A stretch of DNA of 64,000 nucleotides from Thermoanaerobaculia bacterium (GCA_963746875.1 CAVVDA010000006.1:312091-376090); one strand, 5' to 3'; counted from the stretch's first letter, positions 1 to 64,000 are shown. Numbers and translations: made by a program. The notes: generated from the letters alone by a model not told the origin.

Positions 1-155
1 CTCCGAAGGCCACGGAATCTCGCGCGGAGATCGCCGGTGCGCTCGACCATCGCGTCACGCTGCCGCTCGCCGGCCGTGTCGACTCCCTGAACGCGGCCGT
101 CGCCGCGGGCGTCCTCCTTCACATCCTGACGCGCCCGCCCGCTCCAGCGCGGTAG
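1..155 (+). CDS. TrmH/SpoU-family RNA methyltransferase, C-terminal fragment cut by the window edge
   Basis: Manual translation gives SEGHGIS (one indel) then RVTLPLAGRVDSLNAAVAAG, matching SPOUT motifs 2 and 3 (GxEGxG, SLNxxVA). TAG at 153-155. Absent from the ORF track. Confidence 0.8.
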   Translation, partial: PKATESRAEIAGALDHRVTLPLAGRVDSLNAAVAAGVLLHILTRPPAPAR

Positions 156-214
156 AATCGCCCATCGGCCGCGCCCTGCGGGCCGTCATCAAACGAAAAG
201 CGAGGACCTCACCC

Positions 215-950
215 ATGCGGCGAAATCTCATCGTCTCCATTCTTCTTCTGTTTTCGGCGACCCCGGCGCTCGCCGAGGAAGCGCGAAGCCCGCCACCGCG
301 AAAGCGGCTCCCGCCAGGACCGGCTCCGCGAAGGCCGCCGGCGCGGCTCCCGCGACCGAGAGCGCCAAGACGCTCTACGCGATCGGGCTCGTGATGAGCC
401 AGAATCTCGCGACCGTTCAAGCTGACGGCCGCGGAGCTGGCCTCCGTGCAGGAGGGTCTCGCCGACGGCGTCCTCGGCCACACCCCGAAGGTCGACCTCG
501 CTGATGTACGGCCCGAAGCTGCAGGAGTTCGCGAAGGGCCGCCTCGGCGCGGCGGCCGCCGGCGAGAAGAAGGCCGGCGCGGCGTTCCTCGCGAAGGAGG
601 CCGCGGAAAGCGGCACCGTCAAGCAGTCGACGGGCTTCCTCTACAAGGAGATCAAGGCCGGAACGGGCGCGTCGCCGAAGCCGACCGACAAGGTCAAGGT
701 CCACTACCGCGGCACGCTCACGGACGGAACCGTCTTCGACAGCTCCATCGACCGCGGCGAGCCCGTGACGTTCCCGCTGATCGGTGTCATCCCGTGCTGG
801 ACGCAGGGTCTCCAGCTCATGAAGACGGGCGGCAAGGCCCGCCTCGTGTGCCCTTCGGAGCTCGCCTACGGCGACGCGGGAAGCCCCCCGAAGATCAAGG
901 GCGGCGCGACGCTGGTCTTCGAGGTCGAGCTGCTGTCGATCGAGAAGTAG
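215..950 (+). CDS. fkpA: FKBP-type peptidyl-prolyl isomerase (FkpA-like, exported), with indels
   Basis: Signal peptide [20 protein letters not shown] from ATG 215. ORF 504-950 has [32 protein letters not shown] and TLVFEVELL. Confidence 0.9.
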
Positions 951-956
951 ACGCCT

Positions 957-1521
957 TCAAAAGACCTCCGCGGTGAACCGGAGGAGGCGGGGAGGGCTCG
1001 CGGCCTTCCAGCTCTCCTCCGGAAGCCCCGCCCGGAGGCATGCCTGGGACAGGAGGCGCGCGCCGTCCCAGCCGAACGACGCGGCATCCTGAGGCAGGAC
1101 GACTCCGCGGCGTTTCCCTTTCTCGACGACGACGCCATGCAGGCCCGAGACGAGGCGGGAGAGATCTGAGGTTCCCTCGGAGGAAGAGAAGATTTCTTCG
1201 AAGGTGGAGAGGACGGAGATCTCGGGCGCGTAGCGCGGGAGCTCCTTGGCGGTCGCTGGAGGGAACCTCGGGTCGTGCAGGAGCGCCGCCACGGCGTGCT
1301 CCGCGACCTCGGCGGCGAGCCCGCGAGCGGGCTCGGTCGTTCCGCTCCTCCCTCGCGGCCGCCCGTCCCGCTTCCACGTCACAAAGACGGGCGCAGGGCT
1401 GGCCAGCGCGCTTTCCGCAGCGATCACCGGCGGCGGGGATGCTGGAAGTCCCATCGCGCGGGCCGCCGCAGCCAACGCCACCTTTCGAAGAATCCCTCTC
1501 TCCTCTTCCGAAACCATCATC
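957..1521 (-). CDS. AMMECR1-domain protein (AmmeMemoRadiSam protein A-like)
   Basis: VFVTW, DPRFPP, EISVLS, HGVVV..G..RGVVLPQ and RFTAEVF in the C-terminal part of ORF 957-1766. In frame with the upstream hydrolase as assembled. Confidence 0.85.
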
Positions 1522-2161
1522 GCGACAGCCATGGCGGCGAGCGCATCGCCCGCCGCGCTCTCGAACTCGTTCAGGCGGCCCGAAAAGAAGTGGTCGGCTC
1601 CGGGGACCACGAGGAACGTCCAGCCCCGCGCGGCAGCGATCTCGCGGGCGCGCGCGGCGGAGCTGAACTCGTCGTCTTCGCCCTGAATCCACGCGACGTG
1701 CGTGTCCTCGGGGACGACGCCTTCGGGCTCGTCGCGGTCCGTCGGAACTCCGATGAGAAGGAGCACCTGGGGCGCGAGGCGATCGGCCGCCTCTCAGGGC
1801 GCACAGCGACCCGAACGAGAAACCCGCGAGGACGAACGGGCCGTCCGGCTGCCTCGCTCTCAGCCAGCGTCCCGCCGCGACGACGTCTTCCGTTTCGCCG
1901 ACGCCGCCGTCGTACGTCCCCGCGGACGCGCCCACACCCCGGAAATGGAAGCGCAGGGTCGCGAGCGAGAAGCGTCCGGACAGGAGGCGCGCGGTGCGAT
2001 GCACGACCTTCGTGCGCATCGTTCCTCCCGAGCCGGGGATGCGGGTGCGCGACGAGCGCCGCCCCGGCCGGGATCGCCGGCGAACGCAGGAGAGCCTCCA
2101 GGGGGCCCGCGGGACCCGGAATCACGAGCGAAGTGAGCTTCAGGGAAGCCGCCTCCGGCAT
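1516..2161 (-). CDS. Alpha/beta hydrolase, with indels
   Basis: GPAGPLEA, AHPHP, LRFHFRGVGASAG, nucleophile GFSFG, IQGEDDE and GADHFF triad motifs spread over three frames. Confidence 0.85.
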
Positions 2162-2272
2162 CGAAATCGACGTTAGCACGCGACCTTTTCCTCGGGCGCC
2201 CGTTGAATTCCACCGCCCGGGACGGCTATAAGGGAATCCCCCGCGGAAGGACCCTCGCGTCAGGAGCGTGCC

Positions 2273-3331
2273 ATGAAGAACATCGTTCACATCGTCGGGA
2301 CCGGGACGATCGGAGAGCCTCTCATCGGGCTCTTCACGGACTTCAAGCAGCATCTCGGCATCGACGAAGTGACATTTCACAAGCGCACGCCCATGAAGAC
2401 CGAGCGGGCGAAGGTGGCGCACCTCATGTCGCGCGGCGCGCACCTCGCGACCGAGGACGACAAGACCGCGGATTTCGAGGCCCTCGGCCACATGGTCTCC
2501 TACAGCGCGCAGGAGGCCCTCGAGCGCGCGACCGTCGTCATCGACTGCACGCCCGCCGGGAACGACAACAAGGAGGCCTACTACAAGCACCTCAAGGGCC
2601 CCCGCGGCTTCCTCGCGCAGGGCTCGGAGTTCGGCTTCGGCAAGATGTACGCGCGCGGGATCAACGATTCGGCGCTGATCCCGGGCGAGGACCGCTTCCT
2701 GCAGGTCGTCTCGTGCAACACGCACAACCTCGCGATCCTGATCAAGACGCTCGGCATGTCGGGGGACGATCTGGTGATGGACCGCGCGCAATTCGTCTGC
2801 ATGCGGCGCTCGAACGACGTCTCGCAGACGAAGGACTTCAGCCCGGCGCCGATCGTCGGAAAGCACGACGACGAGGAATTCGGAACGCATCATGCCCGGG
2901 ACGTCTTCCATCTCTACGAGACGCTCGGCCTGAAGCCCAAGGTCTTCTCGTCGGCCCTGAAGCTCAACACGCAGTACATGCACTCCGTGTGGTTCAACTT
3001 CGAGCTCACGAAGGCGATCGACAAGAAGACGGTCATCGAGCACCTGAAGGAGAACCCGCTCGTCGCGCTCACCGACAGGAAGAGCGCGAACGAAGTGTTC
3101 TCCTTCGGCCGCGACCACGGGTACTACGGCCGCATCCTCTCGCAGACCGTCATTTCGACGCCCACGCTCGCCGTCGCCGACAAGGGCCGCGAGATCGTGG
3201 GCTTCTGCTTCACGCCGCAGGACGGCAACTCGCTCCTCTCCTCGGTCGCGGGCGCCATCTGGCTCATGGACCCCACGCACGCCTCGGAGCGGATCCAGGT
3301 TCTCAAGCGGTTCGTGTTTCGGGAGATTTGA
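2273..3331 (+). CDS. NAD(P)-dependent dehydrogenase resembling archaeal-type (class II) glyceraldehyde-3-phosphate dehydrogenase
   Basis: Intact 352-aa ORF with RBS AGGAG. Motifs GTGTIG, VIDCTP, AQGSE, VVSCNTH (catalytic Cys), RRSND, THHARDV and QYMH. Confidence 0.75.
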   Translation: MKNIVHIVGTGTIGEPLIGLFTDFKQHLGIDEVTFHKRTPMKTERAKVAHLMSRGAHLATEDDKTADFEALGHMVSYSAQEALERATVVIDCTPAGNDNKEAYYKHLKGPRGFLAQGSEFGFGKMYARGINDSALIPGEDRFLQVVSCNTHNLAILIKTLGMSGDDLVMDRAQFVCMRRSNDVSQTKDFSPAPIVGKHDDEEFGTHHARDVFHLYETLGLKPKVFSSALKLNTQYMHSVWFNFELTKAIDKKTVIEHLKENPLVALTDRKSANEVFSFGRDHGYYGRILSQTVISTPTLAVADKGREIVGFCFTPQDGNSLLSSVAGAIWLMDPTHASERIQVLKRFVFREI

Positions 3332-3425
3332 GGGAAGACAGGAAATGGATCTGAGAGGACAGGAGAAGAGACTGGTCGATAAGCGGACCTGGTTCCGGCG
3401 CATGTCGCGACGTCACGAGCGATCG

Positions 3426-5215
3426 ATGAGCGATCCCTCCGTCTTACCTTCTAAGAAGATCGTTCTCTTCGAACGTTCCATTTCGATCGCGCTTTCCCTC
3501 GTGGCCGCGGCGCTCGTCGTGCACCACATGGCCGGGGATTCGGCGACGACGGACGAGCCCGTGCACATCGCCGCGGGCGTGGAGATCGTCCGGGACGGGA
3601 CGGGGCGGTGGAACCCCGAGCATCCGCCGCTCGCCAAGGCGCTCGCCGGCCTCGCCCTCGCGGGTCTCGACCTCCAGCCTGCCGGCGACCCGATCGCGAA
3701 TTCCTCCCACGCCGGCCTCCTTCTGAGGTTCCTGCACGAAAACCGCACGCCCGGCGAAACGATCCTCTTTCGCGCGCGGCTGCCGTTCGTCGCTCTTTTT
3801 CTCGCCCTGCTCTTCGCCGTGCGGCGGCGAGGCCGGACGCCGCTTCGGCGCGGCCGCGGGCGGCGTGGCACTGGCGTTCGCCGCCCTGGATCCGAACCTC
3901 ATCGCGCATGCCGGCGTCGTCCACACGGACCTCGCCGTCGCTCTCTTCCTCGTCCTGTCTCTCGGCCCCCTCGCACGCATCCCGAACGCGGCCGACCACC
4001 TCGCCCCGATCGCGCTCGGCGTGCTCTGGGGCCTTGCGTTCCTTTCCAAGTACAGTGCGCCGCTGCTCGTGCTCGTGACTCTGCCTCTCATGTTCGCCGG
4101 GTCAAGAGGGATCGGGGATAAATTGCTTAGAAAGGAAAGACAGCCGTCCGCTGACTCCTCTCAACTACGGGCAGGTCTCCCCGGCGGCGACGGCGCCCAT
4201 TCGGCCGCCCATGCAGTTGCTCGCGTGGGCCGGCGTCTCCTGCTATCTACTTTCATAGCATTTCTCGTGGTTCTCTTCGGATTCTTTCTCGCCTATCGAA
4301 ACCAATCAGGCTTCTGATCGGGAGGCGCTCGCCCGAATCGGTTGCTCTTGAAGGGACATTCTCCGGCTCGCCGCCGATTTCGCGATCGGAGCAGGTCGGA
4401 TCTTCCCTCCGCTCGGCCAGGTCGCGACGGGCGTGTCTTCTGTCGCGCTTCAAAACCGGGTCGGCGCGGGCCCGACGTATTTCCTGGGACGCGTCGCCGA
4501 GGGAGGGTCGCCCTGGTACTTCCCCGTGGCATTCCTCGTCAAGGTCTCCCTCGGCCTCCTCGCCGGAGCGGCGCTTGGGGCCTTCTCCCCCGGCGGACGT
4601 CGCTTCGGCCTCGTCGTCGGTGGGGCGCTCGTCGCGTTCTTCGTCCTCTCCGCCGCCTCGGCGTACAACATCGGCGTGAGACATCTCCTCTTCGCCTTTC
4701 CTCTTCTCGCGATCCTCGCGGCTTCGTCCACGCCCCCGGACTCGCGCCCAACGGGTCGGGCGCTTCTCCTCGTGAGTTTTCTAATCGTGGAGGCGATAGA
4801 GGTCCTCGCCGTCCACCCGCACGAGCTCGCGTTCTTCAACGCGGCGGCCGGCGGATCCTCGGGCGGGCGGCGTTTCCTCGTGGACAGCAACCTCGACTGG
4901 GGCCAAGACCTCGCGCGCCTTTCGGCCGCGGCGCCCGCCTATTCCTCCGGTCCGCTCCCGGCGATCGTGTTCGGAGGCGATCTCCCCCGCCGGTATCCCG
5001 GGCTCCGGCCTCTCGCGCCAGGCGACGAAGACCGCCCCGGCGCAGTGATCGCGATCGGAGAGACGCCACTGGCCCTCGGGCCCGAGCTCCTCGCCGCCAG
5101 GGGTTCCGCCAGGGACGCGGAGCGGCTCGCCGGGCTCAGGCGGGCGCTCGGCGGCCGGGGAAGGCGGATCGGAACGATCGGCGGCTCGATCGGAATCTGG
5201 CGGCTGGCCCCATAG
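3426..5215 (+). CDS. GT-C fold membrane glycosyltransferase (ArnT/PMT, GT39/GT83-like), with indels
   Basis: DSATTDEPVH, NPEHPPLAK, HTDL, SKYSA, YNIGVRHLL and DSNLDWGQDL plus many hydrophobic helices across ORFs 3345-4121, 3865-4317 and 4433-5215. Confidence 0.8.
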
Positions 5216-5321
5216 GGCTTGCGAAGCCTGCCGGCACACCCCTGACTCGGTGTCTTCTCCGCCTGATGCTTGACTCGGAGGCCGGGGAGTGGCAGCTTGC
5301 TCCACAGCAGAGGAGCCTCCC

Positions 5322-5777
5322 ATGCGTTCAAGAGCGCGTCGCCTGCCTTTGATTCCTCTCGCCCTCCTCGCCACGATCGTTCCGCTCGCCCTCGGCTGTG
5401 GGAACTCCGACTCCATCACGGGTCCTTCCATGGTCGCCGCTCCGGCCAGCATCGACGGCGCGTGGAGCGGGAGCTTCACGTCCAGCGATTCGGCCGGATG
5501 CGGCAGCTCTTCCGCCACCGCTGTCTTCCGGCAGGAAGGTGCGACCGTCACGGGCGATGTTTCCACCTCGACCTGCGGCGTGACCGGCTACTTCAAGGGC
5601 ACCGTCCAGGGCAGCCAGGTCACCGGGGCCGTTTCGATGGCCGGTTGCCTCGGCGGCGCCGCCTCGGGCACCGTCAGCGGCTCAAGGCTCGTCCTCTCGA
5701 TCGGCGACCTTACCAAGCCCCTCGTCGCCGGCGACAGGACGATCATGTACGGCGGCATCGTCACCTTCCACCGCTGA
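5322..5777 (+). CDS. Hypothetical lipoprotein (Gly/Ser/Thr-rich, beta-rich)
   Basis: RBS AGGAG, ATG 5322, basic N-terminus, hydrophobic stretch, lipobox-like LALGC. Confidence 0.7.
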   Translation: MRSRARRLPLIPLALLATIVPLALGCGNSDSITGPSMVAAPASIDGAWSGSFTSSDSAGCGSSSATAVFRQEGATVTGDVSTSTCGVTGYFKGTVQGSQVTGAVSMAGCLGGAASGTVSGSRLVLSIGDLTKPLVAGDRTIMYGGIVTFHR

Positions 5778-5839
5778 GCGGCTCGCCGGGAGTGTCTTCG
5801 GGCGCGCGGCGCTCGCATGCGCTCCGCCGCAGAGCGGTG

Positions 5840-6367
5840 TCAGAAGGCGGTGCCGGACTTCGAGTAGCTGCCGTGTCCCCCGCCAAACAGCGCCAGCTCG
5901 AGCGAGTGAGAAAAAACCCCGCGCAGCCTCTTGCGCGGGCGCCAGACACCTTTGCGGCCCTGCGAGACGTCCGATGCGGCGAGAAAGAAGGCGAAGCACG
6001 CGCAAGTGGGCCGCCAGTCAAACGCGCAGAGCTTGAAGACATGGCCGGCACGTGCAGGGTCGCGGGATACATGGACCGGGAGGAACTGGCGCGCCTGAAG
6101 CGAGGCGCTGGCCCCGCCAATCATGCGCGAGCCGAGAGTGACGAGAAACTGCACCGACGTCCGCTCGTGGTTGAGTGGGTGGAGGTGGAGAATGACGGGC
6201 AAACGCGAAGGCTCGGCGACTTCGGCCTTGCCCCAGAACACCGTGGTTCCGGCCCGGACCAACGCGAGGGCGGCAAATGGTTCGTCGGCCTCGACGTGAC
6301 CGCGCCAGCCGGGATTCATGCCCGCTACCGGCGTGCCGGTGAAACGCGCGGAGAGCGACCTGATCAT
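5840..6367 (-). CDS. Hypothetical protein, possibly the last gene of the signalling operon
   Basis: 175-codon open frame whose ATG overlaps the stop of the upstream REC gene (ATGA). Third positions are mostly G/C. No confident family. Confidence 0.35.
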   Translation of the reverse strand: MIRSLSARFTGTPVAGMNPGWRGHVEADEPFAALALVRAGTTVFWGKAEVAEPSRLPVILHLHPLNHERTSVQFLVTLGSRMIGGASASLQARQFLPVHVSRDPARAGHVFKLCAFDWRPTCACFAFFLAASDVSQGRKGVWRPRKRLRGVFSHSLELALFGGGHGSYSKSGTAF

Positions 6368-6829
6368 GAGCTCCTCAGCATCGTCTCGAGGGCCTGCGAG
6401 ATCGACGCCCCGTCCTCGAGCCCGGAGAGCCGGGGCACCCGCCGCCTCAGAGCCTGGAGCCGCTGCGGCTCGACCGCGAAGTCGTACGCGAGAACGACGG
6501 GCACGCCCTCGAGCATCGGGGCGAGCGCGTCGAGGATGTAGAAACCCTGGTGCGTCGCGAGATGGCGCACGGCTCGGACCCGGTCCCCGCCGAAGCGGGC
6601 CACCAGAGCGTTCCGCGTCTCCCGCGAGAGAGGCCTCCGGAGTCCGGTCGAAGACGACGTCGAGGAAGACGGCGTCGGGCCGCTCCGCCGCGAGAGCCGC
6701 GCGGGCCGACTCGAGGTCCCTCGCCCGCACGAACACGGCGTCGAGCCCCCGCACGGCCGCGAGGCGCTCGAAGCCGTCCACGTATTCCGAACCGTCCTCC
6801 ACGACGAGGACGCTGCGGGGCGCGGTCAC
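6364..6829 (-). CDS. Stand-alone atypical response-regulator receiver protein (one indel)
   Basis: SVLVVED, PDAVFLD, QGFYILDAL and VPVVL. GTG start overlaps the kinase stop (GTGA at 6826-6829). Confidence 0.75.
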
Positions 6830-9338
6830 GCGGCTTCCTCCACGGCCGCGAACTCCACCGCGACCCCCTTCGTGAACTCCCCCGTTCCCGGCGTCACGTC
6901 CACGAGTCCGTCCCACCGCCGGACCAGGTCGGCGACGACGCCCGAGGCCGCGCTCGGCGGCCCTCCCCCGGATCATCTCCGCCGTGAGGAGGCGCGGGAT
7001 CTCCGTCGAAGAGCACGAAGCGCGCGAGGGCCTGGCCGGTCACCGGGTCGCGGCGCTCCTCGGCGAGGAGCGCGAGGCGCGGAGCCTGCAGAGCGTTCGC
7101 GAACAGATTCCGCCAGAGAGTGGCCCAGTCCCCCTCCGGGACACGGACGCGCACGCACCGTCCGTCGGCCGCGCCTTCGAACAGTCCCAGGCCCGCGAGC
7201 GGCGGCGCCGCCGCGTCGTGTTCGCGCGCGACGCTCGCGAGGAGCGACGCGAGCCGCTCGAAGCGGGCTTCCGTGGAACCCGCCGCATCGAGCGTCGCCG
7301 TCAGGAGCTGCGCGGTCCGCGGATTGAGCGCCGCGGCGGCCTGGCGAAGCGCCCGGCTCAGTCTTCTCGAGCCGGCGCGGCCGGAGCGAGCCTGTTTCCG
7401 CGAGACGCGCGAGATCGCGCGCCGCCCCTTCCAGGATCTCGAGCGACTTCGAGACCCGGGAAGAGCAGCGGGTCCTTGAATCGCAGGTTCAGGCGCGCGC
7501 CACGGCGGCGTCCCAACGACTCGAGATCGGAAAGAGCCCTCCGCGCCTCGGCGACGAGCCCGGGCGCGCCCGGCGTCCCGTAGAGGCGCTCGACGAGGAG
7601 CGGCGCGGCCCCGGCGAGCCCTTCGTCCGAGCTCAGGCGCTCCACCGCCTCGCCGAGCAGCAGGCCGCCGTGCTTGAACGCCTCGTGAGAGAGGCGACCC
7701 GCCACCGACCTCGCGTCGCGCGTCGCGCCGGGATCGCGTTTCAGCCACTCCTCGAGCGTGAGGCCGATGCGCCTCCTCGCCCACGAGAAGCCGCCCGCCA
7801 GAAGGGCGCACAAGGCGGCGCCGAGCGCGGCGCCTCGCAGCGTGCCCTGCCGCCGCTCTTCGCGCTCGAGGGCCGCCTGCGCCTCCTCGGCATGGACGCC
7901 TCCGGCCGCTTCCGCGAGATAGCGCCGATAAAGCGCCGCGGCGCGCGACGAGCGCCCGTTCGCCCGACGCGATTCGGGCGAGCGCGAAGAGCGCCTCGCG
8001 AGAGCCGGCCTGGTCCGCGTGCTCCCAGGCGATCTCCGCGTCGCGCCCCCGGCCCGCCTGCCGGCCGAGAAGCTCGGCCAGCCGCTCCCATGCGGCCGCG
8101 CGCGACGGGTCGATGGCGACGGCGCGCTTCAGGACCTCCTCGGCGCCGGCCAGGTCGTCGCGCCGCTCGCGCAGCGCGGCGCTGAGCTCGAGGGCCGGCA
8201 CGAAGCGCGGGTCGAGACGTTCGGCCTCGGCGAGCTCGGATTCGGCCGCGTCCCAGTCGCGCGCGTCGGACCGGCCCGCGTAGACCTGCGCGAGTCGGAA
8301 CGCTCCCACCGCGGGAGACGCCGGATCCGACCCGAGAGCCACCGGCTCGGGGCCCGAGGTCCGCGCGAGGCGCGCGCGCAGCCGCTCGCGGAACGAGGCG
8401 GCTTCCGCCCTTTCCCCGGGCGAAGCGAGCGCCCACCACCCGTCGAGCCGCTCGAGGGCGCGCGCGGGGTCTCCCCATGCCGCCCACCGGTTCGCCGCCT
8501 CGCGCTGGAGGCGCGGCAGGTCGGGCCGGAGCGCCACGGCACGGTCGAGAAGCGCGAGCGACTCCTCCTTCGCCGGGCGGTCGGGCTCGTTCCAGAGCAG
8601 ATTCGAGAGGGCGACGAGGGCCTCGAAGCCGTCCGGCTCCGCGGCGAGAGCCGTCCGGTACGCCGCCGCCGCCTCGGCGGTCCGCCCGTTGCGCTCCTCG
8701 ACGCTCCCGAGCGCGAGCGCGGCCTCGGAGTATCCGGGCGAGAGCCGGAGTGCCTTTCGGAACGCCTCGCGCGCGGGCTCGTTCGCCCCGCGCCTCAGCG
8801 CCGTCTTGCCGTCGGCGAAGGCGCGGCGGGCGTCCGCGGAAGGCGGCGCGAATCCGGGTCGAGCCGGGAGCTTTCGCGCCTCGTCCTCGGCGTCGAGCCG
8901 CCGGATGTTCTCGCCGATCCAGTCCGCGCCCGACCGCGCGCGCCTCTGCAGCGCGGCCAGGACGTGCCCGTACTGGAGGATCGCGCCGCGCCGGTCCCCG
9001 CGCGCTTCGGCCTGCCGCGCGAGCACGAGGCGTTCGGCCGGCGAGAGGAGCTCCGGGGCCTCCTTCGCCGCGATCTCGAGGAGGCGCGCCTCGTCGTCCG
9101 TGTCTCCCGCGGCGGCCGCGAGGTCCGCGCCGCGCAAGGCGAGAGCGAGCGACGGAGACGCGAGGCGCGCGCGCCGGACGAAATCCCGCGCCTCGGCGAG
9201 CTCCTCCGGGGCCGGCGTTCCCCCCGCGACGAGATGCTCGGCCTGGCTCGCGAGCGCCGCGGGATCCTCGGCGCAGTCCGTCGCCGGCCTCGGAGTCGCG
9301 GCGAGGAGGACCGGCAGGATCGCCTGCAGCATTCTCAC
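6826..9338 (-). CDS. Membrane sensor histidine kinase-like protein with an extracytoplasmic TPR region, with indels
   Basis: Signal-like N-terminus, TPR repeats (ALRLSPGYSEAALALG, ALAAEPDGFEALVALS), TM segment AALGAALCALLAGGFSW, H-box-like LSHEAFKH, N-box WRNLFANA, FDGDP and RGLGVVADLV. Confidence 0.7.
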
Positions 9339-10985
9339 GCCTCGCGGCGCGCCGAGAGGCCGAGCTTGTTGAAGCGCAGACGCACGGCCCGCTCGTCGGC
9401 CGCCGATCCCGTCATCCGCTCGGCCATGCGCGCGAAGTCGCCTTCACACTCGCGAAAGACCTGCCGGAAGGCGGAGCGCTCGAGCTCGCGCCGGAAGCTC
9501 TCGACGCTGTCCACCTTCGGACGCGGAAGCGCGAAGACCTCGCCGGCCGAAGGAACGTCTTCCTGGCGGGCCTCGGCCAGCAGGTCGAAGAGCAGCCGCG
9601 GATCCATCGTGAAGACGACGCGCCCCGCCCGGTCCTTCGCGGCGGCGGTCCGGCCGTACAGCGTGGCCGCGAGGAGATCGGCGAGGACCATCGCGAATTG
9701 CCGCACGTTTCCGGGCCAGGGATGGCGGGCGATCGCCTGCCAGCCCTTGCGCGGAAGGGCGAAGACGACGGGAGCCCGGCTGCGCGCGACTTCGTCCTCG
9801 CCGCGCGCGAGCTCGAACGCATCTTCCCGGTCCGGCTCCGCTCCGCCGGCCGCGCGCACCTGCGCCGCGATCTCCTGGCGGTGTACCGGGTCCGAGAAGA
9901 ACGCCGCGGCGAAGTCGTCGGCGAGGTCCTCGAGGTCCTCTCGCCGCGCCGAAAGGGGCGGCAGCTCGAGCGCGAGCGCGGGGTTGAGGCGCATGAGGAG
10001 GTCCGCGCGGAAGAGTCCGTCCGCGACGCGCTTCCTGAGGTCCGCGTTCGACGCGGCCACGATGCGCGCCGTGTGCGGCAGGACGGCCGTCGCCCCCACG
10101 CGCCGCACGACGCCGTCGTTCAGCGCCGTCAGGAGGGCCTTCTGGGCATCGGAGGAGAGGTTCTCGATCTCGTCGAGAAAGAGCGTCCCGCCCGCGGCGG
10201 CCTCGAAGACCCCCGGGCGATCCGCCACCGATCCCGTGTACGAGCCGCGCACCGAGCCGAAGAGCGCCGCCTGCAGAAGCGTCTCCGGCACCGTCGCGCA
10301 GTCGAAGGAGACGAGCGGCCCCTTGCGGGACGAGAGCGGGTGGATCACCTCTTTCACGAGGAAGTTCTTGCCCGAGCCCGTCGGCCCCGTGAGGAGGAGC
10401 GGCAGCGGCGTGGGCGCGAGGGAGGCGATCCGGCGGCGCAGGTCCCTCATCGCGGCGCCGCGGCCCCAGAAGAACCTGCCCGTCGAGAGAGGCGACTCGC
10501 GCTCGTCGAGCACGCGGCGCACGAGGCGCACGAGCCCCTCGCCCGTCGCCTCGTCCTCGCCCACCGTGTACGTGAACGCGTCGGCGCGAAGACGGCGGGC
10601 CTCGTCCTCGAACGGGATCTCCTCGTGCGCGGTCGTGAGCACGACGGGCAGGTCCGTCTCGCGGTGCCGCAGGCGCTCGAGGATGAAGAGGCCCTGCCGG
10701 TCGCGCCGGTCGCGCCGGTCGCGCTTCCCCGCCGGCGTCTCGCCGAGCGGGCGGCGGTCCGGCAGGAGATCCTCGTCGGAAATGTCGAACCTCAGGTCGA
10801 GGACGACGAGATCCGGAATCCGTCCCGCGCGCGCGAGCGCCGCCTCGGCCTCGGGCCAGCTTCCCGCCCAGGCCTTCTCCGCCGAAGGCCCGAGCAGGAC
10901 CAGGTCGGGCGCGTGGCGCCGCAGGAAATTCCGCGGTCTTCGGCTGATCGTCGACGACGAGGACGCGCGGGCCGCGGGCCGTCAT
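9335..10985 (-). CDS. Sigma-54 enhancer-binding response regulator (REC-AAA+-HTH), one indel near the N-terminus
   Basis: RVLVVDD, PDLVVLD, Walker A GPTGSGKN, GAFTGA variant GSYTGS, Walker B LFLDEI, FRADLLMRL, WPGNVRQ and a Fis-like C-terminus. Confidence 0.9.
10697..10723. repeat. 9-bp tandem repeat (CCGGTCGCG x3) encoding RDR x3 in the receiver insertion
   Basis: Read directly from the sequence. In frame. Confidence 0.8.
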
Positions 10986-11491
10986 CGGCGCGCTCCGAGA
11001 GGCCGCACGATCTCCGGGCCGTCGTCGAGGGCGACTCGGCGGTAGAACGCCGTGCAGGCGCGAGACGCTTCGAGGCAGGCCTCGTCGAGGGAGAGAAGAG
11101 AAGATTCGGAGAGAGGGGAGATCTTGCTTTCGGAAGCCGAAGAAGGAGAAGAAGAAGATTCTTTGAATGGAAGAAGGCGGGAGGCGAGGCGGCCCACGAC
11201 CGCCATGGCCCGCTCGACCGCCTCCAGATCCGGATCGCCGCTCGCAAACAACGGCCCCTCTTCCCTCTTCCACTCGAAGAAGACTTTCCAGAACGTCACG
11301 GCCTGCTCCGCCACCTCTCGTGCGCGGCAGCAGGTCCGCTCGCGAGCCGCGCGCGCAGTTCGTCGGGGTTCGTTTCCCGCTCTTCCGGCGCGCTCCAGCG
11401 CAGCGCCTTGCCCGACGTCGTGCTTCAGGCGAAAGGCTGCGGTTTTTCTCCGCAGCCTCCGGTCTTCATGGTCTTCCGGCGTGCTCGTCAT
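10982..11491 (-). CDS. Small helical protein with a HisKA H-box-like motif (RLKHDVGK), probable indels
   Basis: 169-aa ORF whose stop overlaps the activator ATG. Removing one base after HDVG gives KHDVGKALRWSAP. Confidence 0.6.
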   Translation of the reverse strand: MTSTPEDHEDRRLRRKTAAFRLKHDVGQGAALERAGRAGNEPRRTARAARERTCCRAREVAEQAVTFWKVFFEWKREEGPLFASGDPDLEAVERAMAVVGRLASRLLPFKESSSSPSSASESKISPLSESSLLSLDEACLEASRACTAFYRRVALDDGPEIVRPLGARR

Positions 11492-11501
11492 CCGCGGCCG
11501 A

Positions 11502-13034
11502 TTATCCGCTCAGCCGCTCGGTCATCAGCTGAAGCCGGTTCCAGTCCACGACGCCGGGAGCCGAGTACGGGCGATCGACGAGGACCGGCCGGCGCGCGCC
11601 TTCCGTGTCGCAGAGGACGTGCCGTTTCGGAATCCTCACGCCGTCGGGCGTGAACCCCTCGCAGACGACGAGGAGGAGGCGGCCGTCCGGCGAGAAACCG
11701 AGCGACGTCGTGTAGCGATCCTCTCCCGGCCCCGGCCCGCTCGAGGGACCCGGAGCGCCGACAGGCAGGAGCTCCGGCTCGGCGAGACGCGGCCGGTTCG
11801 ATGACGCGCGCCCGGGCGAGGTCGAGAAGCCGCGTCCTGCGGCGGCCGGCGGTGGGCGCCTCGTCCCACACGAGCTTCTTGCCCGTCGCGTCGAAGGCGA
11901 GACTCGCCGGGTCCGCGCCGACGACGGCGTACGGCTGGATGGCGTCCTTGCCGTCCGGCCGCGTCACGACGAGCAGCGTGACGCCGCCCCGCGCGACGAA
12001 CTGGGCGCGCAGCCCGGAAGCGGAGACGACGGGCTTGTCCGAGACGACCTTGCGCGGAAGCGACTTCGTGAGACGCGCCACGAGGCGGTCGGCCGCGCGG
12101 CGGCGCGCCGCGTCCGGCGTCGTGGCCGTGACCTCGGACGCCGACTCGATCGCGCCGTCGCGGTAAGCCGGCGAAGGCCTCGACGTCGCCGCGGCGGGCG
12201 GCGCCCTCCGCGAGCCACGACAGGAGGCGCGCGCGCTCGAGGAGAAACGGCACGCGGCGCGGGGACGCCGGGAACGAGGCGAGAAACTCGGCCAGGTCCC
12301 GTTCGCGGCGCGAGGCGGCGGCCGCGTCGCCGGGCGCCTGCGGATCCACGACCGGCCCGCAGGCGGTCAGGAGGCGGAGGCGCGCGCGCTCGGCGCGTTT
12401 CCGCGGGAGGAGCGAGGGCGATCAGCGCGGCGGTAGGCCGCGCCGTCGTACCGGTACCCGCTCGCCGTCGCCCTTCGGGACGAGCGTCACGCCCCAGACC
12501 CGCGCGAGGACGACCGAGGCGGGCTCTCGCCCGTCCTTCGCCCGGCCGCGCCGACGCGGCGAGCAGCTCGCCGGCGCGGCCGAGGAGCTCCCACGCCTCG
12601 ACGCGCGAGGCGTCGCGCCGCGTGACTTCGTGGAGGTAGGCGGCCGCGAGGACGGGCCGGTCGTTCGCCTCGAGGAGGAGGCGCGCGTTGCCCACGAGCC
12701 GGTCGATCGGTTCTGCGCGGGTCGTCGAGGACGAAGAACGCCGAGGAGTCGGCCCAGCCGCGCGCCGCGGGAACCGGGCCCCAGGCCGGCGCCGAGACGA
12801 GGACGCGGCTGCCGTTGCGCTCCAGGAGCCGGGCCTGGAGCGCTGGCCGCGACGCGCCCGCCGCGCCCGAAGCCGTCCGCCAGGCGTCTCGCCGAGGACG
12901 ACCGAGCGGAGCGCGACGAGGTCCTTCCCCTCCGGCTCCTCGGCGCGGGCGATCGCCGCGAGGAGGAGGGGCGAGGCGAGGAGGCCGAGGAACGCGAGGA
13001 GCCTGAGGATCGGGGCGACGTAGCGGCGGAACAT
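11502..13034 (-). CDS. Exported hypothetical protein (helical/TPR-like middle, TolB/PD40-like beta C-terminus), with indels
   Basis: RBS GGGAGG, signal peptide MFRRYVAPILRLLAFLGLLASPLLLAAIARA. Stitched frames give SLAFDATGKKLVW and LGFSPDGRLLLV. TAA at 11502-11504. Confidence 0.65.
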
Positions 13035-13081
13035 GTGAACCTCCCGGCGCGGGGTTCGTGTCCGCGCCTGGCCATGGGCCA

Positions 13082-13098
13082 TTTCACGCTTCGTGCCG
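13082..13098 (-). promoter_or_regulatory. Candidate sigma-54 -24/-12 element for the leftward operon
   Basis: Minus strand CGGCACGAAGCGTGAAA: good -24 GGCACG, -12 reads TGA instead of TGC. About 50 bp from ATG 13034. Confidence 0.4.
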
Positions 13099-13141
13099 CG
13101 CGGTCGCGCTCGTCCCGAGCGTTTCCGGCGATGTCCAGTAT

Positions 13142-13171
13142 TATTCGATACGGAGAATATTTCTTCGAATA
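13142..13171. promoter_or_regulatory. AT-rich palindrome TATTCGA-N16-TCGAATA, candidate activator binding site
   Basis: Perfect 7-bp arms at 13142-13148 and 13165-13171 with an inner AGAA-TAT-TTCT. Lies midway between the divergent genes. Confidence 0.5.
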
Positions 13172-13221
13172 GGAAGATGGGCGGAGAGGCGGCGGAGCGC
13201 GCAGGACGGCGTTTCGCCATC

Positions 13222-13238
13222 TGGCACAGGTCGTGGAT
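13222..13238 (+). promoter_or_regulatory. Candidate sigma-54 -24/-12 element for the SPFH operon
   Basis: TGGCACAGGTCGTGGAT: perfect -24 TGGCAC, -12 reads TGG instead of TGC. About 45 bp from ATG 13282. Confidence 0.4.
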
Positions 13239-13281
13239 CTCGTCGTGACGCGCGGCGCTTCCCGCCGCGAAGGAGACGACG

Positions 13282-14556
13282 ATGAACGACGACCTCCCCG
13301 ACCCGCCCGAATCACTCCCGGTCCTGACGACCCGTCCGGGCCTCCGCACGACGACTCAGCGCCCTTCGCGGCGACGGCGACTGGAGGCAACACCTCCCCG
13401 TCCGCAAGGTCCTCCTCGGCAGCGACGCTCGTCGTCGCCCTGTGGTCCGGCGCTCGTCTGGGTCGAGCGCAGCTTCAGGTCCGTCGCGCCCGGCGAGGCC
13501 GGCCTCGTCGTCGGCAAGTTCACCGGCTCCGATGCGGATCGTGTCGCCGGGCAGCCACTTCCTCCCGCGGCTCCCTGTACGTCCTCACGCGCGTCCGGGT
13601 ATCAGACCAGCTCCTCTCGGGCGCCCGCTGCCTCGTTCACCGTCCCGACGCGGGACGGCTTCGCGGTGGGGCTCGTCATCCAGGCGCGCTGGGCTCTCGA
13701 TCGCCGGCAGCTCCTCGCGCGGTGGGCAGGCCTGCCCGCCGACCCGGGGCGCCGAAGTCGTCGGCCCGGTTCTCGCGTCCTCCTTCCGCGCCATCGCTCC
13801 CGAGTACGACGCCCCGTCGCTTCTCGCGAGCAAGCGGGAGGAGCTCGCGGCACGCGCCGCGAAGCAGGCCGGCGAGCGCCTCGCCGAGGCCGGGATCGTC
13901 CTCAAGGACGTGCTCGTCGAGCGACCTCAAACTGCCGATCGAGTTCGAGCGCGGCCGCCTCGCGCTCCTCGAGCAGTCGCAGCTCGTCGAGCGCACCGAG
14001 GCGAACCTCCGCTTCAAGAAGCAGGAGGTCGAGCAGCAGCGGCTCGAGGCCGAGGCGCGCAAGGCCCGCTCCGACAAGGAGGCCGAGGCGGCCGCGAATC
14101 GCCGCCTCATCGAGGCGAAGGCCGAGTCCGACGCGATGGCGTTCATCCTGCCGCTGAAGGAGAAGGGGATCAAGCAGCAGGAGCTCGAGGCCGAAGCGCA
14201 GAAGGCACGCAAGCTGAAGGACGCCGCAGTCGCAGGCCGAGACGATGAAGATCCAGTCCGAGGCCGAGGCCTCGCGGCGCCGGACGATGTCCGAGGCCGA
14301 GGCGTACGCGATTCGCCAGACGTCTCTCGCGCAGTTCGAGAACCTCAAGCGCGAGGTCGAGCTGATCGAGAGGAACCCGACCTGGGTCAACAAGACGCTC
14401 GCCGAGAAGCTCGGCGACAAGGTGCAGGTCATCGTGATGCCGAACCTCACGGCCGACATCCTCGGCAGAACGGGCAAGCGCGTCGCGAGCGGGCAGCCGG
14501 CCTCGCGTCGCGGCGGACTGAGGCAGAGAGAGAGAGAAGAGAAGAGACTTCTATGA
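13282..14556 (+). CDS. SPFH/band-7/prohibitin-domain membrane protein with coiled-coil tail, with indels
   Basis: RBS AAGGAG, N-terminal TM segment, FRSVAPGEAGLVV, VPTRDG..VGL, KREELA..L..AGIVLKDVLV, and an E/A/K-rich coiled coil (LEAEARKA, IEAKAESDA, LEAEAQKA). Confidence 0.8.
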
Positions 14557-15655
14557 AGGTGAAGAGGGTGCCGCGGACGCGGCCTGCGCAGATCGCCATC
14601 GCGCCGCCGCCGTCGCACGCGGCCTCCACCCTCGTCGGCAGAGCCCCCGCCCTTCTCCCCCTCTTCGCCGACTCCCTCTTCGCCGACGGCCCCGAGGGCA
14701 GCCGGAACCTCGTCGTCGTCGGGCGCTACCTCGCGGCCGACGACACGCGCCTCCCGCTCGCGGCGGCGCTCCTCGCGCGGGGCGCGGCCCGCCTCCGGAC
14801 GGAGGGGACGCCCGATCCCCGGGCCGAGGTTCTCCTCGGCGAGACGGCCGAGCGCCTCTCGGCGCGCCCGGGCGCCCCGCCCGACGGGCGTCGCGTTCGC
14901 GGCGCCGCTCGACCCGAAGCTCGGGCGGAAGGTTCGCGTCTACGACGGCGAGGCTTTCCGCCGCGTTCTCGGCGACCTCCCCGCCGACGCCGAGGGGCCG
15001 CTGCGTCGAGCTCCGCGAGCGCGCGCTCGCGGGAGCGCTCCGCGCGCGTTTCCCGCTGCCGGGCCAGACGCTCGATCGTCGAAGTGGGAGGAGACCGTGG
15101 CCTGGCTGACGTTCGCCGAGTCGCGTCCGGACGCCGACGCGTCGCCGAAGGCGTCTCGCGCCGCCTCGAGCGCGCGGCGCCCGACCTCGCGCGCCTCCTC
15201 CTCGCGGCCGGGAAAACGCGACGACCTCGACGGCTCTCGACCGCCGACTCACGGATGCGAGCGCGCGCCTCGAGGCGCTCGAGCCGGATCCCGCGAAGGC
15301 CCGTCGCCTGCGCGACGCGGCGCGCGCGGTCCGGCGCCTGCGCGGCACCGGCGCGTGCGCCCTTTCCCCAGGAGGTCTGGCTCACGCACGGGCCCGGCGC
15401 CCGCGGTCGTCAGGATCGAGGGCGAGATCGGCGAACCTCGCGCTCGTCGTCGGGTCGGGCCCCGGGCGCACCAGGAGCGCGCCGGATCTCGCGACGCGTT
15501 CTCCACGCGCCCGTCCTGCCGGTGCCCGGGACTCCCTCGCGCTCACGACCGACCGGCGCGCCGTGACGTGGCTGGAGGCCGAAACCCCGACCCGGCTCGC
15601 GCGCGTCGCGTTCGCGCTCGACGGGTCGGGGCCCGTCGCTCGTCACAGATCGTGA
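14553..15655 (+). CDS. Hypothetical protein, apparent paralogue of 11502-13034, with indels
   Basis: ATG overlaps the SPFH stop (ATGA). Shares LAAAxL, LLGxxxExL, YDGxAxRxxL and SLAx6WxEA-like blocks with 11502-13034. Confidence 0.55.
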
Positions 15656-16621
15656 TATTCGAGCCGGATCTTCGTCTCCGCGAAAGTCTTCCCGTCCACC
15701 TCGACGTACGGGTAGATGAAGAAGTTCAGCGGGCCGTCCTTCTGGGGCGGGGAGAGCGTGAGGTCGCGGCCGGTCGTGATGTCGAAGCGGTCCGGGTCGA
15801 GGTTGCCGAAGAGGTACGCCTTCTTCACGGGCTCTTTCGTCTTCGCGGCGTCCGACGCGTCGACCGGCACCCAGCCCTGCCCGGGCGCCCAGAACTCGGC
15901 CCAGCAGTGGTATCCGGGAACGGAGCCTTCCTTCTCGGGCTTCAGCGGGAAGCCGATGGAGAAGCGCACCGGGATCCCCTCGGCGCGCGCGAGCGCCATG
16001 AACGCCGAGTGGAAATCCGTGCAGTTCCCCTTCTTCACGTCGCAGAACCGCTCCGAGTCGCCCTTGCCCCAGCCCGGCGCCGTCTTGTCGTACGTGCCGT
16101 TGTCGACGAGATAGTCGTAGAAGGCCCGCGCCTTCGAGACGGCGTCGGTCTTTCCCGCCGACAGCGTGCGGGCGAGCTCCTTCACGCGGGGCGTGAGCGG
16201 CACGAGCCGGTTCGCCTTCAGCAGCTCCGCCGCGCCGGGAGGCTCGGCCCCCTTCGCGCTGCCCGGAGCGGGCGCCACGGCTTCGCGCCTCGTGACGCGA
16301 TACGTGGCCTTGACCTCGAGGTCCTTCCCGAGCTGCTCGGGCTTGTCGAGGACGAAGTGCGCGAGCCGGTTTCCCGCCGAGTCCGTTTCGAGCGTGAACG
16401 GGGCGGGCGCCTGGACCTTCACGTCGGCGACCGATCTGATACGGGCCGTCCGACGGCAGCGGGATCCAGACCTCCGCCTTCTTCGCCGTGGCCGGAAGAG
16501 CCGCGATCGTCCCGACGTACGTGGCCTCGAAGGACCTCACCGCGGGCGCCTTCGTGCCGGCTACGACGAGGGCCCCCGAGAAGCGACGAGAAGGCACGGC
16601 GGCGGCACAGAGCTTCTTCAT
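15643..16621 (-). CDS. Transglutaminase-like domain protein (probably exported), one or more indels
   Basis: Catalytic motifs GNCTDFH, HCWAEF and WVPVD. N-terminal VWIPLP in the adjacent frame. Confidence 0.85.
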
Positions 16622-16664
16622 GGCTCCCTCCGGGCGGGATTCTAGGGACGGTTGCGTCCGGTTC

Positions 16665-17218
16665 TCAACCCGCGAGTGAAAGAAAGTGGAACGCCGCGAT
16701 CACCAAAGAGTGCGTGATGCGGCCGCGCCGGATGAGACCCGGGAATGCCGGGCCAGCGGCACGAGCTCGACGGCGAGGTCCTCGCCCGCGTCGGGGATGA
16801 GCTCGCCGACGGGCCGGCAGCCGCGCGCGAGATACGTCGTGCATCGATTCGACTGGATGGCGGGGTTCGGATGCACGACGCCGAGGCGCTTCCAGCTCCG
16901 CGCCACGTGGCCCGTCTCCTCGCGCAGCTCGCGGCGGGCCGCGACGAGAGCCGAGCCGTCGTGAGCCTCCACGCCGCCGCCCGGGATCTCCAGCGTGACC
17001 GAGCGCGTGCCCGCCCGGAACTGTCTCACGAGGACGACCTCGTTCCGGTCCGTCAGCGCGATCACGTTCACCCAGTCCGGGCAGTCGAGAACGTAGAAAG
17101 GGTGCGGGAGATTCGTCCGGGGAGAACGCAGCATCTCGCGCCGCACGGAGAAGACCTTGAAGGCGCCGAGCTCCTCGCGGGAGATGAGGGGCCAGATCGA
17201 AGGAGAGGTCCTCTTCAC
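16665..17218 (-). CDS. NUDIX hydrolase (ADP-ribose pyrophosphatase-like), indel near the C-terminus
   Basis: VLVRQFR, Nudix box EIPGGGVEAHDGSALVAARRELREETG. GTGA overlap with the NYN gene. Confidence 0.9.
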
Positions 17219-18202
17219 CCGTTCCCGAAGCCCGTGACGATGTACGAGCCGCTCTTCGCGTCGCGCTTCAGCGAGATGACGCTTCGCCTTCTCGGCCGCC
17301 TCGAGCAGCTCCGAGAAGGCGCGGAAACCGTAGTAGCTCTCGTTGAACGACGGGTTCTTGCGCTGCATGGTCTGCTTGACCATCGAGCCCCAGAGGATCT
17401 CCTTGTTCTCGCGCTTCAACGCGAGGATGGAGTCCATCAGCAGGGAGAACGCCTCGGCCGTCTTCTCGGGCAGGCCCAGGAGAGACGCCGTCTTCGTCTT
17501 CTCGCGGACGAGGTCCTCGTAGTAGAGGAACTCGTCGCAGTTGTCGATGAGGAGCTCCGAGGTCGAGCCCTTCACGCCGAAGCCGAGGACCTGCTTGTTG
17601 TTCTCCTTCAGCTTCGAGACGAGAGGCGAAAAATCCGAGTCGCCCGACCCGATGACGAACGTCGTGATGTGCTCCTTGTTCGAGGCGAGGTCCATCGCGT
17701 CCACGACCATCCGGATGTCGGCCGAGTTCTTCCCGGTCATGCGGTGCTGCGGGATGTCGATGAGCTCGAAGGCGCTCTCGTGGAAGGCGCGCTTGTATTC
17801 CGTGTAGCGGCTCCAGTCGGCGTACGCGCGCTTGACGACGATCTTCCCCTTCTCGAGGAGCCGCGAGATGAGGAGCTTGACGTCGAACTTCGGATGTCCG
17901 CTCTCGCGCAATCCGATGAGCAGGTTGTCGATGTCGATGAAGAGGGCGAGATTCTGTTCTTCCTGATTCATGGCTCCTGCCGGCGGCGGCGTTCCCATTC
18001 CCTCGATGAAATTCGACATGGCGAGGGCAGGGGGCGGGGGCGCAAAAGCTGGCTCGGCTTCGGGAAACGGGGCGTCGGCGAGGTCCTCGGGGGCCGTCGT
18101 CTTGGCGGCCGAGCGTCCGCGCCCGCCGCGCCGGCGGCGCCGGGCGCCGCCCGCGGCCTTCGGGGCGGCGTCGTTCACGAAACCTCTGTCACGGAGCGCC
18201 AT
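17215..18202 (-). CDS. NYN (LabA/DUF88, PIN-like) protein with C-terminal OST-HTH/LOTUS domain
   Basis: ALFIDIDN, RAYADW, KNSADIRMVVDAMD, SGDSDFSPLV, CDEFLYYE and FNESYYGFRAFSELL. Confidence 0.9.
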
Positions 18203-18248
18203 TGTCGCACGGTTCGAAGGTGCATCGCCGGATGCGAGAATCCCGGCC

Positions 18249-19361
18249 ATGGACCCTTCACTCCTTCTCTTCGATCTCACCGGCCGCGGCGCGGTGATCC
18301 TCACCGGCAAGGACCGCGCTTCGTTCCTCCACGGCCTCGTCACGAACGACATCAAGAAGCTCACGCCCGGCACGGGCTGCGCGGCGGCCTTCCTCACGCC
18401 GAAGGGAAAGCTCCTCGCCGACTGCGTCGTCCTGTGCGAAGAGGACCGCCTCGAGATCGACTGCGAGCCGGAGCTCGCGAAGAAGATCGAGGATTTGCTT
18501 CGGAAGTACCTGGTCTTCAACGACGTCCAGATCGGCAACGACACCGAGCAGACGGCCGTCTTTCACCTCCAGTATTCGGCGGCGGGAGGCGCGGTCGAAG
18601 AGTTGCCGGCCGTCGGCTTCCAGATGGCGGCGGGGGACGCGGTCGAAGATTTTCTTAGAACGGTAATGAGCAAAGAGCCGGGCGGCGCGGGCGACGCATG
18701 GCCGCGCGACGCTCACTCGCACGCCGCGGCGAGGGTGCAGCTCCCGCCCCCATTACCATTCAAAGAAAAACCACCAACTCCCGGTGCTCCACAGCCAGCA
18801 GGCGACGAGCCGGCGTTCCCATCCGCCTCGTCCGACTCGTCCGCGAGAACCGCACCGGCGTTCCGGGCTACGACGTCCGCTGTCCCTGCTTCCCATTCAG
18901 AAGAAATCCGAAAGGCGTTCCTCGTCGCCGGGGCGCGGCAGGCTTCGGACGCCGACCTGGAGCGCCTGCGCATCCAGGCGGGCATCCCGCGCTGGGGCTT
19001 CGAGCTGACGGAAGCCGTCCTGCCGGACGAAGCCGGGCTGAGGGAGCGGGGGTTCATCTCCGACACCAAGGGCTGCTACATCGGACAGGAGACGGTGGCC
19101 CGCATCAAGACGTACGGCCACGTGAATCGCACCCTCGTGCGCCTCCTTCTCGAAGGGGAAGCTCCCGCATCCGGCAACGAAATCGTATTCGAGGGAGAGA
19201 AGGTGGGTGCCGTGACCAGCGCCGCCCGCGCGGCAGGCTCCGGGCCGGCGACCGCCCTCGGGTACGTGAGGCGCGAGCGGGCCGCACCCGGCACGCGCCT
19301 CCAGATCCGCACGAGAGACGGCGACCGCCCCGCGACGGTATCGGCGCCGCGCGTTGACTGA
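18249..19361 (+). CDS. ygfZ: YgfZ/GcvT-family folate-binding protein
   Basis: GKDRASFLHGLVTNDI, LTPKGK and the signature KGCYIGQE. Confidence 0.85.
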   Translation: MDPSLLLFDLTGRGAVILTGKDRASFLHGLVTNDIKKLTPGTGCAAAFLTPKGKLLADCVVLCEEDRLEIDCEPELAKKIEDLLRKYLVFNDVQIGNDTEQTAVFHLQYSAAGGAVEELPAVGFQMAAGDAVEDFLRTVMSKEPGGAGDAWPRDAHSHAAARVQLPPPLPFKEKPPTPGAPQPAGDEPAFPSASSDSSARTAPAFRATTSAVPASHSEEIRKAFLVAGARQASDADLERLRIQAGIPRWGFELTEAVLPDEAGLRERGFISDTKGCYIGQETVARIKTYGHVNRTLVRLLLEGEAPASGNEIVFEGEKVGAVTSAARAAGSGPATALGYVRRERAAPGTRLQIRTRDGDRPATVSAPRVD

Positions 19362-20289
19362 GCCCTGGCCGCGTCCGCGCGTGGACGGCCGGGCGATCGC
19401 CGCCCTTCTCGCCGTCCAGTTCTGCTTCGGGACGTTCCCGGTCTTCGGGAAGCTCGCGCTCGCCGAGACGCCTCCCATGGTGCTCGCCGCGATGCGCGCG
19501 ATTGCCGGTGCGGCCGTCCTCACCGTCCTCGCCCGCGCTCTCGCGCCCGCCGAGAAGGCGCCCGACGCACGAGACCGCCGCATGCTCTTCGTCCTGTCGC
19601 TGTTCGGCATCGTCGCGAACCAGACTCTGTTCGTGAGCGGGCTCTCCCGCACGACCGCGACGAACGCGACGCTCTGTACGGCTTCCACGCCCGTCTTCAC
19701 GATGCTCATCGCCGCGCTGTCCGGGCGGGACCGCCCCTCCCCGCGGAGGATGCTGGGAGTCCCGATCGCTCTCGCCGGGCTCCTGACGCTTCTCGACGTG
19801 ACCCACCTCGACTTCAGCGACCGGACACTCGTCGGGAATCTCCTGATTCTCTCGAACGCGCTTTCGTACTCGATCTTTCTCGTACTCTCCCGCGACGTCC
19901 TCGCCCGCCGGTCCGCGGCCTCCGTGACAGGCGCGATCTTCCGCTATGCCGCCCTGCCGATCCTCCTCCTCGCCCTGCCCGATCTCCCGGGCTTCCGGCC
20001 GCGGGCGCTGACCGGCCGCGCCTGGATCGGAATCGCCGGCGTCATCCTCCTGTCCACGATCGTGGCGTATGCCCTGAACACGTGGGCGCTCACGCGCATG
20101 ACCGCCACGACGGTCGCGATGTTCATGTACGTGCAGCCGCTCGTCGCGATCTCGTTCGCGCGCGCCGTTCTCGGCGAGCGGCCGTCCCCTCAGACGGCGG
20201 CCGCTGCGGCTCTCATCTTCGCGGGCGTCGCGCTCACGACGTGGCCGCGGGCCGCCGGTCACAGTTTCGCGGGTCGCCCGAGCAGGTAG
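19354..20289 (+). CDS. DMT/EamA-family transporter
   Basis: 311 aa with about 10 TM segments in two repeats. TPVFT, YVQPLVA and LGER motifs. Confidence 0.85.
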   Translation: MTEPWPRPRVDGRAIAALLAVQFCFGTFPVFGKLALAETPPMVLAAMRAIAGAAVLTVLARALAPAEKAPDARDRRMLFVLSLFGIVANQTLFVSGLSRTTATNATLCTASTPVFTMLIAALSGRDRPSPRRMLGVPIALAGLLTLLDVTHLDFSDRTLVGNLLILSNALSYSIFLVLSRDVLARRSAASVTGAIFRYAALPILLLALPDLPGFRPRALTGRAWIGIAGVILLSTIVAYALNTWALTRMTATTVAMFMYVQPLVAISFARAVLGERPSPQTAAAAALIFAGVALTTWPRAAGHSFAGRPSR

Positions 20290-21912
20290 CCCTGTCCGTA
20301 CGTCACGCCGAGACGCTTCACCTCGGCCTTCTCCGCTTCCGTCTCGATGCCTTCGGCCACCGTCTGCGCGTCGATGCGCGCGGCGAGCCGGACGAGCATC
20401 TCGACGACGTCGCGCTTGATCGAGTCCTCGTGGAGGCCCGTCACGAGGTAGTTCGAGATCTTGAGGTACTGCGGGCGGAGCTCGGCGATGGACTGGAGCG
20501 ACGCGTAGCCCGAGCCCGCGTCGTCGATCGCGATGCGGAAACCGAGCTCGCGCAGCACGCGCACGCTCTCGCGAAACAGGTCGTAGTCGCGGATGGCGGC
20601 GCGCTCCGTGATCTCGAGGACGACGCCGCTCTGGATCGCGAGCAGCGGCTGGAGCACCTCGTGCCCGCGCGACTTCAGCGCGTGGATGAGCTCGGTCTCC
20701 ACGTTCACGAAGAGCATGCCGGGTCGCTTGCCGACGAAGCGTTCGGCCGAGAACTGCATGCAGATCTTCTCGAGGCTCCACACCTGGTCCGACTTCAGCG
20801 CGTAGTCGAAGAGCATCTCGGGGTTCTCGAACGGCGAGTCGGCCGGGCCGCGCGAAAGGGCCTCGTGCGCGAACACGGTGCCGGTCCCGAGGTCGACGAT
20901 CGGCTGATAGAGCGTCTCGATCTGGCGGTGGACGAGCACGTCCTTGAACTGCTCCCTCAGGAGCGCGGCGCGCTCGCCTTCCTTCGTCGAGGCGACGGAG
21001 ATCGCCTCGCGAAGCGCGCGGTAGACGAGCCGCTCGAGGCGGACCTGCGGGCTGTAGAGGAGCTTCGAGTAGCCGACGTACAGGCCGATTTTCCTCTGGA
21101 TGCGGCTCTGGAACTTCTCGCTCAGCGTGTCGCGCAGCGACTCCTCGATCTGGCGCGCCTTGCGCTGGAGCCGCTCGAGGATCTCGTCGCCCCGAAGGCC
21201 GGGCGGCACCGAGAGGAAGACGTAGAACTCGGAGCCCGAGGGCCGGTTGATCGCGATGAGGTCCTCGGTGGAGAAGAGCGTCCCGAGCAGACGCTTCAGC
21301 GCCTTCGCCGCTTCCCTCAGGACGTCGTCGAAGACTTCCCAGCCGTAGTAGTCCTCGATGTGGGCGTATTTCTCGAAGTCGATGAACAGCACGCCCACTT
21401 CGTGATCGACGAGGAGCCACTCCCGGAGAGCGTCCACGATGACCGGGATCGTCGGGAGGCCCGACACGGTGTCGAAGAGCAGGTTGCGCGTCCGCACGTC
21501 TCCCGTGTCCCTCGGCATGAACGCCGACCGCGGGCCCTCCCCCGGTTCGAGAAGGCGCTCCACCGTCTCGAGCAGATGGCGCTTCGTGAACGGCTTCGTG
21601 ATGTAGTCGTTGGCGCCGACCTGCATCCCCGTGATGAGGTCCTTGATCTCGGACTTCACCGTGAGCATGACGATCGGAATGGACGACGTCTCCGGGCAGG
21701 TTCTTCAGCGTCGCGCAGACTTCCCAGCCGGACATCTGCGGCATCGTGACGTCCAGGAGGATCACGTCCGGCTGCATCGCCGCCGCCTGCTCGATGCCTT
21801 CCCGTCCGTTGCGCGCGAGGATGGGGGCGTAGCCGGCGTTCGTGAGGAGCGTCTGCACGATGAGGAGAATGTCCTCGTCGTCGTCGACGATCAGGATCTT
21901 TCGTTCGTTCAC
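20259..21912 (-). CDS. Response regulator with degenerate GGDEF and EAL (c-di-GMP phosphodiesterase) domains, one indel near 21695
   Basis: REC (ILIVDDD, LDVTMP, DYITKPF), GGDEF site replaced by SGSEF, EAL motifs YQPIV, EALSR, EITE, IDDAGSGYASL and VAEGIE. Confidence 0.9.
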
Positions 21913-21937
21913 GTGTCTCCGATCTTAAACGCCGGCC

Positions 21938-22258
21938 TCAGAACTCCACGTCGAAGGCGGCGAGGTCCGGCGGCGGCGCGTCCAGACGCCTCGACCTCGA
22001 CGCGGCCCACGCGCGAGAGGCTCGGCCCCTCCGCCAGGACGGCTTCCAGGCGGTCCAGGGCGTGGACGGCGCCGGACGCGATGACCTCCACCCGGCCGTC
22101 GTCCAGGTTCCGGGCACCGCCCCTGAGGTTCAACGCGCGGCCAGCGCGGGCCGCGAACGCGCGATATCCCACTCCCTGCACGCGGCCCGAGATCCTGAAG
22201 CGGCGCGCGGCAGCGACCCAGCCGCCCGAGTCGTCGCCTCGGGATCCGGCCTCTTCAC
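21938..22258 (-). CDS. acyP: Acylphosphatase, with indels
   Basis: [13 protein letters not shown] and [10 protein letters not shown]. Confidence 0.85.
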
Positions 22259-22961
22259 CTCGAGATCCTCTCCGTCCCGGCCGGGGCGAAACCGAAGCGG
22301 CCGACGAGCGGAACGTACGCGACGTCGCCGGCGTCCTCGGCGCGCGTCCGGCCGTTCGGCAGCTTGCGGACGACGAGCAGCCTCTGCCGCGCGGCGGGGC
22401 CGACCGGGATCACGAGTCGCCCTCGCGGCGCGAGCTGCGCGACGAGCGGCTCCGGCACCTCGGGCGCCGCCGCCGCCACGACGATCGCGTCGTACGGGGC
22501 ATGCTCGCTCCAGCCGTACGAGCCGTCGAAGATCTTGATGGAGACGTTCGCGACGCCGAGCGCCTTCAGAAGGTGCACGGCCGCCTTCCCCAGGGGCGCG
22601 ATGCGCTCGAGCGAGAAGACCCAGCGCGCGAGACGCGCGAGGACGGCGGCCTGATAGCCCGAGCCGGTCCCGATCTCGAGGACGCGCGAGGCCGGCGCCA
22701 GGGCCGCCAGCTCGGCCGCGCGGGCCACGTTCGCCGGCCTGCGTGATCGTCTGCCCGTACCCGATCGGCAGCGCGTGGTCGCCATAGGCCTCGCCCCGGA
22801 GCGCCGCCGGCACGAAGAGGTGGCGCGGAACGGATCCCATCGCCTCCGCAACGCGCGGCGTCGCGGCAGAGCCCCGCGCCTTCGAGCCGCTCCACGAGCG
22901 CCCGGCGGGCGCCGGCGCCGGCGCGCGCCGCGCGCTCCACGTCCCGGTCGGCCGGCTTCAC
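22255..22961 (-). CDS. pcm: Protein-L-isoaspartate O-methyltransferase, with indels
   Basis: [43 protein letters not shown] and GRLVIPVG. Directly downstream of surE. Confidence 0.9.
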
Positions 22962-23743
22962 GCTTCGGATCTTAGTCCCCGCGACGGCGGAGCGATCTTC
23001 TCCGCGAGGCCGTCGAGATCCGCAAGGGCGCGGTAGTCCGTCATGTCCATGTGGAGCGGCGTCACGGACACCCATCCCTCGGCGACGGCGAGCAGATCCG
23101 TTCCCTCGGCCTTCGTGTCCACGAACGCCCCGCCGATCCAGTAGTACGGGCGGCCGCGCGGGTCGATCTTCTCGACGATGTTCTCTCCGTACCGGCGGCG
23201 TCCCATGCGCGTGGGACGAAATCCCCTCGGCTTTCCCGAAGGGACGTTGACGTTCCACAGGGTGTCCGGCGCGGGCGGGTGGTCCTTCGCCCACGCGATG
23301 ATCTGCGCCGCCGCCTTCTCGGCTTCCGTGAAGTCGATCGCGCCGGTCGCGTCGCGCGCGTAGTCGAGGGAGAACGCGATCGACGGAACACCGAGGAGCG
23401 TCCCTTCGAACGCGCAGGCCACCGTCCCCGAGTAGGTCACGTCGTCGCCGAGATTCGGGCCGGCGTTCACTCCCGAGAACACGAAGTCGGGCGGAGTCGC
23501 CTTCAGGACCGAGCAGAGCGCGATGTTGACCGAGTCCGTCGGCGTTCCGTCGACGACCCAGGTCCTCTCGCCCGTCTTCAGCACGCGAAGAGGCCGGTGC
23601 ATCGTGAGCGAGTGCGCCGAAGCGCTCTGCTCGCGGTCGGGGGCGACGACGTACGTCTCGAACCCGGCCGCGCGCGCGGCGCGCTCGAGCGCGGCGATAC
23701 CCGGGCTGTGCACGCCGTCGTCGTTCGAGATGAGAGCCCTCAC
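22958..23743 (-). CDS. surE: 5'/3'-nucleotidase SurE
   Basis: LISNDDG, VAPDREQS, DGTPTD, SGVNAGPNLG..YSGTV and VSVTPL. Confidence 0.95.
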   Translation of the reverse strand: MRALISNDDGVHSPGIAALERAARAAGFETYVVAPDREQSASAHSLTMHRPLRVLKTGERTWVVDGTPTDSVNIALCSVLKATPPDFVFSGVNAGPNLGDDVTYSGTVACAFEGTLLGVPSIAFSLDYARDATGAIDFTEAEKAAAQIIAWAKDHPPAPDTLWNVNVPSGKPRGFRPTRMGRRRYGENIVEKIDPRGRPYYWIGGAFVDTKAEGTDLLAVAEGWVSVTPLHMDMTDYRALADLDGLAEKIAPPSRGLRSEA

Positions 23744-24162
23744 GGCGGCCCCGTGTAGACGACCTTGTTCCGCTCGGTCTCGTGCAGCTCCACCCGGACG
23801 AGCCGGCCGGGCGCGACGGCGGGCTGGAGCACGTCCCAGATACGGATCGCGATGTTCTCCGCGGTCGGGTTCACGCCCGCGAGGAACGGGACGTCCACGT
23901 TCAGGTTCTTGCGGTCGCACGCCCTCACGATCCGCTCGGTCACGACGCGCTTGACCACGCCGAAGTCCATCACCCAGCCCGTGAGCGGGTCGACCGGCCC
24001 TTCCACCGTGACGTCGAGCCCGTACGTGTGCCCGTGGGAGTGCGGGTTGTTGCACTTGTCGAAGACGCGGCGGTTCCACTCGGCGTCCTTGGCGTCGTTG
24101 TGGAGCCGGTGGGCCGCGGAGAAATGCGCGCGCGTCGTGATGCGCACGGACGGCTCGCTCAC
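23740..24162 (-). CDS. 6-pyruvoyl-tetrahydropterin synthase family (QueD/PTPS, Cx5HGH type)
   Basis: FSAAHRL, KCNNPHSHGH, GWVMDF, PTAENIA and ETERN. Confidence 0.85.
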   Translation of the reverse strand: MSEPSVRITTRAHFSAAHRLHNDAKDAEWNRRVFDKCNNPHSHGHTYGLDVTVEGPVDPLTGWVMDFGVVKRVVTERIVRACDRKNLNVDVPFLAGVNPTAENIAIRIWDVLQPAVAPGRLVRVELHETERNKVVYTGPP

Positions 24163-24560
24163 CGGCCCCACCTCCGGCGTGCGTTCTCCCACAGCGCGAG
24201 GCGGCGGAACAGGTCCAGCGGCGTCGTCTCGACGTAGACGGTCTGCGAGTACGCGATGCCCCGCGCCCGCTGGCTTTCCCGGCAGACGTGCTCGGCGGCC
24301 TCCGTGGGCGTGCACGGCTTGAAGTCGAACACCGGCGTCCCGTCCATGACGTCGCCGACCATCACGGCGAGGGCCGTCACGCCGAGAAGAGTCAGGCAGG
24401 ACGTCAGCTCGGCCTTGCCCGTCGCGTGGCTCGCGATCTCGGCTTTCCCTCCGGCATCGAAGTCCGCGGGAACGAACCACCGGACGGAGAAGGCGAGGGG
24501 ATCCCCGTCGTATCCGCTCCTCAGGTAGATTCGCTGCGCGTTGTCGGGAGCGGGCCGCAT
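24159..24560 (-). CDS. Hypothetical protein
   Basis: 133-aa ORF with GC-biased third positions. Stop overlaps the PTPS start. Confidence 0.6.
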   Translation of the reverse strand: MRPAPDNAQRIYLRSGYDGDPLAFSVRWFVPADFDAGGKAEIASHATGKAELTSCLTLLGVTALAVMVGDVMDGTPVFDFKPCTPTEAAEHVCRESQRARGIAYSQTVYVETTPLDLFRRLALWENARRRWGR

Positions 24561-24637
24561 GAGTGTGATTGTAGAGAAACACACGGAAGAAGAGATTCTC
24601 CACTGTCGTCGTTTGGTATCCTGAAAGCGAGTCTTCC

Positions 24638-26167
24638 GTGGAACCTGCCCTCCTTCGCCGGGCCGGCCCTGACGTGGCGCCCTTCACGGAGCTCTTGGAT
24701 CTCGCTTCCTCACGCCTCGGCGGAACCGTTCTTCTCGCGAACGACGACTTCTTCGCGCCGAAGGAGAACCTGCTCAAGCCCGAGGAGCCCGTCTTCCTTC
24801 CCGACCGCTACACGGACCGGGGCAAGTGGATGGACGGCTGGGAGAGCCGGCGCCGCCGCACACCGGGCCACGACTTCTGCGTCGTCAGGCTGGGCCTCCG
24901 AGGGATCTTCCACGGAGTGGACGTGGATACGACCCACTTCACGGGCAACCACCCGGAAGCCGCCTCGCTCGACGCCACCGACGCGCCCGAAAGCACCCCG
25001 CCCGAGAAGCTCGGCACCGGGGACGCTCCCTGGATCGAGATCCTCCCCCGCTCGCTCCTTCGGGGCGACACGCGAAACCTCTTCCCGGTCGCGGACCGAA
25101 GGCGGTTCTCGCACGTGCGCCTCAATATCCATCCCGACGGGGGCGTCGCGCGGCTGCGCGTCCACGGAGAGGTCGCGCCCGATTGGCGCGCGCTCTCGGC
25201 TCGAAAGGAAGGCGTCGACCTCTGCGCGCTCGAGAACGGCGGTCTCGTTCTCGCTTCGAGCGACAGCTTCTTCGGCTCGCACCAGAACCTCCTGATGCCC
25301 GGGAGTGCCGCGGGAATGAAGGACGGCTGGGAGACGAAGCGCAGCCGCAGGCCGGGATTCGACTGGGCGATCGTCCGGCTCGGGACGCGCGGGATCGTCG
25401 CCCGCGCCGAGATCGACACGAGCCATTTCAAGGGGAACTTTCCGGACGGTGCTTCGCTCGAAGCGTGCGACGCGCCGGGCGCGGCGCTTCGAGGAGCTGA
25501 CGGACGCGTCGCGGGAATGGCGGCCTCTCCTCCCCTTGACGCAAGCTCCAGGCCGACACCCGGCATGCCTTCGAAAAGGAGCTCGCCGCCGGCGTGCCCG
25601 CGACGCACGTGCGGCTCCGCATCTATCCCGACGGCGGCGTGAGCCGCCTGCGCCTCTTGGGCGTCCCGCGGCTTCCGGAAGCGGTCGCGCGGCTGAATGC
25701 CGCACCCCGCGACGGCGCCCTGACGATGCTGGCGTCGCTCTGCGGGTCGCGGCAGTTTTTCTTCGAAGGTGGAAGAAGGGAGACCCTTCGCGAGCGAGCG
25801 TGATCTTCTGAGAGCCGTCGAAGATGCCTTCGAAGAGATGGGAAGAGAAGACTGGCTCGAGGCGTTCGCGGCGCACCCCAGGCTCGGAGACCGTGGCGCG
25901 ACGGGTCGGGCCGCCTCGGAGCAGGGGACGGCTCTCGCGGCTCCTCCCGGCGTCCTCGAACAGCTTCGCAAGGCGAACGCAGCGTACGAGGAGCGCTTCG
26001 GCTTCATCTTCATCGTCTGCGCCTGCGGCCGGTCCGCCGACGCGCTCCTCGCGAACCTCGAGGACCGGCTCGCGAACCCGGCGGACCTCGAGCTCGGCAT
26101 CGCGGCGGACGAACAGAGGAAGATCACGCGGCTGAGACTCGAGAAGCTGCTGGCGGAGGGTGCATGA
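24638..26167 (+). CDS. alc: Allantoicase fused to OHCU decarboxylase (UraD-like), with indels
   Basis: Two allantoicase repeats ([10 protein letters not shown] / [20 protein letters not shown] / PDGGVSRLR) run in frame into LNAAP..LCGS, then [29 protein letters not shown] and [10 protein letters not shown]. Confidence 0.85.
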
Positions 26168-26536
26168 GCGGTTCGGCGCGTTCGGCCATCACGACGCACG
26201 TCCTGGATCTCGCGACAGGCAGGCCGGCAAAGGGGATCCGGGTTCTCCTGAGAAAGAAGGAAGAGGACAGCCGCCGCTGGACCGTGATCGGGAGCGGCAT
26301 GACGAACGCCGACGGCCGCGTCGAAGCTCTGCTGCCGGCGGATGCCGCCATTTCAGCCGGTACCTATCAGCTGCGCTTCGACACGCTCTCCTACTTCGAA
26401 GAGGGCCCTTCCTTCTCTTTCTTCTTCCTTCTTCCCCGAGGTCGCCATCACGTTCTCGGTGACCGACCCGGAAGGCCACTACCACGTTCCGCTGCTTCTC
26501 TCGCCGTTCGGGTACTCCACGTACCGGGGAAGCTGA
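26164..26536 (+). CDS. uraH: 5-hydroxyisourate hydrolase (transthyretin-like), indel in a pyrimidine tract
   Basis: [36 protein letters not shown]. Confidence 0.92.
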
Positions 26537-26537
26537 G

Positions 26538-27426
26538 GTGGACCCGCACGTCCACGAGTGGCTCCACCTGACCCTGCGCTGGGCGCACATCCTCGCCGGC
26601 ATCATGTGGATCGGCGACTCGTTTCTTTTCATGTGGCTCGACAGGGCGCTCGTCGCGCCCGACCCTCCGCGCGACGGCGTCACGGGCGAGCTGTTCCTCG
26701 TGCATGGCGGCGGCTACTACCAGGTGGAACGCCGCCTGTTCCAGCCGGGCCGGATGCCTCCCGTCCTCCACTGGTTCAAGTGGGAATCCCTTTCGACGTG
26801 GGCGACGGGCTTTCTCCTGCTCCTCCTCGTCTATTACTACGGGGGCGGGATCCTGCTCGTCGACCCTTTTGTTTCGAGGATTTCCGTGCCCGCGGCCATG
26901 GCTCTCGGCATCGCCCTCCTGCCCGCCTCGTGGCTCGTCTATGACGCGCTCTGGGCCTCTCCCCTCGGAAAGAGCACGCCCGTGGCGGGCGCCGCGTCCG
27001 TCGGCCTCTTCTGCGGGCTCGCGTACCTGCTCACGCATGTCTTCGGCGTCACGCGCCGCGTACCTCCTTGCCGGCGCGGTTCTCGGAACTCTCATGGCGC
27101 TGAACGTGTGGGTGCGGATCCTGCCCGCGCAGCGCCGCATGCTCGCCGCCGTCCGCGCCGGGCAGAACGTCGACCCCGAGCCGGGCCTCGCCGCCGGGAG
27201 GCGCTCCATGCACAACACCTACATGACGCTTCCCGTCGTCTTCACGATGGTGAGCAACCACTTCCCGACGACGTACGGCAGCCGCTGGAACTGGGTCGTG
27301 CTCGTGCTGCTCGCGCTCGCGGGAGGCGGAATCCGCCACTTCATGCTCACGCGCTCGACGAAGACGGCGTGGCTCCTTGCCGCGGGCGCGGCCCTCACGG
27401 CGACGGCGTTCGTCCTGACGCGCTGA
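26538..27426 (+). CDS. puuD: Urate hydroxylase PuuD-like membrane protein (DUF989), no cytochrome c domain, one indel
   Basis: RWAHILAGIMWIG.SF, VHGGGYY, LHWFKWES, NVW..ILPAQ and RSMHNTYMTLPVVFTMVSNHFP. Confidence 0.85.
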
Positions 27427-28719
27427 TCAGCCTGCGCGGCGCGCCGCGAGGATCGCGGAGAAAGAGCCGGTGGCGAGGTCCTCCGCGGAGAGCCCGGCTC
27501 CAGCGACATCCTCCTCGCGGAACGCACCGCAGTTCTTTCCTCGAAGGAGGAAAGTCAGGAGGGCCTGGCCCGTGGCGGGATCGTCGAGAACCCCTGACGA
27601 CGCGGCGTCCGCCCCCTTCTCGAGGGCCGCCCGCAGACGCTGCAGCGCCGCACTCTTACCTTCCAAGAAAAATCCGAAATTCGCGGCGAAACGCGTCGGG
27701 AGCTGTGCGGGATGCAGGTCCCAGCCCTGGTAGAAGCCGTTCTCCAGCGATCGCCGGACGTTCTCGTAGTGGAGGCGCCAGGCCGCGTGGACGGCCGACG
27801 GAGACCCCACGGGCAGGACGTTCGTGGATCCGTCCGAAAGCATGATCCCCGTGCCCGCGAGCGAGACCTGCATGACGTGCTTCGCGAAGTCGCAGGCCGG
27901 GTGCGCCATGTGCTGGTGAGCCGCCGCGATGTTCAACCCGGCGGTGTAGTCGTACGTTCCGAAGTGCGCCGAGACGCACCGCCCGCGCCCCGCGCGCACG
28001 AACGACGGAAGGACGACGCGCCCGTCCTCGCCGAAGATGGTCTGCGGCGTTTCGACCATGAGCTCGAACTTCAGGCTCCCGGCGGGGAGACCCAGGCGAG
28101 CCTCGAGCGCGTCGAGGGCGTCGGCGAGCGCCGCTGGCTGCCCGGGCGAGGTGATCTTCGGAAGCGTGATCAGGAGGTTCGGAGGAAGAGCGCGGCCTTC
28201 GGCCGCGAGCGTCGAAAGGAAGAGATCGAGAGTGCGCAGCGCGCGGTCGGCGGTGCGATCTTCGAGGGGCTTTATTCGGATTCCATAGAAGGTGGGGAGA
28301 GACGCCGCAGCGTGGGCGGCGGCAACTCCACGCGCGGCCGCCTCGGCGCACGTGTCCTCTTCGTCGTCCGCCCGCGCGCCGTAGCCGTCCTCAAAGTCGA
28401 TCCGGTAGTCCTCGACGGGGTCTTTCTTCAACCTTCCAAGAACTCTTTCGAAGATTTCTTCGAAAACAGGGGATGGAGGAACGCCGATCGCGCGCGCGAA
28501 GTCGGCCGCCGTCGGCGCGTACTCGTCGAGCGCCGCGAGCGCCGCCTCGCCGAGCTCTCGCACGGCGTTTACGCGAAACAGGTGCGCCCCCTCGTAAAAC
28601 GTGTGGACGGGCTGGCGGGTGACTGAATCTCCGGGGAAGAGGCGGGCGATCTCTGCGTTGGCCGTCGACAGGCGCGCGACGACCTCTCTCGTCAACTCGG
28701 GCGTCAGCGTGCGCTTCAT
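27427..28719 (-). CDS. HpcH/CitE-like TIM-barrel lyase (DUF6986-like), linked to purine catabolism
   Basis: RQPVHT, IDFEDGYG, GIRIK, ITLPK, ELMVETPQ, HFGTYDY, SDGSTNVLP and YQGWDLHPAQL. Confidence 0.75.
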   Translation of the reverse strand: MKRTLTPELTREVVARLSTANAEIARLFPGDSVTRQPVHTFYEGAHLFRVNAVRELGEAALAALDEYAPTAADFARAIGVPPSPVFEEIFERVLGRLKKDPVEDYRIDFEDGYGARADDEEDTCAEAAARGVAAAHAAASLPTFYGIRIKPLEDRTADRALRTLDLFLSTLAAEGRALPPNLLITLPKITSPGQPAALADALDALEARLGLPAGSLKFELMVETPQTIFGEDGRVVLPSFVRAGRGRCVSAHFGTYDYTAGLNIAAAHQHMAHPACDFAKHVMQVSLAGTGIMLSDGSTNVLPVGSPSAVHAAWRLHYENVRRSLENGFYQGWDLHPAQLPTRFAANFGFFLEGKSAALQRLRAALEKGADAASSGVLDDPATGQALLTFLLRGKNCGAFREEDVAGAGLSAEDLATGSFSAILAARRAG

Positions 28720-28755
28720 GGAGCGAATGCTACCCGCCGCCTCCCGGCGCGCCCG

Positions 28756-30326
28756 TCAGACCGTCGCCAGCTCCTCGTGGCGCGCGACCTCGAGCGGCCG
28801 CTCCTCGGACTGGAGGTAGGCCTTGTGATCGTGGGTCATGCTTCCCGCGGGCAGGATAGCGGAACAGCGATCCCAGATCCCGGCTCACCTGGTGCGCGTA
28901 GAAATCCGGCAGCTCGTTCGTCTCCTGCGCGAAATAGCGCTGCACCTGGGCGTCCGTGTCCAGCCGCTTGCGCACCTCCGTGTAGTACGTGATCCGCCCG
29001 GAGCCTTCCGAGGAGAGCGCGCGCACCACGTTCATCCAGCGCGGAATCACGGCGTTCGTGGCGGCAAACCGCCTGGCGATCCTTTTCCACGAAAACGTGT
29101 ACCTGGTCAGGTCGATCACGTGATCGTAGAAGTCCGTCCAGGCGTAGTTCTGGGGCCGCACGTTCATCGCGTGGTTGTTGTCGAGGAAGTGGAACGGGAA
29201 CGGGAGCACGCGGTTCGCGCGCTGGTACTCGAGGTTGAGCGGCGCCGCGCGCCCGAAGGCCGAGAGCAACGAATAGCCGGGGAACGCGCCCGGGGTCAGG
29301 TCGATGAACCGCTTCGTCAGCTCGAACGGCTCCGCGCCCGACTCCCCGTCGAGGCCGAGGACGAAGTTCGTCTGGACGTAGGGCATGTAGCGCAGGATCA
29401 GGTTGACGTGGTCGGAGACCTCCTCGACCTTCTCCATGCCGGTCTTCCGGCCCGTCATCGACTTGTTGCCGAGGTCGTACCAGGATTCGATTCCCGGAAG
29501 CACGGCTTTGAACCCGTTCCGTTTGAGCCGCTTGAGGTGGGGCTCGGAGAGGAGAGACAGGCTGCTCTCCGCGATCGAGGTGATGCTGCCGGGCGAGACC
29601 GCGTCTTCGATCACGTCCAGGAACTGGTCGAACCGGACGCCGAAGTTCGGATCGTGCCAGCCGACGATCGGCTTTCTGACGTTCCGGACGATGAATCGCA
29701 GGTCCTCCCGGAGCGACGTCGAGATCGAGCGGCTGATAGGGCACCACCGAGTCGATGCAGAAGCTGCAGGTGTAGGGACACCCCAGACTGCCCAGGATCG
29801 GGATCATCTTCATCAGGGGCGACTTCCGAAGAGTCGGCTCGATGAACTTCCACCGCTCCCGGACCCCGGGCAGGGCGAGTGGCTGGCGGGGTGCCTGGAG
29901 GTGGAGACCCAGCGGGCGATGCCTCGCGCAGTCCCGAAGGAGGTCTTCGATCAGGGCCTCGTCCGTGAAGCCGAGAACGTAGTCGAAATACTTGCGCGCG
30001 TCTTCCGGATAACAGCGGGCGTGCGGCCCGCCCAGGGCCGTCACGGCGCCCTTCGATCGGAAGAGGTTGCTCAGCGCGTAGGCGAGGAACGCCGCTTCCG
30101 TGAAGGCGCAGATGAAGACGACGTCGACGCCGTCCGGCAGCTCGTCCTCCAGGTTCTCGAGGCCCGTGTAGCAGACGTACGTGACCTCGTGCCCGCGCGC
30201 TTCGCACCAGACCCCGACGATCTGCGGCATGATGCTCGCGAGATTCGCGTTCATCACGCGGGCGTACAGCGCGTCGGTGGGTCCCTTCGCGACGAGATCG
30301 ATGATTCCCACCCGGAGCTTCTTCAC
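28756..30326 (-). CDS. B12-binding-domain radical SAM enzyme, with indels
   Basis: N-terminal LGGPHA cobalamin-binding-type motif, GCPYTCSFC (CX3CX2C), DPNF, GIES and NFVLGLD. Confidence 0.85.
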
Positions 30327-30477
30327 GCCGGCAAAGGCTATCAGGTTGTGACTGAGAATCGCTAAAGCTGTTGACCATCCTGATGCGGAGTGATCTCATT
30401 CGCCCCACGATCGAAGTCGAAGCCGGGTCCCTTTCATCAATGACGTGAAGGCCGAAATCGGCCGGAGGAGTGCGGTC

Positions 30478-31821
30478 ATGAAGAGGAAGCAGCCCCGCGG
30501 AATCACTCGCCGAACGTTCACGAAGCTCGCCGGAGGCGGCGCCCTCGCCGCCGGGGTCGGAGGGCCCGCCTTCCTGTTCCCCGAGCGGGCCGAGGCGCAG
30601 CAGAAGACGCTGAAGATCATCCAGTGGAGCCATTTCGTACCCGCCTGGGACACCTGGTTCAACGGCACGTACACCAAGGAGTGGGGCCAGAAGAACAACA
30701 CGAACGTGATCGTGGACAACATCAACCTGGTCGACCTTCCCGCCCGGGCCGCCTCCGAGGTCTCGGCGAAGAAGGGCCACGACCTCTTCATGTTCCTGTC
30801 TCCGCCCGCGTCCTACGAGCAGCAGGTCATCGACATGACGAACGTGTACCAGGAGGTCGAGAAAAAGCACGGGAAGAAGATCGACCTGGCCCACAAGTCC
30901 ACGTACAACCCGAAGACGAAGAAGTACTTCGCCTTCTCGGACGCCTACACGCCCGACCCCGGCAACTGGCACAAGGACTGGTGGACGGAGGCCGGGATTT
31001 CCGAACGGGCCGGACACCTACGACGACCTGCTCAAGGGCGCCAAGAAGATCCGGGACAAGAACGGCCACCCGTGCGGGATCGGCCTCTCGCAGGAGCTCG
31101 ACACCAGCATGGCCTTGCGCGCCCTGCTCTGGTCGTTCGGCGGGGCCGAGCAGGACGAGGCCGGCAACGTCACGATCAACTCGAAGCAGACCATCGAAGC
31201 CCTGAAGTACATGAAGGAGCTCTACCAGCAGACGGAGACGGCCGAGGTCTTCACCTGGACTCCTCCCTCGAACAACCAGGCGATGCTCGCCGGCCGGGTC
31301 TCGCTACGTCGCGAACGCGATCTCCGTCACGCGCCAGTCGGAGACGGGAGAAGCTGCCCATCGACAGCAAGATCATGATCAGCCCGGCGCTGAAGGGCCC
31401 GGTCCGGCGGATCGCGGCCGAGCACGTCATGAACTGCCACGTGATCTGGGAGTTCGCCGAGAACAAGGAAGGCGCGCAGAAGTTCCTGATCGACTTCATG
31501 GACCACTTCCACGAGGGCTTCGTCGCCGGGCAGTTCTACAACTTCCCCTGCTTCCCCTCGACGGTGCCGGACCTGCAGAAGCTGATCGCGAACGATCCGC
31601 GGGCGAATCCGCCGGACAAGTACAAGGTCCTGGGCAACGTCCTCGACTGGGCCACGAACGTCGGCTACCCGGGCTACGCGACCGCGGGCATCTCCGAAGC
31701 GTTCAGCACGTGGGTCATCCCGACGATGTTCGCCAGCGTCGCGCGGGGGGATCAGTCCGCGGAGGACGCCGCGAAGGCGGCGGAAGCCGAGTACAAGCGC
31801 ATCTTCGCGCGATGGAAGTAG
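30478..31821 (+). CDS. Carbohydrate ABC transporter solute-binding protein with Tat signal, with indels
   Basis: TRRTFTK twin-arginine motif, LKIIQWSHFVP, PDTYDDL. First gene of an ABC operon. Confidence 0.85.
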   Translation: MKRKQPRGITRRTFTKLAGGGALAAGVGGPAFLFPERAEAQQKTLKIIQWSHFVPAWDTWFNGTYTKEWGQKNNTNVIVDNINLVDLPARAASEVSAKKGHDLFMFLSPPASYEQQVIDMTNVYQEVEKKHGKKIDLAHKSTYNPKTKKYFAFSDAYTPDPGNWHKDWWTEAGISERAGHLRRPAQGRQEDPGQERPPVRDRPLAGARHQHGLARPALVVRRGRAGRGRQRHDQLEADHRSPEVHEGALPADGDGRGLHLDSSLEQPGDARRPGLATSRTRSPSRASRRREKLPIDSKIMISPALKGPVRRIAAEHVMNCHVIWEFAENKEGAQKFLIDFMDHFHEGFVAGQFYNFPCFPSTVPDLQKLIANDPRANPPDKYKVLGNVLDWATNVGYPGYATAGISEAFSTWVIPTMFASVARGDQSAEDAAKAAEAEYKRIFARWK

Positions 31822-31833
31822 CGCGGGCGCTCG

Positions 31834-32924
31834 ATGGCGGTCGTTGAGACACGGAACCTGACGAAGGTCTTCAAAGAAGGCGAGCTCGGAGCGGTCAACG
31901 ACGTCAGCCTGGTAACCGAAGGAAGGCGAGTTCCTGGTCTTCCTGGGGCCTTCGGGCTCCGGGAAGACCACTCTCCTCCGCATGATCGCCGGCCTGGAGA
32001 CCCCGACCTCGGGCGAGATCCTGATCGGCGGCGCAGGTCGTGAACCGCCTGTCCCCGCGCGAGCGCCGGATCGCCATGGTCTTCCAGAGCTATGCGCTCT
32101 ATCCCCACCTCTCCGTCTACAAGAACATCGCCTTCCCGCTGAAGGCGCAGAAGGTCCCGAAGGACCAGCACCGAAGAAGGTGGAATGGGCCGCGGGACTC
32201 CTCGGCATCGGCAAGCTGCTCGACCGCAAGCCGCGCGAGCTCTCCGGCGGCGAGAGGCAGCGCGTCGCGCTCGCCCGCGCCATCGTCCGCGAGCCGGCCG
32301 TCTTCCTGCTGGACGAGCCGCTCTCGAACCTGGACGCCAAGCTGCGCGCGTCGGCCCGGGAGGAGCTCGAGCGGTTTCACGAGAGCGTCGGGACGACGAC
32401 GATCTACGTGACGCACGACCAGATCGAGGCGATGGCGATGGGAGACCGGATCGTCGTGATGAACTTCGGCCAGGTCCGCCAGATCGGATCGGCCGCCGAG
32501 GTCTACGACGATCCGGCCGACACGTTCGTCGCGACCTTTCTCGGGTCTCCTCCCATGAATCTCGTCGAGCAGGGAGACGTCATCGTGGGCTTCCGCCCGG
32601 AGCACTTCTTCCCGGTCACGCAGCTGGCGGCCAGAGCGGCCGTCCCGGAGGAAATCCGCGTGACCGACCGGGAGGGACCGTTCGTCTCGCTGAGCTTCCG
32701 GGTCAGCCACCAGGAGTACCTGGGCGCGGAACGGCTCGTCTACGGGAGCCTGGAGGGCGGGCGCTCCGATGGAAAGAAAGCCGTCTCGCGCATGTCCGCG
32801 AGCCATGTCGCCCGATACGAGACGGGAAGCCTGCACGCCTTCGCGGTCTCCGAGAGACACCTGAAGTTCTTCGACCGGGCGACGCAAGAAACGCACCGCG
32901 CCGCGCCGCGACCTATGGCAATGA
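31834..32924 (+). CDS. MalK-like ABC ATP-binding subunit, with indels
   Basis: [42 protein letters not shown] and YVTHDQ. Confidence 0.9.
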
Positions 32925-33831
32925 GCCGAACGAAGGCGGAACATCGATCGGGGCCGACCAGACCCGGCCCTGGCGATCGCCATGTTCGCGCCGGCCGTGC
33001 TCTTCATCGTGCTCCTGATCGGGGTGCCGTTCGTCCTCGCGGTCCTCTACGCCTTCAGCGACGCTCGCATCGGCAGCTCGGGATTCCATTTCGTCGGCCT
33101 CGAGAATTTCCGGAGCATCCTGCAGAGCCCGAGCTTCCACAAGGCGCTCAGGAATTCCATCGTGTTCACGCTCTGCGCCCAGGCGATCGTGATCCTGTGC
33201 TCGAACATTCTCGCGATGGCCCTCGAGAAGCCCTTCCGCGGCCGCGGCCTGGTCCGCTTCCTGATCCTGCTGCCGTGGGTCGCGCCGGTCTCCCTCGGCA
33301 CCATCGGCTGGAAGTGGATTCTGGACTCCATCTACAGCGTGATCACGTGGGTGCTCGTCGCCCTGCACGTCTACAAGCCGTACAGCGCGCCGATGTGGCT
33401 CGGGGAGCCGCACCTCGCCATGGCCTCCGTCATCCTCGTGCACTGCTGGCGCCTGATTCCCTTCTCCACCGTGATCATGCTGGCGGGACGCTCCGCCATC
33501 CCCAGGGAGATCCCGGAGGCGGCCGCGATCGACGGCGCGGGCTTCTGGCGCACGCTCTTCCAGATCAACCTCCCGATGATGACGCCCATCCTGAGCGTGG
33601 CCGTCCTCTTCGGGATCATCTTCACGTTCACCGACATGACGGTGGTCTACATCCTGACCGCCGGCGGGCCCTTCGACTCGACGCAGACCCTGCCGTCGCT
33701 CGCCTTCGCCACGGGGATCGCCGGCAGCGACCTGGCCGCGGGAGCCGCGATCTCGCTCTTCCTCGTGCCGGTGCTGGTCGGCGGTCGCGTACCTGATGCT
33801 TCGCGTCGCGCATCGCGCCGAGGTGGTCTGA
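32915..33831 (+). CDS. Carbohydrate ABC transporter permease 1, with indels
   Basis: FVGLENF, LLPWV, EAAAIDGA (EAA loop) and LTAGGP. Confidence 0.9.
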
Positions 33832-34682
33832 TGGAACGCGGGCACGCTCCGCAGGGTCGGCGCGAGGACCCTGCACGTCCTCGGTGCTGGCCTTCTTCAT
33901 CGTCGCCCTGGCGTTTCCCTTCTTCTGGATGCTGATCGCCACGTTCAAGCAGAACATCGACCTCTACACGGTCGAGAACAACCCGTTCCTCTTCAACCTC
34001 CCGCCGACGCTCGAGCACCTGAGGTTCCTGTTCGCGGAGACGCGGTTCGTGCGCTGGCTCGGCAACACGGCGCTCGTGGGCGTCCTCGTCGTCGCCATCA
34101 CGCTTCTCCTGGCCGTGCCGGCCGCGTACGCGCTCGCCCGCCTCGCCGGGCCGCTGGGGCGAGCGGCTCGGGATCGCCATCTTCCTGACGTACCTGATTC
34201 CGCCGACGCTGCTCTTCATCCCGCTCTCGCGCGTCGTCGCGATCCTGGGCCTGCAGGACAGCATCTTCTCCGTCGTGCTCGTCTACCCGAGCATGACGAT
34301 CCCGTTCTCCATCTGGCTGCTCATGGGCTTCTTCAAGTCCATCCCGAAGGAGCTCGAGGACGCGGCCATGGTGGACGGCCTGACGCGCTTCGGCGCCTTC
34401 CTCCGGATGGTCGTCCCGATCTCGGTGTCCGGGATCCTGACGGTCGTCATCTTCAGCTTCACGCTGGTGACGCAGGAGTTCGTCTACGCCCTGACCTTCA
34501 TCTCGCCGGAGAGGAACCAGATGGTCGGCGTGGGCATCCCGATCTACCTCGTGCGCGGCGACGTCTACTACTGGGGCTCGCTGATGGCGGCCTGCCTCGT
34601 CGCGAGCCTGCCGATCGCCGTCGTCTACAACCTCTTCCTCGACCGGTTTATCGCGGGCTTTACGGTCGGCGCGGTGAAGTAG
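33831..34682 (+). CDS. Carbohydrate ABC transporter permease 2, with indels
   Basis: FPFFWM, AAYALAR, IPKELEDAAMVDG, WGSLMAA and GFTVGAVK. Confidence 0.9.
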
Positions 34683-34776
34683 AGCTCGGGCGCTACGTCT
34701 GACCGAGTTTTTGCGCTCGACGCCCGGCGCGCCTGACGCAGATGCATCAGGTTCCCCTCTTTTCCCTACCGAACCC

Positions 34777-34805
34777 TTGACGCCGCAGCATAGACTCCGT
34801 ATGCC
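34777..34805 (+). promoter_or_regulatory. Candidate sigma-70 promoter
   Basis: TTGACG-N17-TATGCC, followed by the palindrome AACTACGTAGTT (34808-34819), upstream of ATG 34877. Confidence 0.4.
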
Positions 34806-34876
34806 TTAACTACGTAGTTCGAGAAACGAAACCGGGGCTTCGCCTCGGCCTTTCCCGGAAAGGGGAAAAAGCACAA

Positions 34877-36142
34877 TGCTGATCAAACGCCTGTCCATTC
34901 TCCTGGTCGCCCTGGCGGCGTCCGGGACGGCCCTCGCCGCCGAGTCGCCCGGCTGCAGATCCGAACGACCCGGTCCGACGCCAACGTGACGTTCGAGCGG
35001 AGCCTGTCGGACGGCAAGGCTCTCGTGAGCGTCCTGGACACCAAGCAAGAGCCGGTGCTCGGGTTGACGGCCAAGGACTTCACGGTGGCGCGGCCTGACG
35101 CGGCTGCGAAGGTCATCTCGGTAGAGCCGATCTCCAAGAGCGTAGAGGTCCCCCGCCACGTCGTGCTGGTTCTCGACAACTCGTACTCGATGGAGGAGCG
35201 CAAGGCGATTCCGAAGCTGCTCGAGGGAGTCGGCGCGGTGCTCAAGACCATCCGGCCGGTCGACGACGTGCGCATCGTCGTCTTCGGCACCAAGGCGGTG
35301 AAGATGGGGGGCCGCGACCTGCGCGTGGAAACCTTCCAGTCGAACAAGCCGGCCGATCTGGAGGCGTTCGTCGCCAAGGCCTACAAGAAGGACAGAGTCA
35401 CCGATACCACCGTTCTCTACGAAGCCATGTTCGCCGGCCTCGAGCTCGTCCGGGGAATGCCGGCCAACGAGCCGCGGTTCCTCGCGGTCTTCTCGGACGG
35501 CGAGGACATCAACAGCGCGTTCAAGGGCGACGTCGTCAGCAAGGCCGCGCAGGGAATCCCGAACCTCCGCGTGTTCGCGATCGACTACATGCCGGGCCCG
35601 AAGGTCGACGCCTTCCTGGCGAGCTTTGCGAGCCAGAACCACGGTGAGGCCAGGAAAGCCGGGACGGGCGCCGATCTCGTGGCGCTCTTCCAGAAGTTCG
35701 CCTCGAAGCTGGAGCATTACTACGTCGTCAGCTACGAGTTCGCGCCCCCGCCTCCGCCTCCACCTCCGGTCCGAAACCGAGTCCGAAGACCATGGTTTTC
35801 GCCGAGGCGGCGATGTTCGATTTCGGCAAGGCAGACCTGAAGCCGGAAGGCAAGGAACAGCTCAAGGCCTATCGCGAGACGGCGAAGGCGGAGATGAGCA
35901 GCGCGAGCAAGGTGAGGATCACGGGCCACACCGACAACGTCGGTACGGACGAATACAACAAGAAGCTGTCGCTCAAGCGGGCCGAAGCGATTCGCGATTA
36001 CCTCGTCAGCCTCGGAGGCGATCCGGCCAAGATGGAGGTCAGCGGAGAGGGCGAGGCCAGGCCGATCGCGGACAACAAGACGGCCGAAGGTCGCGCGAAG
36101 AACCGCCGCGTCGAGGTCGAAGTCGTCGGCCTGGGGAAATAG
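34877..36142 (+). CDS. Exported VWA-domain plus OmpA-like peptidoglycan-binding protein, with indels
   Basis: Signal peptide, MIDAS DNSYS..T..SDGED, Pro-rich linker, FDFGKA, ITGHTD, NKKLSLKRA and NRRVEV. Confidence 0.85.
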
Positions 36143-36160
36143 GGCCCTCTCGACTTCACG

Positions 36161-36212
36161 CCGTCAAGGCAAGAAGCCCCGCGACGTTCGTCGTGGGGCT
36201 TCTGTTTGACGG
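36161..36212 (+). terminator. Stem-loop, probable intrinsic terminator
   Basis: AGAAGCCCCGCGAC-GTTC-GTCGTGGGGCTTCT followed by GTTT, with outer arms CCGTCAA/TTGACGG. Starts about 20 bp after the stop at 36142. Confidence 0.7.
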
Positions 36213-36357
36213 GAGCCGATGGCAACCGTCGGCAGCCCAGGCCCGTCGCCTGCGACGCCGAGCGTCGCACCCCTTGACGGGGTTCAGGCGCACGCCCTAC
36301 GTATTTGAGGGATCCCGGAAAGTGCGGCCTTTTCGCCGCGGAAATGCGAGGTTTGCC

Positions 36358-36783
36358 ATGCCCAAGGGTCACTTCCGGCTGTTTGCCCTCCTCGGAGGGG
36401 GAATCGTCCTCGCCGTCGCGCTGGCCGGATTCTGGCGCGTCCAGAACCAGCCGGTCAACGCGACCTGGACCCCGGCGCATCTGGCGCTGCCGCTCTCGAC
36501 GACGTCGGACCGCGTCGAGGTGCTCGTCGCCGACGTACCGCTCCAGAAAGCCATCGCGGACAAGCGGCTCATCGTCACGACGGACGCGGGCCTCAAGCCG
36601 GTCCTCGAAGCCACGGTCCGCGTGAACAACGCCGACCAGATCCTCGCGGCCCGCTTCACGCCGCTTCTCGTCCTCTCGGCGGTGGCTGGAGGCGCGTTCG
36701 TGCTCTTCGTCATCGGGCTCTTCGCGCCGCGCATCGGCGCTTTCCATCAGCACGGCCTGATCGACCTGCACCTGACGGCGTAA
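36358..36783 (+). CDS. Hypothetical membrane protein (2 TM)
   Basis: ATG 36358, hydrophobic segments at both ends, GC-biased codons. Confidence 0.65.
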   Translation: MPKGHFRLFALLGGGIVLAVALAGFWRVQNQPVNATWTPAHLALPLSTTSDRVEVLVADVPLQKAIADKRLIVTTDAGLKPVLEATVRVNNADQILAARFTPLLVLSAVAGGAFVLFVIGLFAPRIGAFHQHGLIDLHLTA

Positions 36784-36908
36784 ATCTTAGTTTCTTCGAA
36801 TGGGTACGTGAGCGAGGTGCTCGGGCTCTGGCGGTGCCCCCGCGCCTTCGCTCACACACCTTCTAAGAAATCCCTCTTTCCGTCCGATCTGCTCGCGCGG
36901 TCCGGCCG

Positions 36909-38697
36909 TTGGCTTATCGTAAGCCGGTGCAAAGGAAGGCTCCCGTCTTTCTCGCGCTGGCGATGGTGGCCGTCGTCGTCGCCGCCTATCTCCCGGCCCT
37001 CGAGGCAGGCTTCGTCTGGAACGACGACACGTATCTGACGGAGAACGGCACGCTCGACACTCTCGACGGGCTCCATTTGATCTGGACGGAGCCGAAGGCG
37101 AACGAGCAGTACTACCCGATGGTCTTCACGTCGTTCTGGATCGAGAAGCACCTCTGGTCGCTTCGTCCTTTCGGTTATCACCTCGTGAACATCCTGCTTC
37201 ACGCCGGAGCGGCCTTGCTGCTCTGGTGGCTTCTCGTTCGTCTGCGCCTGCCCGGGGCATCGCTCGCCGCCGCCGTCTTCGCCCTTCACCCGGTGTGCGC
37301 CGAATCCGTCGCCTGGGTCACCGAGCGCAAGAACACGCTCTCCCTGTTCCTGTCGCTTCTCGCGGTGCACGCCTGGTACGCGTTTCTCGAGGCCCGCGCG
37401 AAGGCGGCTGAACCGCGGAAGAAGAAGGCGCGAAAGACAACCCCGTGGTTACTGCGGCCGGCGCCGCTGTACGCTCTGTCGCTCTCGTTCTTCTGCGCTC
37501 GCGCTTCTCTCGAAGACGACGGCCTGCGTCGTTCCCGGGGTGCTTCTCGTCCTCGTCTGGTGGCAGAAGGGACGGGTCGAGGCAGCCGACGTCCGGCCCC
37601 TCGTCCCCTTCCTGGCTCTCGGCGCCGGCCTCGCCCTCCATACCGCGTGGCTCGAGCGGACGATGGTGCAGGCGGTCGGACAGGAGTGGAATCTGAGCCT
37701 CCCGGGACGCATTGTCCTCGCGGGACAGACCACGGCGTTCTACGCCGCCAAGCTCGTCGTTCCGAGAGACCTCGCGTTCATCTACCAGCGCTGGAACATC
37801 GATCCAAAAGACCTGTCTCAGTACCTCCCGGCTGCGTTCGCTTTCGCCGCCGCGGCCCTCGCCTGGCTCCTGAGGAACCGTCTCGGAAGAGGTCCTTTCG
37901 CCGCCGTCCTCCTCTTCTTCGGAGTCCTTTTTCCGGCGATGGGGTTCTTCAACGTCTACGCAATGCGCTATTCATGGGTCGCGGATCACTTCGCCTACCA
38001 GGCCGTCGCCGTGTTCGCGGCCTGCGCGGTGTGCGGGGCAGCTTCACAATTCGCCCTTCGGAGCGCGCCGGAGCGGCACGCTGCCGCGGTTCTCGCCGTG
38101 GCCGTTCTCGCGGTTTTCGGGACCCTGACCTTCCGGCACAGTCGGAGCTTCCACGACCCCGAGACTCTCTGGCGCGACACGCTCGAGCGAAGTCCCGACT
38201 GCTTCATGTGTCAGACGAACTACGGCAACTGGCTCATGGAGAACGGCCGCGAGGCCGAGGCCCTGTCTCACCTCGAGAAATCACTAACCCTCAAACCCGA
38301 CAACGTTCCGACGCTCCTGAACCTCGCGCGTATCGAGGAGAGCCATGGCCGCTTCGACGAAGCGGCCGCCCGCCTTCGCGCGGCTCTGAGGGTCGATCCT
38401 GCCGACACCACGGCTTTGATCAACCTCGGAACGGTCAGCACGAAAGGGGGACGGCTCGACGAGGCCATCGGGTCGTACGAGGAAGCCTTGCGCCTCGGGT
38501 CGTCCGGGGACTACCTCGCGCACAACGGTCTCGGCGTCGCGTTCATGCGGCTCGGAAACGCGGCGGAAGCCGTCGATCACTTTCGCAAGGCGCTGAGTCT
38601 CAAGCCCGACTACGAGTACGCGCGCGCGAATCTCGAGCGCGCCCTGTCCGTTCCGGGCGGACCGGGCGTCGCGGCTCCGCGCCCACCGGGGAAATGA
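36909..38697 (+). CDS. TMTC-like membrane glycosyltransferase with C-terminal TPRs, one indel
   Basis: [43 protein letters not shown] and LWRDTL, followed by several TPR repeats. Confidence 0.85.
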
Positions 38698-38721
38698 GGA
38701 GAACCGGAGCCGGATCGGCGG

Positions 38722-41111
38722 TCACGGCCGCCCGCGCGGGTAGTTCATCCTGCGGATCAGGTCGTCGAAGCGGGAGTCTCCCCTGAAGACGTCGAAGAGC
38801 GGGTCGACGTTCATCTCGTCCATGAGCCACGCCTTGTCCTCGAACGCGCGCTCGAGCCAGGCGAACGCGGTGTCCCGCTCTCCAAGGCCGCCGTAGATCA
38901 TCGCGATCTGAGTCGGCGGCAGGAACTGGGTCTTGCGCTTCTCGAGGAGCTTCGCGAGCACCTTCCGCGCTTCTTCCTTCCTTCCTGCGAGTCCGTACGT
39001 GACGCCGAGCGCGAAGTTCGCCCCCGGGATCCGGCACCTTGCGCGACAGGATAGACCGCGATCGCTTCGTCGTACCGCTTTTGGCTCATGAGGGTGTTCG
39101 CCAGCATCGAATTTCGCGAAGACCGACTCGGGATGGACGCCGAGCACTTTCCGGAGCTGCTGCGCCGCTTCCTCGAGCCGGCGGGCGAACAGGAAGCGCA
39201 TCCCGCAGTAGACACCGGCCTCCTCCGAGAGCGGGTCGAGCTCCTCGGCGATCCGGCCTTCCCGGATCGCTTCTTCGTGGCGCGAGAGGACCGACATGAG
39301 GTACGAGGCCTCGGTGTGAACGGCGGCCGAGCCGGGCGACAGCTCGAGGGCGCGCCGGCTGTCCCGCTCGGCCCCGGCCCAGTCGAAGTCGCAGGACCGC
39401 CGGAGGCTCGCGAGCAGCGCGACCGCTTCTCCCTGCCGGGGATCGAGCTGGATCGCGCGCTCCGCTTCGGCGCGCGCCTCCGCACACGACTCGGACATCG
39501 GTCGGTACCCCGCGAAGCCGCCCCACTGGAGCGCCTGCTGCGAGGCGCGTGTGCGCGAGCGCGAACCCAGGGTCGGCCTCGACCGCCTTTCGGAACAGCG
39601 CGACTCCGTTCTCGATCCCCTGGCGCTGCGTGAGCGACTGCGTGATCGCGTACGTCCCGAGGAGGACGAGCCGGTGCGCCTCCGGATCGACCGTCCGTTC
39701 CGCCGCCGAGGCGCCCGGCTTCCTCGGGGCTCACGGCGACGCGCACCTCGCGGGCGATCGCCATCGCGACCTCGCTCTGGAGGGCCAGGACGTTTCGCGC
39801 GTCGCGCGTGTAGCTCTCGGCCCAGAGGTGCCGGTCCGAAGTCGGCCTCGATGAGCTGGACCGTGATCCTCACGTTCCCGCCGTCCCTCAGCACCGAGCC
39901 TTCCACGACTCCCCGGACGCCCAGCGCGCGGGCGATCTCGGGAAGCGATTTCGTCGCGTTCTTGTACGGCATCACGGACGTCCGCGAGATCACCTTCAGC
40001 GCGCGGATCCGCGACAGCTCGGTGATCACGGCTTCGGTCATCCCGTCCGCGAAGTATTCCTGCTCGGGATCCTTCGAGAGATTCGCGAGCGGCAGGACGG
40101 CGAGCGAGTCGATCCGCCCGCCTCCTTTCGACCAGCGGCTCCTCAGCTTGCCGACGTCGGCGGCGAAGAGAAGAGCGAGCACGGCGAGTGCTCCCAGGAG
40201 ACTCGCGGCGAGCGGGAATCCGCGCGGGCGGGCCGGCGGCGGCCCGGCGGGGACGACCGTGGACATCCCGGTTCGCAGCCGCTCGAGGCCGGACTTCAGC
40301 TCCGCGGCGGTCGCGAAGCGCATTTCCGGGTCCTTCCGAAGGCAGCGTGCGAAGGACGTCCTTGAGGCCGTCCGAAGCCGTGGCCACGCCCGGAAAAATC
40401 CGGCTCGGCGTGGAGAATCGCGTCCGTCAGGCGCGCCGGAACGTCTTCCCGGAACGGCCGGTTCCCGGTCGCCATCTCGCAGAGGACGACTCCCGCCGAC
40501 CATATGTCCGTCCGGCCGTCGACGTGCTCGGCTCGCAACTGCTCGGGCGCCATGTACGGGAGGGTCCCGGCGACTTCCTTCTTCGTCGACGTGAACGTCT
40601 CCAGGATCGACGCGTCCCCGGCGGGAGTGAGCCTGAGCTTCGCGATGCCGAAGTCCAGGATCTTGAGATCACCGCCTTTCGTCACCTTCAGGTTCGCCGG
40701 TTTGAGGTCGCAGTGAACGACGCCCTCGGCGTGCGCGGCCGAGAGGCCGTCGGCGAGTTGCGCGCCGAGCCGGAGAACCTCCCCTTCCGGCAGCGGTCCT
40801 TCGCGAAGCCGCTCGGAGAGAGACGCCCCCTCGACGAGCTCCATGACGAGGGCGTCCGTCCCCTCGACGGCGATCACGTCGTAGATGTGCGCGACGTTCC
40901 GATGCTTGAGCTTCGCGAGCGCGAGAGCTTCCTTGTGAAAGCGCGCCCGCGCCGACTCGTCCGAAAGAAGCGAAGACGAGAGCATCTTGATCGCGACCTC
41001 TCGATGGAGCCGGGTGTCGCGTGCCCGGTAGACCTGCCCCATCCCGCCGGAGCCGAGCGGGCCCAGGATCTCGTACGGGCCCAGACGCGATCCCGGTGCC
41101 AGATCCGCCAC
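38722..41111 (-). CDS. Ser/Thr protein kinase with TM, TolB-N-like and TPR domains, with indels
   Basis: LGSGGMGQVY, VAIK, HCDLKPAN, DFG, GTLPYMAPEQ, SLAVLPLANLS..QEYFADGMTE and TPRs. Confidence 0.9.
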
Positions 41112-41229
41112 GTACCGCTCCCTTCACCCGCTCGTCGAAGGCGATTTCAGTATAGGGCGATCCTTTTCTCCGGCTCCCGTCACTTCGGGGTGAACTGCGA
41201 AAGCTCGTGGATCCCGAGCTGCCTCTCGA

Positions 41230-42075
41230 TCACCGCGACCTGCTCGCAGTCCAGGCGATCGGTGCCTTGAGGCATCGCTCCAGCAGGCGAGCCTCTCCAA
41301 GGCGCGCCGCCCAGGCGGCGAACCCGTTCGTGGGACCGCGCCACCGCAGCTCGTCCACGTCGCGGAAGAGGGGCGCGTCCGTCCTCAGTGTCGCCAGATT
41401 CTTGAAGAGGAGCGCCAGGTCGCGGTCGGCCCCGAGGATGGTCCGCGGAAATGTCTCGATCGGGCCGTGGCGGTTCAGAAGTCGGGCCGCGCCAATCCGA
41501 CCGATCCCGCGAATGCCCGGGTATCCGTCCGCCGCGTCGCCGACGAGGGCGAGGAAGTCGGGGATAAGGGCGGGCTCGACTCCGAACTTTTCGCGGACTC
41601 CTTCCGCATCCTGGATCTTCTTCCCGCGGCGATCGACCTGCACGACCCGGGTGCCGCGGACGCATTGCGCAAGGTCCTTGTCGGGCGTCCAGATGCAGAC
41701 TTTCTCGGCGTCTTCGCTCTCGGAGGCGATTCGCGCCGCGGACGCGAGCGCGTCATCGGCCTCCAGCTCGGTCATCGGCCACATCGCCACGCCCATCGCG
41801 GCGAGTGCTTCCTCGAGCGGGTGGAATTGCGCGAGAAGGGCGCGTTCGACGCCCTCTCCCGTCTTGTAGCCGGGCCAGAGCCCGTTCCGGAACGACTCGA
41901 TGACGTGATCGGTCGCCACACCGAGGTGGGTCGCCCCCGTCTCGATCATCTGCAGCACCGTGTTCAGGACGCCGATCACGGCGCCATAGGGCCGATCCTC
42001 GCTTTCGCCCGTGCGGCGAAGGCCGTAGAAATGGCGAAACAGCTCGTACGTGCCGTCGACGAGATGGACGATCAT
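41230..42075 (-). CDS. 5'-3' exonuclease / flap endonuclease (stand-alone PolA N-terminal-like)
   Basis: LVDGT, YK, EADDALAS, DKDLAQ and LALVGDAADGYPGIRGIG. Confidence 0.9.
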   Translation of the reverse strand: MIVHLVDGTYELFRHFYGLRRTGESEDRPYGAVIGVLNTVLQMIETGATHLGVATDHVIESFRNGLWPGYKTGEGVERALLAQFHPLEEALAAMGVAMWPMTELEADDALASAARIASESEDAEKVCIWTPDKDLAQCVRGTRVVQVDRRGKKIQDAEGVREKFGVEPALIPDFLALVGDAADGYPGIRGIGRIGAARLLNRHGPIETFPRTILGADRDLALLFKNLATLRTDAPLFRDVDELRWRGPTNGFAAWAARLGEARLLERCLKAPIAWTASRSR

Positions 42076-43313
42076 GGTCTCCGGATCGGGTCGGAGGGCG
42101 CCTTCTCGCGGCGAGCGAGAAGAATGAACGGCACCGAAATCAGCTCGAGGCCGGCGCCGACGATGTACGAGGTGGAGTACCCCCAGAGGTCAGCCACCCT
42201 GCCCAGAGCCGGCTGGAAAACGACGCCTCCCGACGAACTCATGAGATTGTCGGTCGAGAGTACTGTGGCGCGCTCCCCCGACGGGATGAGATCGTTGATG
42301 AAGGCCTCGCGAACGGGCATCGTGGCGGCGAAGACCATGGCCCAGACGGCCAGAAGGGCGAGCGCGGCCCAGAAACCCGGGGCCAGACCGATGAGCGCCA
42401 GCGCGGCCGTGCTCAGTACCGAACCCGCCAGCAGGAGAGAAGTTCTCTTCCGGAAGATCCGGGCCGCGTGCGGGACGATGATGCCGCCGATGATCTGCGT
42501 GCCGGCGACGATCGAGGCCGCCAGGCCGGCGATCGCGTAGGACTCCTTCTTGCCGTAGAGCTCGAGGAGATAGGGCTGCATGGCGTAGAACGCGTAGATG
42601 CCGACCCCGCCGGCGAAAAGGCCGCCGAGCATCAGCCAGCGCACGGGCGCGTTGCGGAATCCGTGGTCCAGCGACGATTTCAGGATCCTTCTCATCTCCA
42701 CGGCCATCGATCTTCTCTTCAGGGGAGTGAATCCGACGTCGCGCATCGAGAGAAACGCGACGAGGAACGTCAGCCCGAGCATCGCCGCTCGCAGGATGTA
42801 AGGCACACCCAGGCTCGTGGCCTGGGCGATCGCCCCGCCCGCCAGAGTGCCGGTCAGCATCGCGACTCCACCCGCGATCTGGCCTTTGGCGAACGCGGAC
42901 TCCAGGCTGCCCGAGTACTTCGCGAAATTCAGGCCGTCGACGAGCCAGGCTTCGGTGGCGCCCGAGAAGAACGTAAAGCCAAGCCCGAGCAGGATGGATG
43001 TGACGGCCCACGCCCAGAACGGACCGTGGACGCGCCACATCAACAGGTACAGCAGAGTCGACACGAAAAGCGTCGCGGAGCCGAGGAGATACGATGTCCT
43101 TCGCCCGAACGTGTCCGCCACGACGCCGGTCGGCAGCTCGAAGAGCACCTCGCCGAGCGTGAAGAAGGCGTTCGCCGCGAACGCCTGAGTGATCGTCAGT
43201 CCCGCATCGAGAAGAAAGAGCGTGTTGATGCCCCAGATGAAGGAGGAGGCGAAAGTCGAGAGAAGGGTCAGCGTGACGTAGGTTCTGAGAATCTGCCGAG
43301 CGGTGACCTCCAT
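42072..43313 (-). CDS. MFS transporter
   Basis: 413 aa, about 12 TM segments, motif A-like ELPTGVVADTFGRR. Confidence 0.9.
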   Translation of the reverse strand: MEVTARQILRTYVTLTLLSTFASSFIWGINTLFLLDAGLTITQAFAANAFFTLGEVLFELPTGVVADTFGRRTSYLLGSATLFVSTLLYLLMWRVHGPFWAWAVTSILLGLGFTFFSGATEAWLVDGLNFAKYSGSLESAFAKGQIAGGVAMLTGTLAGGAIAQATSLGVPYILRAAMLGLTFLVAFLSMRDVGFTPLKRRSMAVEMRRILKSSLDHGFRNAPVRWLMLGGLFAGGVGIYAFYAMQPYLLELYGKKESYAIAGLAASIVAGTQIIGGIIVPHAARIFRKRTSLLLAGSVLSTAALALIGLAPGFWAALALLAVWAMVFAATMPVREAFINDLIPSGERATVLSTDNLMSSSGGVVFQPALGRVADLWGYSTSYIVGAGLELISVPFILLARREKAPSDPIRRP

Positions 43314-43378
43314 CTGACTCTACCCTCGGCTTCTTCACGCGCGGCGGCGCGGATCGTGTTGCAGCGCGGCAACGCTTC

Positions 43379-43846
43379 TCAGCGCTTCTTCGCCTCCCCC
43401 GCGATCGTGAGCTTGAACCCGTCGGGATCGGTCAGGGAGAAGTCGCGTACGCCCCAGGGCTCGTCCTGCGGCTCCTGATCGAGGGTGCCGCCTCGAGCCT
43501 TTATCTTTTCGGCGAGCGCATCGATGTTCTTCCTCGTCTCGCAGTACAGGCGGAACCCCTCTCCCTTCTTCCGGTCGCGGCCCTTCTTCCAGTCGTCCTG
43601 GCCGAGCATGAAGCGCGCGTCGCCCGCCCGGACCATCACTCCGGCCAACTTCCCGTCCTGCTCCCAGCGCTCCTCGACCTCGAACCCGAGGACGTCCCGG
43701 TACCAGGCGAGGCTCTTCGCGATGTCGCCGACCGTGAGGGAAGGCGACGTCGAGCTCAGGCTCAGCCCTTTCACCGGCGCGGTCTTCGCCTTCTTTGAAG
43801 GCTTCTTTTTCGCGGGGGATTTCTTTTTCGGTTTCTTCACGGCCAT
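43379..43846 (-). CDS. VOC/glyoxalase-family protein with Lys-rich N-terminus
   Basis: LTVGDIAKSLAWYRDVLGF and PWGVRDFSLTDPDG. Confidence 0.9.
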   Translation of the reverse strand: MAVKKPKKKSPAKKKPSKKAKTAPVKGLSLSSTSPSLTVGDIAKSLAWYRDVLGFEVEERWEQDGKLAGVMVRAGDARFMLGQDDWKKGRDRKKGEGFRLYCETRKNIDALAEKIKARGGTLDQEPQDEPWGVRDFSLTDPDGFKLTIAGEAKKR

Positions 43847-43917
43847 CTCGACCCTCCAAATTTCGAGCGGAGCGTACGACTCGGGGTGTTCACGGTCAAA
43901 CGAAGAAACCGCATCGA

Positions 43918-44337
43918 CTACTTCTTCTCAGCCACCTTCGCGCGCAGACGCTCCTCTTGTGCCCTGAGCTCGGGCGTGAACTCGGCGCCGAAATCTTCGG
44001 CCTCGAACACCTGGCGGATCTCGAGCACCACGCCCTCTCCGAAGGGTGCGCGCTTCATCCAGGCGATCGCCTCTTCCTTCGACTTCACCTGGATCAGCCA
44101 GAAGCCCGCGATCAGTTCCTTCGCCTCCGTGAAGGGGCCGTCGGTCACCGTCGTCTTCCCGCCCGAGAACCTGATCCGCGCGCCCTTCGAGGTCGGCTGG
44201 AGCCCCTCGCCCGCGAGCATCACGCCCGCCTTCACCATCTCCTCGTTGAATTTTCCCATCTCCTCGAAGAGCTTCTTGTCCGGAAGGATGCCCGCCTCGG
44301 AATTCTTGTCCGCAGGAACCATGACCATGAATCGCAT
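43918..44337 (-). CDS. YciI/DGPF-family protein
   Basis: MRFM, GEGLQP and TDGPFTEAKELIAGFW. Confidence 0.9.
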   Translation of the reverse strand: MRFMVMVPADKNSEAGILPDKKLFEEMGKFNEEMVKAGVMLAGEGLQPTSKGARIRFSGGKTTVTDGPFTEAKELIAGFWLIQVKSKEEAIAWMKRAPFGEGVVLEIRQVFEAEDFGAEFTPELRAQEERLRAKVAEKK

Positions 44338-44420
44338 CGTCTTATCTCCTTCTTTCTTTGAGCTTCGAGCCGGGTTTTTCGGCCGGTTTCAGCCGGCTTC
44401 GGTCCCGCCTCCACTCCATC

Positions 44421-44447
44421 GACGACCGAGGTTCCTCGATATCGACA
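44421..44447 (-). promoter_or_regulatory. ECF42-type promoter upstream of the DGPF gene
   Basis: Minus strand TGTCGA-N17-CGTC, about 85 bp upstream of the DGPF start. Confidence 0.6.
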
Positions 44448-44637
44448 TGCCCGGACGATTTTTTTTCGAACCTTGCCGGCACTGACGCGCGGGTCCGGAT
44501 CGCCACACCCCCGGGACGCGACGCCCGGGCGCCTGTATCTCGCTTTCGGCGGCGCTCTGTCAAGGCTTAGCTGATTCAGCGGGGCATGGTGAAATCCCGC
44601 TGATGGCGGAAAATGGCGCCGTTCGGAGGAGGTCCCG

Positions 44638-44910
44638 ATGAGTCCGGACCAGGGGTGCGCGCACATTCGGGAAGTCGAGCGCGTGAAGCGCGCGAAGAAG
44701 CGCGAGTGCGAGGAATGCGTGAAGATCGGGAGCACGTGGGTCCATCTCCGGACCTGCCAGAGCTGCGGCGGCACGCGGTGCTGCGATTCCTCGCCGAACA
44801 GGCACGCGAGCGCGCACGCACGGAGCTCGGGCCACCCGGTGGTCGCCTCCGCCGAGCCCGGCGAGAGCTGGCTGTACTGCTACCCCGATGACGCGTCCGC
44901 GGAATACTGA
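44638..44910 (+). CDS. UBP-type zinc-finger protein
   Basis: CAH, CEEC, WVHLRTCQSCG, CCDSSPNRHA..H and WLYCY. Confidence 0.9.
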   Translation: MSPDQGCAHIREVERVKRAKKRECEECVKIGSTWVHLRTCQSCGGTRCCDSSPNRHASAHARSSGHPVVASAEPGESWLYCYPDDASAEY

Positions 44911-46554
44911 TGTCCGCGGCGAGCCCTTCCCGCGAGGAGACGTTCCCGAAGCTGACCGAAGGAGCAGCGCGCGCGGATCGCCGCCTTCGCGCGGGAGCGC
45001 CGCTTCGCCGACGGTGAGATGCTGTGGGAGCAGGGCGACTGCAACCGCCCGCTCTTCGTGGTCCTCGAGGGCAAGGTCACGGTCCTGTCGGACGCGGATC
45101 TCTGCGTGACGGCGCACGAGCCCGGCCAGTTCAGCGGCGACGTCGACCTGCTCTCCGGACGTCCCATCGTCGTGAGGGGCCGCGCGACGGGCGAGACGCG
45201 CGTTCTCGAGCTTCCCGCCGAGCGGCTGCGGGCCCTCGTCCAGACGGACCCGGAGCTCTCCGAAATCTTCCTGCGCGCGTTCATCCTCCGCCGCATCTTC
45301 CTTCAGGCGCGGGGTCAGGGCAGCATCGTGCTCGTCGGCTCGCGCCACTCGGCCGGCACGCTCCTCCTCCAGGAGTTCCTCACGCGCAACGGACAGCCGT
45401 ACGCGTACCTCGACGTGGAGCGCGACCCCGACGTGCAGAAGACGCTCGACGGCTTCAACGTCGGGCGTGGACGACGTGCCCGTCCTCATCTGCCGGGGCA
45501 CCCGCGTCCTGAAGAAGCCCACCATCGAGGAGGTCGGCGAGTGCCTCGGCCTGAACCGGTTCGACACGAGCTCCGTGCGCGACGTCGTGGTCGTGGGCGC
45601 CGGTCCCGCGGGGCTCGCGGCCGCCGTCTACGCGGCCTCCGAGGGGCTCGACACCGTCGTCCTCGAAGCGAACTCTCCGGGCGGGCAGGCGGGCTCGAGC
45701 TCACGCATCGAGAACTACCTCGGCTTTCCGACGGGAGTCTCGGGACAGGCGCTCGCGAGCAACGCCCTGGTTCAGGCGGAGAAGTTCGGCGCGGCGATCG
45801 CGGTCGCGCGGACCGCGGTGCGGCTCTCGTGCGACCGGCGGCCCTATCGACTCGAGCTCGCCGAGAGCGTCAGCGTCGAGGCACGCACGGTGATCATCGC
45901 GACCGGCGTCCAGTACCGGAAGCCCGACCTCCCGAACCTGGCGCGCTTCGAAGGCGTCGGGGTCTATTACCTGGCGAGTCAGATCGAAAAGAACCTCTGC
46001 GAGGGTGGAGAGGTCATCGTCGTCGGGGGCGGAAACTCCGCGGGCCAGGCCGCGGTTTTCCTTTCGACGCGCGGTGCGGCACGTCCACATGCTCGTGCGC
46101 GGCGAAGGGCTTGCCGAGAGCATGTCGCGCTATCTCATCCGCCGATCGAGGAGGCAGAGAACATCACGCGTGCACACGAAGACACGGATCGAGGCCCTCG
46201 AGGGCAACGGGCGGCTCGAGCGCACGACATGGCGCGACGCCGCGGGCTACGCGGACGACCGTCGACGTCGGGCACGTCTTTCTCATGACCGGCGCCGATC
46301 CGAACACGGACTGGCTCCAGGATTGTGTCGCGCTCGACGAAAAAGGCTTCGTGAAGACCGGGCAGGACCTCACGCAGGACGATCTCGCCAGGGCGAAGTG
46401 GCATCTCGCGCGTCCCCCGCTCCTCTTCGAGACGAGCCAGCCGGGCGTCTTCGCGGTCGGCGACGTGCGCGCTTCCAGCGTCAAGCGCGTCGCCGCGGCC
46501 GTGGGCGAGGGTTCCGTGTGCATCCAGCTCGTCCATCGCGTCCTCGCGGAGTAA
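44910..46554 (+). CDS. cNMP-binding domain plus thioredoxin reductase-like FAD oxidoreductase, with indels
   Basis: GQFSGD (cNMP), GAGPAG, SSRIENYLGFP, IIATG, GGGNSAGQAA, GVFAVGD and KRVAAAVGEG. Confidence 0.85.
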
Positions 46555-46576
46555 CGGGCAGGAGGGAACCTCTCGC

Positions 46577-47482
46577 ATGACCGAGGAGCGCTGGCCGGCC
46601 CTGCCCTACGACGTGTGGAAGGACACCTACGCCACGCTCCACCTGTGGACGCAGATCGTGGGAAAGGTCACGCTCGCGCTCGCGCCGCCGCTGAACCATT
46701 CCTGGGGAATCGCCTTTCAGGTGACTCCGCGGGGGCTGTCGACGCGGCCACTGCCTCACGGCGGCCGGTCGTTCACGATGGAGTTCGACTTCATCGAACA
46801 CCGCCTCGTCGTGCGAGCGTCGAATGGAGAAGAGCGCTCGCTCCCGCTCCAGCCGCGCACGGTCGCCGACTTCTACCGCGCGGTCATGGCGATGCTCGCC
46901 GACATGGGACTCGGCGCCCGGATCTGGACGATGCCCGTCGAGATTCCGCCGCCTCTGATCCGGTTCGAGGAGGACTTCGTGCACGACTCGTACGACCCGG
47001 TTTACGCGAACAGGTGCTGGCGGATCCTTGCGCAGATCGAGGAGGTGTATACGCGCGGCCGCTGCAGCTTCGTCGGCAAGTGCAGCCCGGCGCATTTCTT
47101 CTGGGGAGGCTTCGATCTCGCCGTCACGCGTTTCTCGGGGCGGCCGGCGCCGCCGCGGGAGGGCCCCGCGTTCATGCGGGAAGCCTATTCGCACGAGGTC
47201 ATCAGTCACGGGTTCTGGCCCGGCAGCGGCCCGGTCCTCGAGCCCGCGTTCTACGCCTATGCGGTGCCGGAGCCGGCTGGTTTCAAGGAGGCACGGGCCC
47301 GGCCGGACGCCGCCTTCTACCACCGCGAGCTCGGCGAGTTCATCCTGCCCTACGAGGCCGTACGGACGTCCGATTCACCCGAGGAGGCGATCCACGCCTT
47401 CGTGGAATCCACCTATGAGCACGGCGCCCATCTCGCCGGCTGGGATCGGATCGCTCTCGAAACAAGGTCGGCGGAGCGATGA
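46577..47482 (+). CDS. DUF5996-like protein
   Basis: WPALP, LHLWTQIVGKV, HFFWGGFDLAVTRFSG, EAYSHE and GFWPG..PAFYAY. Confidence 0.8.
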   Translation: MTEERWPALPYDVWKDTYATLHLWTQIVGKVTLALAPPLNHSWGIAFQVTPRGLSTRPLPHGGRSFTMEFDFIEHRLVVRASNGEERSLPLQPRTVADFYRAVMAMLADMGLGARIWTMPVEIPPPLIRFEEDFVHDSYDPVYANRCWRILAQIEEVYTRGRCSFVGKCSPAHFFWGGFDLAVTRFSGRPAPPREGPAFMREAYSHEVISHGFWPGSGPVLEPAFYAYAVPEPAGFKEARARPDAAFYHRELGEFILPYEAVRTSDSPEEAIHAFVESTYEHGAHLAGWDRIALETRSAER

Positions 47483-48187
47483 GCGCGACCTTTTCGGGCC
47501 AGGTGGCGTTGGTAGCGGGCGGGACGGGAGGGCTGGGCCGCGCGGTCAGCCTCGCCTTCCTCCAGGCCGGCGCAACCGTCGTCGTCACGTATCGCAAGCA
47601 GGAGGAATTCGCAGCTCTGAAGACGGCGGCGGGCGCGAACGGCGACCGGCTCGACGGGCACGAGGTCGACGTCACGAACGAGCCCGCGGTGCGCGCGCTC
47701 GTCGAGGCCGTCCGGACGCGCCACGGGCGGCTGGACGTCCTCGTGAACGCGGTCGGGGCCTACGCAGGCGGCACACCGCTCTGGGAGCAGGACCCGGCGA
47801 CCCTCGACCGGATGCTCGACCTGAATCTCCGCTCGGGCTACACGCTCCTGCGCGCCGTTGTCCCGCTGATGCTCTCGCAGGCGCGCGGCGCGATCGTGAA
47901 CGTGGCCTCGACGGCCGCGTTCGATCACGGGGCGGGGAACGCGGCATACGCCGCCTCGAAGGCGGCTGCGGTTGCGCTCGTGGATTCCCTGGCCGAAGAC
48001 CTGAAAGGCACCGCGGTGAGGGCGAACTCGATTCTTCCGAGCCTCATCGACACGGAAGTGAACCGGAAGGCCATGCCGAAGGCCGACTTTTCGAAGTGGC
48101 CGAAGCCCGAGGACATCGCGCGCGTCATCCTGTTTCTCGTGCAGCGACGACGCGAAGCTCATTCGCGGCGCCGCGATCCGCGTGTGA
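47479..48187 (+). CDS. Short-chain dehydrogenase/reductase, indel near the C-terminus
   Basis: GGTGGLG, LVNAVG, NVAS and YAASK. Confidence 0.9.
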
Positions 48188-48245
48188 GGCTCGGCTAGCG
48201 CGTCCTTCCGAACGAATCGAGGCCGGCCTCCCGGTTTCCCTTCTA

Positions 48246-50784
48246 TCACGGGGCTTCGCGCGGCCGCGAGACTCGGTAAAGCGCGGTGAGGCGATCGGCC
48301 GTCGACCTGGCTTCGCGGCCCTCGGGGCCGGGCCCATCCTTCAGGACCGCCTTCGCCTCGAGCAGGAGGCGCTCGGCTTCGTCGTAGCGACCGAGGGACG
48401 TGAGGGCTTCGCCCAGCAGGCTCTTGGCCGTGGCGATCCGCCAGTCGCTCTCGGTAAAGGCGCGCTTGCGGATCTCCAGCGCCTGCCGGAGCAGAGGCTC
48501 GGCGGAGGCGGCGTCCTTGCGCGCCAGGTGCACGCGGCCGAGGTTCACCTTGTAGTTGGCGACGGACGGGTGCTGGTCGCCGAACGCGGCGGTCGCGATC
48601 TGCAGGGCCTCTTGAAGAGCGGCTGCCGCCTCGTCGTACTTTCCCCGCTGCAGCAACGGCCGGGAGAGATTGTTGAGCTTGATGGCGAGATCCGGATGCT
48701 TGTCACTCATCGTCTTGCGGGCCATGGCGAGAGACTGGCGCGACAGCGTTTCGGCAGCCGCGAAGTCGCCCCGGTCTCCGGCGATCAGCGCCAGGTTGTT
48801 CAGCGACGCCGAGGTGTCCGGATTCTCGCCCTGCGTCTTCCGGTTGATCTCGAGGCTCTGGCGAAAGAGCGCTTCGGCCCCCGGGAGGTCGCCCTTGTGC
48901 CACAGGACCAGAGCGAGCTCGTTCATGCTCGTGGCTGTTTCGTGCTCCTCGTCGCCCAGAACCTTTCGGCGGATCGCGAGCGCTTCGCGGAAGAGCGGCT
49001 CGGCCCGCCCATCGGATCCCTGGTCGCTGTAGAGGCGGCCGAGCTCGACCAGGGTGACCGCGACGTCCCGGTGTCTCGGGGCCGAGAACCTTCCGCCGAG
49101 TCGCGAGCGCCTCGACGAGCAACGGCTCGGCCGCGGCCGCGTCGCCCCTTTCCCTCAGAAGAACCCCGAGGTCGTTGAGGCTCTCGGCCACTTCCGCGCT
49201 CCGGGGCCCGAAGACGCCGCGCCTCGTGGACAGCGCCTCGTCCAGGAGCGGCCGCGCCTTGTCGAGCTCGCCGAGGCGCTGGAAGGTGCGTCCCATCACG
49301 GACAGCATCTCGGCTTTCACTTCCGGCTGGCCCGCGAGCTCTTTCCGGACGCGCGCCGCCCCAGCGTCGAGGAGCCCGCGGACGGTGACCTCCTGCGAGT
49401 CCTTGCGAGAGGCGTAGGGATCCGCCCCGGTCAGGAGTCCCGACAGGAGCTCGCTCACCTTGGCCGCTTTCTGCGCCTCGAGACGGGCCCGATCGCGCTC
49501 CCCGGCCAACCGTACCGTGTAGAAGGCGACCAGGCCTGCAAGCAGCAGGACCGCCGCCGCCGCCGCGGCCACGCCACGCCGGTTTCTGCGCGCGAACTTC
49601 GCGGCGCGATAGGCGAGTGTGTCGGCCCTCGCCGCGATCGGCTCATGAGCGAGGTAGTGGCGCAGGTCGTCTGCGAGAGCGGTGACGGACGCATAGCGCT
49701 CGGCCGGGTTCTTCTTCAGCGCCTTCGCGACGATCGTGTCGAGGTCCCCCTTGAGAAGGCGGCGGAGTCCGTCGGGCGACGTGGAACGCATCTGCGCGTC
49801 GTGGAGAGCCCTCTCGGGCGCGGACGCCCGCGTCGCGGCCGCCGCGTCGGAGAGCGCGCTGCGGCTCCGTGTCCACGATCGCCTTGACCAGGTCCGCCGT
49901 GCGATCCAGAGGACGCCTCGGCCGGATGACGGCCGGCGAGCAGTACGTAGAGCAGCGTGCCCAGGGCATGGACGTCCGTCGCGGTCGTGATCGCCCCGCC
50001 CGTCACCTGCTCGGGCGCGGCGTACTCGGGGGTCAGCGCCCCTCCCCCCTCGCGCGTGAGCGCCGTGGCCTCTGCCGCGCCCCCCTCCTCCTCGAGCAGC
50101 TTCGCGATGCCGAAGTCGAGCAGCTTCACCTGCCCGTCCGTCGCGACGAGCACGTTCGACGGCTTGATGTCCCGGTGCACGATCAGATTCGCGTGCGCAT
50201 GAGCCACGGCGGCCAGCACATCCAGGAAGAGGCGCAGCCGCCCGTCGATGGAAAGCGCCTTGTGGTCGCAGTAGCGATCGATCGGCGCGCCCAGCACGTA
50301 CTCGAGCACGAGATAAGGCTGTCCGATCGCCGACACGCCCGCGTCCACCAGCCGCGCGATGTTCGGGTGCGTCAGGCGCGCGAGAAGGTGGCCCTCCCGC
50401 TCGAAACGCGTCTCGCCGGCGCGGCCGACGAGGCTCACGTTCAGGAGCTTCACCGCGACCTTGCCCTCGAATCGCCCGTCGCTGCGCCGGGCGAGCCAGA
50501 CGCTGCCCATGCCGCCCTGTCCGATCGGCGCGATCGAGCGTGTAGGCGCCGATCGTCTGGCCGGCGAGCGACGCCGGCGCGGGAGGCTTCAGGGCCCCGT
50601 CTTCGAGAAATCCTTCCCGGCTCAGCGCGCCTTGCTCCTCGAGAAGGTTCTCTACTTCGGAGGCCACATCCGGATCCTCCGCGCGCAGAGATTCCAGCCA
50701 GACGGCGCGCTCGTCGTCCGCCATCTCGAGCGCGCGATCGAGGTGGGGACTCACGATCTGCCAGCGGTCCTGCGCCGAGGACAC
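48246..50784 (-). CDS. ECF-associated Ser/Thr kinase with TM and TPR repeats, with indels
   Basis: GQGGMGSVW, VAVK, HRDIKPSN, DFG, LTPEYAAPEQ, GDLD.IV.KAL and kinesin-light-chain-type TPRs (SLNNLA). Confidence 0.9.
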
Positions 50785-50800
50785 GGCTACGCTTCCGGTT

Positions 50801-51367
50801 TCAAGCTGGCGTCGCCTGCCGGATCTCGCGATGCAGATAGATGCGCGCCTTCTCCCAGCGGCGCTGCACCGTACGTTCCGACACGCCCCGCATCGCGGCG
50901 ATCTCCGCAAACGAGAACCCGCAGAAGAACTTCAGATCGACCACCTCGGCGAGCGATGCGTCGACCGAGGCCAGGCTGTCGAGCGCCGTGCTGATCCGGA
51001 CCAGCTCGCTTTCATCTGCGACGGAGTCGGCGACCGCGTCACCGAGAGTCGTGATCTCGAAGCCGCCTCCGCGCTTCAGCGCCTGACGGCTGCGGGCGTA
51101 GTCGATGATGAGGCCGCGCATCACCTTCGCGGCGTAGGCCATGAAGCGTCCCTCGTCCGGGAATTTCGCGGCCTCGCGTCCGGCGATGTTCAGATACGCC
51201 TCGTGGAGCAGCGTCGTCGCGCTGAGCGTGACGGAGGGTCCGTTTCGGGCCAATTGGCTCTTCGCCAGGCGGTGCAGCTCCGAATAGAGCGAGGCGAAGA
51301 GCGTGTCCGCCGCGGACCGGTCGCCGGACTCGGTGGAGATGATGAGCGAGGAGATCGTCTGCGTCAT
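50801..51367 (-). CDS. ECF sigma factor, kinase-coupled (ECF43-like)
   Basis: LYSELHRLA, TLSATTLLHEAY, MRGLIIDYAR..KRGG, VVDLKFFCG and SERTVQRRW. Directly upstream of the kinase. Confidence 0.9.
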   Translation of the reverse strand: MTQTISSLIISTESGDRSAADTLFASLYSELHRLAKSQLARNGPSVTLSATTLLHEAYLNIAGREAAKFPDEGRFMAYAAKVMRGLIIDYARSRQALKRGGGFEITTLGDAVADSVADESELVRISTALDSLASVDASLAEVVDLKFFCGFSFAEIAAMRGVSERTVQRRWEKARIYLHREIRQATPA

Positions 51368-51455
51368 CGGCACTCGACCAGAACACGAACGCCCCGATGC
51401 TACTCCGCGCCGAACGTACGCAAGAGAAATTCCGGTTCCGGCGCGTTGCGATTTT

Positions 51456-51522
51456 CTGTCGTGTTTCGTCTCCCGATTTCGATGGTCGTACCACCTGTCG
51501 TCTTTCTCCTCCGAACTTCGAT
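51456..51522 (+). repeat. Two imperfect 28-bp direct repeats, candidate tandem ECF promoters
   Basis: CTGTCGTGTTTCGTCTCCCGATTTCGAT (51456-51483) and CTGTCGTCTTTCTCCTCCGAACTTCGAT (51495-51522); 22 of 28 identical by hand count. Confidence 0.65.
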
Positions 51523-51591
51523 TCTCGGAGTGAACGGCGACCATCCGCCTCCCGCGGACGGCGTCCCGAGGACAGCGGAAGGGAGGAAGCG

Positions 51592-51843
51592 ATGAATACG
51601 GCAAAAAGACAGGTTTCCCCCGGCTTGACCTTCGCGGCCGGCACGCTCGTCGGCGCGATCGCGGTCTTCGTGCCGCTCAAGTCCGCCGGCCATCCGGGGT
51701 CCAGGGTCGAAGGTCCGGCGAAGATCTCCCCCGGCGAGGTTCGGCCCTCCGTCGATGCCGCATCGGCCTCCAGGTTGAAGGAAGACGCGAGCGAGCCCAG
51801 GGAAGCGAGCAACGAAGCCACCTGCGACGTGCAGCTCGATTGA
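51592..51843 (+). CDS. Small hypothetical membrane-anchored or exported protein
   Basis: RBS GGAGG, 83 aa, one hydrophobic N-terminal segment. Confidence 0.5.
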   Translation: MNTAKRQVSPGLTFAAGTLVGAIAVFVPLKSAGHPGSRVEGPAKISPGEVRPSVDAASASRLKEDASEPREASNEATCDVQLD

Positions 51844-51937
51844 GAGGCGACGATCCAGCCGGCATGACCAGGCGATAGCCGGGACTCCCCGAAACCCGGT
51901 CGACGGGACGAGAAGAGACAAAGAACGGGAGGAAACG

Positions 51938-53367
51938 ATGTCAGAGAACATCCGCACGACACGTGTTGTTCGAGTGTCGGGCTTCTGCCTGGCAGCCGCC
52001 GTCCTGGCGACCGCCGGAACGAGCGTCCTGGATCGCCTCCGGCGAGAGCAGAGCACGATTTCCTCGAGCCGTTCGTGAACCCGACGGGAGCGGCCCAGAC
52101 CTTCTCGACCGCGGGACACATCGACATGGACAACCCCTTCTTCCAGGACCTGGGCACGAACGGGCGTACGTGCTTCACCTGCCATCGCCCCGAGAGCGGT
52201 TGGACGATCACGCCGGCGGGCGTGCGCGAGCGATTCGAGGCCACCGCCGGGCTCGACCCGATCTTCCGCACGAACGACGGCTCCAACTCGCCGAATGCCG
52301 ACGTCGTGACGGTCGAGGCACGTCGAAGCGCCTACAGCATGCTCCTCTCCAAGGGTCTCATCCGGGTCGGCATCGGCATTCCGGCCGACGCCGAGTTCAC
52401 GCTCGACGCGGTGGACGATCCTTACGGGTTCGCGAGCAGCCACGAGCTCTCGCTCTTCCGGCGCCCTCCCCCTTCCACGAATCTCGCTTTCCTCAGCACG
52501 GTCATGCTCGATGGCCGTGAGACGTTCCCCGGGCAGACGATCGCCTTCGACCTCTCTGACCAGGCGAATGGCGCCACGATGGGACACGCCCAGGCGAGCG
52601 TCCCGCTCTCGACCGAGCAGCGGGAGCAGATCGTCGCCTTCGAGACGGGGCTGTTCACGGCCCAGGTCTACGACGTCGCCGCCGGAGATCTCAGGAGTCA
52701 GGGGGCGAGGGGCGGACCGAAGGCTCTCTCGAAGCAGGATTTCTACATCGGGATCAACGACCCGCTGGGACTGAATCCCAAGGGAATCCCGTTCAGCCCG
52801 GTCATCTTCACGAACTTCGCGGCCTGGGCCAGGCTCCAGAGCAGCCATGGCGACGACGCCGAAGGGCGAGGAGAGGACCAGGGACGGACGGCGGCGCGGC
52901 TGGCGGTGGCGCGGGGCGAGGAGCTGTTCAACAGCAAGCGGATCGACATCACGGGAGTCAAGGGCCTCAACGACGACCTGGGCGTCGTGAGCATCCCGGG
53001 CACGTGCGGCACGTGTCACGACTCGCCGAACGTCGGCAATCACTCGGTGGCGGCGCCGCTCGACATCGGCCTCACCGACGCCTCGCGCCGGACGCCCGAC
53101 CTGCCCCTCTACACCTTGAAGAACAAGTCTACGGGACAGACCGTTCAGACGACCGATCCCGGGCGAGCCCTCGTCACGGGCAAGTGGAAGCACATCGGCC
53201 GGTTCAAGGGACCGATCCTGCGCGGCCTCGCGGCCCGCGCGCCCTACTTCCACAATGGCTCGGCCGCCACGCTCGCCGACGCGGTCCGGTTCTACAACGA
53301 CCGCTTCGGCATCGGCCTGACCGAAGCGGAGATCTCGGACCTCGCCGCGTTCCTCCGGGTCCAGTGA
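51938..53367 (+). CDS. Di-heme cytochrome c of the bCcP/MauG superfamily, indel near the N-terminus
   Basis: RBS GGAGG, signal-like N-terminus, CFTCH and CGTCH, ARGEELF, DPGRA and FKGPILRGLAARAPYFHNGS. Confidence 0.8.
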
Positions 53368-53462
53368 GGGAACGGAATCGCGATCTGTCAACTGCCATGC
53401 TTCTGCTATAAACGCCGTGTGGGCGGATCCCGGCCGAGGGCGCGAACGGCAACGGATTGAGG

Positions 53463-54443
53463 ATGCCCGAGCCGCGCTGGTACTTGCTGATCCACCAGCT
53501 TCCGCCGAAGCCGCTCTACCTGCGCGCGAAGATACGGCAGCGCCTGGTGAAGGTCGGGAGCGTCGCGCTGAAGAACTCCGTCTACGTCCTTCCATGCACG
53601 GACGAGTGCCTCGAGGACCTCCAGTGGATCGTCGAGGAAGCGGTCGCCGGAGGCGGCGAGGCGTTCATCTGCGAGGCCCGTTTCGTGGCCGGAACCTCGA
53701 ACGAGGCGCTCGTGAACCTCTTCAAGGGCGAGCGACAGGCCGACTACGCGGCGCTCACCGGGGAGATCCGTGAAGGTCTCGGCACCCTGAAGCGCCGGAG
53801 CGGGATGAACCCGCCGGAACAGGACATGGCGGTACGGCTCGGCCGCTTTCGGAAGAGGCTGGACGAGATCAGGGCGATCGACTTCTTCCCGGCGCCCGGG
53901 CGGCGGGAGAGCGAGGCCGCGCTTCGAACTCTGGAGGGCCGTCTCCAGCCGCGGACCCGGGAGGGCGCGGCGGGCAAGAGGAAGCACCGGGGCCTCCTGG
54001 GCCGCATCTGGGTGACGCGCCGCGGAATCCAGATCGATCGCATCGCGTCCGCATGGCTCGTCCGCCGCTTCATCGACCCGAAAGCGCGCTTCCGTTTCGT
54101 CGATCCCAAGGCGGCGGAGGCCGCGCCGGGTGAGGTCCGCTTCGACATGCTGCCCGGCGACTTCACGCACGAAGGCGACCGCTGCACGTTCGAGACTCTC
54201 GTCGCGAAGACGGGCATCGCCGACCCCGCCGTCTCGCAGATCGCACAGATCGTCCACGACGTCGACCTGAAGGACTCCAAGTATGGACGCGCCGACGCTC
54301 CCGGAATCCAGCGCCTGCTGCTCGGCCTCGCACTCTCCCATCCGAAGGACGAGGACCGGCTGGAACACGGGTTCGCCCTCTTCGACGATCTGTACCGGTC
54401 CTTCTCCCGGGGGGCTGGAGCGAAGGGAACTCGCCGGCGCTGA
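53463..54443 (+). CDS. chrB: ChrB-domain protein (chromate resistance regulator family)
   Basis: WYLLIHQLP, WVTRR..IDRIASAWLVRRFIDP and FTHEGDRCTFE. Confidence 0.85.
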   Translation: MPEPRWYLLIHQLPPKPLYLRAKIRQRLVKVGSVALKNSVYVLPCTDECLEDLQWIVEEAVAGGGEAFICEARFVAGTSNEALVNLFKGERQADYAALTGEIREGLGTLKRRSGMNPPEQDMAVRLGRFRKRLDEIRAIDFFPAPGRRESEAALRTLEGRLQPRTREGAAGKRKHRGLLGRIWVTRRGIQIDRIASAWLVRRFIDPKARFRFVDPKAAEAAPGEVRFDMLPGDFTHEGDRCTFETLVAKTGIADPAVSQIAQIVHDVDLKDSKYGRADAPGIQRLLLGLALSHPKDEDRLEHGFALFDDLYRSFSRGAGAKGTRRR

Positions 54444-54484
54444 AACGGGTACGCAGATTGCGTGGACACCCAGGGGAGGTCCAC

Positions 54485-55456
54485 ATGGAAGATCTGACAA
54501 AAATGACTGAAGAACTGCCTCGGATGGCGCCGCGAAGCTCGAAAGGGATTGGGGCGATCGCGGTCGCCTGCGCCCTCGGAGTCGTTTTCGCGACCGGAGG
54601 CTGCTCGTGGAAGCAGGAGCGCGACCAGCTCCGTGCCGAGAAGATACAGCTCAACGGCGAGAAACAGCAGCTTGCGGACAAGCTGCAATCCCTCGAGTCC
54701 CAATCGACGGAAGCGAACGCGACGTTGGACGAGGTGCAAAAAGGCCTCGAAGAGATCCGCGCCAAGGAGCTGAAGGTCATCCAGTCCTCCATCCAGGTGG
54801 CGCAGGAGGGCCAGGGGAAGTCAGCGGGGCGCGAGCGCCTCCAGGCGGAGCTTCAGATGATCCGGGATGCCGTCCATCGGAACCTGGAGAAGCTGGCCCG
54901 ACTCGAGAAGACCAACAAGGCAAACGGCGTGAGGGTCGCATCGCTCGAGAAGCTCGCGGACGAGCTGAAACGGTCGCTCGAGGAGAAGGCGGCGACGGTC
55001 ACCGAGCTGGAGGGCAGAGTCGGCGATCTCTCGAAGACGGTCGAGTCGCAGGCGACGACTCTCGCGGAGAGGGAAGACACGATCCACAAGGGCGAAACGG
55101 AGATCGCGCAGAAGACGAAGGAGCTCAACACGGCTTACGTGGCCGTCGCCTCGAAGAACGTCCTGAAGCAGAAGGGCGTGGTCGAGAAGAGAGGCGCGGT
55201 CGCGGGCCTTGGCGGCCGGTGGATCGAGACCGGCAAGTTCGATCCCGAGGTCTTCCACGAGATCGACGTCACGAAGGACATGGAAGTCGAGATTCCCGCG
55301 CCCAAGGGCAAGGTGCAGGTCGTTACGGCGCAGCCGAAGGGGAGCTACGAGATCGTGGACGGCGGACCGAACTCGAAGTCCTCGAAGCTCGCGGTCAAGG
55401 ACCCCTCCGCGTTCTGGAAGGGCGACCGCTACCTCGTCGTGATGATTCCCGACTGA
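54485..55456 (+). CDS. Coiled-coil lipoprotein of unknown function
   Basis: RBS GGAGG, hydrophobic segment ending GGC, long heptad region, globular C-terminus (NTAYV..LKQKGV..FW). Confidence 0.7.
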   Translation: MEDLTKMTEELPRMAPRSSKGIGAIAVACALGVVFATGGCSWKQERDQLRAEKIQLNGEKQQLADKLQSLESQSTEANATLDEVQKGLEEIRAKELKVIQSSIQVAQEGQGKSAGRERLQAELQMIRDAVHRNLEKLARLEKTNKANGVRVASLEKLADELKRSLEEKAATVTELEGRVGDLSKTVESQATTLAEREDTIHKGETEIAQKTKELNTAYVAVASKNVLKQKGVVEKRGAVAGLGGRWIETGKFDPEVFHEIDVTKDMEVEIPAPKGKVQVVTAQPKGSYEIVDGGPNSKSSKLAVKDPSAFWKGDRYLVVMIPD

Positions 55457-55502
55457 GGGCTCTTGTCGGGCCGCCGTCCGTCAGGCGGCGGCCCGCCCTT
55501 CT

Positions 55503-56033
55503 TCAGTCGAACCGGTTCTCGTCCGCGGAGGGGCCGTAGATCGCCGGGACGGGGACCTCGTTGAGGCGCAGATAGACGGTCAGCTGGCCCCGGTGGTGCG
55601 CGAGGTGCATGAACGTGTCGCGTACCACGACGTAACGCGGCTCCTCGCTCACGACGCGTCCGGAGACGAGCAGCCGCCACGGCTTCAAGAGACGCTCTTC
55701 CGTCGCCTTCGACAGTGCCACGCGCGCTTCGGCGACGCCCTCGTCATGAGCCCTCACGAGCTCGGCGGCCGTGCGCAGCGGACGCTGGTCCACGTTCGAG
55801 CCGCCGGGAGGATTCAGGTCGAGCTCGTCCTTGCCGAGGATGAGGCCGAACCAGGTCGGCATCCTGGCGACGAGCATCGCCAGCCGTCCGAGGGGCATCG
55901 ACTTCTCGTGGGGCTTCCAGTCATCGCGCCCCGAGGGCACTCGCTCGAGCGCGCGACGCGTACGGTCGGCCTCCGCCTCGAGCTGGGCCGCGAAGAGCTC
56001 CGTCGTGTTCATGATGCGTTCGGTCGTTTTCAA
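55503..56033 (-). CDS. DinB-family protein
   Basis: WKPHEKSM and HLAHHRGQLTVYLRL..VPAIYGPSADE. Confidence 0.9.
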   Translation of the reverse strand: MKTTERIMNTTELFAAQLEAEADRTRRALERVPSGRDDWKPHEKSMPLGRLAMLVARMPTWFGLILGKDELDLNPPGGSNVDQRPLRTAAELVRAHDEGVAEARVALSKATEERLLKPWRLLVSGRVVSEEPRYVVVRDTFMHLAHHRGQLTVYLRLNEVPVPAIYGPSADENRFD

Positions 56034-56077
56034 GCGTCACCTCCGGGATTTCGTTGCTTCGACTCGAGTACGTTCGT

Positions 56078-59000
56078 TCACGAGGAGGCGGGTGTGAGTG
56101 CGGGAACGTCCGCCCCCGGCTCGCGCTCCGTTTCCGCCGCCTCGGCCTTGTGCGTCCGCGCCACGAGCACGTAGATCGACGGCACGACGAAGAGCGTGAA
56201 CGCGCTGCCGATGATCATGCCGCTGACGAGCATGATGCCGATGGAGTTGCGCGCGCCGGCTCCCGGACCTCGCGCGAAGACGAGCGGGAGGTGGCCCATG
56301 ACGGTCGCCGCGGTCGTCATGAGGATCGGCCTGAGCCGGGTGCTCGCCGCCTCGATGACCGCGTTCACCTTCTGTTTTCCAGTCTCCTGGAGCTTGTTCG
56401 CGAACTCCACGATGAGGATCCCGTTCTTCGACACGAGACCGACCAGCGTGATCAGCCCGACCTGGCTGAAGATGTTCAGGGTCGTGAGCCCGAGGAAAGA
56501 GAACAGCAGGGCTCCCGAGAGGGCGAGCGGAACCGACCCCGCGAGGATGATGAACGGGTCGCGGAAGCTCTCGAACTGCGCCGCGAGCACGAGATAGATC
56601 AGGATCCCAGAGAGCAGAAAAGTGCCGAGGAACTTTCCCCCCTCGGTGCGAAGCTGTCGCGATTCGCCGGCGTAGTCGATCGTGAAGCCCTTCGGCAGGG
56701 TCCGGCCGGCCTCGTCCTCGAGGACCTTGAGGGCGCTGTCCAGCGAGACTCCCGGCGGGATGACGCCCTGGATTCGGACGGCGTTGAGCTGCTGGAACCT
56801 CTTCAGCTCCCGGGGCTCGGTCGTGGACTTCAGCGTCGCGAAGGTCGACAGCGGCACGAGCTTGTTGTCCGCGCCGGTGACGTAGACCTGCCGGAGCTGC
56901 TCGGGCGTCAGCCGCTCGGCGCGCTTGAGCTGCGGAATGACCTTGTAGCTGCGTCCCTGAATGCTGAAGCGGTTCACGTAGTCGCCGCCGAGAAGAGTCG
57001 AGAGGTCCCGGCCGGCCTGGCTCAGATTCACGCCCTGCGCCCTCAGCTTGTCGCGGTCGAAGACGACTTCGGCCTGCGGCTGGTCGAACTTCAGGTCCGC
57101 GTCGGCGAACATGAAGAGGCCGCTCTGAAATGCCTTTCCGACGAGCTTGTTCGCGAACTCCGTCAGCCGCGCCGGCTCGGCGGTCGAAGCGATGACGAGG
57201 TCCACGGGGTAGTCCCCGCCGCCCGGCAGCGCGGGCGGGGTGAGCGAGATGACCCGCACGCCGGGGATCTTCGAGAGCTGCGCCGCGGACTCCATTTGAA
57301 GCTGCTCGGTGCCCTTCTTCCTCGCGCTCCAGGGCTTCGTGACCATGCCGCCGAAACCGCCCGCCGGGGACGTGATCTGGAAGATGCTCTCGCTCTCGGG
57401 AAACGACCTGTAGACATCGTGAACCTGCGACGCGAACAGCTTCGTCTGGTCGATCGTCGCGTTCGGCGCCGCCTGGATGATCCCGAAGACGACGCTCTGG
57501 TCCTCCTTCGGCGCCAGCTCCTTCTGCGAGAACAGGTAGAAGGGGACGATCAGCACGGCCACGACGGCCCACAGGACGAAGACGACGGGCCGGTAGTTCA
57601 GCGTCCCCGTCAGCAGACGCGCATACGTGCGGCGGACCCAGTCGAAGTGCCGGTTGATCATTCCGGCGAAACCGCGCTCGGAAGCGCCGGCCTTGAGGAG
57701 CTTGCTTCCCATCATCGGCGAAAGGGTGAGCGCCACGACGCCGGAGACGATCACCGCGCCCGCGAGGGTGAACGCGAACTCCCGGAAGAGCGCGCCGGTC
57801 AGCCCGCCCTGGATCCCGATGGGCGCGTACACGGCCGCGAGCGTGATCGTCATGGCGATGATCGGTCCGACCAGCTCCCGGGCCGCGCGGATCGCCGCGT
57901 CGAACGGACGTTCGCCCAGATGGAGGTGCCGTTCCATGTTCTCCACCATGACGATGGCGTCGTCCACGACGAGGCCGACCGAAAGCACGATGGCGAGGAG
58001 CGTCAGCAGGTTGATCGTGAAGCCGGCCACGAGCATCAGAAAGACCGCTCCGACGAGCGAAACGGGAATCGCGACGACCGGGATGAGCACGGAACGGAAC
58101 GAGCCCAGGAAGAGAAAGATGACGACGATGACGATGAGGAGCGTTTCCGAGAGGGTCTTGAGGACTTCGTCGATGGCGTCCTGGATGTACGCCGTCGAGT
58201 CGTACGGGATCCCGACCTTCATCCCCGTGGGAAGCTGCGACTGGATGTCGGGGATCGCCTCGCGCACCTTCCTGATCACGTCGAGGGCGTTCGCGGTCGG
58301 CAGCACCCAGACTCCCATGAAGGTGGCGCTCTGGCCGTTGAAGCGGACGTCCGACTCGTAGTCCTCGGCGCCGAGCACGACGTCGGCGATCTCGCCGAGC
58401 CTCACGACGACGCCTTTTCCCTCCTTCACGACGAGGTTGCGGAACTCCTCGGCCGTCTGGAGGTTCGTGTTCGCGACCATGTTCACGGACACCATGGAGC
58501 CCTTGGTCCGTCCGAGAGCCGCCAGGGCGTTGTTGTTCGCCAGCGCCTCCCGGACCTGGGACGGCGACAGGCCGAGCGCGGCCATTCTTTCGGGCTTGAG
58601 CCAGATCCGCATCGCGAAGGTGCGGCTGCCGAGGATGTCCGCGCGCTGCACGCCGCTGATGGCGGAGAGCTTCGGCTGAACGACGCGCGTCAGGTAGTCG
58701 GTGATCTGGTTCTGGTCCAGGTCCGCCGAGGAGAACCCGATGTACATGGCGGCGAACTGCGCGTCGGCGGTCTCGAGCTCGATCACGGGCGCCTGCGACT
58801 CCGGGGGGAGATCGTTCCTGACCTGGGCGACCTTCGCCTGGATCTGGGTGAGGGCGGCGTTCGTGTCGTAGTTCAGCTTCAGGTGCACGGTGATCGTGCT
58901 GACGCCCTGCGCGCTCGAGGATTCCAGGTAGTCGATGCCGTCCGCGCTCGCGATCACGCGCTCGAGGGGCGTCGTGATGAAGCCGCGCACGAGATCGGCG

Positions 59001-59164
59001 TTCGCGCCGACGTACGCGGTCGAGACCTTCACGACCGCGATGTCGCTGCGCGGAAACTGCCTCACGGACAGGGAGCGGATCGCCTGCAGTCCGGCGATGA
59101 AGATGACGAGGCTGACGACGGTCGCCAGAACCGGCCGTCGGATGAAGACGTCGGTGAATTTCAT
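56078..59164 (-). CDS. RND efflux permease (AcrB family, MexW/MexI-like)
   Basis: MKFTDVFIRRPVLA, GLVVDDAIV, SKNGILIVEFAN and RLRPILMT. About 1028 aa. Confidence 0.95.
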   Translation of the reverse strand: MKFTDVFIRRPVLATVVSLVIFIAGLQAIRSLSVRQFPRSDIAVVKVSTAYVGANADLVRGFITTPLERVIASADGIDYLESSSAQGVSTITVHLKLNYDTNAALTQIQAKVAQVRNDLPPESQAPVIELETADAQFAAMYIGFSSADLDQNQITDYLTRVVQPKLSAISGVQRADILGSRTFAMRIWLKPERMAALGLSPSQVREALANNNALAALGRTKGSMVSVNMVANTNLQTAEEFRNLVVKEGKGVVVRLGEIADVVLGAEDYESDVRFNGQSATFMGVWVLPTANALDVIRKVREAIPDIQSQLPTGMKVGIPYDSTAYIQDAIDEVLKTLSETLLIVIVVIFLFLGSFRSVLIPVVAIPVSLVGAVFLMLVAGFTINLLTLLAIVLSVGLVVDDAIVMVENMERHLHLGERPFDAAIRAARELVGPIIAMTITLAAVYAPIGIQGGLTGALFREFAFTLAGAVIVSGVVALTLSPMMGSKLLKAGASERGFAGMINRHFDWVRRTYARLLTGTLNYRPVVFVLWAVVAVLIVPFYLFSQKELAPKEDQSVVFGIIQAAPNATIDQTKLFASQVHDVYRSFPESESIFQITSPAGGFGGMVTKPWSARKKGTEQLQMESAAQLSKIPGVRVISLTPPALPGGGDYPVDLVIASTAEPARLTEFANKLVGKAFQSGLFMFADADLKFDQPQAEVVFDRDKLRAQGVNLSQAGRDLSTLLGGDYVNRFSIQGRSYKVIPQLKRAERLTPEQLRQVYVTGADNKLVPLSTFATLKSTTEPRELKRFQQLNAVRIQGVIPPGVSLDSALKVLEDEAGRTLPKGFTIDYAGESRQLRTEGGKFLGTFLLSGILIYLVLAAQFESFRDPFIILAGSVPLALSGALLFSFLGLTTLNIFSQVGLITLVGLVSKNGILIVEFANKLQETGKQKVNAVIEAASTRLRPILMTTAATVMGHLPLVFARGPGAGARNSIGIMLVSGMIIGSAFTLFVVPSIYVLVARTHKAEAAETEREPGADVPALTPASS

Positions 59165-60298
59165 CAGCTGTCCTCGGGCTTGGGTGCCGGGTTGTTCGCG
59201 GGCTGGATCTTGTTGTTCACCTGGACGGCGGCGCCGTTGCGGAGCTTGAAGACACCGGAGGTCACGACTTCCTGTCCGTCCTTGAGGCCCGAGACGACGG
59301 CGACCTGATCGCCGCGCGAGCCTCCGAGCTTCACGAACTGCTGCTGGACGCCCTTGAAAGTCGCCCCGCCCGGACCCTTCATTTCCGCGACGACGAAGAC
59401 GGAGTCGCCGTACGGCGCGTAGCTGATCGCGGAAGCCGGAAGCGCGACGAGCTTGTTGGTCGTGCCGAGGAGCGCCTCGGCCTCCACGAACATCCCCGGC
59501 CGAAGCTTCCCGTTCGGGTTCGCGAACGTGGCCTGGACCTGGACGTTCCGCGTCGCCTCGTCCACGACCGAGTCGACGGCCGTCACCTTCCCCATGAGCT
59601 CGCCCGGCGGGCCTGCCGACCCCTGGGCCCTGACGCGCACGCCCGCGCCGCGCTGGACGCGGGCCACTTCCTGCTGCGGGATGGAGAAGTTCACGTAGAT
59701 CGGATCGAGGGATTGGAGGGGCACGATCTTTTCGCCGGCAGCCAGGTACTGCCCGAGGTTCGCCTGGCGGATTCCGAGAATCCCCGAGAACGGCGCGCGA
59801 ATCGTCTTCCGTTCGATCGTGGCCCGGATCTCGCCGACGCGGGCCTCGGCCTGAGACTGGTCCGCGGCGGCTTTGTCGTAGTCCGCTTCGGCGACGACGC
59901 CTTTGTCTCTCAGCCCGCCGCAGCCGCTCGAAGCTCAGGCGCGCGAGTTTGAGCTGCGCCTCGGCGGCGGCAAGCTGCGCCTGCTCCTGCCGCGTGTCCA
60001 GACGTACGAGGACGGCCCCCTGGCGCACCGCCTTTCCGGACTCGAAGTCGATCTGGTCGACGATCCCGGGAAGGTCCGCGCTGACCGTCACACCGTGGAC
60101 CGCGACGGCGGTCCCGATTGCGGTCAGGTTCGCCGGCCACTCTTCGCTCTTGGCCACGATCGTCGTCACCGCCTCGGGAGGCGGCTGGAAGGACGAGTTC
60201 TTCGCGATGGCCGCGCGAACCTGCCGGAACTTCAGCGTGCCGATCGCCACGATGAAGACGGCCACGACGAGCAACATCAGGGTCATCCGCTTTTTCAT
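59164..60298 (-). CDS. RND membrane-fusion (adaptor) protein, one indel near 59920
   Basis: N-terminal anchor, lipoyl-like G.V..I.FESG, IRAPFSGILG, LRPGMF and GLKDGQEVV. Confidence 0.9.
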
Positions 60299-60627
60299 GA
60301 GTCGGGACCTCCCGTTCTGGAGGAGTGCTACAGAACTCATGCCATGAAGGCTCCCGGGCGAGAATGCGATTGAGATTCAACGTGGAGAACGACTTAACGG
60401 GAACGCGAGAGCTCCCGCCGCGAATTTCGCCCCGTTTGCTCGCAGATTTTTCAGCGGGGTGTCCGGAAATCGACGCCCGGACGGACCCGGCCGCCGTTCG
60501 GCTGAAAGACGGCGTCAAGATTCCCGGCACGAGCGAAATTCAAATTTCCGGTCGAAGCGGCTTGGCAATGGCGAGCGCGACCGAAAATAATCGCTTGCAC
60601 CTAGACAATCATCGAAGGAGTGAAAGC

Positions 60628-61074
60628 ATGAAACCCACGCCTCCCGGCTGGCCCCGCATGTCCGCCTCTCTCTGGTACCCGGACGCCGCCGCCGCGATCG
60701 ACTGGCTGTGCCGCGCGTTCGGCTTCGAGGTCCGCCTGAAGGTCGAAGGCGACGGAGGGCGCATCGATCACTCCGAGCTGGTCTACGGCGAGGCCGTCAT
60801 CATGACCGGCGACCTCGCCGGCAAGAGCGAGAGGTTCCCCTTCATGCGGACCCCCGCGCAGGTCGGCGGCGGGAACACGATGAACCTGATGATCTACGTC
60901 GACGACGCCGAGGCGCATTGCGAGAGGGCGCGGGCCGCCGGCGCGAAGATAGTCGTCGAGCCGAAGACGACGGATTACGGCGCGGACTACTGGGCGGACC
61001 GTGGCTACGAGTGCGTGGACCCGGGCGGCCATCACTGGTGGTTCTATCAGCGCCTCAGAAACCCGAAGTCGTGA
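60628..61074 (+). CDS. VOC/glyoxalase-family protein
   Basis: RBS AAGGAG, AAIDWLCRAFGF, HSEL, ARAAGAKI and DPGGHHW. Confidence 0.9.
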   Translation: MKPTPPGWPRMSASLWYPDAAAAIDWLCRAFGFEVRLKVEGDGGRIDHSELVYGEAVIMTGDLAGKSERFPFMRTPAQVGGGNTMNLMIYVDDAEAHCERARAAGAKIVVEPKTTDYGADYWADRGYECVDPGGHHWWFYQRLRNPKS

Positions 61075-61105
61075 CGCCGGCGTTCCATTCCCGGCGCTTC
61101 CCTTC

Positions 61106-62156
61106 TCACAGGATCAATTCCGGGTTCGGATTGCGCCCGAAAGGCGTGGAACCGAGACGCAGCGCCGAGCACGCACAGGCCCAGAGAGCCTCGGGCGGAG
61201 GGGCATCGGACGGCGGCGAGCCGTCGGGACGCTGCGGCCCGGCTGTGCCCGTCTTCACGTACCTGCCGATGACGGTCGCCGTGCCTCCCGGCTCGTGATC
61301 CGACTTCGGCACCGTGCGGCTGAACTCGCCCACGAGCAGGGTTACGACGTTCCGGCCCGGCAGAGCGAGGACGCGGTCGAGGAACGTGGCGAGGGACGGC
61401 GTGACCGGCGCCATGATCGCGCGCGCCTCGACGCCGGCGTCGTCCTCGTGCGTGTCGAACTGGCGATCGGCTCGCCCCGTGTACGCGGGTTGCGCGAAGA
61501 CGACGCTCGCGCCGGCACGAACCAGCATTTCGACGGCGGCGAAGGTCGCGCGCTGGTCGCGAACCGCCGTGGCGTCCTCGGACACTCCATACGCCCTGCG
61601 CACGTCGCGGTCGTGCTCGGCTGAAGACCGCAGTCCGATCTCGCCGAAGTCGACGATGCGCTCGAATGCGGCGCCTCCCTCGGCGGCCGGATTCGGATCG
61701 ACGCCCTTCGGAAGACCGAGGTCGTTGACGACCGCGCAACGGACGGGGTGGCCAGGCATCGCGGCAGCCGCGCGGAGAAGCCGGCTGCGCGATCCCGATT
61801 GCAGCACGGCCGCGCGAGCGTGTTCGTGCGGGCGGACGATGTCGTGCCGGAAGTTGATCGAAGCCATGTGCCTGCGCGCCTCGAGGGGAAGCGCGCCCAG
61901 CGACCCGGAGTCGACGTAGAGACCGTTCCCGAGGAAACTCGTGTTGCCGGCCGTCACGCCGAAAGCTCCGCTCCTCAGGAAGGAATCCGCGCTGTTGAAG
62001 AGGCCCGCCGGGCCCCCGTTGAGCCACAGCACGACGAGTGTCGGACGCTCCGCCGGCGAAGCGCGTCGCCGGCAGCCGCTCACCGAGCGCGAGCGCCCCC
62101 GCGAAGGTGGCCCCTCTCTTCAGCACGGTCCGCCGTGTCATCGGTCGATTCGTCAT
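61106..62156 (-). CDS. Tat-exported DUF1501-like protein, indel near the N-terminus
   Basis: TRRTVLK, LVVLWLNGG, FDTH, VGEFSRT and DH..GG. Confidence 0.65.
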
Positions 62157-62227
62157 GGCTGCCTCCCCCGGAAGGCAATCTGGGTTCTTCTCGATGAGAA
62201 GTCCAAGAGATTGATCCTATGGGAGTG

Positions 62228-62242
62228 ATAATCAGCTCTTAT
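62228..62242. promoter_or_regulatory. LysR box (T-N11-A) overlapping the lysR start
   Basis: ATAATCAGCTCTTAT (ATA-N9-TAT) in the divergent spacer. Confidence 0.5.
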
Positions 62243-63218
62243 GGAACTTCGCCACCTCCGTTACTTCGTCGCGGTCGCGGACGCGAAGAGCTTCACGGTC
62301 GCGGCGGAGGGCTTGCACGTGGCGCAGCCTGCCCTGTCTCAACAGATTCGCGCGCTCGAGAAAGAGCTCGGCGTCACGCTGATCGACCGCGGCGCGCGCA
62401 CGCGAGGCCTCACCGAGGCCGGGGCTGGTTTCGCCGTCCACGCCCGCAGCATCCTGCGCGAGGCCCAGGACGCCGCTGACGAGATGGCGTCCTTCGCGGG
62501 CGCTCGCCGGGGCAGCGTGCGCTTTGGATCGGCGCTGCAGTCCCTGACGGAAGGCCGCCTGGCTCCGGTCCTCGCGAGCTTCCACGAGCTCCATCCGGGG
62601 TTGCGCCTGGTCTTTCGGGAAGCACACACGCGGCCGCTGCTCGAGCTCCTCGCCCACGGCGAGCTCGACCTGGCCCTCGTTCACCTCGGCAAGGGCGAGG
62701 GGGCGCCTGCGCCGGGCCCCGGCTTCGACGGTCCGCCCCTCGAGATCGAGAGGCTCTTCGAGGAACCGCTGGTGCTCGCGGTCGGCCCCCGCCACCGGCT
62801 GGCCCGTCGTCGCGAGGTTCGCTGGAAGGAGCTCGCCGAAGAGGAGTTCATCTCGTACGGCCCCGGCGCCACGCTGCGCGACCTGGTCGAGTCGAAGGTG
62901 CGGCAAGCGGGCATTCAGATGCGCGCGCCCGTGTCCGCCGAAAACCTGGGGACGGTGCGAGCGCTCGTGTCGGCCGGCCTCGGCGTCGCCGTTCTGCCAC
63001 GGGTCGTGCTGACCCTCCCCGGCCCCCCGCTGCATGGAGTCCGGCTCGTGGCGCCCGCCCTCGCCCGCGTCGTGTCGTTGGCGCGCAACACCGTCCGCTA
63101 CGAAAATCCCGCGGCGGGTCTCTTCAGGAACTTCCTGCGAGAGCGGCTCCGCCTGCGCCCGGCGCCGGGATCACCGCGAGCGCGCTGGCATCGCCGGGTT
63201 GATCCTCAGTCCTGGTAA
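62241..63218 (+). CDS. LysR-family transcriptional regulator
   Basis: MELRHLRYFVAVA..SFT.AA..LHVAQPALSQQIRALE and LVSAGLGVAVLP. Confidence 0.95.
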   Translation: MELRHLRYFVAVADAKSFTVAAEGLHVAQPALSQQIRALEKELGVTLIDRGARTRGLTEAGAGFAVHARSILREAQDAADEMASFAGARRGSVRFGSALQSLTEGRLAPVLASFHELHPGLRLVFREAHTRPLLELLAHGELDLALVHLGKGEGAPAPGPGFDGPPLEIERLFEEPLVLAVGPRHRLARRREVRWKELAEEEFISYGPGATLRDLVESKVRQAGIQMRAPVSAENLGTVRALVSAGLGVAVLPRVVLTLPGPPLHGVRLVAPALARVVSLARNTVRYENPAAGLFRNFLRERLRLRPAPGSPRARWHRRVDPQSW

Positions 63219-64000
63219 TACGCCCGCGCGACCACCTCCCCTTTTCGCCCGGCGAGCCGGACGGAGAGAGGATGGAGTTCCGCGCGGGCCCTCGGGCTTC
63301 ACGAAGACGAGCACGTAGCGGCCGCCGAGGCTCCGTACGACGCGGGAGAGAGCGCCGCCCGTGAAGAGGTGCGTCTTCTCGTACCGGCCGCCGGTCAGGT
63401 CCGCCACCTGCATGAGGCGCAACTCCAGCGTGTGGTAGTCCGCGTCCGAGATGTCGAGAGTGAAGACGTTCACGCGGGCCTCGTAGAGCGCCCCGATCGC
63501 CTCGCCCGCTTCGCGTCCCTCCCTCGGTGTGCCGTCCACCTGGAGCCCCCAGCCGAAAAAGAGCATCGCCTTGCCGCCGGGGATCTTCGAGAGGGCGCTG
63601 GCCACGAGGGCGAGGCCCTTGTCGACCGAGGCCGCTTTCTTCGCGGCGGCGAAGTCGAGGTACCGGGCGAGCGACGGGAAAGGCCCGGGCGGAAGAGGAG
63701 GAGGCTCGTCGAACCGGAACGACTCGAAGAAGGCCGCGCGGATCTCCTTCGGGTCGGCGGTGAAGTCGCGCCTCAGCTTCAGGTGGGAATCGTACGAGAC
63801 GACCGCGACCCGGTCGGTCGGCACGAGCGTCGAAAGGAAGCGGTCCAGGTGCTGCCCCATCTTCATCAGGCCCTTCTGCCTCTGACGCCCGAAGTCCTCC
63901 TGCACGAACACGACGATCACCCGTCCGGGCGGCCAGGCGAGCGTGGCGGGGCCTTCCTCCGCTCCGGCCGATTCTCCGGGCGCGAGCGGCACGACCTCGG
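63206..64000 (-). CDS. Acidobacterial-type VWA-domain protein, cut by the window edge
   Basis: DRVAVVSYDSHLKLRRDFTAD, IPGGKAMLFFG, VADLTGG and YVLVF. Confidence 0.7.

What the first reader, a model, noticed from the sequence alone, without database searches (positions are those of the whole stretch)
6364..15655. Candidate undescribed envelope-stress signalling system: atypical sigma-54 phosphorelay divergent from an SPFH module
Seen: five minus-strand genes in order exported protein, H-box protein, REC-sigma54 activator, TPR-TM-histidine kinase, stand-alone REC. The last four are joined by ATGA/GTGA overlaps. They face an SPFH protein and a paralogue of the exported protein across a 247-bp spacer with sigma54-like elements. 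Known: sigma54 activators divergent from membrane-protective effectors are the logic of PspF/PspA, and SPFH proteins form membrane scaffolds. Inference: a self-contained circuit in which a periplasmic TPR sensor, perhaps with the exported protein as partner, relays through non-canonical parts to induce an SPFH complex. I do not recognise this combination as a named system.
Basis: partly seen in the sequence, partly recalled or inferred. Interest (0 to 1): 0.85.

Follow-up and report, generated by a model that had tools for sequence, protein, structure and literature searches.

The report
Four-gene sigma-54 phosphorelay beside SPFH operon
An uncultured soil acidobacterium carries a four-gene signalling cassette, also found in other bacterial phyla and mostly invisible to standard annotation, that probably passes a phosphate through four proteins to switch on a neighbouring membrane-scaffold operon.

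Summary
Gene order, the ATGA/GTGA/GTGA overlaps, the 247-bp spacer and two outward-facing sigma54-like elements are all in the window. The window copy carries about 55 single-base insertions, most likely assembly errors: the genome is 6 contigs and 54% complete.

Clean relatives (Thermoanaerobaculia, Acidobacteriota) give this gene set:
- a four-helix-bundle protein with an invariant His (no Pfam)
- a REC-AAA+-HTH sigma54 activator
- a periplasmic-TPR membrane kinase whose C-terminus folds as a histidine-kinase ATP-binding domain (Z 14.2), though Pfam and PDB sequence searches miss it
- a divergent single REC

A complex model puts the bundle's His against the REC's acceptor-Asp loop (ipSAE 0.86, best control 0.00). 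This fits a His-Asp-His-Asp relay like LuxU-LuxO or Spo0.

These four genes form a cassette kept in the same order in Myxococcota and other MAGs (29 of 42 loci). The SPFH and lipoprotein pair is not part of that conserved unit. It is adjacent in 21 of 30 acidobacterial loci, has been lost in about half of the window's genus, and is adjacent in 0 of 42 loci elsewhere.

Verdict: a new variant of a known kind of system. The wiring to SPFH is lineage-specific and inferred.

The parts
6364..6829 (-). Single-domain REC-like protein (about 154-164 aa in relatives). The GTG start overlaps the kinase stop (GTGA). One or two frameshifting indels near 6605-6611.
   Evidence: tblastn to the clean orthologue in two frames. 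Overlap confirmed. All 43 of 43 family members match Pfam Response_reg at E<=1, best 2.5e-06, below the gathering score. In a PDB profile search 12 of 13 hits are response regulators, best E 0.0068, with Asp57 aligned to the acceptor Asp. Invariant across phyla: E11 D12 G13 E15 Y16 D57 F60 D61 R62.
6826..9338 (-). Sensor kinase of about 835 aa: signal peptide, periplasmic TPR domain, one TM helix, a cytoplasmic helical region with invariant H-E-x-x-K-H, then a GHKL ATP-binding (CA) domain. Five single-base insertions in the window copy (near 7958, 7462, 7365, 6998, 6943).
   Evidence: TPR Pfam hits only; no HisKA or HATPase_c. AF2 model of the last 300 aa has pLDDT 88.6. Foldseek gives 224 PDB hits at E<=0.001, and the listed rows (the top 50) are nearly all histidine kinases or kinase-like proteins such as LvrB and DivL. 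VIA Z 14.2, rmsd 3.0 A over 134 residues to the MprB CA domain. N-box Asn, G1 Asp and G2 Gly residues are invariant in the broad family. Indels.
9335..10985 (-). Sigma54-dependent activator (549 aa): atypical REC with a charged insertion after the acceptor Asp, an AAA+ domain and a C-terminal HTH. One single-base insertion near 10929.
   Evidence: Pfam Sigma54_activat E 2.4e-47, and 1.4e-47 in the clean orthologue. Alignment shows D12 D13 D63 T117, Walker A GPTGSGK, Walker B DE, and the GAFTGA loop (GSYTGS in the window's genus). No NCBIfam equivalog reaches its cut-off.
10982..11491 (-). 'H-box' protein (135-175 aa in relatives). A four/five-helix bundle with invariant His24 and Lys28 in the motif LKHD(L/V)GK on helix 1. 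Candidate His-phosphotransfer protein. Its TGA stop overlaps the activator ATG. Three to five indels in the window copy.
   Evidence: Window translation. AF2 model pLDDT 80.5. Only generic helical-bundle matches. No Pfam family, with 0 of 43 members matching Hpt. 267 homologues, all named 'hypothetical protein' where a name is given. Complex model with the REC protein: ipSAE 0.86 against 0.00 for the best control, with His24 touching REC 58-59.
11502..13035 (-). 'Exported' protein (507 aa as a single ORF in clean relatives): signal peptide, SH3b-like N-terminal part, helical middle, beta-rich C-terminus. It is the full-length paralogue of the SPFH-linked lipoprotein. Nine single-base insertions split it in the window.
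   Evidence: One 507-aa ORF in G003. tblastn to the window falls in three frames. Indels. hhalign to the SPFH-linked family: probability 94.6%, E 7.2e-08. Found only in the window's genus-level group.
13036..13282 (.). 247-bp divergent control region. It holds a sigma54-like element on the minus strand (13084-13097, GGCACGAAGCGTGA, toward 'exported'), an AT-rich block with imperfect TTCGAA-type inverted repeats (about 13138-13180; candidate activator site), and a sigma54-like element on the plus strand (13223-13236, GGCACAGGTCGTGG, toward SPFH).
   Evidence: Sequence. Two of the 3 pattern matches in the whole window lie here. The element is kept 55-62 nt upstream of SPFH in 7 of 8 loci of the genus and 41-69 nt upstream in 7 of 7 loci of the second family. 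It is also upstream of 'exported' in 15 of 16 loci, and upstream of the H-box gene in 0 of 7 loci of the second family. Repeats in relatives: 2 x 12-nt direct repeat in L017 and a 14-nt inverted repeat in L027. The tool reported no such repeat in the window spacer itself.
13283..14556 (+). SPFH/Band-7 protein (about 404-437 aa in relatives): N-terminal TM helix, SPFH domain, long charged coiled-coil tail. Twelve to fourteen single-base indels in the window copy.
   Evidence: Pfam Band_7 E 1.7e-12, 48.2 bits against a 23.6 cut-off, in the clean orthologue. Closest solved relative is HflK, E 2e-07. Indels.
14630..15719 (+). Shortened paralogue (about 345 aa in G003) of the exported protein, downstream of SPFH. 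In the second family the same position holds a 488-aa lipoprotein with an SH3b-like N-terminus. Seventeen single-base insertions in the window copy. The start coordinate is approximate.
   Evidence: blastn of the G003 and G017 coding sequences to window 14661-15719. Alignment A6 shows the genus form lacks both the N-terminal and C-terminal parts. NCBIfam SH3_and_anchor E 0.0015, below its cut-off. Atlas lead 'SH3 domain-containing protein', score 0.94.

Best explanation
The minus-strand genes encode a four-protein phosphorelay. The membrane kinase senses something in the periplasm through its TPR domain. It autophosphorylates on the conserved His about 25 residues after its TM helix. It then passes the phosphate to the translationally coupled single REC protein (Asp57). 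The small four-helix 'H-box' protein takes the phosphate on His24 and hands it to the REC domain (Asp63) of the sigma54 activator encoded right after it.

The phosphorylated activator binds the AT-rich repeats in the 247-bp spacer. From there it opens two divergent sigma54-type promoters. One drives the SPFH protein with its lipoprotein partner. In this genus the other drives a full-length lipoprotein paralogue that heads the signalling operon itself, which would give positive feedback.

Shown here:
- gene order, overlaps and spacer
- activator domains
- kinase ATP-binding fold
- REC likeness
- conservation of the cassette across phyla
- conserved promoter-like elements
- a modelled His-to-Asp-loop interface

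Inferred:
- every phosphotransfer step and their order
- DNA binding
- sigma54 dependence
- the signal
- the function of SPFH and the lipoprotein

The single-base insertions in the window copy are read as assembly errors.
For: - Cassette conservation: H-box, activator, kinase and REC lie in the same order in all 22 full-length Thermoanaerobaculia loci of the 25 fetched and compared; L032, L034 and L035 are partial. The 4-bp start/stop overlaps were read at candidate starts in four relatives and in the window. The same order holds in 29 of 42 loci from Myxococcota and other MAGs, including the cultured Plesiocystis pacifica SIR-1 and Enhygromyxa salina.
- Kinase: CA-domain fold Z 14.2, rmsd 3.0 A, 134 residues. 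Foldseek gives 224 hits at E<=0.001, and the listed rows are nearly all histidine kinases or kinase-like proteins. Invariant H551 E552 K555 H556, N743, N747, D777, G796, G798. Two of 10 distant relatives give sub-threshold Pfam HATPase_c matches (E 4.6e-05 and 2.6e-04).
- REC: 43 of 43 members match Response_reg at E<=1. Asp57 is aligned to the acceptor Asp.
- H-box: His24 and Lys28 are invariant in 43 sequences from several phyla.
- Complex model of REC with the H-box protein: ipSAE 0.86 (runs 0.87, 0.86, 0.85); best of 3 controls 0.00. That mark was reached by 58 of 80 solved complexes and 2 of 110 mismatched pairs. The runs share at least 76% of contacts and partner pLDDT is at least 77. 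His24 touches REC 58-59, and the other contacts are the loops around the REC active site (15, 116-120, 139-145).
- Activator: Sigma54_activat E 1.4e-47, GAFTGA loop, Walker motifs, acidic pocket D12 D13 D63.
- rpoN is present in the genome.
- Promoter-like elements are conserved in position in two families whose spacers otherwise differ. Two of the 3 matches in 64 kb lie in the spacer.
- Precedent: hybrid kinases to the HPt protein LuxU to the sigma54 activator LuxO (PMC5394107, passages of the Introduction read).
Against: - The H-box protein has no sequence or specific fold match to HPt, Spo0B or DHp domains. None of 43 members match Pfam Hpt. PDB and Atlas give only generic bundles, with one Hpt cluster at TM 0.50/0.45, under the bar. 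hhalign to the kinase's own His region gives probability 1.8%.
- The complex score may reflect likeness to solved HPt-REC complexes. It was run with my own alignments, so the calibration holds only roughly.
- Both REC domains lack the usual Lys. The single REC has Ala or Ser at the Thr/Ser position.
- The -12 part of the promoter-like element reads KTGR, not the usual TTGC.
- Genome-wide counts of such patterns show no clear enrichment over spacing controls. GGCAC-N5-GTGA occurs 19 times against 66 for N4 and 23 for N6.
- No repeat was reported by the tool in the window's own spacer.
- SPFH linkage is lineage-specific. It is absent from 9 of 30 acidobacterial loci and from all 42 loci elsewhere. 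Five genomes of the genus keep the cassette with no copy of the SPFH-linked paralogue found with that query. SPFH therefore cannot be the cassette's only or general output.
- No canonical sigma54 promoter is conserved upstream of the cassette in the other phyla: 3 scattered matches in 30 loci.
Confidence: 0.5

Rival explanations
1. An ordinary two-component pair with two accessories. The kinase phosphorylates the activator's REC directly. The single REC is a phosphate sink or competitor. The H-box protein is not a phosphocarrier. It is a helical partner that docks on the REC active site as a phosphatase or connector, in the manner of CheZ or Spo0E-type proteins (recalled), or as an anti-activator.
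For: - The H-box protein matches no HPt family.
- A docked helical bundle at the REC active site is also what an aspartyl-phosphate phosphatase would show.
- Kinase and activator genes are adjacent and overlap.
- The activator keeps the full acidic pocket and Thr.
Against: - The one residue invariant in all 43 H-box proteins besides the start Met and Lys28 is a His. It is modelled within reach of the acceptor loop.
- Known REC phosphatases use Gln, Asn or Asp rather than His (recalled).
- The pairing of genes, H-box with activator and kinase with REC, fits a relay.
Confidence: 0.25
2. The cassette and the SPFH operon are neighbours without regulatory connection. The promoter-like elements are served by another of the genome's many sigma54 activators, or are not sigma54 promoters at all. 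The cassette's real targets lie elsewhere, as they must in the other phyla.
For: - SPFH is adjacent in 0 of 42 loci outside Acidobacteriota and missing in 9 of 30 inside.
- The genome holds 27 matches to the activator family.
- The -12 element is non-canonical, and genome-wide counts show no enrichment.
Against: - In the second family the divergent arrangement is kept in 13 of 13 loci with enough flank.
- The element keeps its distance from the start codons in spacers that otherwise differ.
- Where SPFH was deleted, the AT-rich block and the 'exported' element remain directly upstream of the signalling operon (loci L014, L018-L025).
Confidence: 0.15
3. The window's copy is a decaying, non-functional locus (true pseudogenes) and not an assembly artefact.
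For: - Indel density is uneven: 14 in 1215 nt of SPFH and 17 in 1065 nt of the paralogue, against 1 in 1650 nt of the activator.
- The SPFH pair is lost in about half of the genus.
- Only 12 of the 36 insertion sites checked lie in homopolymer runs of 3 or more.
Against: - Nearly all changes are single-base insertions.
- Gap density is as high or higher in unrelated flanks: 45 gaps in 3336 columns and 61 in 2150.
- The 6-contig, 4.1-Mb genome scores only 53.8% complete, against 88-99% for most relatives. This points to genome-wide consensus errors.
Confidence: 0.08

Closest known systems
Vibrio quorum-sensing phosphorelay: hybrid kinases LuxN/LuxQ/CqsS to LuxU (HPt) to LuxO (sigma54 activator)
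   Same: A His-Asp-His-Asp relay that ends on a REC-AAA+-HTH sigma54 activator, with a small all-helical phosphotransfer protein as the third step (PMC5394107, Introduction passages). That luxO and luxU are adjacent genes is recalled, not taken from a call.
   Different: - Here the first REC is a separate protein, not fused to the kinase.
- The kinase has a periplasmic TPR sensor and belongs to an unannotated family.
- The H-box protein is not a Pfam Hpt member (0 of 43).
- The activator scores 151.8 bits against the LuxO model's cut-off of 800.
- The targets are protein-coding genes, not small RNAs.
Bacillus sporulation phosphorelay KinA - Spo0F - Spo0B - Spo0A, and Myxococcus RedCDEF (both recalled, no call)
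   Same: Four separate proteins: kinase, single-domain REC, helical His-phosphotransferase, terminal response regulator.
   Different: - The output regulator here is a sigma54 activator.
- All four genes sit in one overlapping operon.
- No sequence relation to Spo0B or Spo0F was found in the PDB profile searches.
Phage-shock system PspF / pspABCDE (arrangement recalled)
   Same: A sigma54 activator gene lies divergent from a membrane-protecting effector operon, with a shared control region.
   Different: - PspF has no REC and is controlled by PspA binding, not by phosphorylation.
- The effector here is an SPFH/Band-7 protein, not PspA.
- The activator scores 161.8 bits against the PspF model's cut-off of 443.55.
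HflK/HflC SPFH proteins
   Same: HflK is the closest solved relative of the SPFH protein (E 2e-07, residues 32-289). Both have an N-terminal TM helix followed by an SPFH domain and a coiled coil.
   Different: - There is a single SPFH gene, paired with an SH3b-like lipoprotein instead of an HflC partner.
- No FtsH link was examined.
PEP-CTERM regulators PrsK / PrsR / PrsT (NCBIfam TIGR02915, TIGR02917; PMC1569441 seen in a search listing only)
   Same: A TPR protein, a sensor kinase and a sigma54 response regulator work together.
   Different: All scores are far below the cut-offs. PrsT gives 61.1 bits against 312.2, over TPR repeats only. PrsR gives 149.9 bits against 502.6. Here the TPR domain is fused to the kinase.

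Membership tests
Sensor histidine kinase (DHp + GHKL catalytic domain) | GHKL/Bergerat ATP-binding fold at the C-terminus | tested here: met
   The AF2 model (pLDDT 88.6), residues 149-298, aligns to HK CA domains at Z 14.2, rmsd 3.0 A, 134 residues (6blk_A). 357 chains reach Z>=8. Foldseek gives 224 hits at E<=0.001.
Sensor histidine kinase (DHp + GHKL catalytic domain) | N-box Asn, G1 Asp and G2 Gly-x-Gly residues | tested here: met
   N743, N747, D777, G796 and G798 are invariant in 13 sequences spanning Acidobacteriota and distant relatives.
Sensor histidine kinase (DHp + GHKL catalytic domain) | Recognised by Pfam HisKA/HATPase_c models above threshold | tested here: not met
   No HisKA or HATPase_c hit at E<=0.05 in the clean orthologue. 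A PDB profile search gives no kinase. Two of 10 distant relatives give HATPase_c below the gathering score.
Sensor histidine kinase (DHp + GHKL catalytic domain) | Phospho-accepting His on the first cytoplasmic helix; autophosphorylation | not testable with these tools
   An invariant H-E-x-x-K-H lies on the long first helix about 25 residues after the TM segment. Phosphorylation was not tested.
HPt / His-phosphotransfer protein (Pfam PF01627 Hpt; Spo0B-like) | Sequence match to Hpt or a DHp family | tested here: not met
   None of 43 members match Hpt or any kinase family at E<=1. No PDB sequence match.
HPt / His-phosphotransfer protein (Pfam PF01627 Hpt; Spo0B-like) | Helical-bundle fold with a conserved His on a helix | tested here: inconclusive
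   A four/five-helix bundle, with His24 invariant on helix 1. Fold searches return only generic bundles, best Z 9.7, below what is informative for helical proteins. An Hpt cluster appears at TM 0.50/0.45, under the bar.
HPt / His-phosphotransfer protein (Pfam PF01627 Hpt; Spo0B-like) | Docks its His at the acceptor Asp of a REC domain | tested here: met
   Model only. ipSAE 0.86, best control 0.00; the mark was reached by 58 of 80 solved and 2 of 110 mismatched pairs. His24 touches REC 58-59. It may rest on likeness to solved complexes.
Receiver (REC) domain, Pfam PF00072 | Sequence match and acceptor Asp at the end of strand 3, with an acidic pair after strand 1 | tested here: met
   All 43 of 43 members match Response_reg at E<=1, best 2.5e-06, all below the gathering score of 30.2 bits for the first member. 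E11, D12 and D57 are invariant. Asp57 is aligned to the acceptor in PDB response regulators.
Receiver (REC) domain, Pfam PF00072 | Conserved Thr/Ser and Lys of the switch | tested here: not met
   Position 114 is Ala or Ser, and no conserved Lys was found in the last strand region. The activator's REC has Thr117 but also no evident Lys.
Bacterial enhancer-binding protein (sigma54 activator) | AAA+ sigma54-interaction domain with Walker A/B and the GAFTGA loop | tested here: met
   PF00158 E 1.4e-47, 162 bits against a cut-off of 20.2. GPTGSGK, DE, and GAFTGA in the second family (GSYTGS in the window's genus).
Sigma54 promoter (-24 GG / -12 GC) | TGGCAC-N5-TTGCW spacing and both dinucleotides | tested here: inconclusive
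   The GGCAC and the N5 spacing are kept in 29 of 31 upstream regions. The -12 part reads KTGR/TTGA, not TTGC. No transcript start data.
SPFH / Band 7 | Pfam Band_7 above the gathering score | tested here: met
   48.2 bits against 23.6, E 1.7e-12, in the clean orthologue. HflK is the closest solved chain.
Named sigma54 systems (PspF, LuxO, NtrC, PrsR, RtcR and others) | NCBIfam equivalog score above the curated cut-off | tested here: not met
   The best hit is RtcR at 204.4 bits against a cut-off of 650. PspF 161.8 against 443.55. LuxO 151.8 against 800. PrsR 149.9 against 502.6.

The most novel reading that the evidence does not exclude
The H-box protein founds a new family of His-phosphotransfer proteins. 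The four genes would then form an unannotated phosphorelay shared by Acidobacteriota, Myxococcota and other lineages. Three of its four parts escape Pfam. In Thermoanaerobaculia this relay has been wired, through sigma54 promoters with an unusual -12 element, to an SPFH scaffold and SH3-type lipoprotein. That would amount to a Psp-like envelope response built on an SPFH protein instead of PspA.
Probability: 0.35. Interest if true: 0.65.

Novelty: new variant of a known kind. Interest (0 to 1): 0.5.

Why it matters
Multi-step phosphorelays are thought to be rarer and harder to spot than simple two-component pairs, because the His-phosphotransfer step is poorly conserved. This cassette, conserved across phyla, has a kinase, a REC and a putative phosphotransfer protein that standard domain models miss. 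It would therefore be absent from signalling censuses of soil Acidobacteriota and marine Myxococcota.

The cassette also occurs in cultured strains (Plesiocystis pacifica SIR-1, Enhygromyxa salina), so the biochemistry can be tested.

The link to SPFH would be one of few cases in which the regulation of a bacterial SPFH scaffold is readable from the genome. It holds only in one uncultured class and is not proven.

Tried and rejected
- Pfam on the window's own ORFs gave almost nothing, because frameshifts break the genes. I switched to clean orthologues from the same genus.
- PDB sequence-profile searches found no kinase for the kinase C-terminus and nothing for the H-box protein.
- hhalign between the H-box protein and the kinase's own His region found no relation (probability 1.8%). 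I therefore dropped the idea that the two are paralogous His modules.
- The motif HDxGK recalled the HD-phosphohydrolase signature (recalled). No HD-domain protein appeared in the Foldseek or VIA lists shown, and no upstream His is conserved. I did not pursue this further. It is not excluded.
- Genome-wide counts of sigma54-like patterns in the window's genome showed no usable enrichment. They say nothing either way about the -12 variant.
- A sigma70-type scan of the spacer found nothing.
- A scan for canonical sigma54 promoters within 2.5 kb upstream of the cassette in 30 loci of other phyla gave 3 scattered matches and nothing conserved.
- Flanking genes in Plesiocystis and one high-GC MAG showed no shared candidate target: an aminotransferase, a Ser/Thr kinase, a thioesterase, a TonB plug and unknowns.
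- The third GGCAC-N5-KTGR match in the window (45880-45893) lies inside a 511-aa ORF. I took it as chance.
- No sequencing-run or read-laying step was tried.
- Supplementary files of papers were not opened. None bears on a claim here.
- Papers: PMC5394107, passages of the Introduction and other sections by term search. All other papers, search listings and abstract starts only.
- The statement that no paper links SPFH with a sigma54 activator or describes this cassette rests only on the searches.
- Genomes G019 and G024 are flagged unpublished. They enter only the tally (activator-family matches) and support no claim here.

Full report
**What is in the window.** The window is G000:C6:312091-376090. 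The genome has 6 contigs, 4.1 Mb, about 70% G+C, and scores only 53.8% complete. GC3 frame plots show the coding frame jumping repeatedly inside what should be single genes. Pfam on the window's own ORFs recognises little more than TPR repeats, a sigma54-interaction domain (E 2.4e-47) and a weak Band_7 hit.

A same-genus genome, G003, aligns to window 6368-14493 at 88% identity and has every gene intact. Against G003 and a second relative (G017), the window carries almost only single-base insertions: SPFH 12-14, SPFH-linked paralogue 17, 'exported' 9, H-box 3-5, activator 1, kinase 5, REC 1-2. Gap density is as high in unrelated flanks. I therefore read these as consensus errors of the assembly. 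Real decay cannot be excluded: only 12 of the 36 insertion sites checked are in homopolymers, and the density is uneven.

**Check of the observation.**
- Minus strand: 'exported' protein (about 11502-13035; 507 aa as one ORF in G003), H-box protein (10982-11491), activator (9335-10985), TPR-TM kinase (6826-9338), REC-like protein (6364-6829).
- The three junctions are ATGA, GTGA and GTGA overlaps. Start candidates that overlap the upstream stop are also present in four relatives.
- The spacer 13036-13282 is 247 bp.
- The pattern GGCAC-N5-KTGR occurs 3 times in the 64-kb window (expected 1.3). Two of these sit in the spacer, facing outward.
- The protein after SPFH is a relative of the 'exported' protein. 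Profile-profile comparison gives probability 94.6%, E 7.2e-08, over 404 columns.

**What the parts are.**
- *Activator.* This is an ordinary sigma54 enhancer-binding protein in its AAA+ core. It has Walker A and B motifs and the GAFTGA loop (GSYTGS in this genus), plus a C-terminal HTH-like tail. Its REC domain keeps D12, D13, D63 and T117 but carries a long charged insertion after the acceptor Asp. No NCBIfam equivalog comes near its cut-off.
- *Kinase.* Pfam and PDB sequence searches see nothing beyond the TPR repeats. An AlphaFold model of the last 300 residues (pLDDT 88.6) matches histidine-kinase catalytic domains: Foldseek gives 224 hits at E<=0.001, and VIA gives Z 14.2, rmsd 3.0 A over 134 residues. 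The N-box Asn, G1 Asp and G2 glycines are invariant, as is an H-E-x-x-K-H motif on the first helix after the membrane. A whole-library profile search finds 416 cluster representatives. Two of 10 distant ones that I scanned give sub-threshold HATPase_c matches.
- *REC-like protein.* It is below Pfam's threshold, but all 43 of 43 family members hit Response_reg at E<=1. Twelve of 13 weak PDB profile hits are response regulators, with Asp57 in the acceptor position. It lacks the usual Lys and has Ala or Ser at the Thr/Ser position.
- *H-box protein.* It has no Pfam, NCBIfam or PDB sequence match. All 267 database relatives that carry a name are 'hypothetical protein'. It folds as a four/five-helix bundle (pLDDT 80.5) with only generic bundle look-alikes. 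Across 43 sequences from several phyla, the only invariant residues after the start Met are His24 and Lys28, in the motif LKHD(L/V)GK.
- *SPFH protein.* It passes Pfam Band_7 (E 1.7e-12) and is closest to HflK among solved chains.
- *Lipoprotein family.* In the second family the SPFH partner is a 488-aa lipoprotein with an SH3b-like start and a beta-rich end. These features are leads only.

**Distribution.**
- The kinase C-terminus is found in 28 of 301 sampled genomes of the class, in two families only.
- In 25 fetched loci, all 22 full-length loci show H-box, activator, kinase and REC together and in order; L032, L034 and L035 are partial.
- A scan of all species genomes with a motif from the kinase found 221 relatives, and the best 80 loci were kept. 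HMM scans of those 80 loci gave the following.
  - Among 38 Acidobacteriota-labelled loci, 30 have enough upstream DNA. SPFH and the lipoprotein are adjacent in 21 of them. That is 13 of 13 loci without an 'exported' gene and 8 of 17 with one.
  - Among 42 loci from Myxococcota and other MAGs, all four cassette genes are found in order in 29. These loci include Plesiocystis pacifica SIR-1, two Enhygromyxa salina strains, Polyangia, Bradymonadia, and MAGs labelled proteobacterium, Enterobacterales or Cognaticolwellia.
  - Most of the other 13 of those 42 loci are cut by contig ends or lack only the weak H-box hit.
  - SPFH and the lipoprotein are adjacent in 0 of the 42.
- Five genomes of the window's genus that lack the adjacent pair have no copy of the SPFH-linked paralogue (the query used) elsewhere. 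One, G010, keeps a 28-codon remnant at the old site.
- The conserved unit is therefore the four-gene cassette. The SPFH link is a Thermoanaerobaculia feature that is being lost within the window's own genus.

**Control region.**
- In all SPFH-bearing loci except one with a doubtful start, a GGCAC-N5-xTGx element lies upstream of the SPFH start codon (55-62 nt in the genus, 41-69 nt in the second family).
- In the window's genus the same element lies upstream of 'exported' in 15 of 16 loci.
- It is absent upstream of the H-box gene in the second family (0 of 7). There a TATCCT-like hexamer sits close to the start instead, by my reading of the sequences.
- Between the two elements lies an AT-rich block with TTCG(A/G)AG-type repeats. 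L017 has two perfect 12-nt copies 20 bp apart, and L027 has a 14-nt inverted repeat. The window's version is imperfect and was not picked up by the tool.
- Where the SPFH pair has been deleted, the block and the 'exported' element remain.
- rpoN is present.
- The -12 part is not the canonical TTGC, and genome-wide counts do not help. Sigma54 dependence is therefore likely but unproven.

**Mechanism.** The gene set is what a split His-Asp-His-Asp relay needs: kinase, single REC, small helical His protein, REC-activator. The genes pair up accordingly, H-box with activator and kinase with REC.

- ipSAE was 0.86 (runs 0.87, 0.86, 0.85). The best of 3 controls was 0.00.
- That mark was reached by 58 of 80 solved complexes and by 2 of 110 mismatched pairs.
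- The runs share at least 76% of their contacts, and partner pLDDT is at least 77.
- The lowest-error contacts put His24 on REC residues 58-59, next to Asp57. The rest of the interface is formed by the loops that ring a REC active site.

This is the geometry of a phosphotransfer complex. It may partly reflect the model's memory of solved HPt-REC pairs, and a REC phosphatase would dock the same way.

The closest described logic is hybrid kinase to LuxU to LuxO with sigma54 (PMC5394107). The four-separate-protein layout recalls the Spo0 relay (recalled). The divergent activator and membrane-effector layout recalls PspF/pspA (recalled).

My odds are as follows.
- Components as named: about 0.85.
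- A relay in the stated order: about 0.5-0.55.
- SPFH and 'exported' as direct targets in this lineage: about 0.6.

**Novelty and verdict.** No searched paper links SPFH with a sigma54 activator or describes this cassette (listings only). The kind of system is known, a multi-step relay to a sigma54 activator. Three things look new:
- a cross-phylum cassette whose kinase, REC and putative phosphotransfer protein escape domain annotation
- a probable new phosphotransfer family
- a lineage-specific link to an SPFH scaffold

I rate it a new variant of a known kind, of moderate interest.

Genomes G019 and G024 (unpublished) enter only the tally.

Noticed in passing
window 3327-6368: About 2.4 kb more DNA than the G003 orthologous locus has between the REC gene and the next shared block: 3040 bp in the window against about 630 bp in G003. 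It holds plus-strand ORFs at 4352-5212 (287 aa, membrane-like, no Pfam) and 5274-5774 (167 aa, signal-peptide-like, weak Bactofilin hit at E 0.0027).
   Followed up: partly
L013 14264-14761 (G003): In G003 a PEMT/ICMT-family methyltransferase gene (Pfam PEMT E 7.4e-13) follows the REC gene with an ATGA overlap. It is absent from the window (no tblastn hit) and was found in none of the other 24 loci compared.
   Followed up: partly
window 15643-16621 (-): A transglutaminase-like lipoprotein gene (Transglut_core E 4.1e-29) flanks the cluster. It stays next to it in the genus whether or not the SPFH pair is present. Its 3' end converges on, and may overlap, the end of the SPFH-linked paralogue.
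   Followed up: partly
L014 about 11569-11652 (G010:C1:2236068-2236151): A 28-codon remnant of the SPFH-linked paralogue (75% identity, one stop) lies between the 'exported' gene and the transglutaminase gene. It is a footprint of deletion of the SPFH pair.
   Followed up: partly
window 6364-15719: The single-base insertions are very unevenly spread: 1 in the 1650-nt activator gene against 14 in the 1215-nt SPFH gene and 17 in the 1065-nt paralogue. Only 12 of the 36 insertion sites checked are in homopolymer runs of 3 or more. This is unexplained if they are all random consensus errors.
   Followed up: partly
L091 4590-8000: In one high-GC MAG, extra ORFs sit between the activator gene and the kinase gene, so the cassette is interrupted. 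One of them has a TonB-dependent receptor Plug domain (E 1.4e-06).
   Followed up: no
L091, L096-L098, L105: Records labelled 'uncultured Enterobacterales' or 'Cognaticolwellia sp.' that carry the cassette have 62-74% G+C in the two loci measured (L091 and L098). The taxonomic labels of these MAGs look unreliable.
   Followed up: no
L013 about 7360-7390 and L016 8857-8878: A short G+C-rich hairpin lies in the predicted 5' leader of the SPFH gene, between the sigma54-like element and the ribosome-binding site. In L016 it has 8-nt arms that are 100% complementary. Its position is conserved, but not its sequence.
   Followed up: no
window 45880-45893 (+): The third match to GGCAC-N5-KTGR in the window lies inside a 511-aa ORF (45019-46554) and was taken as chance.
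   Followed up: partly
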